Shown: positions 1 to 20,000 of the stretch, one piece after another | Layout: every line of letters starts with the position of its first letter | How positions within the stretch are numbered: the first letter of the stretch is position 1 | Virus record (IMG/VR): IMGVR_UViG_3300044706_000059 | Location: 56,332-76,331 of that record | Length of the DNA stretch: 20,000 nucleotides | Reading direction: 5' to 3' (one strand) | Source of the DNA: an uncultured virus (IMG/VR IMGVR_UViG_3300044706_000059) | Lineage: Duplodnaviria > Heunggongvirae > Uroviricota > Caudoviricetes > Crassvirales | Notes under the pieces: model-generated | Told to the model about the DNA's origin: nothing | What the model saw: only the letters and a program-made list of their open reading frames with translations | The model's database searches: none | Made by a program: the position numbers and the translations under genes

Positions 1-2
1 CA

Positions 3-2705
3 TACGGATTACCATTTATTGATGAACCGGGAGATAAAAGAACAGGGGTTAAAAATAAAATTTCTGACCAAATAAGATTTGAGAGAAAACTACCGGAAGT
101 GCCAATTATAAAAATGGGCTCGGATGTAGAAAAATTACAATTAGGGAAGGAGTTAGTAGATAGTGGTAAAATAAATCCATTAGATATTGTAAATAGAGTA
201 TTGAATGCGCCAGAAGGGGAACATGGAGTACAACCGAATGAAGTATTAGCATTACAATATTATATGCATCAATTAAATAAACATGAGACTAATTTAAGGG
301 AACAAAAAGCTAGGGCGGAAACTCCCATAGAAGAAGCTGAAATAAATGGGCAATTGCAACAATTGTCTGATGAAATAGACGCTGCTACTAGAGCAAATAA
401 AATAAGTGGGAATGCATGGCATTACGTGGGAGATTTTAGACAAATAGAGGTAGATACTGGTTATAATCCTCACAGAGACGTAGATTTAATTAGAGACGCG
501 TATGGAGGAGAAATTCCTTCGGAAGTAAAAGCTCGGTTGGATAAAGTATTGAAAGAAAGAGATGACGCATTAAATAAATTAGCTAAACTTCAAATAGAAC
601 AGACTAAGCAAGCCGCGGATGAAACTATAAAAAAGGAAAGTCCGCCAAAGAATCCTAAAAAATCAGCTACTGACTTTAAGAATGAACGTACAGAAATAAA
701 AAAATCCATTTCAGATAAATTAAAGAAAGGAAGAACAGGTGAAAGTGGGTTGACTGCCGTTCCATTACCATTTGCAAAAGAACTTATTTCGATAACGCCT
801 GAAATATTCCAGTTAATAAAAAGCTATGCAGAAGAAGGGGTGCAGAAAACAGAGGAAATAATTAACCGTTTACACGAAGTATTAAAAGATGAATTGGATG
901 GTATTCAAAAATCAGATATTGTTAACTTATTGGCTGGTAAGTATAAGGCACAAGGTGAAGAAGTTGACCCGATAGCACAACGAATAAGAGATTATAGAAC
1001 GGAAGCTAATATTTGGACTAAAATTGCTGCCGCGCTTAAAATGGAGGAAGATACGCCTAAGAAAAAAGAGGAAAAGAATAAAAAATTACAGGATTTACGA
1101 GATCGGTTAAATGACATACGGAAGCGCAATAAGGAAGCAGTTAAAGAAATACAATCCATTCTGACACCGGAAATGGCTAAAAAAGAATTAACGGATGCCG
1201 AAAAGGAACTAAATAGGTTAGAAAAGTTAAGAAAGTCAACAGAAACCAAATTTGCTAATAAAAAATATCTACAACCAGAAACTAAAAAAAGTACAGCTCT
1301 TAATACTGCTATAGTAAAAGAAAAACAACGTATAGCGAATGCCCAATATAATATTAGAGTAGAAAAAAGAAAGGCATTTGAATCTCAAAAGAACTTTTAC
1401 CAAAAAGCATTAATGTGGACAGGCAGAGCTATAAGACTTTCTATATTGTCAGGGTATAATGTATTAGGTAAATTGGCTGCTGCTGCTACTATAGGTGGTG
1501 CAGGAAAGCGTATTCCAGAACAAGCAATCGGATTTATTTATGGTCAAGCATTCAGAGGAATAGCCGAGAAAGCGCCAATTGAAGGATTTACAAATGCAAA
1601 GGCAGAAGCTAAATTTTATAAAGAGTTCTTTAATCCAAAAACCTTTGCAAAAAATGCATGGCAAATATTAAAAACTGGAGAATCACCACTAAGCAAACAA
1701 TTTTCAAGTGGACAATATGAACATATTCCCGGCTTATATTTGCCTACTGATTTGCACCAGATTATTAAAGACCCATTGAAACGTGCTACTTATGAAGCAT
1801 CATTGAAAAATGCTATGGTGTGGGCTGAAAGACAAGGGTTAGATATTAACGATGACTTGGTAATGCAGTCATTGCAAACAGCGGCTTACAAACGGGCCCA
1901 GTATGAAATATTCCAAGAATCAAACGTTTTGTCGCGCAAATTTGGTGAATGGAAAAGCAATATGGAGAAAAAGGGTAATTGGGGAGCGACAGGTAAATTT
2001 TTGGCTGATTTCATGGTGCCGGTAAGTACAGTGCCTACTAATATTGCCCGGCGTGTTGTAACTACCTCACCATTAGGACTAATACGCGGGGGAGTTAAAG
2101 TTGTTGAAGCCTACAGAAAAGGAATAGAAAATCTCACCCCAGAAGAGGCCGATTCAGTAATGAAGCAGCTAAAACAGGGTACATTGGGTACGGCTTTATG
2201 GTTAATAGGTTGGTATGGTGCTTCTTATTTTGGTGGTTTATATAGTAAATTCAACCCAAATAAAAGCCGTGATCAGGGCGAATTAAAATCGGATGAAATG
2301 TCGGTAGGAGGGAAAATGATTCCAAAGCCAATACAACACGCGTTACCATTAGAAGTGATTCAATTTGCGGCAACAGCCCGACACGTTTATGATCATTATA
2401 GTGATAAAGGTGCATCCACAGCGGAAACAATTGAGAAAGCAGGCTTAGCAAGCATAGGGGGATTAACTGAACAAATTCCAATCCTTGAATCAGCAGTGCA
2501 CGCTATTGGCGCAACTACCGATCCGTACGAAGCTAAAAAACTAGAAGATGACGCAAAACGTAGGTTTGAACCACAAATTTTGAAAGAAACAGGAATAATA
2601 GGAAAAGAATCTGGTGGTAGCGGAGGTGGTGCCGGCGCTACCGGAACAGTAAGCAAACCAACTAGAGAACATAGACCTACAAGAACACATAAAACTCATA
2701 GATAA
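3..2705 (+). CDS. Large phage protein, 5'-truncated by the window edge (possible internal virion/ejection protein)
   Basis: Frame is open from base 3, so the GTG at 99 is probably not the start. Charged coiled-coil region followed by an amphipathic helical C-terminus; sits before structural genes. Function is inference. Confidence 0.6.
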   Translation, partial: YGLPFIDEPGDKRTGVKNKISDQIRFERKLPEVPIIKMGSDVEKLQLGKELVDSGKINPLDIVNRVLNAPEGEHGVQPNEVLALQYYMHQLNKHETNLREQKARAETPIEEAEINGQLQQLSDEIDAATRANKISGNAWHYVGDFRQIEVDTGYNPHRDVDLIRDAYGGEIPSEVKARLDKVLKERDDALNKLAKLQIEQTKQAADETIKKESPPKNPKKSATDFKNERTEIKKSISDKLKKGRTGESGLTAVPLPFAKELISITPEIFQLIKSYAEEGVQKTEEIINRLHEVLKDELDGIQKSDIVNLLAGKYKAQGEEVDPIAQRIRDYRTEANIWTKIAAALKMEEDTPKKKEEKNKKLQDLRDRLNDIRKRNKEAVKEIQSILTPEMAKKELTDAEKELNRLEKLRKSTETKFANKKYLQPETKKSTALNTAIVKEKQRIANAQYNIRVEKRKAFESQKNFYQKALMWTGRAIRLSILSGYNVLGKLAAAATIGGAGKRIPEQAIGFIYGQAFRGIAEKAPIEGFTNAKAEAKFYKEFFNPKTFAKNAWQILKTGESPLSKQFSSGQYEHIPGLYLPTDLHQIIKDPLKRATYEASLKNAMVWAERQGLDINDDLVMQSLQTAAYKRAQYEIFQESNVLSRKFGEWKSNMEKKGNWGATGKFLADFMVPVSTVPTNIARRVVTTSPLGLIRGGVKVVEAYRKGIENLTPEEADSVMKQLKQGTLGTALWLIGWYGASYFGGLYSKFNPNKSRDQGELKSDEMSVGGKMIPKPIQHALPLEVIQFAATARHVYDHYSDKGASTAETIEKAGLASIGGLTEQIPILESAVHAIGATTDPYEAKKLEDDAKRRFEPQILKETGIIGKESGGSGGGAGATGTVSKPTREHRPTRTHKTHR

Positions 2706-3214
2706 TGGCTAAAAAGATAATGATAAAAGTAGCTCCTCCATCGGGTGACCCAAAAAATCCTACTGTTGATCAGGGACCAGTTATTTTAAGCCCTGGTAAA
2801 ACACCAATAGATCAAAACTTTGATTTAAGGGACAGGATTTATGAATTAATTGGAAGCCAAAACAATCTAAAACCCGGCGATCAGGCGGCCATTTATGCTA
2901 ATTTAACTCGAATGCTGGGAAAGGATAGGGCAACAAAAGTAATGGATCATACGTATCTGTTCAATGCTAAACCAGAATACCAAAAATTGCCAATTGAGGA
3001 AAGAATTAAGCATTTTTACGATATTGGCTCCAATGATCCAGATGTACAAGACATAATGACTAAAACTAAGGTATTAGGCTATGGAACAGGGCAGGGATTC
3101 CGAACTTCACAAAGCCAAATAAATCAAGCATTGGCTGGCCGCATCCCCATTACCGAAACAACCGATATAACGCCTGACGTTCAGAAAAAAATAATGCTTA
3201 AAGTAACCAAATAG
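2705..3214 (+). CDS. Hypothetical phage protein (169 aa)
   Basis: TAATG overlap with upstream stop; followed by terminator hairpin. Confidence 0.8.
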   Translation: MAKKIMIKVAPPSGDPKNPTVDQGPVILSPGKTPIDQNFDLRDRIYELIGSQNNLKPGDQAAIYANLTRMLGKDRATKVMDHTYLFNAKPEYQKLPIEERIKHFYDIGSNDPDVQDIMTKTKVLGYGTGQGFRTSQSQINQALAGRIPITETTDITPDVQKKIMLKVTK

Positions 3215-3236
3215 CACTTTAAAATGTGCTATTTTT
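3209..3236 (+). terminator. Intrinsic terminator-like hairpin
   Basis: AAATAGCAC-N8-GTGCTATTT followed by further Ts. Confidence 0.55.
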
Positions 3237-3267
3237 ATTATATTATTTTGTTAAAGCCTGATTTTGT

Positions 3268-3777
3268 ATGGCATTCAATGGAGCCTTTACAATCACTAGC
3301 GTTATTACGCCGGGGTCATTTATTTTAAATGATACCACTACTGGTTCAGATTCTAATCTGACTGATAGGAAAATTTCTTTATATCAAGCTGATGGAACTT
3401 TATTAGGTGGAGTACCAATTGATTTCCCTTACACTATGGGCAATTCAATTACTTTAAATGTATTGAATATTGATTATTGCCTTCTTATTGCAGTTCAATG
3501 GATAAGTTCATCACCATTACCGCCTCCTTCATCTTACTCAGCATCAGGACTATATAATTTCCTCGGTAACTCTTATTACTTTCTAAACAATTTAATAGGG
3601 GCCATTCAATCCAATCCTAATATTTTAAATGATGTAGGGTTTGATACCAATCTGAGTAAGTTACAAACAGATATAGATTGTAGTAGTCAAGCATCTTCTA
3701 CTGGACAACAGGCAAGTGCGCAAGCAGCCTTATCAAGAATACAATCATTGATTGTTAATCAAAACTATTTTTTCTAA
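3268..3777 (+). CDS. Putative virion structural protein (169 aa)
   Basis: S/T/N-rich, beta-strand-like N-half; TAATG coupling to the next gene; upstream of tail spike. Confidence 0.65.
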   Translation: MAFNGAFTITSVITPGSFILNDTTTGSDSNLTDRKISLYQADGTLLGGVPIDFPYTMGNSITLNVLNIDYCLLIAVQWISSSPLPPPSSYSASGLYNFLGNSYYFLNNLIGAIQSNPNILNDVGFDTNLSKLQTDIDCSSQASSTGQQASAQAALSRIQSLIVNQNYFF

Positions 3778-4349
3778 TGTCAGTAGACGTTGCCTCATAT
3801 ATTCAAATAGCAAAGATTTGCCAATACTTAGCCGCAGATAAAGAATCAACTCAAAATTTATTATTTGGTGGTTATATACGGCCAAATCTTAGTAGGCTAT
3901 TATATATTGTAAGAAATGGGGTTCAATGGTTGTATACTGTTAATCCCGCAGACCCAACTCTTGATGGGAAGGCCATTTATATGTATTCTTTATGTCAGCC
4001 ATTTGTCGGGCAAGCGTTGCAAATAATAGGTAGTGGTGGTAGTGGTACAATAATAAATCCAGCAACGGGTGTAATTTCAACTATTCTTTCTAAGAATATT
4101 GAATTTAAGGTAGGCGACCCAGGGTCGCCCATGAATAATGGAGATACATCTTTAACACTAAATTATTCCTTTATCCTAAATTCAAGTATAATAATATCAG
4201 TAGATGGAGTTGACATGCCTATTGGGGTGACAGATAGAATTTCATTTACTCCTTTTTATAGTTCATTAAGCAGTAGCATATCATTTAACAATCCAGTTTC
4301 TACAGGTCAGTTATATAACATCAAATTCTTACAGTATATAAGTGTATAA
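3777..4349 (+). CDS. Putative virion structural/tail-associated protein (190 aa)
   Basis: Coupled to both neighbours; GSGGSG linker then a small beta-rich domain. Confidence 0.65.
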   Translation: MSVDVASYIQIAKICQYLAADKESTQNLLFGGYIRPNLSRLLYIVRNGVQWLYTVNPADPTLDGKAIYMYSLCQPFVGQALQIIGSGGSGTIINPATGVISTILSKNIEFKVGDPGSPMNNGDTSLTLNYSFILNSSIIISVDGVDMPIGVTDRISFTPFYSSLSSSISFNNPVSTGQLYNIKFLQYISV

Positions 4350-7300
4350 ATGAAACGTTTATTAACCATATTGTTTTTAATAATAAGTATCGTTTGTAAT
4401 GCACAATTACCATTTAATCCGGTTGTAACTCAAACCTCTACAGGTAATTTTAAATGGGGATGGCCCCGAGCAGATTCAGGATTTATAAATGCTGTAAGAG
4501 ATACATTTAATGCCAGGTATTCGGGCTCTCAAATAATTAGAATACAAAACGGCGATACCTCTTTATGGTTTGGAGCAGGTGGGCATTTATGGTTCAAAAA
4601 TTTGCAGGGGAAAGATACCAATTCATTAAGTACAAGAATAAACTTTAAATTAAATACTATAGATACCACTAATAAATGGATTGGGTTGGGTCGGAGAATA
4701 CAGGATACGATGTATAGAATAAATGATTCTACAATAGGCTACACAATTAACCAGGTATTACATACCATCCAGATTTTGGGAAGATCGCAAGGGGGAGGGG
4801 GAGGTTCTGGTACTGTTACCAGCGTGAATATGTCTGTTCCTGCTGCATTAACAGTGAGTGGCGGCCCAATTACTGGAGCAGGTACATTTAATTTATCGGG
4901 AGCCGGCAACTCAGGGCAATATATAAAAGGCAATGGAACATTAGGAACTACTGATACTTCAATGATTACCAATTTCTATTTGAAATCAAGAGGGTTATTA
5001 TCTGGTAATTCGCCTTTATCATACAATAACATAACTGGCATTTTTAGTATTCAAAATGCTAATACTACAGGTCAAAAAGGTGCGGCTACGTTTGTTAACG
5101 CATCCTTTTCGGATAATGGCAGCGGCTTAATTGATCTGGCTGATGTAGTTACAGGTGGCGTTTGTTCTAATTGCAATGTTACATTCGATTCAAAAGGAAG
5201 GGCAACTACCTTCACAGATGGGACGGGAGCAAGTGTAAACGCTAGACGTTCAGTAACCAAAGCTACCCTTGATTCTTTACAGCTTGTTAATGACACTACT
5301 TTAAATGTAGCTACAGGGAGAAAATATGATTATCAATTAGATACTACAGGTCGGCGCGCCTATTATGAAGATAAATATGTTATAGGTAAAAATTATGGTG
5401 AAATAAGAGGTTTGCGACTTCCTGATACTTCTTATGTTTTTAGAGCAAATTCCTCCCAAGTCGTAGGCGATTATGTCTATGACCCAACAGACGTAACTAC
5501 TACGGATGATACTGTGGTTACAATTGTTTCGGGAACTTATAGATACAAGAGATATATCCCTGACGGAGTATATGACCCGCATTGGTGGGGTGCAAAAGCT
5601 AACGGCACCTATGATGATACATGGGCAGTGCAGCAGGCCATAAACGCAGCAAATAAATACACAGGCAACAATGGTACTGTGATACGCTTGACTGGTAATT
5701 ATAAATTTGACCCATCAAACTTTGTATATAATACAGGCAGGGGAATGGTATTTGAAATAACAGGTAATGTACAGTTATTGAACACTTGGCGTATAACAAG
5801 AGGGGTGAGTATAATTGGTAAGGGTGGGGCAACAGCGGAAGCATCATTTGCATGGTCGAACATAGCATCGATTCAATATACCGTGGTAAATACAGGAGCT
5901 CCCAAAGCTGCTGTTGAGTTGACATATGGCGGCAATACTTTGAGAAACCTAACCATTGGTAGTTATGGAGGGATAGGAGTTAAATTAAATGGAACATTTT
6001 TTATACCAGCAGCATTAGCATTGTTGGATAATGTTAGTGCTAGTGTAGGCTCGTATACTGGCAAGCAAACAGGGTTGCTGGTATCGGACTGGTTTTGGTT
6101 TAAATTGGATAACTGTTCGTTTAGCGTGGATGGCACATCTGCGGCAGGCAGTTCGTCTATAAAGCTGGAAGGTAAAACATATTTCCCCGACATCAACTTG
6201 TGCTATCTGGGCGAATTTAATAATTGCACTGCCCAGGGTAGACCAATTAGAATACAAGCCGGTGACACAGCAGACGCAAGTCTAAATGTAGGCATTGTAA
6301 ATATAACTTTTAGAAACTTAACGATAGAAAATGTAGCTCCTGATACTGCCGCCATCATGTTAAACAGTACACGTATTCCCATAGATAATATAGTATTTGA
6401 GCGTCCAGTAATGGTAGATACCTATAACATGGGGTTCTTCATTTATAACGCGGGTAATAATACCACAGGAGTAAAATTACATGATGGTGATTTGTTAAGT
6501 GGACAATTAAAGAAAATATTCGGGGGTGCCGCTATAGTTAATAAGTATTTCACAAGCACTGCTAAACCCATCAATAATTTTGTCTTTAACCCAAATTCAA
6601 GGCAATTGTACGATGATTTTGGTATTAATGGTTCTACAGATAATATAAACATGAATAGGGGATGGAAACCACCATTGGAATTACAGTTGTACGATGGCGG
6701 CCAAATTGCACGAAATGCTGCACGACTAAAAGATTCAGTAATAACTTCGGCCTCGGTTGTAACTGAACCCTTTACTGGATATAATGGAGATACGGTAGCA
6801 ATCAAAGTAACCCCCGATGGAACTAATAGCAACCCTACTATCCAAATAAAACAATATGAGCAAGTTTGGCATACTGGCGATCAAATATATTTCGGTGCAT
6901 GGGTTAAAAGCGATATGATGGACAGCATCTTTTCAACGGCTTTAAAGGCTCAAATAGATGGTGGATATCTTTGGCAGAATACATCTTCGTCCACACTTGT
7001 TTCGGACATAACTTTTATTTCACAACCTAATAATGGATGGAGGTTTTTAATATGCTCAGGGTTAATTGATGCGTCGGCATCAGACCATTCTTCACATAAA
7101 ATGTATTTATACATTAATAGCAACGATACCAATAGAACACACCCATACTATGTTTCTCACGCTTTTGCTTACAAAATAGACAGTGCAACCGCCATAAACC
7201 AAAATGAATTTCTTTCGTGGGTTAAGATGAATGCCGGTGGTCTTTACGCTGTTCCTTCAAAGAGTTATGGGATAAGAGATGATTTGCCATTCTATGTTGG

Positions 7301-8579
7301 AGATAGTACGCGCTTTTTAAAAGGGGTACTGCAACGAATGGATGGTACGGGTACATGGCAGTCAGTGGGAGGTGGAGGCGGTAGTATTACCTTGGCTCCG
7401 ATAGGTTCTAGCCCAAACGCAGACGGCGCTTCCTTTAGCTCTGGAACGCTAACATTACAACCGGCTAATGGTTCATTCGGTGGCGTGGTAACTACGGCTT
7501 CTCAAACATTTGCTGGAACAAAAACATTTAATAATGAAATAATTGTTAGTGGTAATACACCTAATAATCCTACAGGTCTATTCGGAAACATGAATATTCA
7601 GTCGTTTCAAAATCTGAATGGATTTGTTGCCAATAATCTTTATTACAACAACGGAGGTAGCGGATATACGTACCTACAAAATGGACAAGGCGCTCAGTTC
7701 CATTTTTCCTCAGGCGACATATTATTCGAAACAGCCGGCACAGGCACAGCAGGGGGCGCTGCATCGCCTTCTACTATTATGCAAGTTACTAATCCGGGAG
7801 AAGTTTGGACAAGCGGATCTATGTCAGTTGGATCATTGGCAAGCCCTACTTGGAAATTAGATGTTAACGGCCCTATCCGATCAAAAAGTGCAACTGCTGG
7901 ATTAATATTAAACAATAGAGGTACTAATGTTGAATCAATAATGCTTTATAGCCCTAGCGGTGGAGAGCTAGATGTTTACGATTGGACAACAAGTGCTACA
8001 CGGTTCACATTTTTAAGTACAGGGCAACTACAACTTAACAATTATGGTAGCGGCGCGTTTACAGGCACAGCAACTCACACCTTACAGTCTACATCGGACG
8101 GGCATATTATAGAAGGAGCCTTATTCGTTGATAGTGCTATCTGGAAAAATGATGGCACCATGACTGCCAATCATACGCTGAGCGGTAATAGTAAAATATT
8201 GAATATAGGGGCAAGTGGAAGCAAATTAACTAACCTCTATATGTATACAAGCTCAACCATTAATATGTTTGGTGGAGTGGTATACGGCACTGACGCATCC
8301 AATACGGATGCAAATTATACTGTACCCAATAATGTAATTATTGCTGAACTTTCGCCATCATTATCTACAAACAGAACACTAACTCTACCTACTGCTACAT
8401 TAAACGGTACTATGATAACATTGGTAATGAGATATTCAACAAGTACTAATGTTTACAACCTATCAGCAGCGGTAACCGATAATGCGACTGGTACAACATT
8501 TACTCAATTGGATTGGGGGCATACGTATGATTTTTATTATGATCAAGGTCTTTCATGGAGACTTATTAGAAAATATTAA
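4350..8579 (+). CDS. Tail fibre/tail spike with pectate-lyase-3-like beta-helix (putative depolymerase) and N-terminal signal-peptide-like sequence
   Basis: YDPHWWGAKANGTYDDTWAVQQAINAA matches the FGAKGDGxTDDTxAIQxAI beta-helix cap; GGGGSGTVTSV and QTFAGTKTF fibre motifs; G/T/S/N-rich. Confidence 0.8.
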   Translation: MKRLLTILFLIISIVCNAQLPFNPVVTQTSTGNFKWGWPRADSGFINAVRDTFNARYSGSQIIRIQNGDTSLWFGAGGHLWFKNLQGKDTNSLSTRINFKLNTIDTTNKWIGLGRRIQDTMYRINDSTIGYTINQVLHTIQILGRSQGGGGGSGTVTSVNMSVPAALTVSGGPITGAGTFNLSGAGNSGQYIKGNGTLGTTDTSMITNFYLKSRGLLSGNSPLSYNNITGIFSIQNANTTGQKGAATFVNASFSDNGSGLIDLADVVTGGVCSNCNVTFDSKGRATTFTDGTGASVNARRSVTKATLDSLQLVNDTTLNVATGRKYDYQLDTTGRRAYYEDKYVIGKNYGEIRGLRLPDTSYVFRANSSQVVGDYVYDPTDVTTTDDTVVTIVSGTYRYKRYIPDGVYDPHWWGAKANGTYDDTWAVQQAINAANKYTGNNGTVIRLTGNYKFDPSNFVYNTGRGMVFEITGNVQLLNTWRITRGVSIIGKGGATAEASFAWSNIASIQYTVVNTGAPKAAVELTYGGNTLRNLTIGSYGGIGVKLNGTFFIPAALALLDNVSASVGSYTGKQTGLLVSDWFWFKLDNCSFSVDGTSAAGSSSIKLEGKTYFPDINLCYLGEFNNCTAQGRPIRIQAGDTADASLNVGIVNITFRNLTIENVAPDTAAIMLNSTRIPIDNIVFERPVMVDTYNMGFFIYNAGNNTTGVKLHDGDLLSGQLKKIFGGAAIVNKYFTSTAKPINNFVFNPNSRQLYDDFGINGSTDNINMNRGWKPPLELQLYDGGQIARNAARLKDSVITSASVVTEPFTGYNGDTVAIKVTPDGTNSNPTIQIKQYEQVWHTGDQIYFGAWVKSDMMDSIFSTALKAQIDGGYLWQNTSSSTLVSDITFISQPNNGWRFLICSGLIDASASDHSSHKMYLYINSNDTNRTHPYYVSHAFAYKIDSATAINQNEFLSWVKMNAGGLYAVPSKSYGIRDDLPFYVGDSTRFLKGVLQRMDGTGTWQSVGGGGGSITLAPIGSSPNADGASFSSGTLTLQPANGSFGGVVTTASQTFAGTKTFNNEIIVSGNTPNNPTGLFGNMNIQSFQNLNGFVANNLYYNNGGSGYTYLQNGQGAQFHFSSGDILFETAGTGTAGGAASPSTIMQVTNPGEVWTSGSMSVGSLASPTWKLDVNGPIRSKSATAGLILNNRGTNVESIMLYSPSGGELDVYDWTTSATRFTFLSTGQLQLNNYGSGAFTGTATHTLQSTSDGHIIEGALFVDSAIWKNDGTMTANHTLSGNSKILNIGASGSKLTNLYMYTSSTINMFGGVVYGTDASNTDANYTVPNNVIIAELSPSLSTNRTLTLPTATLNGTMITLVMRYSTSTNVYNLSAAVTDNATGTTFTQLDWGHTYDFYYDQGLSWRLIRKY

Positions 8580-8588
8580 ACTAACGGT

Positions 8589-8987
8589 ATGAAAAATTAT
8601 ATCATCTTGGTTATAGGTTGGATTTTAGGACAAATTGCTTATGCCTTTAAAAAATCATGGGAAATACAACGCAACAAACCTAATGTTACCTTTAAAGAAG
8701 CATTAACGATGCATTTTACAAAAGAAACAGCATCCTTTGGATTTGCATTTATAATTCTACTAATAGGGTTGTTTATTCTTCCCAATTTTATAAATATGGA
8801 TTTGACACAAGAAGATGTAAAGAATTTAGAAGTAGCAAAATGGAAAGTTTATTTTATTAATTTTTTAAATGTAGTTGCTGTGATATTTGGTTACTTGTGT
8901 CAAAATATAGGGTGGTTTTTCTTTGGAAAATCTGAAAAAATATTACAACAATCAGCACAACAGGAAGGAATTAATTTACCATCATAA
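8589..8987 (+). CDS. Membrane protein with about 3 TM segments, holin-like
   Basis: Three hydrophobic stretches; located between tail spike and endolysin. Confidence 0.6.
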   Translation: MKNYIILVIGWILGQIAYAFKKSWEIQRNKPNVTFKEALTMHFTKETASFGFAFIILLIGLFILPNFINMDLTQEDVKNLEVAKWKVYFINFLNVVAVIFGYLCQNIGWFFFGKSEKILQQSAQQEGINLPS

Positions 8988-8997
8988 ATAAAAAAGA

Positions 8998-9186
8998 ATG
9001 AAACAAAGACTACTTAATATTTTAAACGAATTGCATCTTCACTGTGAAAAAAATGCACATGATGAAGAACTTAAAGGCATTAAAGATAAATTTCATTCGG
9101 CGATTACGGCAATGGATGAAACAAACGACCCACCTAGTAGCGGAGGCGATCATCCGGAGCCGCCAGATGTTCCGCAGGAAAGCTAA
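8998..9186 (+). CDS. Small hypothetical protein with acidic Pro-rich tail (62 aa)
   Basis: A-rich initiation region 10 bp after previous stop. Confidence 0.6.
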   Translation: MKQRLLNILNELHLHCEKNAHDEELKGIKDKFHSAITAMDETNDPPSSGGDHPEPPDVPQES

Positions 9187-9544
9187 TAATAATGATTTAC
9201 CAGCCTCTATATATTTTTATATTGGAGGCTGTTTATTTTTCCTTGCTTTTGCGAAATTCTATATAACGGGATGGAAACAGTTTTATTACTTATGGAGTTT
9301 TACGAAAGATTTTTTATTTATCTATACCATATACCTTATTAAACCTAAACTGAGAAAAGAACTTTACCCAATTTTATTTTTTGCAGCAATTAGGGCGATA
9401 TGGGAAACAATTTCAATAGCAACTACTCCAAAATTAGATCCCAACAACAGAATAAAGGTAAACTACTTGTTTTACCTCATGTTGGCAATAGTAACCGTGC
9501 ATCTATTAAACCGCTTAAGAAAAAAATGGAAACAAAAATTTTAA
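9167..9544 (+). CDS. Membrane protein with about 4 TM segments (125 aa)
   Basis: Same frame as track ORF 9044-9544; ATG 9167 chosen to minimise overlap with 8998-9186. Confidence 0.6.
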   Translation: MFRRKANNNDLPASIYFYIGGCLFFLAFAKFYITGWKQFYYLWSFTKDFLFIYTIYLIKPKLRKELYPILFFAAIRAIWETISIATTPKLDPNNRIKVNYLFYLMLAIVTVHLLNRLRKKWKQKF

Positions 9545-9744
9545 TGTTTTTATTTAATTGTTGCTATGGAGTATTGATTTTCATAAACATTGAGAATTTC
9601 AAAGGATGGGCCTTGTTCTCAATTGGCTTGCTGTATGGAGTTGCGCGCTTATTTTTCTATGTCATAAAACAGAACCAGGAAAGACGAATGCGTGAATTGG
9701 ACATTATGGAACGGCAAAGAAAAGTTGCGGAAACCTCAAAATAA
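9526..9744 (+). CDS. Putative holin (72 aa, 2 TM, charged C-tail)
   Basis: METKILMFLF... from ATG 9526 within track ORF 9400-9744; two hydrophobic segments and a charged tail. Confidence 0.55.
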   Translation: METKILMFLFNCCYGVLIFINIENFKGWALFSIGLLYGVARLFFYVIKQNQERRMRELDIMERQRKVAETSK

Positions 9745-9755
9745 AATTATATTTG
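9725..9755 (+). promoter_or_regulatory. Bacteroidota sigma-A-type promoter
   Basis: TTG (9725-27), 20 nt spacer, TATATTTG (9748-55). Confidence 0.65.
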
Positions 9756-9759
9756 TAGG

Positions 9760-9850
9760 GCTTAACCAAAATTGGAAGATATGGCGCTCAAAGGTGCAAG
9801 ACGGGAAAATCCTAGTTTTGGTTAAGCACACTTTTGAGCGCCATTCTTAT
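9760..9850 (+). promoter_or_regulatory. Structured leader with two interleaved 16-bp helices upstream of spanin-like and endolysin genes
   Basis: 9760-75 pairs with 9812-27; 9781-96 pairs with 9829-44; G-U pairs favour the + strand. Confidence 0.6.
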
Positions 9851-9864
9851 TTAAAATTTGTAGC

Positions 9865-10632
9865 GTGAAATTACCTTACTGGTTAAAAATTCTAGCAATC
9901 ATACTGATTATATTTCTAGTGTATGCATTAATACGCGGCTGTAAAAATGCAAAGCATAAGTATGATAATTATGATAACATTTCAGCCCAACTGACAAAGG
10001 TATTACAAGAAAAAAAGGATGATAGTTTAGCTGCTCTGATGAAAGAGCAATTGCAACAAGACACTATTGCCTTCATAAATGGTCAATTAGCATTATTCCA
10101 GAATAAGAACTTGGTTACTACAGATTCATTAAGGGCAGCAAATAATCGTATAACAACCCTCCTAAATAAACCCATTTCTATTCCCCCCTTATCCGACAGC
10201 GGAAGAACAACAGTTAATAATGAGTTTATTGCCGATTGCTCAGACTGCTTCAAAGAACTATCCAACGGGCAACAATTAGTTACACGATATAAATCAGAAA
10301 AGGATAGCATCCAGTCATTATTGACTTATAAAATATCAATAATGGATGATGAAATAAACGACCTTAATAAAACAAATAATTTTCTCCATCAAAAGGTAAA
10401 TGATGCAGTTAGCCTAGCACAACGCAGTCAAAAACAATCACAAATAAGAAGAACATTATATTTTAGTTTGGCAGCATTAAGTATCAAGGGCCCCCTTCCT
10501 AGTGGAGTGGGAGCCGGTTTTATTTATATGGATAAACATATGCGTTTATTTGGAGCTAACTACTTTATAAGTAATTATGGGGCCATTTATCAGGCTCAAT
10601 TGTCTATGCCATTATCTTTAAAAGGGCGCTAA
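9865..10632 (+). CDS. Spanin-like lysis protein (255 aa)
   Basis: N-terminal TM followed by LIRGC, long coiled coil, C-terminal amphipathic beta-strands; adjacent to endolysin. Confidence 0.6.
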   Translation: MKLPYWLKILAIILIIFLVYALIRGCKNAKHKYDNYDNISAQLTKVLQEKKDDSLAALMKEQLQQDTIAFINGQLALFQNKNLVTTDSLRAANNRITTLLNKPISIPPLSDSGRTTVNNEFIADCSDCFKELSNGQQLVTRYKSEKDSIQSLLTYKISIMDDEINDLNKTNNFLHQKVNDAVSLAQRSQKQSQIRRTLYFSLAALSIKGPLPSGVGAGFIYMDKHMRLFGANYFISNYGAIYQAQLSMPLSLKGR

Positions 10633-10791
10633 ATGATTTGGTTACATTTTATACCAATTACAGTTTTAACGATCTTTTATTTGTTATTGAAAAGATTGCC
10701 AGAACGAATATCTAATGATCTGCAAGCAGATGCGAATGTAAATGAAGCCTATCGCATTATAAACAATAAAATTAAAATTAAGGATAGATGA
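10633..10791 (+). CDS. Small single-TM protein (52 aa, MIWLHFIPITVLTIFYLLLKR...), not in ORF track
   Basis: Starts directly after the previous stop and ends with an ATGA overlap on the endolysin start. Confidence 0.65.
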   Translation: MIWLHFIPITVLTIFYLLLKRLPERISNDLQADANVNEAYRIINNKIKIKDR

Positions 10792-11333
10792 CAGACTATC
10801 AACACTTATGGGATACAATGATAGTAGACCCTGATAAATTAGGCATTATAAGTGCTATTGTCAGCAAAATACAAACCCGAAAGAATTTATACGATACTGT
10901 TGAAGCTGCTATCCGCGTACCTTGGTATGTGACGGCTGTTATTCATTATAGAGAATCCGGGCTAAGTATTCTACGTCATCTGCATAATGGTGACCCATTA
11001 ACAGGAAAGACTATCCACGTTCCAGCCGGCAGGCCAATGCATGGAGAGCCACCGTTTTCTTGGCAGGCGAGTGCTATGGATGCATTACAGCTAAAAGGCT
11101 TCGATAAAGTAACAGATTGGTCTTTGCCTCATATGCTAGAATTGATAGAAGGATATAATGGTTTTGGCTATCAAAAACGGGGTATCCCATCTCCGTATTT
11201 ATGGTCATATTCTGATAATTACCACAGAGGTAAGTACGTGGCTGATGGTAAGTTTGACCCCAATGCAATAGATCAACAATGTGGCGCTGCCGTACTTCTC
11301 AAATCCTTAATATCGGATAGTATTCATAATTAA
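10788..11333 (+). CDS. Endolysin, lysozyme-family (COG5526-like)
   Basis: Motifs VPWYVTAVIHYRES, HLHNGDPL, VPAGRP, EGYNGFGY, SPYLWS, GKYVADGKFDP, QCGAA. Confidence 0.85.
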   Translation: MTDYQHLWDTMIVDPDKLGIISAIVSKIQTRKNLYDTVEAAIRVPWYVTAVIHYRESGLSILRHLHNGDPLTGKTIHVPAGRPMHGEPPFSWQASAMDALQLKGFDKVTDWSLPHMLELIEGYNGFGYQKRGIPSPYLWSYSDNYHRGKYVADGKFDPNAIDQQCGAAVLLKSLISDSIHN

Positions 11334-11379
11334 TAATCAAAACCCCTCTAGGATTCGTGGGCTTTAAAAGAGTAAGTTT

Positions 11380-11405
11380 AACCGTGGCATTAGTCACGGT
11401 TTTTT
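11380..11405 (+). terminator. Intrinsic terminator of late/lysis operon
   Basis: AACCGTGGC-ATTA-GTCACGGTT plus T run. Confidence 0.75.
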
Positions 11406-11423
11406 GCATTAAAAAAGCCCGGT

Positions 11424-11431
11424 TAAGACTA
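11424..11431 (+). repeat. Target-site duplication TAAGACTA, left copy
   Basis: Identical to 14639-14646 and abuts the left TIR. Confidence 0.9.
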
Positions 11432-11456
11432 GGTAATAACTACCAATTAGGGACAA
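11432..11456 (+). repeat. Left terminal inverted repeat GGTAATAACTACCAATTAGGGACAA
   Basis: 20/25 identical to the reverse complement of 14614-14638. Confidence 0.88.
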
Positions 11457-11463
11457 GGGCTTT

Positions 11464-11500
11464 AAAAGAAATAGCCTCCAAATTGGAGGCTATTTCTTTT
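11464..11500. terminator. Bidirectional terminator just inside the left end
   Basis: Perfect 17-bp inverted repeat AAAAGAAATAGCCTCCA-AAT-TGGAGGCTATTTCTTTT. Confidence 0.8.
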
Positions 11501-11621
11501 TCTTTTTAGCTTTCTTTTTGGGGGGAGTATTAGCCGCTATCTTCATGGCCTCCCCGAATGTCATATCAAGTTTGACGGTAATATTGGGAACTTGTTTCTT
11601 ACCTTTCTTGGTGGACTTCAT
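11490..11621 (-). CDS. Small Lys-rich protein (43 aa, MKSTKKGKKQVPNITVKLDMTFGEAMKIAANTPPKKKAKKKKK), not in ORF track
   Basis: ATG 9 bp after the transposase stop; TAG lies in the terminator arm. Confidence 0.65.
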   Translation of the reverse strand: MKSTKKGKKQVPNITVKLDMTFGEAMKIAANTPPKKKAKKKKK

Positions 11622-11630
11622 ACCCTAAAT

Positions 11631-12788
11631 CTACGCATATTTCCATTCAAAGCCTCCTGTAGAATGTCTTTGGCCTAGCAATACCAATCTAATTTTAGCT
11701 GGATCAAGATTGTTAATTTGTGCAGCTTCTTTAATTGACGGATATTGAGCTATTACTTCTCCATTCTTAATTTGTAACACAGCTATTTTTCTGCCATTTC
11801 CACCCTCAATTTTTATTTGGGGAGTAGGAATAGTAATTTCTATTTTAGGAGCGGGGCTTAGGATTAAATCTTTATACTTTAATCTCCCAGGAGCCTTTAT
11901 TAGTGCTAGTATAAACCGGTCTGCATCTTTCATTTTTCTCAGATTGTATCTGAAAGCCGTTTCTTCACAATACCGGTTTAAATGCTTTATGGTCACTTTG
12001 TGATAAGTGCCTATAATAGTTCTTTTTAAGTGACTGAATGCTCCTTCTATAGTATTTGTATAGATTACCTGATCCCGTACGTATTCGTTAATAGTATGAT
12101 TCACAGTTTCATGGGCTGCATAGTCGTTTTTTAATCCTACATAATTAGCGGAGGTATCTGTCATTAATACTGCATCTTTATCTACATTTTCTTGGATTAC
12201 TTTATGAACGATTGGTACGCCGCCTGTACTTTCTCCGCTGGAAATCAATTTTAATTCGCCACCTCTTTCCACGAGCCCCATTACCATTACTTTAGTATCA
12301 GCTACTGCATTTGCTTCTCTTAAAATCTTCCTTTTATGTTTGTTCATATTACTCACCTTACCACCTATATACACTTCATCCACTTCTACTATGTTGTCTA
12401 GCTTCACAGGTTCTTTGGGACGCATTATCTCCCTGATTCTGTGCAACATAAACCAGCTACATTTTTGGGAAATTCCTATATGTTTGGCTAATTGATAAGA
12501 TGAAATCCCTTTTTTATTAGCAGTAGCTAAATACATGGCAATGAACCATTTATTTAAAGGAATATTACTCGCCTCGAAGATTGTACCCACTTTAACGGAG
12601 AACTTTTTATAACATTCTTTATTGCCGCATTTGTACCGGGCTCCTTTTTCTATAGAATAACATTTATTATGATTACAGTAAGGACAAATAACTATCCCAT
12701 TGGGCCATCTTTGCTTTGCAAGATATTCACGGCAGGCTTGCTCGTCCGAGAGCTTTTGAATCAATTGCTGAAGGTTCTTAAACTCCAT
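11631..12788 (-). CDS. IS1595-family (ISXO2-like) DDE transposase with C-terminal NUMOD1-like domain
   Basis: Zn ribbon CPYC...CGNKEC, HTH ISSYQLAKHIGISQKCSWFMLHR, catalytic VEVDEVYIGG, LMTD, TNTIEGAFSHLKR; tail YPSIKEAA...STGGFEWKY. Confidence 0.95.
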   Translation of the reverse strand: MEFKNLQQLIQKLSDEQACREYLAKQRWPNGIVICPYCNHNKCYSIEKGARYKCGNKECYKKFSVKVGTIFEASNIPLNKWFIAMYLATANKKGISSYQLAKHIGISQKCSWFMLHRIREIMRPKEPVKLDNIVEVDEVYIGGKVSNMNKHKRKILREANAVADTKVMVMGLVERGGELKLISSGESTGGVPIVHKVIQENVDKDAVLMTDTSANYVGLKNDYAAHETVNHTINEYVRDQVIYTNTIEGAFSHLKRTIIGTYHKVTIKHLNRYCEETAFRYNLRKMKDADRFILALIKAPGRLKYKDLILSPAPKIEITIPTPQIKIEGGNGRKIAVLQIKNGEVIAQYPSIKEAAQINNLDPAKIRLVLLGQRHSTGGFEWKYA

Positions 12789-12794
12789 TTTGGC

Positions 12795-12825
12795 TTGATT
12801 TTAAAGAAAATCTTACCTACCTTTG
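12795..12825 (+). promoter_or_regulatory. Antisense-oriented promoter between transposase start and tRNA, overlapping an inverted repeat (12813-12835)
   Basis: TTG (12795-97), 20 nt, TACCTTTG (12818-25); TTACCTAC/GTAGGTAA inverted repeat. Confidence 0.6.
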
Positions 12826-12839
12826 GAGTAGGTAAAAGG

Positions 12840-12914
12840 TAGTCCTGGTGGGGCTCGGACCCACAACCTTCCGATTAGTAATCGGAAACTCTATCCCAAT
12901 TGAGCTACAGGACT
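12840..12914 (-). tRNA. tRNA(-like) gene, anticodon ACU (nominally Ser) on a short-arm Arg-like body
   Basis: AGTCCTG TA GCTC AATTGGGATA GAGT T TCCGA TTACTAA TCGGA AGGTT GTGGG TCCGAGC CCCAC CAGGACT A, followed by CCT; all four stems pair. Confidence 0.85.
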
Positions 12915-12974
12915 ATATATTACTTTTAGACTTGCGGATCTACCTTATGCTTTGTTAATCCGCTAGAATTTACT

Positions 12975-13020
12975 AAAAGACCACTTGTTTAAGTTTGGCG
13001 ACTGGGCAAGTGGTTTTTCT
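12975..13020 (+). ncRNA. Hairpin with UUGGCG loop and U tail; probable 3' part of a small antisense RNA
   Basis: ACCACTTGTTT/GGGCAAGTGGT stem needs G-U pairs so folds better on +; apical AGT-TTGGCG-ACT. Confidence 0.55.
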
Positions 13021-13021
13021 T

Positions 13022-13435
13022 TTATCTTGTAATCAATTCATACTGAATTTCTTTCCCCTCCTTTTCTATTCTTTTATATTTCTCCCCTTTATCTGCTGAT
13101 AAAGTTGCAGATACACTACTCCAAACCGACTTCATTTGAAGTTCAGGCTGAAATTCAAGGATGGCCCGCACAATCTCTTTACCGGTTAATGGCATCATGC
13201 TGGTTCGTAGAATGAAAGTTATTTTATTATTCCATGTCCAATTGGGGTCGTAATTTTCCCGAGAATGGCTATTATAAGGCTGTATCGACAGCCTCTTAAG
13301 ATTAGCAATTTTTTCATCTAACCTCTTTATTGCATAATTCAACTTATCTATCTGTTGTTGATATTCCTTCTTACTGGCTTCGTGCGCCTTTAATAATATA
13401 TCTATATCTTCTTTCTCTAAATTAGGCGAATACAT
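13022..13435 (-). CDS. Putative DNA-binding regulator: coiled coil plus winged-HTH-like domain (137 aa)
   Basis: Heptad N-terminus; WNNKITFILR..PLTGKEIVRAILE...VWSSVSATLS..YKRIE..IQYEL fits a wHTH pattern. Confidence 0.7.
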   Translation of the reverse strand: MYSPNLEKEDIDILLKAHEASKKEYQQQIDKLNYAIKRLDEKIANLKRLSIQPYNSHSRENYDPNWTWNNKITFILRTSMMPLTGKEIVRAILEFQPELQMKSVWSSVSATLSADKGEKYKRIEKEGKEIQYELITR

Positions 13436-13456
13436 TTGGCGACTGATTTAATACTG

Positions 13457-13488
13457 CAAACCTAGATACAAGCCTAGACATGACCAAA
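13457..13488 (-). promoter_or_regulatory. Promoter for regulator-tRNA-transposase unit
   Basis: Minus strand TTTG (13488-85), 20 nt, TAGGTTTG (13464-57). Confidence 0.65.
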
Positions 13489-13659
13489 TTTATTTCTAGG
13501 ATTGTTTTTAAAGTTGCTAGAAAATCTAGTAAAGGTGTTTTTTACACTAAGTAAAAAGAGTTTTAATTTCGCCAAATTCTTATTAAAACGGAATCTTTCG
13601 TTTGCATATATCGGTGCTTATTGTAATATTTGGCCCGACATAAAATAATTGCGTTAGCT

Positions 13660-13810
13660 CTCCCAGCTTTCCGAAACGACCAATTTTTACAAAGTATACG
13701 GGGGAACAGCGAAGCAGCACGCCTATGCGTGGGCTTTCGTCTGCTCGTATACATGGCGCTTGGTCGTGCCTGGAAAGCGGTGGATTGTTAAAGTCCCACG
13801 CTTTTTTTAT
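13660..13810 (+). ncRNA. GC-rich structured leader/attenuator ahead of cargo genes
   Basis: Nested stems GCTTTCC/GGAAAGC, ACGACCAA/TTGGTCGT, GTATACG/CGTATAC, CACGC/GCGTG; overlapping terminator AAAGCGGTGG...CCACGC plus T7. Confidence 0.65.
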
Positions 13811-13858
13811 TTATATCTCGCCTTCAAGGGACTGCAAGGCACCTAATACTTTTCTGCC

Positions 13859-14077
13859 ATGTCCCTGGCTAATATTACCGGTAAGAAAATAATAACATCC
13901 CTCCTTGGGCATTTCCTCAGTGAATTTAAATGGTATCGAAAATGGATTGGAGGCACCTGGTACAAGGTTCACGACCCTTATACCGGAACAGGATGGGGAG
14001 GATTTACAGAATGGACGCAAACAATACCCACCAGCGATACCGCCGAAATCCAGCTAACAGAATCATGGACTAATTAG
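13859..14077 (+). CDS. Transposon passenger, small Trp/Gly-rich protein (72 aa)
   Basis: First ORF after the leader; 5 bp gap to the next ORF. Confidence 0.6.
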   Translation: MSLANITGKKIITSLLGHFLSEFKWYRKWIGGTWYKVHDPYTGTGWGGFTEWTQTIPTSDTAEIQLTESWTN

Positions 14078-14082
14078 AATTT

Positions 14083-14484
14083 ATGACCGAGAATACTGTA
14101 TTATTCCATAACTCGATTATATTCGGCTTATTTATAGTTTGCCTTATTTGGGGATCAATTACAATTAGTTTTTATACTGCTAAGGAACTGGTGATTTATC
14201 ATAGATTAAAAAAGGGAGGCAAAGCATCTATTTTAGAGCAAGCAACATATTTTTTTATTGCAATAGTTGGATGCTCAATTATTGCCGGTTTATGTGGCGA
14301 AACTCCGAACATTCATCATTCCCCCACTTCCCTTACAATTGTAGCATTTATATCTCTATTCATTCCATCATCACTAGGAATTATTCTTGGATTAAATACA
14401 GAATCTAAAATGTCAGACAAAGAAAGAGCCATTAAAAGAATAAAAATGAAAGATGCTGAAAATGGAGACGAAGGACGGTATTAA
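14083..14484 (+). CDS. Transposon passenger, 3-TM membrane protein (133 aa)
   Basis: Three hydrophobic segments and a charged C-tail. Confidence 0.7.
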   Translation: MTENTVLFHNSIIFGLFIVCLIWGSITISFYTAKELVIYHRLKKGGKASILEQATYFFIAIVGCSIIAGLCGETPNIHHSPTSLTIVAFISLFIPSSLGIILGLNTESKMSDKERAIKRIKMKDAENGDEGRY

Positions 14485-14570
14485 GTTATAGAAGGGGGGC
14501 TTCAATTCAATGACATTGTAATAAACATTATTATTCTCCGTATGATTGATTACAAATTGATATGTAAATT

Positions 14571-14603
14571 AAAAAGGTAGACTAAAAATAGTCTACCTTT
14601 TTT
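14571..14603. terminator. Bidirectional terminator just inside the right end
   Basis: AAAAAGGTAGACTA-AAAA-TAGTCTACCTTTTT. Confidence 0.8.
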
Positions 14604-14613
14604 GTTAAGCCTT

Positions 14614-14638
14614 TTGTCCCATAAAGGTTGTTATTACC
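14614..14638 (-). repeat. Right terminal inverted repeat
   Basis: Reverse complement is GGTAATAACAACCTTTATGGGACAA. Confidence 0.88.
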
Positions 14639-14646
14639 TAAGACTA
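14639..14646 (+). repeat. Target-site duplication TAAGACTA, right copy
   Basis: Identical to 11424-11431. Confidence 0.9.
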
Positions 14647-14818
14647 ACCAGGCTTTGATTGATCGTACCCTTTAAAACAAATAGTTCTTAAAAAGTTTAA
14701 AAATTGGAAGCCCAACACAATCAAACTAACTAAAACTTAACTAACATGAGAAAAAATCCAGAAGATGAAATCTAGGCATATATAAAGAATACATCCCGCA
14801 GGGCTTCCAAAGGAGTTG

Positions 14819-15178
14819 CTATTGTAATGCTTTATCTTGTATGAATAGTTCCCAATGTTTCAGGTCTGCATCTGCATCTACATCCATTTCGTGACGAATT
14901 GCTATAGATAATGCATCCCACTGAGATAGGTTGTAATTCTTGACGAAATCAGCCAAACTATAAGTACATTCACCCTCAATTACAGAGTTAGTTGTAATAT
15001 CCACATCATCAATGCTGCCTATCGAAGATAATAATTCTAAATAATCAACAGGTTTAAGTATAAGGTGAAAATTTTTTGACTGATTGTTATGGCTGCGGAA
15101 ATAAGATATAGACATCAGTTCTTCCGTCATACTCCAATTAGTAACGGTAATCTGGTTTCTTAATTGTTGAGTGGTCAT
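14819..15178 (-). CDS. Hypothetical phage protein (119 aa)
   Basis: ORF with AT-rich initiation region in the minus-strand operon. Confidence 0.75.
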   Translation of the reverse strand: MTTQQLRNQITVTNWSMTEELMSISYFRSHNNQSKNFHLILKPVDYLELLSSIGSIDDVDITTNSVIEGECTYSLADFVKNYNLSQWDALSIAIRHEMDVDADADLKHWELFIQDKALQ

Positions 15179-15244
15179 TGGTTTAAGATTTAAAAGGTTT
15201 TAAAATAAGAAATCTCATGTAATGTGTGCGGGTTAAAAACGGGC

Positions 15245-16120
15245 TTATTCATTAAATATGGAACGAATTATTTCACCTCCATAGGCATTTTGAGTTAATT
15301 TAACAAAGGTTTCTACCGTCATTGAACCATCAAGAGTAATACCATTTTCTTTTAACCAATGTTTTTTACCAGATTCACAAGAACCTGTGAGAATTGTATG
15401 CCATTTGTAAAAAAGATCATTGGAATATTGATTTCCCGGTTTGAATTGGCTTTTAAATTCTAAAATGGCCTTCTCCTTATCAAGTGATGAGTAATACTTT
15501 ATATCTACGGCTTCATTAGCTTCCTTAATAGTTTCACCATGCGCAAATAAATTGCCTTTTTTAACTACATACATCGCAGAGGTTGAAAAATCGGCCACAT
15601 TAATAATTGAGACTAGTGCAACATTGCCTTTTATACTATCAAAAGTGCATGGTATTTTGTCGATATAGTAAACCTTTTTGACACCAATAGAAGAAAATAT
15701 AATGCCGTAGCTGTCGCCGTCGCCGTAGCCATCGCCGTAGCCGTAGCTGTTGCCGTAGCCGTTGCCGTAGCCGTTGCCGTTGCCGTCGCCGTTGCCGTCG
15801 CCGTTGCCGTCGCTGTTGCCGTAGCCGTTGCCGTTGCCGTCGCCGTTGCCGTCGCCGTCGCCGTTGCCGTCGCCGTAGCCATCACCGTAGCCGTCGCCGT
15901 TGCCGTCGCCGTCGCCGTAGCCGTAGCCGTAGCCATCACCGTAGCCGTCGCCGTTGCCGTCGCCGTCGCCGTCGCCGTTGCCGTAGCTGTTGCCGTAGCC
16001 GTTGCCGTAGCCGTAGCCGTAGCCGTAGCCGTTGCCGTCGCCGTTGCCGTCGCCGTCGCCGTTGCCGTAGCCATCGCCGTAGCCGTCTATTTTCAAGAAT
16101 TGTTTAATTATCTTTTCCAT
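15245..16120 (-). CDS. Phage protein with long G-[D/N/Y] dipeptide repeat and globular C-terminal domain (291 aa)
   Basis: GDGYGNG repeats then YIDKIP...FAHGETIKEA...WHTILTGSCESG; overlaps upstream gene by 13 bp. Confidence 0.85.
   Translation of the reverse strand: MEKIIKQFLKIDGYGDGYGNGDGDGNGDGNGYGYGYGYGNGYGNSYGNGDGDGDGNGDGYGDGYGYGYGDGDGNGDGYGDGYGDGNGDGDGNGDGNGNGYGNSDGNGDGNGDGNGNGYGNGYGNSYGYGDGYGDGDSYGIIFSSIGVKKVYYIDKIPCTFDSIKGNVALVSIINVADFSTSAMYVVKKGNLFAHGETIKEANEAVDIKYYSSLDKEKAILEFKSQFKPGNQYSNDLFYKWHTILTGSCESGKKHWLKENGITLDGSMTVETFVKLTQNAYGGEIIRSIFNE
15704..16087. repeat. Coding hexanucleotide tandem repeat GCCGT[A/C/T], about 64 units
   Basis: Directly visible; encodes the Gly-X repeat. 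Confidence 0.95.
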
Positions 16121-16410
16121 GCGCTTACTGAATTAATTGTTTTTAGGGCAGCTTCTGAAATTGGATGATATTCAATAACATTTAAGATAGTAGATTTATC
16201 GGCATCCCCTAATTGAGCCGAAAATTTACAGTTTGATGGCTTACTAACTCCATCAGTAGCGATTGTTACCACATCTAATGCCCCTGCCCAATAATATAAG
16301 CGCCTGGCATTAGTAATTACAAGAGTTGAACCTTTTTCTTCAATGATTTTACCGATGAAAACGCCAGCACGATCTGCGCGGATAATAGAGAATCCTGTTG
16401 TTTGTTTCAT
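16108..16410 (-). CDS. Conserved phage protein (DUF6948-like), typical partner of Gly-repeat gene
   Basis: IIRADRAGVFIG...NARRLYYWAGA...ATDGV motif; family assigned from memory. Confidence 0.7.
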   Translation of the reverse strand: MKQTTGFSIIRADRAGVFIGKIIEEKGSTLVITNARRLYYWAGALDVVTIATDGVSKPSNCKFSAQLGDADKSTILNVIEYHPISEAALKTINSVSAWKR

Positions 16411-16440
16411 GTTGATTTTATTTTTTGAGTTTTAGAATGT

Positions 16441-16722
16441 TTATTCAGGTGAATAATAAGAGCAAACTATATCATCCGTTTGCTTATCTACAACCAATAC
16501 TAGATTGCTTTCCCGGCATCTTACCCAATATAGCTTATGGTCGTATTTATGTGCTTTTAAATCGGACATTTTAGGGCATTCGAGGTAATGTTTTCGAGTG
16601 CAGGAACCAAAGAGCAAAGCCAATGTTATAATCAAGACAAGCACAAAAAAGAATCCGTGTATGTTTTGCCGTCTGGAATAGTGTGGGCCTTCGTAATAGG
16701 CTTTAGGGGTTTGCTTTTTCAT
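16441..16722 (-). CDS. Hypothetical single-TM/lipoprotein-like protein (93 aa)
   Basis: Hydrophobic segment ending FGSC; ATGA overlap with upstream gene. Confidence 0.7.
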   Translation of the reverse strand: MKKQTPKAYYEGPHYSRRQNIHGFFFVLVLIITLALLFGSCTRKHYLECPKMSDLKAHKYDHKLYWVRCRESNLVLVVDKQTDDIVCSYYSPE

Positions 16723-16904
16723 TTTCTCTTTCTTTTGCGTTTGGTTAATTTATATTCTCGCATTAAGGAGTGAATAAAGTCGTTTTGGGTTACTAAGTTT
16801 TCGTGTGGCATTCGTTTATTAGTACCGGCCCAATTGTGTTCCTGTCTATCCCAGCGCCTTATTTCAGAGATAAACGTTTGCCACTCGTTCATATTTCGTT
16901 TCAT
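16719..16904 (-). CDS. Small hypothetical protein (61 aa)
   Basis: 4-bp overlaps with both neighbours. Confidence 0.7.
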   Translation of the reverse strand: MKRNMNEWQTFISEIRRWDRQEHNWAGTNKRMPHENLVTQNDFIHSLMREYKLTKRKRKRK

Positions 16905-17209
16905 AAATTAATTTTACACCATTTGATAATTAACTCGGAATCCTTTTTATTGAGATAAAGCACATAATGTAAATACCTGCCTTCTTTATTGCTTCTCCAT
17001 TTGGCTTCGACCAGGTTAATTAATTGACCATAAGAGTGGAGAAGTTTGTAAAAAATAGTTTCATTGTCACATTGAATAATAGCAGTATCATTTACATAGC
17101 TAATTGTAGTTTCATCTGCTATTTTTACGGGAGTAGGTTGGGCATTTGCTTTTAACCAGAACGCGCCCACCAACGAAAGAACCAAAAAGATAATGATTGC
17201 TTTTTTCAT
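16901..17209 (-). CDS. Secreted hypothetical protein (102 aa)
   Basis: Signal peptide MKKAIIIFLVLSLVGAFWLKANA-Q. Confidence 0.75.
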   Translation of the reverse strand: MKKAIIIFLVLSLVGAFWLKANAQPTPVKIADETTISYVNDTAIIQCDNETIFYKLLHSYGQLINLVEAKWRSNKEGRYLHYVLYLNKKDSELIIKWCKINL

Positions 17210-17214
17210 GTTTG

Positions 17215-17448
17215 TTAATAAAAGGTTATAAATTGTTTTAATTGCTGAATTACAAGTGATTTATAAGCTATTATTAAGCAGATAATACCGGTTAACATAA
17301 CTATCGCTGATATTGCCGCCCACCAACTAAAGTAAATGGGCAAGGTCTATGGAACATTGCGTGTAATAAGCCATATACAACCAACATACGCCCATATAAT
17401 AAAACTGGCACTGGAAAGCGAGATTAATAACCAAGATATACGTTTCAT
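17215..17448 (-). pseudogene. 2-TM membrane protein gene interrupted by one in-frame TAG (17347-17349)
   Basis: MKRISWLLISLSSASFIIWAYVGCIWLITRNVP*TLPIYFSWWAAISAIVMLTGIICLIIAYKSLVIQQLKQFITFY; fills the gap between neighbours. Confidence 0.6.
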
Positions 17449-17460
17449 CGGTAATAAGTT

Positions 17461-17634
17461 TTAAAAGGTTAAATAAAAAGACTTTGAATTAATAAGAACC
17501 AATTGCCCACCTACTACAGCCCACACATTAAAGGTGGAGTGTGAATAACGACTACTAATAGTACCATCTAGGTTGAATGTTATTCTGTACTGTAGTTGGT
17601 CTTTTAGGGTTGATATGATAGTTGCGTGGTTCAT
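17461..17634 (-). CDS. Small hypothetical protein (57 aa, MNHATIISTLKDQ...), not in ORF track
   Basis: Hand-translated; tightly packed in operon. Confidence 0.55.
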   Translation of the reverse strand: MNHATIISTLKDQLQYRITFNLDGTISSRYSHSTFNVWAVVGGQLVLINSKSFYLTF

Positions 17635-17640
17635 AGCCCT

Positions 17641-17757
17641 TTAGTTATAGTATTTAATAGCTTCATAAATAGTTTCAAATGCTTCAAAGTCAGGGATATA
17701 AAGGGCCATACCACCGGAATAGCCTAATAAGGTAGCTTGATCAATTATTTCAGGCAT
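17641..17757 (-). CDS. Small hypothetical protein (38 aa, MPEIIDQATLLGYSGG...), not in ORF track
   Basis: Hand-translated; tightly packed in operon. Confidence 0.55.
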   Translation of the reverse strand: MPEIIDQATLLGYSGGMALYIPDFEAFETIYEAIKYYN

Positions 17758-17771
17758 AATTTAGAGGTTTA

Positions 17772-18014
17772 TTAACGTGAAAACGAAATACCTAATGCTA
17801 ATAATGCTTTCTCTCCGCGAAGTATTGCACAAGATAAATGAGTACCACTAGTATAATCGCATTCAACCAATTCCTTTAAAGCTAAAAGAGCTTCTTTGTA
17901 TTGTCCTTTTTGCCATTCAGCGCCATCTTTAAAAGCTACTTCTACTATTCGTTCACAGTTTACACCAGAGTTTCGAAGTGCATAATCAGCGGCATATTGA
18001 AAAATATCTGACAT
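17772..18014 (-). CDS. Hypothetical phage protein (80 aa)
   Basis: AFKDGAEWQK resembles a common small phage protein motif. Confidence 0.7.
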   Translation of the reverse strand: MSDIFQYAADYALRNSGVNCERIVEVAFKDGAEWQKGQYKEALLALKELVECDYTSGTHLSCAILRGEKALLALGISFSR

Positions 18015-18022
18015 ATAATATA

Positions 18023-18316
18023 TTAATAAAACTTTGAGATAATCTCGTTAGTCAAATCACTATCGTATTCTGGCTCATAAGGGTCACTAATTGCGTAAAG
18101 AGTAAGACGGCACATTAACGCATTTAATTTCGGGTCATTTAATTCCGCAGCACGCGAAGCCACTTCCTCCAACATGCCCGCAAATATCTGTAAGGGCCTT
18201 TTCAAAATGCCCGTACCGGGATTGTTAAGGATTTCTTGTAATAATCCTGGAGTATGGCAACGCCATTCAAGATTTCTACCAGGTACAAGAATTTCTTTAT
18301 TTTTTATAGTTGGCAT
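18023..18316 (-). CDS. Hypothetical phage protein (97 aa)
   Basis: Operon spacing, helical protein. Confidence 0.75.
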   Translation of the reverse strand: MPTIKNKEILVPGRNLEWRCHTPGLLQEILNNPGTGILKRPLQIFAGMLEEVASRAAELNDPKLNALMCRLTLYAISDPYEPEYDSDLTNEIISKFY

Positions 18317-18325
18317 AAAACAAGT

Positions 18326-18562
18326 TTAAGATTCTAAATATAATTCACCATCCACAGGGCTAAACTTATCAGAAGTAGCCGTTACGGTACTCTCTTTTAG
18401 TTGAACTGTTAAAATAGCTACTATTGCAGGGTTACTAGTACCATTAGGCCCCAATTCGATAGCCCTTAAAGTACCAATACGGCCATCGTCATATTGTAGT
18501 TTATCTCCGACTCTTATCCGTATGCCGACAGTGCGTTGTTTAGCAATATATTCGCGTAACAT
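18326..18562 (-). CDS. Small beta-rich (SH3/KOW-like) hypothetical protein (78 aa)
   Basis: IRVGDKL...GRIGTL pattern. Confidence 0.65.
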   Translation of the reverse strand: MLREYIAKQRTVGIRIRVGDKLQYDDGRIGTLRAIELGPNGTSNPAIVAILTVQLKESTVTATSDKFSPVDGELYLES

Positions 18563-18582
18563 AATATTGGTATTAAATGATT

Positions 18583-18612
18583 GAAAAATAGCCAGTTATT
18601 ACCGATACTGGC
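18583..18612 (-). terminator. Terminator-like hairpin within early operon
   Basis: Minus strand GCCAGT-N10-ACTGGC followed by TATTTTT. Confidence 0.55.
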
Positions 18613-18630
18613 AAACGGCCTGATGATCGC

Positions 18631-18648
18631 CTTGGTCGTGCCTGGAAA
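18631..18648. repeat. 18-bp exact copy of transposon leader segment 13759-13776 (CTTGGTCGTGCCTGGAAA)
   Basis: Direct comparison; both copies intergenic. Confidence 0.9.
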
Positions 18649-18656
18649 AAACTAGT

Positions 18657-18866
18657 TCAAAACCCAAATAATATTTGAAAAAAGTTAAGTTTTTTTGCTA
18701 TCAATAAGCCCGTATAAACATTAGCCGGAGTTCCAGAAAGGGAAGGATAGTTAGTTATTGCATATCCTTCGGGCAGACTTTCAATGGCATACAGCGTGTT
18801 TTCACAAAAACTTTTATAGCTTTCTGCTTCAATGATAAGAACAACATATTTAGGTTTAGTTTTCAT
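18657..18866 (-). CDS. Hypothetical phage protein (69 aa)
   Basis: Operon spacing. Confidence 0.65.
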   Translation of the reverse strand: MKTKPKYVVLIIEAESYKSFCENTLYAIESLPEGYAITNYPSLSGTPANVYTGLLIAKKLNFFQILFGF

Positions 18867-18888
18867 TAAGTCTAGTTTATGTTATTAG

Positions 18889-19143
18889 TTAGTTTCCGGC
18901 AATTTCATTCCATACTACTTCCAATTCAGCTATTTCTAAGGCAGATAATTCATATTCCTCATCGGCAGGCGCATTGTAAATGCACACACATTCGTTGTCT
19001 TGTCTTTCTTTAAAGGCTGCAAAACTGGCCTCATCAACGGAATCAAAATAACCAATCAATCGCTCAGACAATACATTGTCATTTAAATCTAAAATCGCAC
19101 AAGTAGCCTTAATTTGTTGATTATCAGAAATGAACTTTGACAT
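18889..19143 (-). CDS. Acidic hypothetical phage protein (84 aa)
   Basis: Operon spacing; D/E-rich. Confidence 0.7.
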   Translation of the reverse strand: MSKFISDNQQIKATCAILDLNDNVLSERLIGYFDSVDEASFAAFKERQDNECVCIYNAPADEEYELSALEIAELEVVWNEIAGN

Positions 19144-19171
19144 AAATAGTTAGTATTAAAGGGGTGAATAA

Positions 19172-19438
19172 TTAGTTGATATAATGATATCTAGCCGCAT
19201 GCTTGAGCAGGCATACTTGTTCCGCTAATGTTTTATAGCATTTACCAAATTCATCTTTGCGTGTCCAACCAACGCGATTGGCGGCCATATCCCATTTGGC
19301 TAAGGGTAAGGTATTAAGGTGGTCGTCGCCGTTGTTAAGAGCTTGTTTAACTTGCTCTTTTGTGAACGGTATATAATTTACGACTTCTGGTTTAGCCTTG
19401 AATAACGTTTCATATTTATCAAAGTGTGAGTTAGACAT
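19172..19438 (-). CDS. Hypothetical phage protein (88 aa)
   Basis: DDHLNTLPLAKWD...LAEQVCLLKHAAR; operon spacing. Confidence 0.75.
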   Translation of the reverse strand: MSNSHFDKYETLFKAKPEVVNYIPFTKEQVKQALNNGDDHLNTLPLAKWDMAANRVGWTRKDEFGKCYKTLAEQVCLLKHAARYHYIN

Positions 19439-19471
19439 ATAGTTATAGTTTTAAAGGTTAATTACTTAATA

Positions 19472-19576
19472 TTAACGAGCGTAAGAAAGGTTATTAAAGC
19501 CAGTAAAGTAAACCAGAGATACGATAGCTATTATGATTGCTATTCCTAAGACAGTGGGGGTGATAAGTTTTTTCAT
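19472..19576 (-). CDS. Small single-TM peptide (34 aa, MKKLITPTVLGIAIIIAIVSLVYFTGFNNLSYAR), not in ORF track
   Basis: First ORF after the promoter at 19614-19646. Confidence 0.55.
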   Translation of the reverse strand: MKKLITPTVLGIAIIIAIVSLVYFTGFNNLSYAR

Positions 19577-19613
19577 AATTTCCAAGTATTAGTTTGTGTG
19601 TTGTTTGACAAGT

Positions 19614-19646
19614 CAAAGATAATATCTTTTATCGTCGCAATCCAAA
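19614..19646 (-). promoter_or_regulatory. Consensus-like early promoter
   Basis: Minus strand TTTG (19646-43), 21 nt, TATCTTTG (19621-14). Confidence 0.7.
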
Positions 19647-19675
19647 TTTATTTTGAAGTATTTTTAAAATATTTT

Positions 19676-19951
19676 TTACTGTTGATAATTAATAACATAG
19701 CAGGTGCCGAAAAAGTCTATAATATCATATCCTGGATGAGCTGTCTTTAATCGGGTGCCTGCATTAGTGGTGTAACCAAAGATGTGACGATCATATTTAA
19801 CATATGCGTATGCTGGGGACGACACGCCGAATTTCTTACCATATCTCCTAAAAAATACACTAACTGGTATTGCATCTGCGGGCAATACCTCGCGCGATTC
19901 ATATTTAGTGCCAGATATTCTCATACGTGCGAAGATACTATCATTTATCAT
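19676..19951 (-). CDS. Hypothetical phage protein (about 91 aa)
   Basis: Track ORF starts at TTG 19960; ATG 19951 is preferred. Confidence 0.65.
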   Translation of the reverse strand: MINDSIFARMRISGTKYESREVLPADAIPVSVFFRRYGKKFGVSSPAYAYVKYDRHIFGYTTNAGTRLKTAHPGYDIIDFFGTCYVINYQQ

Positions 19952-20000
19952 TCTCCCCAAATCTTCTTTCTTTTACGCTAATCCCCACCTCCCGCTATAC

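What the first reader, a model, noticed from the sequence alone, without database searches (positions are those of the whole stretch)
11411..14656. Insertion exactly in the loop of a terminator between convergent phage modules
Seen: removing the element and one TSD gives, on the minus strand, AAAGCCTGGTTA-GTCT-TAACCGGGCTTTTTT, a 12-bp hairpin with U tail, and the TSD is centred on the loop. Inference: the transposase targets terminator hairpins or palindromes as safe havens, and the element supplies replacement terminators (11464-500, 14571-603).
Basis: partly seen in the sequence, partly recalled or inferred. Interest (0 to 1): 0.7.

Follow-up and report, generated by a model that had tools for sequence, protein, structure and literature searches.

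The report
Transposon that lands in hairpin loops
A 3.2-kb cargo-carrying jumping gene of the IS1595 family sits exactly in the loop of a phage terminator hairpin, and its close relatives sit in hairpin loops too, so this transposase lineage appears to choose targets by DNA shape and not by sequence.

Summary
An IS1595-family element (11432-14638, 3207 bp) splits the minus-strand terminator hairpin between two convergent phage gene blocks. The duplication is 8 bp (TAAGACTA), not 4 bp, and it is still centred on the loop. A near-identical phage contig (L009) and contigs in 3 other sequencing runs carry the intact, element-free hairpin.

I found 27 loci whose transposase has the same extra C-terminal domain, and could map both ends plus an 8-bp duplication in 19. 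Eleven of the 19 sit on the axis of a stem of 8 or more Watson-Crick pairs, and 13 of 19 on a stem of 6 or more. That compares with 2 of 61 for other IS1595 relatives and about 2% of intergenic positions (Fisher p 4.5e-7). The sites share no sequence motif.

The 19 transposases fall in one clade. Their added C-terminal domain resembles the DNA-binding domain of the homing endonuclease I-HmuI.

Inward-facing terminator-like hairpins lie just inside the upstream end in 8 of 19 elements. This partly supports the "replacement terminator" idea.

Verdict: a new variant of a known kind, namely hairpin-targeting insertion sequences. The mechanism is inferred.

The parts
11380..11405 (+). Intact intrinsic terminator of the plus-strand phage gene block (stem 11380-11401 plus T run). 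It lies outside the element.
   Evidence: Terminator scan in the window. The same site is found in the element-free L009 at 5593-5614.
11414..11425 (-). Left half (3' arm on the minus strand, followed by the T run 11411-11416 read on that strand) of the split minus-strand terminator hairpin.
   Evidence: The intact hairpin is in L009 at 5651-5630.
11424..11431 (.). Left copy of the 8-bp target-site duplication TAAGACTA.
   Evidence: 8-bp overlap of the two alignments to L009. (joint with 8 letters fitting both sides).
11432..11459 (+). Terminal inverted repeat at the end downstream of the transposase gene (GGTAATAAC...GGGACAAGGG).
   Evidence: 19 of 24 positions match the other end. The same end sequence occurs in L004 and L152.
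11464..11500 (.). Perfect 17-bp subterminal hairpin with an A run and a T run on either side, terminator-like on both strands. It ends the transposase/small-ORF transcript and faces incoming plus-strand transcription.
   Evidence: It is conserved in L004.
11490..11621 (-). 43-aa lysine-rich small ORF directly downstream of the transposase gene.
   Evidence: BLASTP matches in 5 of the 18 other mapped elements. No Pfam or PHROG hit.
11631..12788 (-). IS1595-family transposase, 385 aa: N-terminal zinc ribbon, DDE domain, and an added C-terminal domain (about residues 326-385) like the I-HmuI DNA-binding domain.
   Evidence: Pfam PF12762 at 1.6e-33, PF12760 at 9.2e-9, and PF22083 at 2.2e-5 (below its cut-off). 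PHROG. PDB profile hit 1u3e_M at 1.5e-5. Fold match.
12838..12914 (-). Cargo tRNA gene with anticodon ACT and a short variable arm. A terminator-like hairpin follows it at 12837-12811.
   Evidence: ARAGORN. Rfam tRNA 60.4 bits. Terminator scan.
13022..13435 (-). Cargo ORF of 137 aa, no family match.
   Evidence: Not shared with other elements.
13618..13807 (+). Cargo: a rod-like structured RNA candidate of about 160-190 nt that ends in a terminator. It matches no Rfam family.
   Evidence: 92% identical to L004 cargo. Fold z-scores are -2.5 (plus strand) and -4.8 (minus strand). 8 of 49 predicted pairs change on both sides in a third copy, L180. Rfam searches were negative. It also lies outside the element in the element-free phage contig of run X5.
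13859..14484 (+). Two cargo ORFs (72 aa at 13859-14077; 133 aa at 14083-14484), no family match.
14571..14602 (.). 14-bp subterminal hairpin flanked by A and T runs. It ends the plus-strand cargo ORFs. Read on the minus strand, it is the first terminator-like site met by phage transcription entering the element.
   Evidence: The tool's own terminator scan does not list it, because the longest stem absorbs the T run.
14611..14638 (-). Terminal inverted repeat at the end upstream of the transposase gene.
14639..14646 (.). Right copy of the 8-bp target-site duplication TAAGACTA.
14645..14656 (-). Right half (5' arm on the minus strand) of the split terminator hairpin of the minus-strand phage gene block.

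Best explanation
What it is. The stretch 11432-14638 is a cargo-carrying insertion sequence (a 'transporter IS') of the IS1595 family. It inserted recently into the loop of the intrinsic terminator that ends the minus-strand gene block of a phage. The host is probably a Chitinophagaceae bacterium. The insertion made the family's usual 8-bp duplication, centred on the hairpin axis.

Why it is there. The position is not luck. This transposase belongs to a clade that has a roughly 60-residue C-terminal DNA-binding domain of the I-HmuI homing-endonuclease type added to the usual zinc-ribbon plus DDE core. Members of that clade place their two staggered strand transfers 8 bp apart, symmetrically about the apex of DNA hairpins or palindromes. 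The targets include terminators and REP-like repeats, and their sequence does not matter.

Inferred mechanism. The transpososome recognises an extruded or easily melted hairpin or cruciform, not a base sequence. The added C-terminal domain probably supplies this specificity.

Consequence. The element lands between genes and harms neither. Strong subterminal hairpins, here at both ends, insulate it from outside transcription and can stand in for the terminator it split.

What is shown and what is inferred. Shown: the identity of the element, its ends, the duplication, the natural empty site, and the clade-wide hairpin bias. Inferred: recognition of structure, the role of the C-terminal domain, and terminator replacement.
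For: Identity. Pfam finds DDE_Tnp_IS1595 (1.6e-33) and the IS1595 zinc ribbon.

Recent insertion. The empty site is present in L009 and in contigs of runs X3, X5 and X6.

Clade-wide test. I found 27 loci with a full-length transposase. Both ends and an 8-bp duplication could be mapped in 19. Their stem scores on the duplication axis are 4, 4, 5, 5, 5, 5, 6, 7, 8, 9, 9, 9, 11, 11, 11, 14, 14, 17 and 21 Watson-Crick pairs. Eleven of 19 score 8 or more, against 2 of 61 other IS1595 elements (Fisher p 4.5e-7; Mann-Whitney p 5e-9). Background is 0.96% of all positions and 2.0% of ORF-free positions (binomial 1.7e-14). The hairpin centre lies within 0.5 nt of the duplication centre in 14 of 19.

No sequence motif. 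Information content at the sites is at most 0.64 bit per position. Loop lengths range from 3 to 11 nt and stems up to 21 bp.

C-terminal domain. On the catalytic core alone, the 19 transposases fall in one clade of 21 (support 96/83). The two nested members that lack the domain (L143, L145) are not in hairpins. A profile of the domain hits I-HmuI residues 88-170 (E 1.5e-5). The AlphaFold model (pLDDT above 90 for residues 50-95) superposes on 1u3e_M at 1.4 A over 53 columns.

Insulating hairpins. An inward terminator-like hairpin lies at the upstream end in 8 of 19 elements, against 6.6% of internal windows.
Against: Eight of 27 clade loci could not be mapped: L016, L017, L134, L136, L154, L157, L160 and L174. 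In L154 both ends were found, but the flanking 8-mers differ and no hairpin is visible.

Among the 19 mapped elements, several are weak cases. L004 is the closest relative and is also in a phage, but it has only a weak AT/GU stem 2 nt off-centre. L132 lies 3.5 nt off the axis, inside an arm. L015, L131 and L158 have stems of only 5 pairs. L175 pairs well only with G-U pairs.

Only the window's empty site was verified in nature. The other 18 are reconstructions.

The link to the C-terminal domain rests on one gain and one apparent loss, so it is a correlation. L041, L069 and L078 lack the domain yet score 7-9. Three of 61 is the rate expected by chance.

Before the count I dropped four non-clade loci whose predicted ends did not start with GG (L027, L028, L038, L065), plus those with fewer than 19 of 24 matching end positions. 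In one search, L027 showed a 6-7 pair symmetric run, and L028's duplication lies in a 12-bp palindrome.

No transposition, transcription or DNA structure was measured.
Confidence: 0.75

Rival explanations
1. Survivorship, not choice. The transposase inserts more or less at random, and only copies that landed in harmless places, such as terminators between genes, persist.
For: All copies seen are fixed or assembled copies, not fresh events. Terminators are natural neutral sites. The window's site lies between convergent gene blocks.
Against: Selection for intergenic sites cannot centre an 8-bp duplication on a hairpin axis to within 0.5 nt in 14 of 19 cases. Only 2% of ORF-free positions reach a score of 8. 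Sixty-one other IS1595 elements are under the same selection, many of them in Chitinophagaceae/Bacteroidota and one in the same genome as a clade member (L141 and L133 in G096). They show background scores. Several targets are not terminators (REP-like repeats, long palindromes without T tails).
Confidence: 0.07
2. Sequence-reading of a symmetric site. A transposase dimer recognises a palindromic base sequence in ordinary duplex DNA, as many DDE transposases favour symmetric targets. Hairpin-forming ability is then incidental.
For: The more distant IS1595 relatives in my set do show a short symmetric consensus in their duplications (CTAATTTG, CAAATTTG, CTAATTAG, CAAATTAG and similar). Symmetric preference therefore exists in the family.
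Against: In the hairpin clade no position carries more than 0.64 bit. The arms differ completely between sites, loop length varies from 3 to 11 nt, and complementarity extends up to 21 bp, beyond any plausible footprint. A fixed half-site at a fixed distance is not visible.
Confidence: 0.1
3. The window case is chance. An ordinary IS1595 element happened to hit a terminator loop, and the clade pattern is an artefact of how I placed the ends.
For: Palindromic flanks make end placement ambiguous.
Against: Ends were set by the clade's conserved end motif plus an exact 8-bp repeat. Where later passes listed a second solution, I chose by the end motif. The same procedure gave background scores for the 61 controls. 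The window's ends are fixed independently by natural empty sites.
Confidence: 0.02

Closest known systems
IS1595-family insertion sequences with passenger genes ('transporter IS'; Siguier, Gagnevin and Chandler 2009). I did not read it.
   Same: Zinc-ribbon plus DDE_Tnp_IS1595 transposase, terminal inverted repeats starting with GG, an 8-bp duplication, one transposase gene, and variable cargo.
   Different: An extra C-terminal I-HmuI-like DNA-binding domain, and insertion on hairpin axes. I found no report of either. Full-text searches for IS1595 with hairpin, target site, terminator or passenger returned nothing on this, and passages of PMC9208149 do not mention it. ISfinder and TnCentral could not be consulted.
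IS1397 and ISKpn1 (IS3 family) and other REP-targeting IS (Tobes and Pareja 2006, PMC1525189; I read passages)
   Same: They insert specifically into palindromic units (REP). That paper says the transposase itself appears to set the specificity, and that REP targeting spans five families (IS3, IS110, IS4, IS256, IS5).
   Different: The families are different, and IS1595 is not among the five. Those elements are tied to particular REP types of one host. Here unrelated hairpins (terminators, REP-like repeats, long palindromes) are hit in many genomes and in phages.
IS1272 / TnSha1 of staphylococci (IS1182 family; Furi et al. 2016, PMC4923244; I read passages)
   Same: It targets hairpins, several of them confirmed terminators, with no primary sequence specificity. 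It carries cargo (sh-fabI).
   Different: According to the paper, IS1272 inserts into the stem, makes no duplication and deletes part of the hairpin (blunt cuts). Here the hairpin is kept whole, an 8-bp duplication is made, and the cut sites are symmetric about the apex.
IS110-family elements in REP sequences (IS621, ISPpu9, ISPpu10; search listings and abstracts only) and group IIC introns at terminators (recalled; listing of PMC7923331 only)
   Same: They use intergenic hairpins as safe landing sites.
   Different: The chemistry and recognition are entirely different: bridge-RNA-guided serine-type recombination, and ribozyme retrohoming next to a terminator stem. Neither makes a duplication centred on the loop.

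Membership tests
IS1595 family | Transposase with the DDE_Tnp_IS1595 (ISXO2-like) catalytic domain | tested here: met
   PF12762, E 1.6e-33, profile positions 1-153 of 153, 116 bits against a cut-off of 27.
IS1595 family | N-terminal zinc-ribbon domain | tested here: met
   PF12760, E 9.2e-9, 35.6 bits against a cut-off of 25.4. The cysteines C19, C35, C38, C54 and C59 are invariant in 36 homologues.
IS1595 family | Terminal inverted repeats and an 8-bp target duplication | tested here: met
   19 of 24 end positions match, and the duplication is TAAGACTA. The 8 bp are confirmed against natural empty sites.
Transporter IS (IS with passenger genes) | Non-transposition genes between the inverted repeats | tested here: met
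   A tRNA, three ORFs and a structured-RNA candidate lie inside 11432-14638. Cargo differs between the 19 elements.
IS1272 / IS1182-type hairpin targeting | Insertion into the stem with deletion of target bases and no duplication (as described in PMC4923244) | tested here: not met
   A perfect 8-bp duplication is present and no target base is lost relative to L009.
IS3-family REP-loop IS (IS1397 / ISKpn1) | IS3-type transposase (two frames, frameshift fusion) | tested here: not met
   There is a single 385-aa ORF with IS1595 domains only.
NUMOD / I-HmuI-type DNA-binding module (C-terminal domain only) | Sequence and fold likeness to the C-terminal DNA-binding domain of I-HmuI | tested here: met
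   Pfam PF22083 scores 24.4 bits, below its cut-off of 27. A profile of 19 sequences hits 1u3e_M residues 88-170 at E 1.5e-5. Foldseek's top hit is 1u3e_M, rmsd 1.4 A over 53 columns, E 8e-3. DNA binding itself was not tested.

The most novel reading that the evidence does not exclude
A lineage of DDE transposases gained a homing-endonuclease DNA-binding module and with it the ability to read DNA shape. It would capture extruded or melted hairpins and place its two strand transfers symmetrically, 4 nt to each side of the apex, whatever the sequence. Every terminator and palindromic repeat in a genome, or in a phage, then becomes a ready-made safe harbour for a cargo-carrying transposon that brings its own insulating terminators.
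Probability: 0.4. Interest if true: 0.75.

Novelty: new variant of a known kind. Interest (0 to 1): 0.62.

Why it matters
Target choice decides how much harm a transposon does and how far it can spread. Hairpin targeting that ignores sequence and makes a clean duplication centred on the loop would be a distinct solution to the safe-haven problem, in a very large IS family where I found no such report.

It links that behaviour to a discrete, swappable domain. This gives a testable model of how a DDE transposase can sense DNA structure.

The elements carry variable cargo and occur in both bacterial chromosomes and phages. They could therefore move genes between the two without breaking either.

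For annotation, split terminators and split REP-like repeats in Chitinophagaceae and their phages can serve as markers of these insertions.

Tried and rejected
- The 4-bp duplication with TAGG.../...CCTA ends was rejected in favour of 8 bp.
- A scan of viral contigs with the end-repeat pattern found only the contig of L004.
- A BLAST of the element against deposited phages matched only the tRNA.
- The window's own record holds no second copy of the element.
- A class-level sample of 401 genomes gave 2 hits at E 1e-90 or better, both from genomes already found in the family search (G001 full-length, G106 domain-less).
- Eight clade loci could not be bounded.
- Pfam and PHROG gave nothing for the flanking phage genes, apart from DUF6948 and a weak TrAA12 match. 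'Phage modules' therefore rests on gene orientation and on the record being a viral contig.
- A single-sequence search of the C-terminal 89 aa against PDB sequences gave nothing. The profile search did.
- Rfam gave no family for the RNA candidate at 13618-13807. An exact 23-nt word from it occurs in only one other viral contig.
- No RNA holder is listed among the public runs.
- I classified by eye which sites have a T tail and how the transposase is oriented to it. About 8 of 10 are co-directional, one-sided binomial 0.055. This is suggestive only.
- Earlier notes of this scan near this place: none.


Full report
OBSERVATION. The window is the last 20 kb of a 76-kb viral record. Large plus-strand ORFs run up to 11333, and a string of small minus-strand ORFs starts at 15178. 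Between them the plus-strand block ends in its own terminator (11380-11405). Next to it lie two half-hairpins, AAAGCCCGGTTA (11414-11425) and TAACCAGGCTTT (14645-14656), separated by 3.2 kb. L009, from another viral contig, matches window 9738-11431 at 97.8% and 14639-19552 at 99.3%. The two alignments overlap by 8 bp in L009. There the terminator scan finds two back-to-back convergent terminators, and the minus-strand one is the intact hairpin. I laid contigs of four public runs on the region. Three of them (two studies) join 11423 to 14639 with 8 letters fitting both sides. The fourth may be the source of this record and carries the element. The insertion is therefore real, recent and polymorphic.

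CORRECTION. The duplication is 8 bp (TAAGACTA; 11424-11431 and 14639-14646), and the element runs 11432-14638. The closest relative is L004 (transposase 78% identical, another viral contig). It has the same GGTAATAAC ends and the 8-bp duplication GAAAATTC. The centre does not move.

WHAT THE ELEMENT IS. The 385-aa protein has the IS1595 zinc ribbon and the full DDE_Tnp_IS1595 domain. Inside the inverted repeats lie:
- a 43-aa basic ORF just downstream of the transposase gene, shared with 5 of the 18 other mapped elements;
- a tRNA gene with anticodon ACT;
- three ORFs without family matches;
- a 190-nt structured-RNA candidate.
Only the transposase and the small ORF recur in relatives, so the rest is cargo. 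This makes it a cargo-carrying IS of the IS1595 family.

THE TEST ACROSS HOMOLOGUES. The transposase has 2,204 homologues at E 1e-20 or better. The close ones are named from Chitinophagaceae. I collected loci as follows:
- viral contigs: 1 close relative;
- species-representative genomes: the best 80 of 593 relatives kept;
- metagenome contigs: 19 loci;
- whole-genome searches: family sample, 27 of 401 genomes hit; class sample, 2 of 401; genus sample, 12 of 301.
Longer flanks were fetched. Ends were placed by scripts that require an exact (once a 7-of-8) 8-bp direct repeat outside a pair of inverted ends carrying the clade's motif. Twenty-seven loci encode a full-length transposase with the C-terminal extension, and 19 of them could be mapped. 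The eight failures are L016, L017, L134, L136, L154, L157, L160 and L174. They are short contigs, single ends or decayed copies. In L154 both ends were found, but the flanking 8-mers differ. L157 shows only its left junction, which lies in a REP-like repeat.

RESULT. For each mapped element I rebuilt the empty site and scored the longest run of Watson-Crick pairs. One mismatch was allowed, the loop could be 3-14 nt, and the axis had to lie within 2 nt of the duplication centre.
- The 19 clade members score 4, 4, 5, 5, 5, 5, 6, 7, 8, 9, 9, 9, 11, 11, 11, 14, 14, 17 and 21.
- Sixty-one other IS1595 elements mapped in the same way score 2-5, apart from three at 6 and single values of 7, 8 and 9.
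- At a threshold of 8 the counts are 11 of 19 against 2 of 61 (Fisher 4.5e-7). The rank test gives 5e-9.
- In the flanks of nine clade loci, 0.96% of all positions and 2.0% of ORF-free positions reach 8. The binomial probability for 11 of 19 is then 1.7e-14.
- The hairpin axis coincides with the duplication centre within 0.5 nt in 14 of 19.
- In several cases (L135, L152, L172) the 8-bp duplication is exactly the 8-nt loop.

THE WEAKER CASES. L015, L131 and L158 sit in 9-11-nt loops of short-stemmed REP-like repeats. L175 pairs well only with G-U pairs on one strand. L132 lies 3.5 nt off the axis of an 11-pair hairpin. L004 has only a weak stem.

ROWS DROPPED. Before the control count I dropped non-clade loci with uncertain ends: L027, L028, L038 and L065, plus those with fewer than 19 of 24 matching end positions. 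L027 and L028 had some symmetry. L059 was also left out, because its site lies too near the locus end.

NO SEQUENCE MOTIF. When the sites are aligned on the duplication and oriented by the transposase, no position carries more than 0.64 bit. The arms are unrelated in sequence, loops are 3-11 nt, and stems reach 21 bp. By eye, about 10 of the 19 have a T tail and look like terminators. The others are REP-like repeats or plain palindromes. The common feature is therefore the hairpin, not termination.

THE ADDED DOMAIN. A maximum-likelihood tree of the first 305 residues puts all 19 in one clade of 21 (support 96/83). The two nested exceptions, L143 and L145, are 321 and 324 aa long, lack the extension and are not in hairpins. 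Sister lineages of about 310 aa are as similar in the catalytic core (50-59% identity) but behave differently. A profile of the C-terminal 95 residues hits the homing endonuclease I-HmuI (1u3e_M, residues 88-170, E 1.5e-5). The predicted fold is two strands, a helix-turn-helix and a final strand, with pLDDT above 90. It superposes on the same chain at 1.4 A over 53 columns. PHROG profiles annotated as HNH endonuclease and as HTH DNA-binding protein match residues 326-385. The domain is the obvious candidate for the new specificity, but this is a correlation resting on one gain and one loss.

REPLACEMENT TERMINATORS. In this copy both ends carry perfect hairpins flanked by A and T runs (11464-11500 and 14571-14602). 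Phage transcription from the minus-strand block now enters at 14638 and meets the second hairpin after 36 nt. Across the clade, an inward-facing terminator-like hairpin lies within 110 nt of the transposase-upstream end in 8 of 19 elements, against 6.6% of 1,040 internal windows. The feature is enriched but not universal. The same hairpins also end the element's own transcripts. Whether they terminate anything was not measured.

MECHANISM AND RIVALS. The best reading is structure-directed target capture. The two strand transfers fall 4 nt on each side of the apex of a hairpin or cruciform, or of a palindrome whose centre melts easily. Survivorship alone cannot give sub-nucleotide centring, and it does not affect the 61 controls in the same way. 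Sequence reading of a symmetric duplex site is unlikely without any conserved position. The sequence data cannot say whether the target is an extruded cruciform, a transient hairpin at a fork, or a deformable duplex.

COMPARISON WITH WHAT IS KNOWN. Hairpin or REP targeting is known in other families. IS1397 and ISKpn1 and others span five families that do not include IS1595 (PMC1525189, passages). IS1272/TnSha1 hits terminator hairpins but, according to the paper, cuts the stem, deletes part of it and makes no duplication (PMC4923244, passages). IS110 elements use REP sites (listings and abstracts). Full-text searches for IS1595 with hairpin, target site, terminator or passenger found no report of this behaviour. 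The original family description and ISfinder were not available to me. An earlier, unchecked note of this scan (e1-4116030) describes a transposase-less IS1595-type cassette in a hairpin loop in another genome. That agrees with my reading, and I did not test it.

VERDICT. It is a new variant of a known kind: an IS1595 subclade with a fused homing-endonuclease-type DNA-binding domain that inserts on hairpin axes, here caught in a phage terminator with the empty site still circulating. The mechanism is inferred and needs the assays listed under next steps.

Noticed in passing
window 13618-13807 (+); L004 about 2838-3022 (-); L180 1501-1662 (-): A rod-like structured RNA candidate of about 160-190 nt, with a promoter-like upstream stretch and its own terminator. 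It is 92% identical between the window's and L004's cargo, although the transposase genes are only 75% identical. A 72%-identical copy lies in one of 401 Chitinophagaceae genomes, and 8 of 49 predicted pairs change on both sides in it. In run X5 it lies 41 kb away from the empty site on the same 80-kb element-free phage contig, so it is a phage sequence that also travels as IS cargo. It matches no Rfam family.
   Followed up: partly
window 12838-12914 (-); L132 8643-8714 and 8547-8621; L172 6661-6732; L018 5832-5904: tRNA or tRNA-like genes recur as cargo in 4 of the 19 mapped elements. Two are called with the unusual anticodon ACT and a short variable arm, so they are not of serine type. The window's copy resembles phage tRNA-Lys genes by BLAST. 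What they decode is open.
   Followed up: partly
L139, L140, L142, L144, L159 (insertion sites): Five domain-less sister elements of about 310 aa, from five genomes or contigs, share almost the same duplication (CTTGCGTC or GTTGCGTC) followed by a near-identical stretch of about 12 nt (gcactcttgtac in four, gcactcttcaac in L159). The other flank differs. This looks like site-specific insertion into a conserved sequence that I did not identify.
   Followed up: no
L050, L051, L053, L076, L077, L085, L087, L089 and others (distant IS1595 relatives, mostly Acidobacteriota): Their 8-bp duplications follow a short symmetric consensus close to CWAATTWG. All these elements are 2-5 kb long, so they carry cargo.
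   Followed up: no
L015, L131, L157, L158 flanks: Chitinophagaceae genomes carry REP-like repeats, such as clusters of gtcatcccgacg units and the cttcgacaagctcag type. Their loops are used as landing sites by the hairpin-targeting clade.
   Followed up: no
window 1-11333 and 14819-20000: Nearly all flanking phage ORFs, including proteins of 868 and 1409 aa, have no Pfam or PHROG match. The exceptions are DUF6948 (16108-16410) and a weak TrAA12 match (15245-16120). The phage is poorly related to described ones.
   Followed up: partly

Follow-up and report, generated by a model that had tools for sequence, protein, structure and literature searches.

Insertion sequences that carry passenger genes have been described for the IS1595 family (PMC3129680, citing Siguier et al. 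2009). The window analysed here, a 20,000-nucleotide stretch of DNA from an uncultured virus, very probably contains an intact transposon of this kind ("transporter IS," or tIS), a 3,207-bp IS1595-family element with passenger genes at positions 11432-14638. In common with tIS as described there, it has an IS1595-type DDE transposase whose N-terminus is a zinc ribbon, terminal inverted repeats (TIRs), an 8-bp target duplication, and, inside the ends, passenger genes that do not serve transposition. It differs from that account by a C-terminal NUMOD-like extension of the transposase, a gene for a Lys-rich microprotein after it, a tRNA-shaped gene, a predicted winged-helix gene, a structured RNA leader, terminators inside both ends, and a location in a phage; the finding that 4/13 elements sit in hairpin centers is a further difference. 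The features of the element, in window coordinates, are as follows.

11424..11431, unstranded: target-site duplication (TSD) copy 1, TAAGACTA (single copy at the empty sites, L018 and contigs X3/X4)
11432..11460, unstranded: TIR adjoining the 3' end of the transposase unit (20/25 versus the other end)
11464..11500, unstranded: bidirectional terminator-like hairpin inside the transposase-side end (18-nt arms, 100% complementary)
11490..11621, minus strand: 43-aa Lys-rich microprotein gene (start 9 nt past the transposase stop)
11631..12788, minus strand: IS1595-family transposase, 385 aa (zinc ribbon, DDE domain, and C-terminal NUMOD-like extension)
12811..12837, minus strand: terminator-like hairpin between the tRNA-shaped gene and the transposase start (terminator search)
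12838..12914, minus strand: tRNA-shaped gene, anticodon ACU (ARAGORN; Rfam tRNA model, 60.4 bits)
13022..13435, minus strand: gene for a 137-aa protein, predicted coiled coil plus winged helix (HARE-HTH-like; relatives, AF2 model, Foldseek)
13602..13639, plus strand: promoter-like stretch conserved with sister element L004 (within a 92% identical block, 13601-13811)
13640..13810, plus strand: rod-shaped structured leader RNA, ~170 nt, U-run at its end (MFE, covariation)
13820..13841, plus strand: small hairpin, loop GGGACU, possible pseudoknot with leader bulge AGUCCC (complementarity)
13859..14077, plus strand: 72-aa ORF, first gene after the leader (start 48 nt past the RNA end)
14083..14484, plus strand: gene for a 133-aa membrane protein with three hydrophobic segments (Kyte-Doolittle scan)
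14571..14602, unstranded: bidirectional terminator-like hairpin inside the cargo-side end (14-nt arms, 100% complementary)
14610..14638, unstranded: TIR, cargo end (20/25 versus the other end)
14639..14646, unstranded: TSD copy 2, TAAGACTA (one copy at the empty sites)

Read base by base, the inverted ends agree at 20/25 positions (19/24 by a second scoring), and a repeat search of the window also recovered them as one inverted repeat. The transposase-side TIR shares a 24-nt identity with both ends of a metagenome element (L022). The 8-bp TAAGACTA is present at both 11424-11431 and 14639-14646, and two independent empty sites were found. The first, in a phage contig that is 95-99% identical (L018), aligns to window positions 9738-11431 and 14639-19943 with an 8-base overlap; in the second, metagenome contigs of runs X3 and X4 join position 11423 to 14639, skipping 3,215 bases with 8 letters shared. 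The whole 11432-14638 stretch is missing from these sites, and with it the tRNA gene and the 137-, 72-, and 133-aa ORFs that lie inside the ends. Because the empty sites each hold one TAAGACTA, the flanking copies reflect insertion and not a chance repeat. The surrounding genome is that of a soil phage (large terminase, 4.5e-73; virion proteins; UvsX-like recombinase; RusA), the host of which is probably a member of the Chitinophagales. One copy of the element was present in the 76-kb record, and none was found in the near-identical sister phage G003.

At the empty site, the minus strand folds into a 9-bp stem followed by U6, with TAAGACTA in the loop of this intergenic terminator hairpin. We propose that the IS1595-type DDE transposase recently inserted the element at the center of this hairpin, between two convergent phage operons, duplicating 8 bp. 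A-runs precede and T-runs follow both hairpins inside the ends (11464-11500 and 14571-14602), the first of which is 95% conserved in L004; these terminators may insulate the element and substitute for the one split by the insertion. Across 13 elements with exact 8-bp duplications, which span 2,098-3,998 bp, the flanks are complementary at ≥8/9 positions in four, compared with 2.2% of random sites, so that hairpin targeting is supported for 4/13 insertion sites only. An earlier note on this DNA had proposed a complete IS1595 cargo transposon in a phage, bounded by 25-bp TIRs matching at 20/25 and an 8-bp TSD, with a bidirectional terminator inside each end. That description is borne out by the ends, the doubled TAAGACTA, the fully complementary hairpin arms, the transposase profile, and the empty sites, which the note had suggested seeking in related phages and which turned up in L018 and, additionally, in contigs X3/X4.

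The transposase matches NF033547 over profile positions 1-215 of 215 (1.5e-52, 178.6 bits; cut-off, 75) and PF12762 over 1-153 of 153 (1.6e-33), and its N-terminal zinc ribbon is detected by PF12760 (9.2e-09, 35.6 bits; cut-off, 25.4). DDE domain, zinc ribbon, TIRs, and 8-bp TSD together place the element in the IS1595 family. In the C-terminal region, PF22083 scores 2.2e-05 (24.4 bits, under its cut-off of 27) and phrog_20162 covers residues 326-385 at 8e-9; this NUMOD-like extension may be a DNA-binding part of the enzyme. For the 43-aa Lys-rich ORF, searches of Pfam, PHROGs, and further collections returned no family. A similar ORF of ~40-55 aa directly follows the transposase at 11/18 loci checked, and Lys-rich ORFs also occur in L160 and, at its far end, in L115. 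The transposition core would consist of the two ends, the transposase, and this conserved microprotein. L004, the sister element in another phage (TSD, GAAAATTC), encodes a transposase that is 78% identical at the protein level and has the same microprotein and leader with different passenger genes. More distantly, L160 is a 2,256-bp IS in a Chitinophagales genome (TSD, TTAATTAT; transposase, 46% identical) that keeps the order seen in the window: coiled-coil/winged-helix gene, tRNA-shaped gene, transposase, and Lys-rich ORF.

The element is organized as two divergent units, as the earlier note had it. Leftward, the order of 137-aa gene, hairpins, tRNA, transposase, and 43-aa Lys-rich ORF agrees with that note's wHTH-like gene, hairpin, tRNA(ACU), transposase, and Lys-rich peptide; ARAGORN and the Rfam match uphold the tRNA call, and the synteny test that it proposed for wHTH, tRNA, and transposase was positive once (L160). 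The rightward series of attenuator-like leader, 72-aa gene, and 3-TM gene was likewise recovered: covariation establishes a structured RNA that recurs in and beside IS1595 elements, and the 133-aa ORF contains the three hydrophobic segments. The 137-aa protein has 115 representative relatives. PF05066 is hit by 8/52 aligned relatives (best, 2e-05), and the window protein itself had no Pfam hit, including PF05066. Its AF2 model (pLDDT, 92.1) consists of a long helix and then an H-H-H-strand-strand arrangement, for which the best Foldseek matches are winged-helix domains (probability, 0.99-1.0); at E values of 0.02-0.1, these matches together with the relatives point to a winged-helix protein. 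Family members adjoin IS1595 transposases in L160 and L174. The window protein and the 138-aa protein of L160 are weakly alike in pairwise comparison (E = 0.036), their link being made via the family profile (1.7e-7). This protein may regulate the element, and together with the tRNA-shaped gene it would form an accessory unit, typical of the lineage, that precedes the transposase.

The putative divergent passenger cassette would comprise the promoter-like stretch, the ~170-nt leader, the small hairpin, and two small genes. Neither the 72-aa nor the 133-aa ORF yielded relatives or a family in Pfam, PHROGs, PADLOC, NCBIfam, and further searches. Phage morons are independent promoter-gene-terminator units between phage genes. 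Like a moron, the rightward cassette is self-contained (promoter-like stretch and terminator) and is flanked by two phage operons; a near-identical phage lacks it. Unlike a moron, it came as part of a transposon, which has defined ends and duplicated its target, and it includes a long leader RNA that is conserved.

The leader is predicted to fold with an MFE of -61.3 kcal/mol (z = -3.76). In alignments fitted to the model, from which the covariation counts were taken, compensatory changes occur in 48/50 pairs (36 distinct sequences), and 91.8% of cells are paired, versus 33-43% with partners slid. The RNA was detected in 27/151 genomes of Chitinophagales, in 23/151 of Bacteroidota, and in another 11 viral contigs; a single genome has as many as 4 copies. 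Two IS elements, L115 and L166 (the latter measuring 1,853 bp), contain it, and it adjoins IS1595 transposases in L135, L071, L073, L083, L061, L158, and L175. An ATG ORF begins within 130 nt downstream in 34/49 instances, at a median of +46, which the 48-nt spacing of the 72-aa ORF fits; 20 of these 34 start at +39 to +56. The remaining 15/49 instances have no ATG ORF of ≥45 aa within 130 nt. Genes behind the leader share no pathway and include those for exported and surface proteins, small phage proteins, an ECF sigma factor, and a beta-lactamase. The promoter-like stretch bears an inexact resemblance to the Bacteroidetes -33/-7 consensus. Downstream, a Watson-Crick match of ≥5 bases between bulge and hairpin loop occurs in 11/36 instances under strict pairing, with ≥5 different bulge sequences, and the viral leader copies repeat the hairpin-bulge layout; a pseudoknot between hairpin loop and leader bulge is thus possible on grounds of complementarity. 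We propose a cis action of the leader on the ORF ~46 nt behind it, perhaps through termination at the U-run, through pairing of bulge and loop into a pseudoknot close to the start codon, or through both. The covarying fold, the fixed distance before start codons, the U-run after the closing helix, and the possible pseudoknot resemble those of riboswitches and other cis-acting 5' leaders. In contrast to riboswitches, the genes behind the leader have no metabolic theme, and no ligand can be proposed.

The tRNA-shaped gene is the sole tRNA of the 76-kb record and has a short variable arm and the T-loop TCCGAGC. Anticodon ACU reads AGU (Ser) by standard rules, and a long variable arm is an identity feature of tRNA-Ser; the variable region here is 5 nt, like that of host tRNA-Arg genes, ruling out the ARAGORN label of tRNA-Ser in the sense of a normal tRNA-Ser. 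Among the 20 most similar Chitinophagales loci, 18 are tRNA-Arg(ACG), at 75-84% identity. Identity elements of tRNA-Arg are C35 plus U36 or G36, and alignment to host tRNAs places C35 and T36 in the ACT anticodon. The same alignment reveals an unusual T-loop, with C where 7/7 host tRNAs have T, and an extra G in the D-loop. ARAGORN detected a tRNA at 2/30 Chitinophagales transposase loci (none at 28/30) and found none in L004 or in 15 and 7 other loci; an Rfam search at E ≤ 1 found none at the loci of nine relatives. The RNA may decode AGN codons as an Arg-type tRNA, or it may serve as a processing signal that separates the transcripts of the regulator and the transposase.

Each of the two RNAs has an alternative reading. 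The tRNA gene could be an ordinary phage-type passenger that decodes in keeping with phage codon usage, as Ser or equally as Arg for AGA. The 60.4-bit match to the Rfam tRNA model, a body nearest to host tRNA-Arg, and A37 after U36 in the loop are consistent with this reading, as is the codon usage: AGA is the most frequent Arg codon in the ORFs of the phage (15.2 per 1000), and the transposase gene has 11 of them. However, a reader of AGU (Ser) should not have a short variable arm, the T-loop C is unlike all seven aligned host tRNAs and the D-loop carries the extra G, and the sole syntenic relative, L160, has anticodon CCT with a G before it. In addition, the near-identical phage G003 lacks this gene, and a search of viral contigs found no exact copy of either pattern. 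We regard the decoding passenger as somewhat doubtful. For the RNA at 13640-13810, the alternative is a free-standing, trans-acting small RNA that resembles 6S or sRNA-Xcc1 and has a promoter and terminator of its own. The unbranched fold, a rod whose 5' and 3' ends pair and which a U-run closes, the promoter-like stretch conserved alongside, and the 15/49 instances lacking a nearby ATG ORF would suit such a molecule, and searches with RF00013 and RF01685 yielded no 6S RNA in five Chitinophagales genomes that carry the leader RNA. Against it stand the same-strand ORF starts within 130 nt in 34/49 instances, clustered at +39 to +56 in 20/34, the multiplicity of as many as four copies per genome, and the conserved downstream hairpin complementary to the bulge. 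Rfam 15 gave no match at E ≤ 1 in the window or six bacterial copies. At E ≤ 10, the 341 nt of 13560-13900 returned four chance-level matches to other families, with neither RF02221 nor any 6S model among the matches listed. On these searches, the leader is not assigned to 6S (RF00013, RF01685) or to sRNA-Xcc1 (RF02221). A free small RNA is therefore improbable in our estimate, and we retain the interpretation as a cis-acting leader.

Another reading of the block as a whole is as a phage satellite, or as a module for immunity or superinfection, that merely integrates via an IS1595 transposase, its divergent units forming a repressor-based switch. The earlier note leaned toward a satellite or immunity module, and the layout has some of that character: one unit encodes a winged-helix protein and the divergent one a small membrane protein, each has its own terminator, and the element resides in a phage, from which an expressed membrane protein might exclude other phages. 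Yet searches of Pfam, PHROGs, PADLOC, and NCBIfam revealed no integrase, primase/replicase, packaging, or capsid-redirecting gene of the PICI/P4-like satellite type and no Cro-like repressor, and no PADLOC family matched. The architecture is shared by bacterial chromosomes (L160, L010, L014), and L004 keeps ends, transposase, microprotein, and leader with every other gene swapped. Since the empty sites indicate simple transposition, and neither satellite genes nor a paired repressor were found, we consider the satellite or immunity reading highly improbable. A second suggestion of the earlier note, a phage-adapted subclass, is likewise not supported: bacterial chromosomes also harbor the transposase clade, the winged-helix/tRNA arrangement, and the leader.

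The element overall is thus of a known kind, an IS1595 transporter IS, which does not by itself account for the RNA leader and the tRNA-shaped gene. As a tentative proposal, to which we give a low probability, this IS1595 sublineage would be a gene-delivery vehicle that prefers terminator hairpins and is equipped with two RNA devices: a tRNA-shaped processing or control signal, set between a winged-helix regulator and the transposase, that is not a decoder, and a ~170-nt riboswitch-like or factor-binding leader with a possible pseudoknot. The leader class, which about 15% of the Bacteroidota genomes sampled and many of their phages carry, would confer signal-dependent expression on any ORF captured behind it. 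Transposons and phages would then spread a ready-made regulatory RNA along with exported-protein cargo.

Comparison with related phage contigs showed that the 3,207-bp element at 11432-14638 is the product of a real and recent transposition, in which a DDE transposon with passenger genes inserted into a phage terminator hairpin. The viral contig L018 (64.5 kb, 92% complete), a near-identical phage with 95-99% identity to the window, aligned to 9738-11431 and to 14639-19943. Because the two alignments share 8 bases, L018 has a single TAAGACTA with nothing between. No copy of the element was detected anywhere in the L018 phage, and the window's own record holds one. Independently of L018, soil-metagenome contigs from sequencing runs X3 (80,117 nt) and X4 joined 11423 to 14639, skipping 3,215 bases, with 8 letters shared at the joint; runs X7 and X8 yielded short pieces identical to the element, without context. 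On folding, the minus strand of the empty site formed a 9-bp stem capped by a 4-nt loop, with U6 following, the shape of an intrinsic terminator between two convergent genes, with the duplicated 8 bp at its centre.

The record carrying the window is a phage. The window is the final 20 kb of this 76,331-bp IMG/VR virus record (completeness estimate, 62%), and PHROGs searches with 26 ORFs of at least 150 aa outside the window returned a large terminase (4.5e-73), three virion structural proteins, a UvsX-like recombinase, RusA, exonucleases, NinG, and RNase H. Elsewhere in the window, a 291-aa ORF (15245-16120, minus strand) was observed whose N-terminal half is a long Gly-Asp/Asn-Tyr repeat; its sole Pfam match, TrAA12-like, was driven by this repeat.

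The anatomy proposed for the element in the earlier note was confirmed throughout. The 25-bp terminal inverted repeats agree at 20 of 25 positions by direct reading (inverted repeat I1; 19/24 in a second scoring), and the 8-bp target-site duplication (TSD), TAAGACTA, lies outside both ends at 11424-11431 and 14639-14646. Inside each end is a terminator-like feature, a perfect hairpin with A- and T-runs (11464-11500 and 14571-14602). The rightward unit consists of a structured noncoding stretch, a 72-aa ORF, and a 133-aa ORF with three hydrophobic segments, and the leftward unit contains a 137-aa gene, hairpins, a tRNA-shaped gene, the transposase, and a Lys-rich ORF.

Features of the leftward unit, from right to left
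13022-13435, ORF, 137-aa gene
12838-12914, minus strand, tRNA with anticodon ACT (Rfam tRNA, 60.4 bits)
12811-12837, terminator-like hairpin
11631-12788, transposase
11490-11621, minus strand, Lys-rich ORF of 43 aa

Word-based protein searches with the 133-aa and 72-aa proteins returned the query alone; as a guess, they might be a membrane-acting part in phage-host or phage-phage conflict.

The transposase matched the IS1595 family model NF033547 (1.5e-52; 178.6 bits against a cut-off of 75), PF12762 (1.6e-33), and the IS1595 zinc ribbon PF12760 (9.2e-09). IS1595-family ISs with passenger genes ("transporter ISs") are already known, according to passages in PMC3129680 citing Siguier, Gagnevin and Chandler (2009). 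At its C-terminus, the transposase has an extension (about residues 326-385) that is similar to NUMOD-like domains of homing endonucleases; phrog_20162 matched it at 8e-9, and PF22083 scored 24.4 bits, under its cut-off of 27. Relatives with 42-63% identity were found in Ferruginibacter, Chitinophaga, and other Bacteroidota MAGs and in metagenome contigs, and relatives at E<=1e-40 were present in 77 of 401 sampled Chitinophagales genomes. We resolved the boundaries of 13 elements, 10 by a script requiring an exact 8-bp duplication and matching ends, two (L010 and L014) by eye, and one (L115, a viral locus) later. These elements measure 2,098-3,998 bp, and passenger DNA is therefore the rule in this set.

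Target choice was compared across the same 13 elements. In four (the window, L010, L014, and L022), the flanks on either side of the duplicated 8 bp are complementary at 8 or more of 9 positions, compared with 2.2% of random sites drawn from the same loci. Uninterrupted stems of 8, 9, and 13 bp are present in three of the four (background, 0.8% for stems of at least 8 bp).

Target flanks at hairpin centres
Window, 11406-11431 with 14639-14664
L010, 3333-3349 with 7063-7079
L014, 3784-3806 with 6511-6533
L022, around 124-4121

All four hairpin-sited elements encode a long transposase with the C-terminal extension. Elements with long, NUMOD-extended transposases tend to lie at the centres of hairpins or palindromes, often terminators. 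That the extension is linked to hairpin targeting is speculation.

The closest relative of the element, L004, resides in another, distantly related phage: between the two phages, one 1,409-aa protein is 52% identical over 323 residues. L004 is 3,471 bp long, with TSD GAAAATTC and identical 24-nt ends, and its transposase has 78% protein identity and 75% DNA identity to that of the window. The two elements have the Lys-rich ORF and the left terminator in common; L004 has no tRNA, and every other passenger gene differs. A block at 13601-13811 is 92% identical between them, exceeding the conservation of the transposase DNA. A distant-mode DNA search of GenBank phages gave three tRNA-like matches and nothing else. 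The earlier note had likened the element to a phage satellite or immunity module, a reading that found no support: PADLOC recognised no defence family among the cargo genes of the window, L004, L010, or L014, and its two matches in the L022 cargo were at chance level. Pfam searches of the cargo of L004, L010, L014, and L022 returned one PEGA domain and weak matches, nothing else.

The sequence comparisons indicate that the Lys-rich ORF has been conserved as a gene. In 11 of 18 loci, a basic ORF about 40-55 aa long and sharing one core pattern directly follows the transposase stop, within a few bases; these include all loci whose match to the 385-aa transposase is full-length. In L115, the Lys-rich ORF is placed at the far end of the element. 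None of the libraries searched gave the ORF a family name, and ESM Atlas held no named cluster for it.

Lys-rich microprotein ORFs in related elements
L004, 6168-6299
L010, 5653-5778
L014, 5656-5787
L022, 3913-4059
L160 (a bacterial IS), 1347-1469

The label "wHTH-like" given earlier to the 137-aa protein is reasonable but not proven. Word-based searches found no relatives beyond the query, and phmmer found 115 representative relatives. PF05066 (HARE-HTH) was matched by 8 of 52 aligned family members (best, 2e-05), but the window's own protein had no match in that search. An AlphaFold model built with the family alignment (pLDDT 92.1) predicts a long helix (8-50) followed by three helices and two strands, and its best Foldseek matches in the PDB were all winged-helix DNA-binding domains (Fur, PerR, forkhead, and MarR), with probabilities of 0.99-1.0 yet E values of 0.02-0.1. 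These E values and the lack of a family match for the protein itself are why we keep the label qualified. A single-sequence AF2 model gave no usable fold match, and the family profile searched against PDB sequences returned coiled-coil noise only.

The tRNA-shaped gene is the sole tRNA in the record. Of the 20 most similar loci read among 201 Chitinophagales genomes, 18 were tRNA-Arg(ACG), one Arg(CCG), and one Trp, with 75-84% identity. Relative to seven host tRNAs, its anticodon loop is TTACTAA rather than CTACGGA, its D-loop has one extra G, and its T-loop is TCCGAGC, where all seven hosts have TTCGA. Since its variable arm is short, the ARAGORN assignment "Ser" reflects only the codon table; under tRNA identity rules, charging with Arg would be more likely for an Arg-type body that has C35/U36. 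In a Chitinophagales genome, four tRNA-Arg(ACG) calls were observed in a row (L100, 1507-2389), three of them short 69-nt forms.

We looked for the order of winged-helix gene, tRNA, and transposase, whose conservation the earlier note had proposed to test, and found it in one locus, L160. Exact anticodon-arm and D-arm patterns of the tRNA had zero matches in viral_contigs; no tRNA was found in L004, 15 other IS loci, or 7 leader/IS loci, and Rfam at E<=1 detected none in 9 loci. Among 30 Chitinophagales transposase loci, two have a tRNA. One of these, L160, is a 2,256-bp IS (TSD, TTAATTAT; ends 18/24) encoding a 138-aa coiled-coil protein that matches the 137-aa family profile at 1.7e-7 (pairwise BLASTP, only E 0.036) and a tRNA-shaped gene called as Arg(CCT), with a G ahead of the anticodon. 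On the same strand are a 46-aa ORF, a 310-aa transposase (46% identical to that of the window), and a 40-aa Lys-rich ORF. This gene order is that of the window's leftward unit, with hardly any other cargo. At L174, the transposase is accompanied by a gene that matches the 137-aa family strongly (7.9e-35), and no tRNA is present. From L160 and L174, the winged-helix and tRNA-shaped genes are recurrent accessories of some IS1595 elements rather than one-off cargo, although they are missing from most relatives. With transposase relatives and the L160 gene order both found in bacterial genomes, the suggestion of a phage-adapted subclass is left without support.

For the structured stretch of the rightward unit (the leader, 13640-13810), the computed fold is a rod without branches (-61.3 kcal/mol; z -3.76), and none of 200 shuffles did as well. 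A first search model, R1, built from two phage copies, gave 6 matches, spread over 3 of 151 Chitinophagaceae genomes, and was too narrow. Its rebuilt successor, R2, detected the leader at 39 places across 27 of 151 Chitinophagales genomes and also matched 23 of 151 Bacteroidota genomes. Compensatory changes were present at 32 of 50 pairs among the 8 sequences available after R1 and at 48 of 50 among 36 distinct sequences, in alignments fitted to the model's own structure; 91.8% of cells were paired, against 33-43% with partners slid, and 0 of 500 shuffles reached the observed values. Many G-U pairs are consistent with the given strand being the one that folds. Only the L004 contig matched an exact 24-nt pattern from the leader.

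For position, we considered 49 leader instances: the 36 of the bacterial and phage alignment (without a partial match at L050) and 13 viral copies. A same-strand ATG ORF of at least 45 aa starts within 130 nt of the leader in 34 of the 49, at a median of +46 and between +39 and +56 in 20 of the 34; the window's 72-aa ORF starts at +48. Sixteen of these 34 ORFs open with a hydrophobic segment. The genes behind the leader are varied, encoding Por_Secre_tail, PKD and BNR proteins, DUF4352, Fib_succ_major, Laminin_G_3, collagen-like proteins, a TonB plug protein, an ECF sigma factor, a beta-lactamase, RadC, and small phage proteins. Close to its 3' end, the leader has a conserved bulge (AGUCCC in the window); 14-35 nt farther downstream, a small hairpin bears a loop complementary to this bulge. 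Strict pairing was found in 11 of 36 instances, at least 5 different bulge sequences each had their own complement, and viral copies have the same layout, so that a pseudoknot between bulge and loop is possible from sequence. The Bacteroidetes -7 motif occurs within -70 to +12 of only 12 of 37 leaders, with no exact copy in the window.

Several identities were weighed for this RNA. Rfam 15 at E<=1 gave nothing on the leader, whether for the window copy or for 6 bacterial ones, and at E<=10 the 341-nt leader region had four chance-level matches to unrelated families and no others; the leader is therefore not detectably 6S or sRNA-Xcc1. The 6S models RF00013 and RF01685 had no match in the window or in any of 5 genomes searched, and leader copy number and fixed ORF spacing also disfavour 6S RNA. 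The first six bacterial copies (at and around loci L054, L056, L057, and L058) adjoin genes of integrative/conjugative-element type (ArdC-like, N6 methylase, relaxase with NikA, D5-type primase, HTH_17, and RadC). Proximity to ArdC, relaxase, and RadC was the reason for considering a single-strand DNA promoter of conjugative elements, which was dropped, as most leader copies directly precede ORFs. A small alternative terminator overlapping the rod was not conserved by eye. In a limited library, we found no literature on structured RNA or riboswitches in Chitinophaga/Chitinophagaceae, and the leader may already have been published; nothing relevant was found there on IS1595 with phage and terminators.

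The leader recurs with IS1595 elements and in phages. Of the 25 viral loci identified by a gapped motif, one (L113) is the L004 contig, and 11 of the other 24 contain a total of 13 matches confirmed by R2. Seven viral loci (L114, L116, L118, L119, L121, L130, and L134) match the gapped motif with a constant 91-nt span, yet R2 did not recognise them; they may represent another RNA or a more diverged one. The leader of L115 is located within a 3,880-bp IS (TSD, AAAACAAA) whose transposase is 37% identical to that of the window, and in L135 a transposase of 44% identity is 1.7 kb from the leader. Bacterial leaders at L071, L073, L083, and L061 have IS1595 transposases within 3-kb loci. A leader is present in 4 of the 30 transposase loci, including L166, a 1,853-bp IS with the leader inside. 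R2 found none in 34 other loci (31 obtained via transposase similarity and 3 via a neighbouring phage gene), and most leaders have no transposase in the DNA examined; the association is therefore best described as an enrichment and does not hold generally.

Other leader arrangements were also observed. X3 record 1 has a copy at 47264-47453 (corresponding to window 13618-13807), 41 kb from the empty site and with different flanks; these phages therefore also use the leader outside this transposon. Two viral contigs each carry tandem copies (L122, 1752-1911 and 2317-2484; L128, 416-585 and 981-1147), with a small ORF of 70-88 aa about 46-49 nt after each. One recurrent 71-74-aa protein family lies behind the leader in L124, L125, L127, and L133.

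Besides its transposase, the element includes a tRNA-shaped gene, genes for a conserved microprotein and for a winged-helix family protein, and a representative of the covarying leader family. That there is a distinct, RNA-equipped IS1595 sublineage is partially supported. In a working model, the end-proximal terminators would insulate the element and give the two phage operons that it separated their termination back, the leader would control in cis the ORF behind it, the winged-helix protein would regulate the element, and the tRNA-shaped RNA might decode AGN codons or act as a processing signal.

An intact, freshly moved IS in a phage, together with its matched empty site, is direct evidence that phages serve transposons as vehicles and that transposons can give phages new self-contained genes. 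The leader is widespread, strongly covarying, and missing from Rfam 15, and it travels with IS1595 elements and phages. Together with the nonstandard tRNA-shaped gene, the conserved microprotein, and the tendency towards terminator-hairpin insertion, it would inform how ISs control themselves and their cargo.

What the first reader, a model, noticed from the sequence alone, without database searches (positions are those of the whole stretch)
12838..12914. Transposon-borne tRNA with ACU anticodon on an Arg-like short-arm body
Seen: full cloverleaf, loop UU-ACU-AA, 5-nt variable loop, A73, D-loop ending GGGAUA, non-canonical T-loop UCCGAGC, 3' CC but no full CCA, about 50 bp upstream of the transposase ATG on the same strand. 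Known: bacterial tRNA-Ser has a long variable arm and G73, AGU is normally read by GCU, and ArgRS uses A20, C35 and U/G36. Inference: it may be an Arg-charged AGU misreader, a decoy for anticodon nucleases, or an RNase P/Z processing signal that matures the transposase mRNA.
Basis: partly seen in the sequence, partly recalled or inferred. Interest (0 to 1): 0.8.

Follow-up and report, generated by a model that had tools for sequence, protein, structure and literature searches.

The report
Transposon-carried arginine-type tRNA reading a serine codon
A jumping gene that recently landed in a soil phage carries a well-formed arginine-type tRNA whose anticodon matches the serine codon AGU, and a second, independent copy of the same odd design sits in a related jumping gene in a bacterium, so the oddity looks selected and not accidental.

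Summary
A 75-nt tRNA lies on the minus strand (12914..12840; Rfam 60.4 bits) with anticodon ACU, a 5-nt variable loop, A73, D-loop ..GGGAUA and T-loop UCCGAGC (C55), 49 nt upstream of an IS1595-type transposase.

"Transposon-borne" is now shown. A 95-99% identical phage lacks window 11432-14638. This 3,207-bp insert has imperfect terminal inverted repeats and an 8-bp duplication (TAAGACTA).

The body is arginine-type. The GGAUA D-loop occurs in 5 of 5 Arg and 0 of 51 other tRNAs of a candidate-host-family genome. C35, U36 and A73 are present, and the nearest relatives are Arg tRNAs.

The anticodon is not a one-off error. A related 3.9-kb element in a Chitinophagaceae genome carries a second Arg-type tRNA with ACU and the same C55. 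It is only 56% identical to ours, and 9 stem pairs differ by compensatory changes. It was the only such tRNA in 401 family genomes; 401 phylum genomes had none.

Function is unproven. My best guess (about 0.35) is an arginine-charged AGU reader, a mobile mistranslating tRNA. A non-decoding decoy and a decaying passenger remain rivals. A role in processing the transposase mRNA is unlikely, because a terminator follows the tRNA. No expression data were found.

The parts
11424..11431 (.). Left copy of the 8-bp target-site duplication, TAAGACTA
   Evidence: The related phage G004 has a single copy at its empty site (L063 6637-6644). Window 9738-11431 and 14639-19943 both abut that copy.
11432..11462 (+). 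Terminal inverted repeat next to the transposase 3' end (GGTAATAACTACCAATTAGGGACAA...)
   Evidence: It is an imperfect inverted match to 14608-14638. The same repeat bounds the related G001 element, and diverged versions bound the bacterial elements.
11464..11500 (.). Perfect 18-bp hairpin, terminator-like, just inside the element end
11631..12788 (-). IS1595-family transposase of 385 aa: Zn-ribbon, DDE domain and a NUMOD-like C-terminal DNA-binding domain
   Evidence: Pfam hits are PF12762 1.6e-33, PF12760 9.2e-9 and PF22083 2.2e-5 (the last is 24.4 bits, below its cut-off of 27). There is a PADLOC homing-endonuclease hit on residues 335-384. It is 78% identical to the G001 copy and 57-59% identical to Chitinophagaceae copies.
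12801..12837 (-). Terminator-like hairpin with TTTTCTTT tail, immediately 3' of the tRNA and 5' of the transposase ATG
   Evidence: One search gives a stem at 12837..12811 with 11 pairs. This is a consensus scan only: 4 sites were found in the region against 2.6 +/- 1.6 in shuffles.
12838..12914 (-). tRNA gene with an Arg-type body, anticodon ACU (12879..12877) and C55 (12858). The mature end is A73 at 12840.
12976..13018 (-). Hairpin after ORF137, a weak terminator candidate upstream of the tRNA
   Evidence: inverted repeat I4. The terminator scan did not call it.
13022..13435 (-). Cargo ORF137: coiled-coil N-terminus and a winged-helix-like C-terminus. It is an orphan.
   Evidence: The only protein found in the 5.8-billion-protein search was itself. 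The Atlas gives weak structure matches to FUR-like and HARE-HTH-like winged helices, TM 0.45-0.55.
13590..14085 (-). GC-rich stretch without a credible ORF, a candidate structured RNA. Its core 13601-13811 is 92% identical to the G001 element.
   Evidence: (z -3.31 on the minus strand; -0.69 on the plus strand). No Rfam family matched at E<=1.
14083..14484 (+). Cargo ORF133, a predicted membrane protein by its hydrophobic stretches
   Evidence: Sequence. No Pfam, PHROG or PADLOC hit.
14608..14638 (-). Second terminal inverted repeat
14639..14646 (.). Right copy of the 8-bp target-site duplication, TAAGACTA

Best explanation
Window 11432-14638 is a 3.2-kb passenger-carrying insertion sequence of the IS1595 family. 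It inserted recently into the genome of an uncultured soil phage whose host is probably in the Chitinophagaceae (Bacteroidota). One of its passengers is a structurally intact tRNA gene of arginine type. It carries the arginine identity set (A20 in a GGAUA D-loop, C35, U36, A73), but its wobble base is A. The anticodon ACU therefore pairs with the serine codon AGU. Position 55 of the T-loop is C in place of the near-universal U. The same combination (Arg-type D-loop, ACU, C55) recurs in a second, very different tRNA carried inside a related element in a bacterial genome, so the design is under selection and is not a random mutation or a sequencing error.

Inferred mechanism, not shown: the gene is transcribed as its own unit and ends at the hairpin and T-run just downstream. 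The transcript is matured and charged with arginine by the host ArgRS. A34 probably stays unmodified, because bacterial TadA reads the bases of the tRNA-Arg(ACG) loop. The tRNA then inserts arginine at AGU codons. On this reading it is a mobile mistranslating tRNA, comparable in logic to the tRNA-ProX family.
For: SHOWN.
(1) It is a real tRNA with all 21 stem pairs standard.
(2) It lies on a transposon. Phage G004 is 95-99% identical on both sides and lacks 11432-14638. There is an 8-bp duplication TAAGACTA and there are terminal inverted repeats. Five further elements of the family were mapped, each with a perfect 8-bp duplication.
(3) It has an arginine-type body. The motif G[GA]AUA[AG] occurs in 5 of 5 Arg and 0 of 51 other tRNAs of Ferruginibacter genome G002. 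The five best-scoring hits among 401 Bacteroidota genomes are Arg tRNAs. Of the 20 loci fetched, 6 are Arg and 14 are one conserved Thr(UGU) that scores lower. The closest relative found is a phage tRNA-Arg(UCU), 63 of 75 identical. The 2023 identity review states that A20, C35, U36 and A/G73 define arginine identity, and that serine identity needs the long extra arm (passages of PMC9976931).
(4) The design recurs. The element in G049 (3,871 bp, duplication GTGTGGCG) holds a tRNA with D-loop AACGGAUA, loop CUACUAA, T-loop UCCGAUU and A73. It is 42 of 75 identical to ours, and 9 of 21 stem pairs differ by double compensatory changes. It resembles its own genus's tRNA-Arg(CCU) at 74%.
(5) The design is rare. 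A pattern for Arg-type D-loop plus UACUAA plus GUYCGA hit 1 of 401 family genomes (G049) and 0 of 401 phylum genomes. Among normal UCU/CCU Arg tRNAs, 149 of the 150 listed rows have U55; 108 rows were not listed. In a further sample, 95 of 95 parsed Bacteroidota tRNAs have U55.
(6) Engineered tRNAs with an ACU anticodon read AGU efficiently in E. coli lysate (passages of PMC6158751).
Against: No expression, processing or charging data exist; no RNA run was listed. The phage itself uses AGU 291 times in 21,376 codons. Two of the four AGU codons of the element's own transposase sit at serines conserved in homologues. An efficient Arg-inserting AGU reader would therefore damage its carrier. C55 is unexplained by a decoding role. 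The G049 copy has 2 mismatches in its 5-bp anticodon stem, which argues against efficient ribosomal use. Only 2 of 6 mapped elements carry such a tRNA, and its place and orientation relative to the transposase differ between the two. No convincing promoter was found. The sigma-70 scan is at shuffle level, and I saw no Bacteroidota-type -7 box by eye. The extra G in the D-loop makes the A20 numbering an assumption.
Confidence: 0.35

Rival explanations
1. It is a non-decoding tRNA mimic. The RNA keeps the shape and arginine-type surface of tRNA-Arg(NCU) but is not meant to translate. It acts as a decoy or competitive inhibitor for a protein that binds such tRNAs, for example an anticodon nuclease or a T-loop-cutting tRNase of a defence or competition system. 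A34 and C55 would make it uncleavable or keep it out of translation.
For: Two features at normally invariant or forbidden positions (A34, C55) recur together in both copies. The G049 copy has a weakened anticodon stem, which a decoy could tolerate but a decoder less so. The G049 element carries a second tRNA whose body and anticodon also disagree: an Ala-type UGC loop with U73 and C3-G70. The elements carry small orphan cargo genes of the kind seen in defence and counter-defence islands; that resemblance is my inference. A mistranslator would harm its own carrier.
Against: No nuclease or defence gene was identified in or next to the elements; PADLOC gave no hit on the cargo. No known system is recalled that targets tRNA-Arg(NCU) in Bacteroidota. 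Conservation of a particular wobble base is explained more simply by codon reading.
Confidence: 0.25
2. It is a hitch-hiking, decaying passenger. An ordinary tRNA-Arg(UCU/CCU) gene was captured by the element, is no longer needed, and has drifted. A34 and C55 are shared either by descent from one damaged ancestor or by coincidence.
For: Only 2 of 6 mapped elements carry it, and the position and orientation are not conserved. A single base change at position 34 from UCU or CCU gives ACU. The G049 copy has two stem mismatches. The one C55 found among ordinary Arg(CCU) sequences is a tandem partial copy that ARAGORN does not call, which looks like a pseudogene. No homologue of our tRNA was found by four exact-pattern scans of IMG/VR or by one scan of JGI metagenomes.
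Against: Our copy has 21 of 21 intact pairs and the tertiary-interaction bases expected of a tRNA (recalled set), apart from C55, and scores 60 bits. The two copies differ at 44% of positions yet keep the cloverleaf through 9 double compensatory changes. If instead they were captured independently (ours is closest to a phage Arg-UCU type, G049's to its host Arg-CCU), the same two rare changes arose twice. By my rough estimate the chance of that is about 1 in 100.
Confidence: 0.2
3. It is a processing or punctuation signal. The tRNA serves as an RNase P/Z cleavage site that matures or regulates the transposase mRNA.
For: In this window the tRNA lies 49 nt upstream of the transposase start on the same strand.
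Against: A terminator-like hairpin and T-run lie between the two. The 78% identical transposase in G001 has no tRNA upstream. Four bacterial elements have none. In G049 the tRNA is downstream and convergent. A processing signal would not constrain the anticodon.
Confidence: 0.05
4. It is a sequencing or assembly error at the wobble base of a normal tRNA-Arg(UCU).
For: One base separates ACU from UCU. Only one sample (possibly filed twice) holds the sequence.
Against: An independently built contig at depth 12.3 is identical with no variant letters. A second ACU/C55 tRNA exists in an unrelated bacterial assembly.
Confidence: 0.01

Closest known systems
tRNA-ProX family (tRNA-ProA/ProT/ProN) of Streptomyces and Kitasatospora: natural dual-identity mistranslating tRNAs
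   Same: The body of one amino-acid identity carries the anticodon of another. All members have A34, which in bacteria is otherwise almost confined to tRNA-Arg(ACG), and they carry other rare deviations at conserved positions (abstract of PMC10404621; passages of review PMC11415595).
   Different: Those are proline bodies reading Ala, Thr or Asn codons. They are usually encoded next to a dedicated ProRS isoform and their mistranslation is shown experimentally. Here the body is arginine-type and reads a Ser codon. No synthetase gene is nearby, the carrier is a transposon in a phage and in a Bacteroidota chromosome, and nothing is shown experimentally.
Phage-encoded tRNA-Arg(UCU), for example in crAss-like phages and IMG/VR contig L110
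   Same: These are the closest sequence relatives. L110 is 63 of 75 identical. cr4_1 and cr115_1 are 75-76% identical and have the same kind of D-arm..AAUUG(G/A)AUAGAG. AGA is the phage's commonest Arg codon (311 of 834), the usual rationale for such tRNAs (recalled).
   Different: They have U34 and read AGA/AGG as arginine. L110 and cr115_1 have U55 and C56; cr4_1 has U55 and U56. They are not on a transposon in the loci seen.
IS1595-family insertion sequences with passenger genes (tIS)
   Same: The element has a Zn-ribbon plus DDE_Tnp_IS1595 transposase, 8-bp target duplications, and terminal inverted repeats beginning GG (family description in passages of PMC8101967; the tIS concept in a passage of PMC7986276).
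   Different: The transposase has an added NUMOD-like C-terminal domain. The cargo includes tRNA genes, and one copy sits in a phage genome. I found no report of a tRNA as IS1595 cargo (searches; listings only for most papers).
Bacterial tRNA-Ser(GCU), the normal AGU/AGC reader
   Same: It reads the same codon. G002 has tRNA-Ser(gct).
   Different: It is a class II tRNA of 86-90 nt with a long variable arm and G73. Ours has a 5-nt variable loop and A73, so it lacks the serine identity element (passages of PMC9976931).

Membership tests
tRNA (Rfam RF00005) | The cloverleaf covariance model scores above the gathering score | tested here: met
   60.4 bits against 29. ARAGORN also calls it.
tRNA (Rfam RF00005) | Canonical T-loop U54-U55-C56 | tested here: not met
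   The T-loop is UCCGAGC, so position 55 is C. U55 is present in 95 of 95 other Bacteroidota tRNAs parsed.
tRNA-Arg (bacterial arginine identity) | A20 in the D-loop | tested here: met
   The D-loop ends GGAUA as in 5 of 5 Arg tRNAs of G002 and 0 of 51 others. The extra G makes the exact numbering an assumption.
tRNA-Arg (bacterial arginine identity) | C35 and U36 or G36, and discriminator A/G73 | tested here: met
   C35, U36 and A73 read directly. The criteria come from PMC9976931 passages.
tRNA-Arg (bacterial arginine identity) | The anticodon reads an arginine codon (NCG or YCU) | tested here: not met
   The anticodon is ACU, which pairs with AGU, a Ser codon.
tRNA-Arg (bacterial arginine identity) | Aminoacylation by ArgRS | not testable with these tools
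   This needs an in vitro charging assay.
tRNA-Ser | Long variable arm (class II) and G73 | tested here: not met
   The variable loop is 5 nt and the discriminator is A73. The G002 Ser tRNAs are 86-90 nt and end ..G73.
IS1595 family insertion sequence | DDE_Tnp_IS1595 domain and N-terminal Zn-ribbon in one transposase | tested here: met
   PF12762 1.6e-33 and PF12760 9.2e-9
IS1595 family insertion sequence | 8-bp target-site duplication and terminal inverted repeats | tested here: met
   TAAGACTA on both sides, with a single copy at the empty site in G004. All six mapped elements have 8-bp duplications.
Natural mistranslating (dual-identity) tRNAs such as tRNA-ProX | The identity elements of one amino acid are combined with the anticodon of another, conserved across members | tested here: met
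   Arg elements plus ACU occur in two diverged members. Only two members are known.
Natural mistranslating (dual-identity) tRNAs such as tRNA-ProX | Demonstrated misincorporation in vivo or in vitro | not testable with these tools
   This needs a reporter or proteomics.
Natural mistranslating (dual-identity) tRNAs such as tRNA-ProX | A dedicated synthetase gene is co-encoded | tested here: not met
   No synthetase-like ORF lies in either element.

The most novel reading that the evidence does not exclude
A family of IS1595-type transposons spreads a purpose-built arginine tRNA that decodes the serine codon AGU. In one element it travels with a second tRNA whose body and anticodon disagree. These would be mobile mistranslation modules that move between bacterial chromosomes and phage genomes and rewrite part of the code of whatever cell they enter. 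The conserved U55-to-C change would tune or gate the activity.
Probability: 0.3. Interest if true: 0.85.

Novelty: new variant of a known kind. Interest (0 to 1): 0.62.

Why it matters
Natural tRNAs that deliberately break the code are known from very few lineages. The clearest bacterial case, tRNA-ProX, is chromosomal and tied to its own synthetase.

If this one works, it would be a mistranslating tRNA that needs only the host ArgRS. It rides a transposon and has already reached a phage. That would make codon reassignment or proteome-wide Ser-to-Arg substitution a horizontally transferable trait.

If it proves to be a decoy, it would be a new kind of tRNA-mimic cargo in phage-host conflict. 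Either way, the recurrent pairing of A34 with C55 gives a sharp, testable handle on what position 55 contributes.

The work also defines a new subgroup of passenger-carrying IS1595 elements, with a NUMOD-type DNA-binding tail. These are active in both Chitinophagaceae genomes and their phages.

Tried and rejected
Homologue scans.
- Three exact-pattern scans of IMG/VR found nothing: anticodon arm with NNN, T arm, and acceptor plus D arm.
- A fourth scan with an 18-mer gave 19 hits. Twelve were tRNAs (8 Lys, 3 Arg-UCU, 1 Asn) and none had ACU.
- One JGI metagenome scan gave 8 hits, none of them a tRNA.
- blastn against isolate phages found only generic tRNA similarity of 83% or less.

Reads and expression.
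- No RNA holder was listed for the stretch.
- The contigs of runs X3-X5 covered only short parts of the transposase gene and not the tRNA.

Private-code idea, that AGU means Arg within the element. Rejected. AGU codons of the G000 transposase align with serines conserved in homologues (alignment columns 74 and 253). The G097 sequence in that script was mis-extracted (40 aa) and should be ignored.

Cargo.
- ORF137 has no relative other than itself.
- No cargo protein is shared between G000 and the other elements. The only cross-element cargo match is G049 ORF191 to L014 ORF160, at 27% identity.
- PADLOC, Pfam and PHROGs gave nothing on the cargo.
- The conserved 212-nt block is absent from the bacterial loci. 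In IMG/VR it was found only in G001.

Other checks.
- Earlier-findings look-ups returned nothing.
- The Wolf et al. 2002 TadA paper is not held, so whether TadA would deaminate an ACU loop rests only on general statements that TadA reads loop bases C32-A38 (bioRxiv 10.1101/2022.06.16.496122 passages).
- The thermodynamic fold of the tRNA alone gives z -2.57 and does not reproduce the D-arm. This is usual for tRNAs and I did not use it as evidence.
- A literature search for ACU-anticodon tRNAs found only engineered ones (listing, passages).

Full report
WHAT IS THERE

The window is the last 20 kb of a 76,331-nt linear IMG/VR virus record, with 35.7% G+C and a CheckV completeness of 62%. The contig encodes a large terminase, virion structural proteins, a UvsX-like recombinase, RNase H and HNH endonucleases. 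It is a tailed phage.

ARAGORN finds exactly one tRNA in the whole contig, at window 12838-12914 on the minus strand with anticodon ACT. Rfam's tRNA model scores it 60.4 bits against a threshold of 29.

Read on the minus strand it has 21 of 21 standard stem pairs. Its parts are D-loop AAUUGGGAUA, anticodon loop UU-ACU-AA, variable loop AGGUU, T-loop UCCGAGC and A73, followed by CC-U. The transposase ATG (12788) is 49 nt further on, on the same strand.

A separately assembled public contig at depth 12.3, probably from the same sample, is letter-for-letter identical over 11600-13500.

IT IS ON A TRANSPOSON

A second virus record, G004 (64,487 nt, 92% complete), matches window 4777-11431 at 95-98% in three blocks and window 14639-19943 at 99%. 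The two inner matches share the same 8 nt of G004. Window 11432-14638 (3,207 bp) is therefore an insertion.

- It is flanked by TAAGACTA on both sides, and G004 has one copy of that sequence.
- Its ends are imperfect inverted repeats, GGTAATAAC.ACC....GGGACAA.
- The ORF 12788..11631 has the IS1595 DDE domain (1.6e-33) and the IS1595 Zn-ribbon (9.2e-9). It also has a NUMOD-like C-terminal domain (2.2e-5, just under Pfam's cut-off; PADLOC homing-endonuclease model 8e-6).
- These are the family's defining traits as described in PMC8101967 (passages). Insertion sequences with passengers are called tIS (PMC7986276, passage).
- The element is single-copy in the contig.

A third virus record, G001 (84,697 nt, complete), holds a related element with the same terminal repeats and an 8-bp duplication GAAAATTC. 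Its transposase is 78% identical. It has different cargo and no tRNA.

Besides the tRNA, the cargo in the window comprises:
- an orphan 137-aa protein with a winged-helix-like C-terminus;
- a 133-aa membrane-like protein;
- a GC-rich, ORF-poor stretch.

THE BODY IS ARGININE-TYPE, NOT SERINE-TYPE

Transposase relatives (57-59% identical, full length) occur in Ferruginibacter, Chitinophaga and other Chitinophagaceae, which points to the host group.

- I extracted all 56 tRNAs that ARAGORN calls at the Rfam hits of Ferruginibacter genome G002. The D-loop motif G[GA]AUA[AG], which holds A20, occurs in 5 of 5 Arg tRNAs and 0 of 51 others.
- The G002 Ser tRNAs are 86-90 nt long with a long arm and G73.
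- In a BLAST of our tRNA against 401 Bacteroidota genomes, 223 had a match. The five best-scoring hits are Arg tRNAs (CCG at 79% identity, ACG at 78-82%). Of the 20 loci fetched, 6 are Arg and 14 are one conserved Thr(UGU) that scores lower.
- The closest relative found anywhere is a phage tRNA-Arg(UCU) in IMG/VR locus L110, at 63 of 75 identical.
- The tRNA-Arg(UCU) genes of crAss-like phages share the D-arm and 6 of 7 acceptor pairs.
- The 2023 identity review states that arginine identity rests on A20, C35, U36 (printed as U/C36) and A/G73, with U20a and A38 as additions in plants. It also states that serine identity rests on the size of the extra arm (PMC9976931, passages).

Our tRNA has every arginine element and lacks the serine one. 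Position 34 is not an arginine determinant, so ArgRS should accept it. That is an inference.

THE ANTICODON AND C55 ARE NOT A ONE-OFF

I searched 301 Chitinophagaceae genomes with the transposase; 62 had a hit at E<=1e-40. I ran ARAGORN on the 30 best loci.

One of the three full-length hits, in genome G049, has two tRNAs about 400-570 nt beyond the transposase stop on the opposite strand. One of them is again called Ser(act). Rfam scores it 48.1 bits.

- Its parts are D-loop AACGGAUA, loop CU-ACU-AA, variable loop AGAU, T-loop UCCGAUU and A73. That is the same arginine-type D-loop, the same ACU and the same C55.
- Both tRNAs lie inside a 3,871-bp element bounded by diverged copies of the terminal repeat and a perfect duplication GTGTGGCG.
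- Three further bacterial elements (G097, L014, L017; 2.7-3.2 kb) also have perfect 8-bp duplications and no tRNA. The G002 element has a left-end-like repeat only, and I did not map it.
- The two ACU tRNAs are only 42 of 75 identical. Of 21 stem pairs, 7 are the same, 3 differ on one side and 9 differ by double compensatory changes. Two are broken in G049, both in the anticodon stem.
- G049's copy is 74% identical to its own genus's tRNA-Arg(CCU). The acceptor, D and T arms are nearly the same, the anticodon stem is replaced, C34 has become A and U55 has become C. Ours is nearer to the phage Arg(UCU) type.

There are two possible histories. The two tRNAs may descend from one ancestor and have kept the fold through compensatory change. 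Or they were recruited separately and acquired the same two rare changes. Each history implies selection.

RARITY

- A pattern requiring GGATAGA, then TACTAA, then GTYCGA at tRNA spacing hit 1 of 401 Chitinophagaceae genomes (G049) and 0 of 401 Bacteroidota genomes. No plus-strand control hits occurred, and one reversed-pattern control hit occurred.
- The same pattern with a B at position 34 (C, G or T; the listed hits have U or C) hit 154 of 161 genomes. Of the 150 rows listed, by my reading 149 have GTTCGA and one has GTCCGA; 108 rows were not shown.
- That single exception, in G092, is a tandem partial copy. ARAGORN does not call it, and no transposase is nearby.
- In 95 of 95 other Bacteroidota tRNAs that I could parse, position 55 is U.

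HOW IT MOST LIKELY WORKS

Shown: it is an intact tRNA-shaped gene, it carries arginine identity elements and an AGU-matching anticodon, it is transposon cargo, and the design recurs.

Inferred: transcription, maturation, arginylation and AGU decoding.
- A terminator-like hairpin with a T-run sits directly after the tRNA (12837..12811). This suggests its own transcription unit, or one shared with ORF137, that ends before the transposase.
- Engineered tRNAs with an ACU anticodon read AGU efficiently in E. coli lysate, better than GCU versions. An ACU graft made one orthogonal tRNA a substrate of an endogenous synthetase (PMC6158751, passages).
[quoted passage not shown] Our loop differs from the G002 tRNA-Arg(ACG) loop at positions 32, 36 and 37. 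A34 therefore probably stays A; I could not check this further.

The outcome would be Ser-to-Arg replacement at AGU codons. The nearest precedent is the tRNA-ProX family. These have proline bodies with AGC, AGU or AUU anticodons, all have A34, and their mistranslation is shown (PMC10404621 abstract; PMC11415595 passages).

AGAINST THE MISREADER READING

- The phage uses AGU 291 times in 21,376 codons of 107 ORFs.
- Two of the four AGU codons in the element's own transposase are at conserved serines, so there is no private code.
- C55 has no obvious decoding role.
- G049's anticodon stem is weak.
- Only 2 of 6 mapped elements carry the tRNA, in different arrangements.

These points keep two rivals alive. 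One is a non-decoding mimic or decoy. It is helped by G049's second cargo tRNA, which also mismatches body and anticodon: an Ala-type UUUGCAC loop with U73 and C3-G70 instead of G3-U70 and A73. The other rival is a decaying passenger.

The processing-signal idea fits the data poorly. Sequencing error is essentially excluded.

COMPARISON AND NOVELTY

The element is a member of the IS1595 family; all tested defining features are met. The tRNA is a member of the tRNA family by model score but fails the canonical T-loop. It has arginine identity elements but fails the arginine anticodon, so I do not file it as tRNA-Arg or as tRNA-Ser. It works like, or at least is built like, the dual-identity tRNAs.

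I found nothing in print on natural bacterial or phage ACU tRNAs, or on tRNA cargo of IS1595 elements (searches; mostly listings). The Siguier et al. 2009 paper that defined the family is known to me only from a reference list and from recall.

LIMITS

- There are only two members.
- There are no expression data.
- The host is inferred only from transposase relatives.
- The numbering of A20 assumes that the extra D-loop G lies before G18.
- The G002 element was not mapped.
- The survey patterns require a GGATAGA D-loop and would miss variants.

Noticed in passing
window 13590-14085 (minus strand); core 13601-13811: This is a GC-rich island (43-48% against about 32% around it) with no credible ORF. 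On the minus strand it folds better than all 100 shuffles (z -3.31), but not on the plus strand (z -0.69). Its 212-nt core is 92% identical to the related G001 element, although the transposase genes are only 75% identical at the DNA level. No Rfam family matched at E<=1. It was not found in the bacterial elements or elsewhere in IMG/VR. It is a candidate transposon-associated structured RNA.
   Followed up: partly
L125 3050-3121 (minus) = G049:C1, inside the 3.9-kb element: This is a second cargo tRNA (Rfam 54.7 bits), called Ala(UGC). It has U73 and C3-G70 where alanine identity needs A73 and G3-U70. Its D-arm is closest to tRNA-Cys. It is another tRNA whose body and anticodon disagree, next to the ACU tRNA.
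   Followed up: partly
window 11631-12788 (minus), residues about 335-385: The IS1595 transposase ends in a NUMOD-like, homing-endonuclease-type DNA-binding domain. The full-length Chitinophagaceae homologues (G002, G049, L014, L017) and the G001 copy keep it. Most other family hits stop near residue 310.
   Followed up: partly
G001 (IMGVR_UViG_3300025913_000026), loci L007 and L008: This complete 84.7-kb phage has inverted terminal repeats, each with a tRNA-Leu(UAA). It also carries its own copy of the transposon family, with two signal-peptide proteins and a small Zn-finger protein as cargo.
   Followed up: no
G002:C7:90078-92052 (locus L056): The Ferruginibacter genome has a 2-kb array of about 16-20 short, atypical tRNA genes, including Ile(UAU) and a second Arg(ACG). 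It looks like a phage- or island-borne tRNA array.
   Followed up: no
window 15245-16120 (minus): This 291-aa ORF has an N-terminal 140 residues made of GYGDGNG-type repeats (weak Pfam TrAA12-like hit) followed by a globular C-terminus. An alternative frame reads as a long (AT)n artefact ORF.
   Followed up: no
G092:C64:11124-11511 (locus L161 about 4109-4512): A tRNA-Arg(CCU) is followed 350 nt later by a partial duplicate whose T-loop also has C55. ARAGORN does not call the duplicate, and no transposase lies within the 9 kb fetched.
   Followed up: partly
window 8581-9737 against G004 (L063 3805-4951): Apart from the transposon, the only poorly matching stretch between the two near-identical phages lies just after the 1409-aa tail-fibre-like gene. 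It covers small membrane-protein ORFs and may be a second variable cassette.
   Followed up: no

Follow-up and report, generated by a model that had tools for sequence, protein, structure and literature searches.

A covarying leader RNA on an IS1595-family transposon in a soil phage, and its exact 18-nt match to a phage intergenic site

Small antisense RNAs that pair with a leader transcript and decide between termination and read-through are known from pCF10, from the P4 CI RNA and from the P1-P7 c4 RNA. For P1 c4 and P4 CI, one element encodes both partners, the RNA and usually at least two target sites, which are inherited together. Pairing of this kind was the mechanism proposed for the present locus in a sequence-only reading, which assigned a phage transcript to the control of a transposon leader. 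Attenuation can also be built into a single leader: cATTpLS20, a zipper-type attenuator of the Bacillus conjugative plasmid pLS20, occupies a 456-nt leader ahead of conAn1 and the conjugation genes (PMC13401043, here and below as far as the sections of that report used here extend). Its antiterminator is made before the terminator and is for this reason the default structure expected. An oligonucleotide directed against that structure promotes termination, and the authors consider that a counter-transcript could be the trigger in nature; the counter-transcript attenuation of pCF10 is mentioned in the Discussion of the same report (PMC13401043). The IS1595 family of insertion sequences, in turn, is described in the excerpted text of PMC8101967 as having a DDE_Tnp_IS1595 domain, an N-terminal zinc ribbon, terminal inverted repeats and an 8-bp target duplication.

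The window analysed here, a 20,000-nt stretch of a 76,331-base virus record, harbors a 3,207-bp IS1595-family transposon with passenger genes (11432-14638), delimited by inverted repeat I1 and by the empty site of the sibling phage G003. The terminal inverted repeats are imperfect, each end starting with GGTAATAAC, and the element is flanked by the left (11424-11431) and right (14639-14646) copies of an 8-bp target-site duplication, TAAGACTA. Both junctions align to the empty site of G003, where TAAGACTA is present once and where the two phages are 97.7-99.8% identical around the insertion. Position 11423 is joined to 14639 in a contig from the same sample (X3), the eight letters fitting both sides, which corresponds to an empty site. 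The contigs of X3 and of a diverged relative, X7, both skip 11432-14638, and element-free and element-bearing forms of the phage were found together in one sample; the transposon has recently inserted into this soil phage.

The 385-aa transposase (11631-12788, minus strand) comprises an N-terminal zinc ribbon (PF12760, residues 15-59, E 9.2e-9), a DDE_Tnp_IS1595 catalytic domain (PF12762, E 1.6e-33) and a C-terminal NUMOD-like DNA-binding domain (PF22083), with a score of 178.6 bits against NCBIfam NF033547 (cut-off 75). It has 2,206 homologues, the named ones belonging to Chitinophagaceae, Ferruginibacter and other Bacteroidota. Catalytic domain, zinc ribbon, inverted repeats and 8-bp duplication are all shared with the IS1595 insertion sequences as portrayed in the excerpted text of PMC8101967, and the element belongs to this family. 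It differs from those elements in the added C-terminal domain of its transposase, in its insertion in a phage genome and in carrying a tRNA gene, a structured leader and three passenger ORFs. The tRNA gene (12838-12914, minus strand; Rfam tRNA 60.4 bits, ARAGORN) lacks a long variable arm and its anticodon is read as ACU. The passenger ORFs encode 137 aa (13022-13435, minus strand) and, behind the leader on the plus strand, 72 aa (13859-14077) and a 133-aa membrane protein (14083-14484); no match to a Pfam, PHROG, PADLOC or NCBIfam family was obtained for the first or for the two cargo ORFs. Subgroups of IS1595 with passenger genes were reportedly described by Siguier et al. in 2009.

The conserved leader cassette starts at a plus-strand promoter-like element (13601-13632) consisting of TTTG, a 19-20 nt spacer and TAATATTTG, identified by visual comparison with the -33/-7 consensus of Bacteroidota; shared identity between the cassettes of G000 and G002 begins at its TTTG. 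Fold and covariance model define a structured leader RNA on the plus strand (13655-13810; -57.1 kcal/mol, z -3.9) with a long imperfect stem, the antiterminator, whose base overlaps the terminator. Within it, helix Pb pairs 13760-67 with 13676-83 and helix Pa pairs 13771-78 with 13666-73, with the internal loop GCC between them. Covariance model R1 matches the leader family in 15 loci, and compensatory changes on both sides were found in 43 of 46 pairs across 15 family members. Helices 1 and 2 show such changes in four of four pairs each, with 85 and 83% of cells paired, respectively. Pairing holds in 92.1% of cells over the whole alignment and falls to 32-43% with slid partners; none of 500 shuffles reached the observed value. 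The excess of G-U over A-C cells (54 vs 9) favours an RNA of the plus (leader) strand. Searches of Rfam returned nothing over 13640-13810 even at E values up to 10, and at the Rfam 15 gathering score the leader was unmatched both in the window, where the tRNA was the sole match, and in 11 other leader-bearing loci. The leader hairpin 13655-13810 is a genuine structured RNA of a family not catalogued in Rfam 15.

Behind the stem lies an intrinsic terminator hairpin with a U run (13774-13810, plus strand), and its 5' arm and the base of the long stem are in competition. Folded alone, the hairpin 13774-13804 reaches -12.8 kcal/mol (z -3.9), and its G002 copy -13.2; in the full leader fold the same 5' arm is paired with 13655-64 and 13666-68 instead, and upstream 13655-58 and 13661-64 pair with 13780-90, extending the stem. 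A stem-versus-terminator architecture is present in this leader copy. We infer that approximately 13640-13850 would be a cis-acting 5' leader with its own promoter, attenuating transcription of whichever cargo follows. The long imperfect stem would form first and its base would sequester the 5' arm of the terminator, so that read-through is the proposed default; unzipping of the stem base by any agent would let the terminator form. The sequence-only reading had placed an attenuator-like RNA ahead of the cargo, and covariation, co-oriented ORFs and the terminator fold bear this out.

Set against cATTpLS20 as the sections used here present it, the leader likewise has a long imperfect stem-loop (13655-13790) followed directly by an intrinsic terminator, carries sequence upstream of the stem that is complementary to the terminator 5' arm and yields an extended antiterminator stem, and sits on a mobile element ahead of an operon (PMC13401043). 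The terminator directly behind the stem characterizes this leader copy, the reading being weaker for the family as a whole. The two systems are unrelated in sequence, one belonging to Bacteroidota and phages, with the present copy on a transposon in a phage of a Bacteroidota-type host, and the other to Firmicutes plasmids, and they differ in length (~170 vs 456 nt) and in cargo, small exported proteins here and conAn1 and conjugation genes there; the present leader also has extra motifs, namely GCGUGGG, GUCCCACGC and a GGGAC loop. Attenuation by cATTpLS20 was demonstrated by experiment, whereas the present leader is known from sequence and predicted fold (PMC13401043, same sections). The local terminator 5' arm is frequently missing in other family members; in these, GCGUGGG at the apex is a possible alternative partner of the conserved tail.

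The family is found on Bacteroidota mobile elements ahead of co-oriented genes, mostly for exported proteins. A co-oriented ATG ORF begins 6-50 nt behind the leader in 11 of 16 loci and within 400 nt in 15 of 16, and an N-terminal hydrophobic run of at least 11 residues is present in 10 of the 15 first ORFs. In the proposed scheme, these elements and also phages bear the leader in front of genes for small proteins that are exported or lie in the membrane. Between the elements of G000 and G002, the leader is 96% and the transposase DNA 75% identical, and the cargo is different. The X7 contig carries 13618-13807 alone of the element, 41 kb away from the empty site, and none of seven chromosomal leader copies has the transposase within 5 kb. 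The leader is tied neither to this cargo nor to this transposase and behaves as a cassette of roughly 190-210 nt that moves between contexts.

The window search recovered two exact plus-strand copies of the 18-mer CTTGGTCGTGCCTGGAAA, one at 13759-13776 and one at 18631-18648, as the sequence-only reading had reported. The 8-bp duplication and the G003 empty site place the first copy inside the transposon, where it spans the 3' side of helix Pb (13760-67) and, beyond the conserved GCC loop, most of the 3' side of helix Pa (13771-76 of 13771-78), its last three bases overlapping the terminator 5' arm; its earlier description as the 3' strand of the cis helices was correct. The second copy belongs to the phage backbone, in an intergenic position among small ORFs of a minus-strand operon, 8 nt past the stop codon of the minus-strand ORF 18657-18866 and 68 nt ahead of the start of ORF 18326-18562. 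The two predicted RNAs are complementary on condition that this operon is transcribed through 18648-18631, which is the predicted direction. Identity ends sharply at both edges of the 18-mer (19 bases when one counts the A that follows it at the phage site). No third site occurs in the 20,000-nt window at up to three mismatches, nor any further copy in the 76,331-base record at up to two, and none of 200 shuffles gave two matches. By our own arithmetic, the chance recurrence of an 18-mer from a 150-nt RNA in 152,000 positions has P ~3e-4, a value for an 18/18 match to a 76-kb genome that makes coincidence uncomfortable; a few matches of this kind would nevertheless be expected by chance among the ~250,000 windows scanned.

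Around the phage site, a 6-bp hairpin (GCCAGU / ACUGGC) followed by UAUUUUUC lies at 18591-18612 on the minus strand, and is either a weak terminator or the mere spacer of a promoter-like TTTG-21 nt-TATTTTTC read by eye. The phage terminator formerly called at 18583-612 gains no support: folds of the intergenic region are insignificant (z -0.7 and z -1.2), and the terminator scan did not list the hairpin.

Leader and phage site do not travel together. The sibling phage G003 possesses the 18631 site without the transposon, so an element-free phage with this site, as formerly sought, does exist. Conversely, G002, a complete 84.7-kb phage, carries the same leader with an identical 18-mer, and no second site was found in it at up to three mismatches. 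The equivalent 20-mers of three further family members (L191, L192 and L028; all three tested) likewise had no second site in their own genomes at up to two mismatches. No co-occurrence or covariation across phage and element pairs was seen, and the comparison lends no support to trans-antisense control of the cargo. A function confined to this phage lineage may be compatible with the site-less G002. The suggested likeness to P4 CI and c4 fails as well: the partners here lie on two mobile entities that occur apart (G002, G003), there is one target site, and pairing would fall on the later-transcribed strand of a closed helix. A P1 c4 / P4 CI-type immunity RNA was rejected as a candidate, given no Rfam c4 match, partners that are not co-inherited and a single site.

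The 18-nt match is most likely a coincidence and not a dedicated control circuit. Taken as a whole, the best explanation, to which we assign a probability of roughly 0.55, is a cis attenuator on a recently inserted IS1595-family transposon together with a fortuitous 18-nt identity that would have no dedicated regulatory role, a lack of function that we infer. The most direct challenge comes from a functional counter-transcript, in which RNA of the phage minus-strand operon would pair with 13759-76 and unzip Pa and Pb, freeing the terminator arm or creating an RNase III substrate and so switching the cargo, probably off, during transcription of the phage operon. Complementarity over exactly 18 nt, the low chance probability given above, the fall of the match precisely on the strand adjoining the terminator arm, an overall favourable pairing energy (18-bp duplex -33.6, dimer gain -16.4 kcal/mol) and the pLS20 precedent, in which an antiterminator-directed oligonucleotide promotes termination (PMC13401043, sections used here), speak for it. 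Yet the phage RNA would complement the 3' strand of a stable helix, transcribed after its intramolecular partner, so that it must compete with a partner already in place in a -57 kcal/mol hairpin, the single-stranded toehold is limited to the 3-nt GCC loop, no significant structure was obtained for the phage intergenic region itself, transcription of both strands is only predicted, and the partners neither co-occur nor covary. We regard this reading as unlikely. The phage may have evolved the site against leaders of host elements before the transposon arrived, an origin that the presence of the site in element-free G003 fits; the stronger version, that the operon RNA is a natural anti-leader against cargo switches of host transposons and integrative elements and now controls a later-inserted transposon, is quite doubtful, and would, if true, represent RNA-level cross-talk between two independent mobile elements.

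The phage 18-mer might otherwise be a functionless remnant, or a junction, from a past recombination of a leader cassette with the phage, retained by chance. The mobility of the cassette agrees with this, as does the homology of X7 to the window, which stops at 18618, 13 nt short of the 18-mer, and therefore puts the 18631 site at the edge of a variable block; a weak covariance-model alignment also joins 18589-18678 to the leader without its apical part (5.7 bits, E 0.27). Family HMMs built with the window's row excluded, however, recovered nothing but the true leader from the 76-kb genome; the stretch 18589-18618 was missing from the 37 matches of the 5'-strand HMM, there was no tail match near 18650-18700, and the sharp ends of identity would require two breakpoints exactly at the 18-mer edges, all of which leaves such a relic improbable. 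Very unlikely is the reverse direction, in which the terminated leader RNA would pair, as a small RNA, with the mRNA of the phage operon at 18648-18631, affecting the hairpin 18591-18612 or expression of ORF 18326-18562. The same 18-nt complementarity applies, and the promoter-like element and terminator make a discrete ~170-nt RNA plausible, but the 18-mer sits inside covarying helices that take 16.7 kcal/mol to open, the family resides mostly in bacterial chromosomal elements without such a target, G002 has none either, and the phage hairpin is weak and uncalled by the terminator scan. Hardly credible, finally, is a DNA-level signal, an operator or dispersed repeat bound by a common protein: the phage copy lies ~18 nt upstream of the minus-strand promoter-like element, but the genome has only two copies, IMG/VR holds just three other loci (the G002 leader, G003 and the inside of one unrelated coding sequence), and 401 sampled genomes of the host-like family gave zero exact copies and 61 near-matches at one or two mismatches, all scattered singletons. 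The refuting case named in the sequence-only reading, a dispersed repeat, does not apply to the 18-mer; in the leader family its segment forms a structural helix, the sequence of which drifts through compensatory changes.

Further conserved motifs of the leader, the apical GCGUGGG, the tail GUCCCACGC and the downstream GGGAC loop, suggest an additional pairing. The loop GGGAC belongs to a small plus-strand hairpin (13820-13840; z only -0.8) that follows the U run and precedes the start codon, and this loop is complementary to GUCCC of the leader tail; by eye, GGGAC- or GGAAC-type loops follow ~10 of 16 family members. A doubtful candidate for the weak upstream stem-loop that competes for the upstream sequence in zipper-type attenuators, AGCU-CUCCC-AGCU, reaches only -2.8 kcal/mol (z -2.2), its conservation in other members not being obvious by eye. 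In the family member L084, a 17-nt copy of the helix 5' strand lies directly ahead of the start codon, and therefore competitor strands do occur in the leader family, which weighs against a plain coincidence.

The region at 11432–14638 was recognized as an IS1595-family transposon by its transposase domains, inverted repeats, 8-bp duplication and an empty site in G003, an element-free sibling phage. Its minus-strand gene at 11631–12788 encodes a transposase of 385 amino acid residues with a zinc ribbon, a DDE_Tnp_IS1595 domain and a NUMOD-like C-terminus, and its ends are imperfect inverted repeats, bordered on both sides by the target duplication TAAGACTA. A zinc ribbon/DDE_Tnp_IS1595 transposase, inverted repeats and an 8-bp duplication are features that PMC8101967 gives for the IS1595 family. 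G003 is 97.7–99.8% identical around the insertion site, where its target is uninterrupted and carries a single TAAGACTA. In one run from the sample that yielded the source record, contigs connect 11423 to 14639, and a more diverged relative from another study shows this junction too; together with the empty site in G003, these joins argue that the insertion is recent and polymorphic. The element also contains a tRNA gene, a 137-aa ORF, a hairpin RNA and two ORFs downstream. Neither the cargo nor the ORFs flanking the intergenic site at 18631–18648 (hereafter the phage site) had a PADLOC or NCBIfam match, the cargo ORF at 14083–14484 had no relatives in viral contigs, and a megablast of 11400–20000 against phage records gave no match. 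A related transposon in another phage, G002, carries different cargo and a transposase 75 and 78% identical at the DNA and protein levels, respectively. The tRNA gene (12838–12914, minus strand), with an anticodon read as ACU, was labelled Ser by ARAGORN and does not have the long variable arm of serine type; the G002 element has no tRNA. The NUMOD-like DNA-binding domain, typical of homing endonucleases, occupies transposase residues 341–381 as an extra C-terminal module in the clade closest to this enzyme, and more distant IS1595 relatives match only residues 1–309, without it.

The hairpin RNA (13655–13810, plus strand) folds with an energy of -57.1 kcal/mol (z -3.9). Its block, which runs from a promoter-like TTTG...TAATATTTG through the U run, is 96% identical between this phage and G002, whose 84,697-base record is estimated to be complete. 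With these two copies as input, a covariance model recovered diverged copies in metagenomes and bacterial genomes, beside transposases of the IS1595 type. The leader was found in 5 of 151 sampled genomes from the family of one such host (three times in a single genome), and in 3 of 151 genomes of a phylum sample, both counts including the reference bacterial genome G004. In a 15-sequence alignment, which was fitted to the model and thereby favours the structure somewhat, both sides change in 43 of 46 pairs and 92.1% of cells pair, against 32–43% with slid partners, and none of 500 shuffles reached the observed pair values. The excess of G-U over A-C cells (54 versus 9) argues for an RNA of the plus (leader) strand rather than a DNA palindrome. 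Judging from these alignments, the hairpin is a genuine RNA that belongs to a family. Rfam 15 places no family over the leader, either in the window itself or at 11 further loci that contain it, and the papers retrieved on IS1595 and non-coding RNA mention no such leader in their titles or abstracts. The durable result is a new, well-supported family of structured leader RNAs in Bacteroidota transposons, integrative elements and phages, with exported-protein cargo behind it; termination assays and structure probing thereby gain a defined RNA to work on.

Several minor observations accompany this family. By eye only, a helix of the leader resembles the transposon inverted repeat (AACGACCAATT versus AACTACCAATT). 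Two Rfam cis-regulatory motifs, DUF3800-VI and DUF805b, lie a few kb from bacterial leader copies (L028, 4597–4650, plus strand, and L192, 9407–9441, plus strand, respectively). A 3-mismatch relative of the helix strand of the L028 leader (GATGCCAGTACCTCTCCGCC) at G004:C23:357697-357716 (minus strand) may represent another, diverged copy of the leader.

The sequence-only reading had placed a transcription attenuator in the transposon, and the family covariation and the layout of stem and terminator uphold this while refining it to a conserved, zipper-like leader family. By itself, 13774–13804 folds into a hairpin of -12.8 kcal/mol (z -3.9) with a U run behind it, as does its counterpart in G002. 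In the full fold, the 5' arm of this terminator is taken up by helix Pa (13666–13673 with 13771–13778) and by two basal helices (13655–13664 with 13780–13790) that covary across the family, which suggests exclusion of the terminator by the earlier-made long stem. In the proposed mechanism the long stem would form first, excluding the terminator, and unzipping of its base would allow termination; from these folds we infer that the leader is a cis transcription attenuator. This layout of stem versus terminator is that of the zipper-type attenuator cATTpLS20 (PMC13401043), and if the resemblance holds, a mechanism of Gram-positive plasmids would reach a further phylum as well as the cargo of transposons. 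Conserved in the family are GCGUGGG at the apex, GUCCCACGC as the tail and, often, a GGGAC loop ahead of the start codon. A possible apical-to-tail pairing (GCGUGGG/CCCACGC) fits the sequence data: 91.7% of cells are paired, with double changes in only two pairs and a value reached by 33 of 500 shuffles.

A co-oriented ATG ORF begins 6–50 nt behind the RNA in 11 of 16 loci and within 400 nt in 15 of 16; ten of the 15 first ORFs have an N-terminal hydrophobic run of at least 11 residues, three of them with a lipobox by a simple pattern. A fixed association with the transposase was rejected, the leader being present at E <0.01 in only 6 of 163 transposase-anchored loci besides G002, with one more at E 0.05. 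None of the seven chromosomal copies has this transposase within 5 kb, and by eye their neighbours look like genes of conjugative or mobilisable elements. Two more transposons of about 3.3 kb enclose RNA and cargo within their inverted repeats. Sequencing run X7 includes a related phage contig of 80 kb in which the transposon site is empty and, 41 kb from it, the leader stands alone (13618–13807; four base differences and two indels), without the transposase or cargo of the window. On these comparisons the RNA is a 5' leader tied to neither, and since it also occurs alone in X7, it behaves as a mobile cassette of about 200 nt.

The 18-mer CTTGGTCGTGCCTGGAAA occurs, as had been noted, exactly twice in the window, at 13759–13776 in the leader and at 18631–18648 in the phage site, both on the plus strand, with no third site at up to 3 mismatches in the window and no further copy at up to 2 mismatches in the whole 76,331-base record, of which the window makes up the final 20 kb. 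No likeness between the two sites was found in either flank beyond the 18 bases. Elsewhere in IMG/VR it occurs at three loci, namely the G002 leader, G003 and one unrelated coding sequence, and its exact form is absent from 401 sampled host-family genomes; as far as these searches reach, it is not a dispersed repeat. This coding sequence, in G001/L003, was rejected as a third target, since the 18-mer lies there inside a 185-aa ORF and encodes FPGTTK; by our own estimate, one such chance match is about the number expected in the collection. In the leader, the 18-mer consists of the Pb 3' strand (helix 13676–13683 with 13760–13767), the conserved GCC loop and the Pa 3' strand, bearing out its predicted role as the 3' strand of the cis helices. 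The sequence of Pa and Pb varies freely across the family, with compensation, and the Pb version ACGACCAA/UUGGUCGU, with small variations, was counted by eye in 7 of 16 copies.

We consider the 18-nt match most probably fortuitous (probability about 0.55–0.6). That the leader and the phage RNA pair functionally, in either direction, is a distinctly less probable reading, in favour of which speak a low chance probability for the match (about 3e-4 by our own arithmetic) and the suggestive position of the 18-mer beside the terminator arm. A precedent comes from pLS20, in which termination is promoted when an oligonucleotide targets the antiterminator (PMC13401043), and in the family member L084 the helix 5' strand recurs in cis just before the start codon. 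Pairing is allowed by the modelled energetics, with a duplex of -33.6 kcal/mol, costs of 16.7 and 8.2 for opening and a gain of -16.4 for the dimer. In kinetic terms, however, the phage RNA faces an intramolecular partner made earlier, which it would need to displace, and within about 35 nt before the U run if termination is to be affected. Comparison also speaks against it: the G002 leader has the identical 18-mer and no second site in that genome at up to 3 mismatches, and the equivalent 20-mers of three other members have none in their own genomes at up to 2 mismatches, one 3-mismatch match occurring in G004. Hence the two 18-mers do not go together in phage/element pairs, and the claim that a minus-strand phage RNA acts as antisense on the cargo attenuator is left unsupported, G003 having the site without the element and G002 the leader without the site, besides being mechanistically awkward. 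If the match were functional, which is a minority reading, one mobile element would be sensing the transcription of another by RNA pairing, a rare occurrence. Phage genomes with and without the element, both present in one sample, offer a natural pair.

The presence of the phage site in the element-free G003 indicates that it belongs to the phage and is older than the insertion. Somewhat less probable still than functional pairing is that the 18-mer there is a trace of recombination, as the site is not recognisable as a leader relic; that it is a DNA signal seems very improbable. Beside the site, the ORF at 18326–18562 had G003 as its only match in a single-protein scan; seven homologues share 51–100% identity, and a profile scan across viral contigs yielded just two more loci, of 33% identity and lacking a comparable intergenic region. 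Homology with the X7 relative breaks off at 18618, which leaves the phage site 13 nt beyond its end.

In L084 (RNA-oriented), an exact 17-nt copy of the leader 5' helix strand occupies 2572–2588, 5 nt after the RNA, and ends 2 nt before a lipoprotein ORF starts; the copy could be an alternative partner for the 3' strand, masking the start region. Between consecutive ORFs of the minus-strand operon, short conserved stretches of 21–27 nt (18865–18891, 19153–19174 and from 19442 onward) are the only parts matched by the X7 relative beyond 18618 and may be repeated start-region or promoter motifs. The X7 relative also does not have 15221–16405, a region containing a 291-aa protein (15245–16120, minus strand) composed mostly of 12- and 18-nt tandem repeats encoding GYGNGD-type units, with a weak TrAA12-like Pfam match, and many unrelated metagenome contigs pile up on this repeat.
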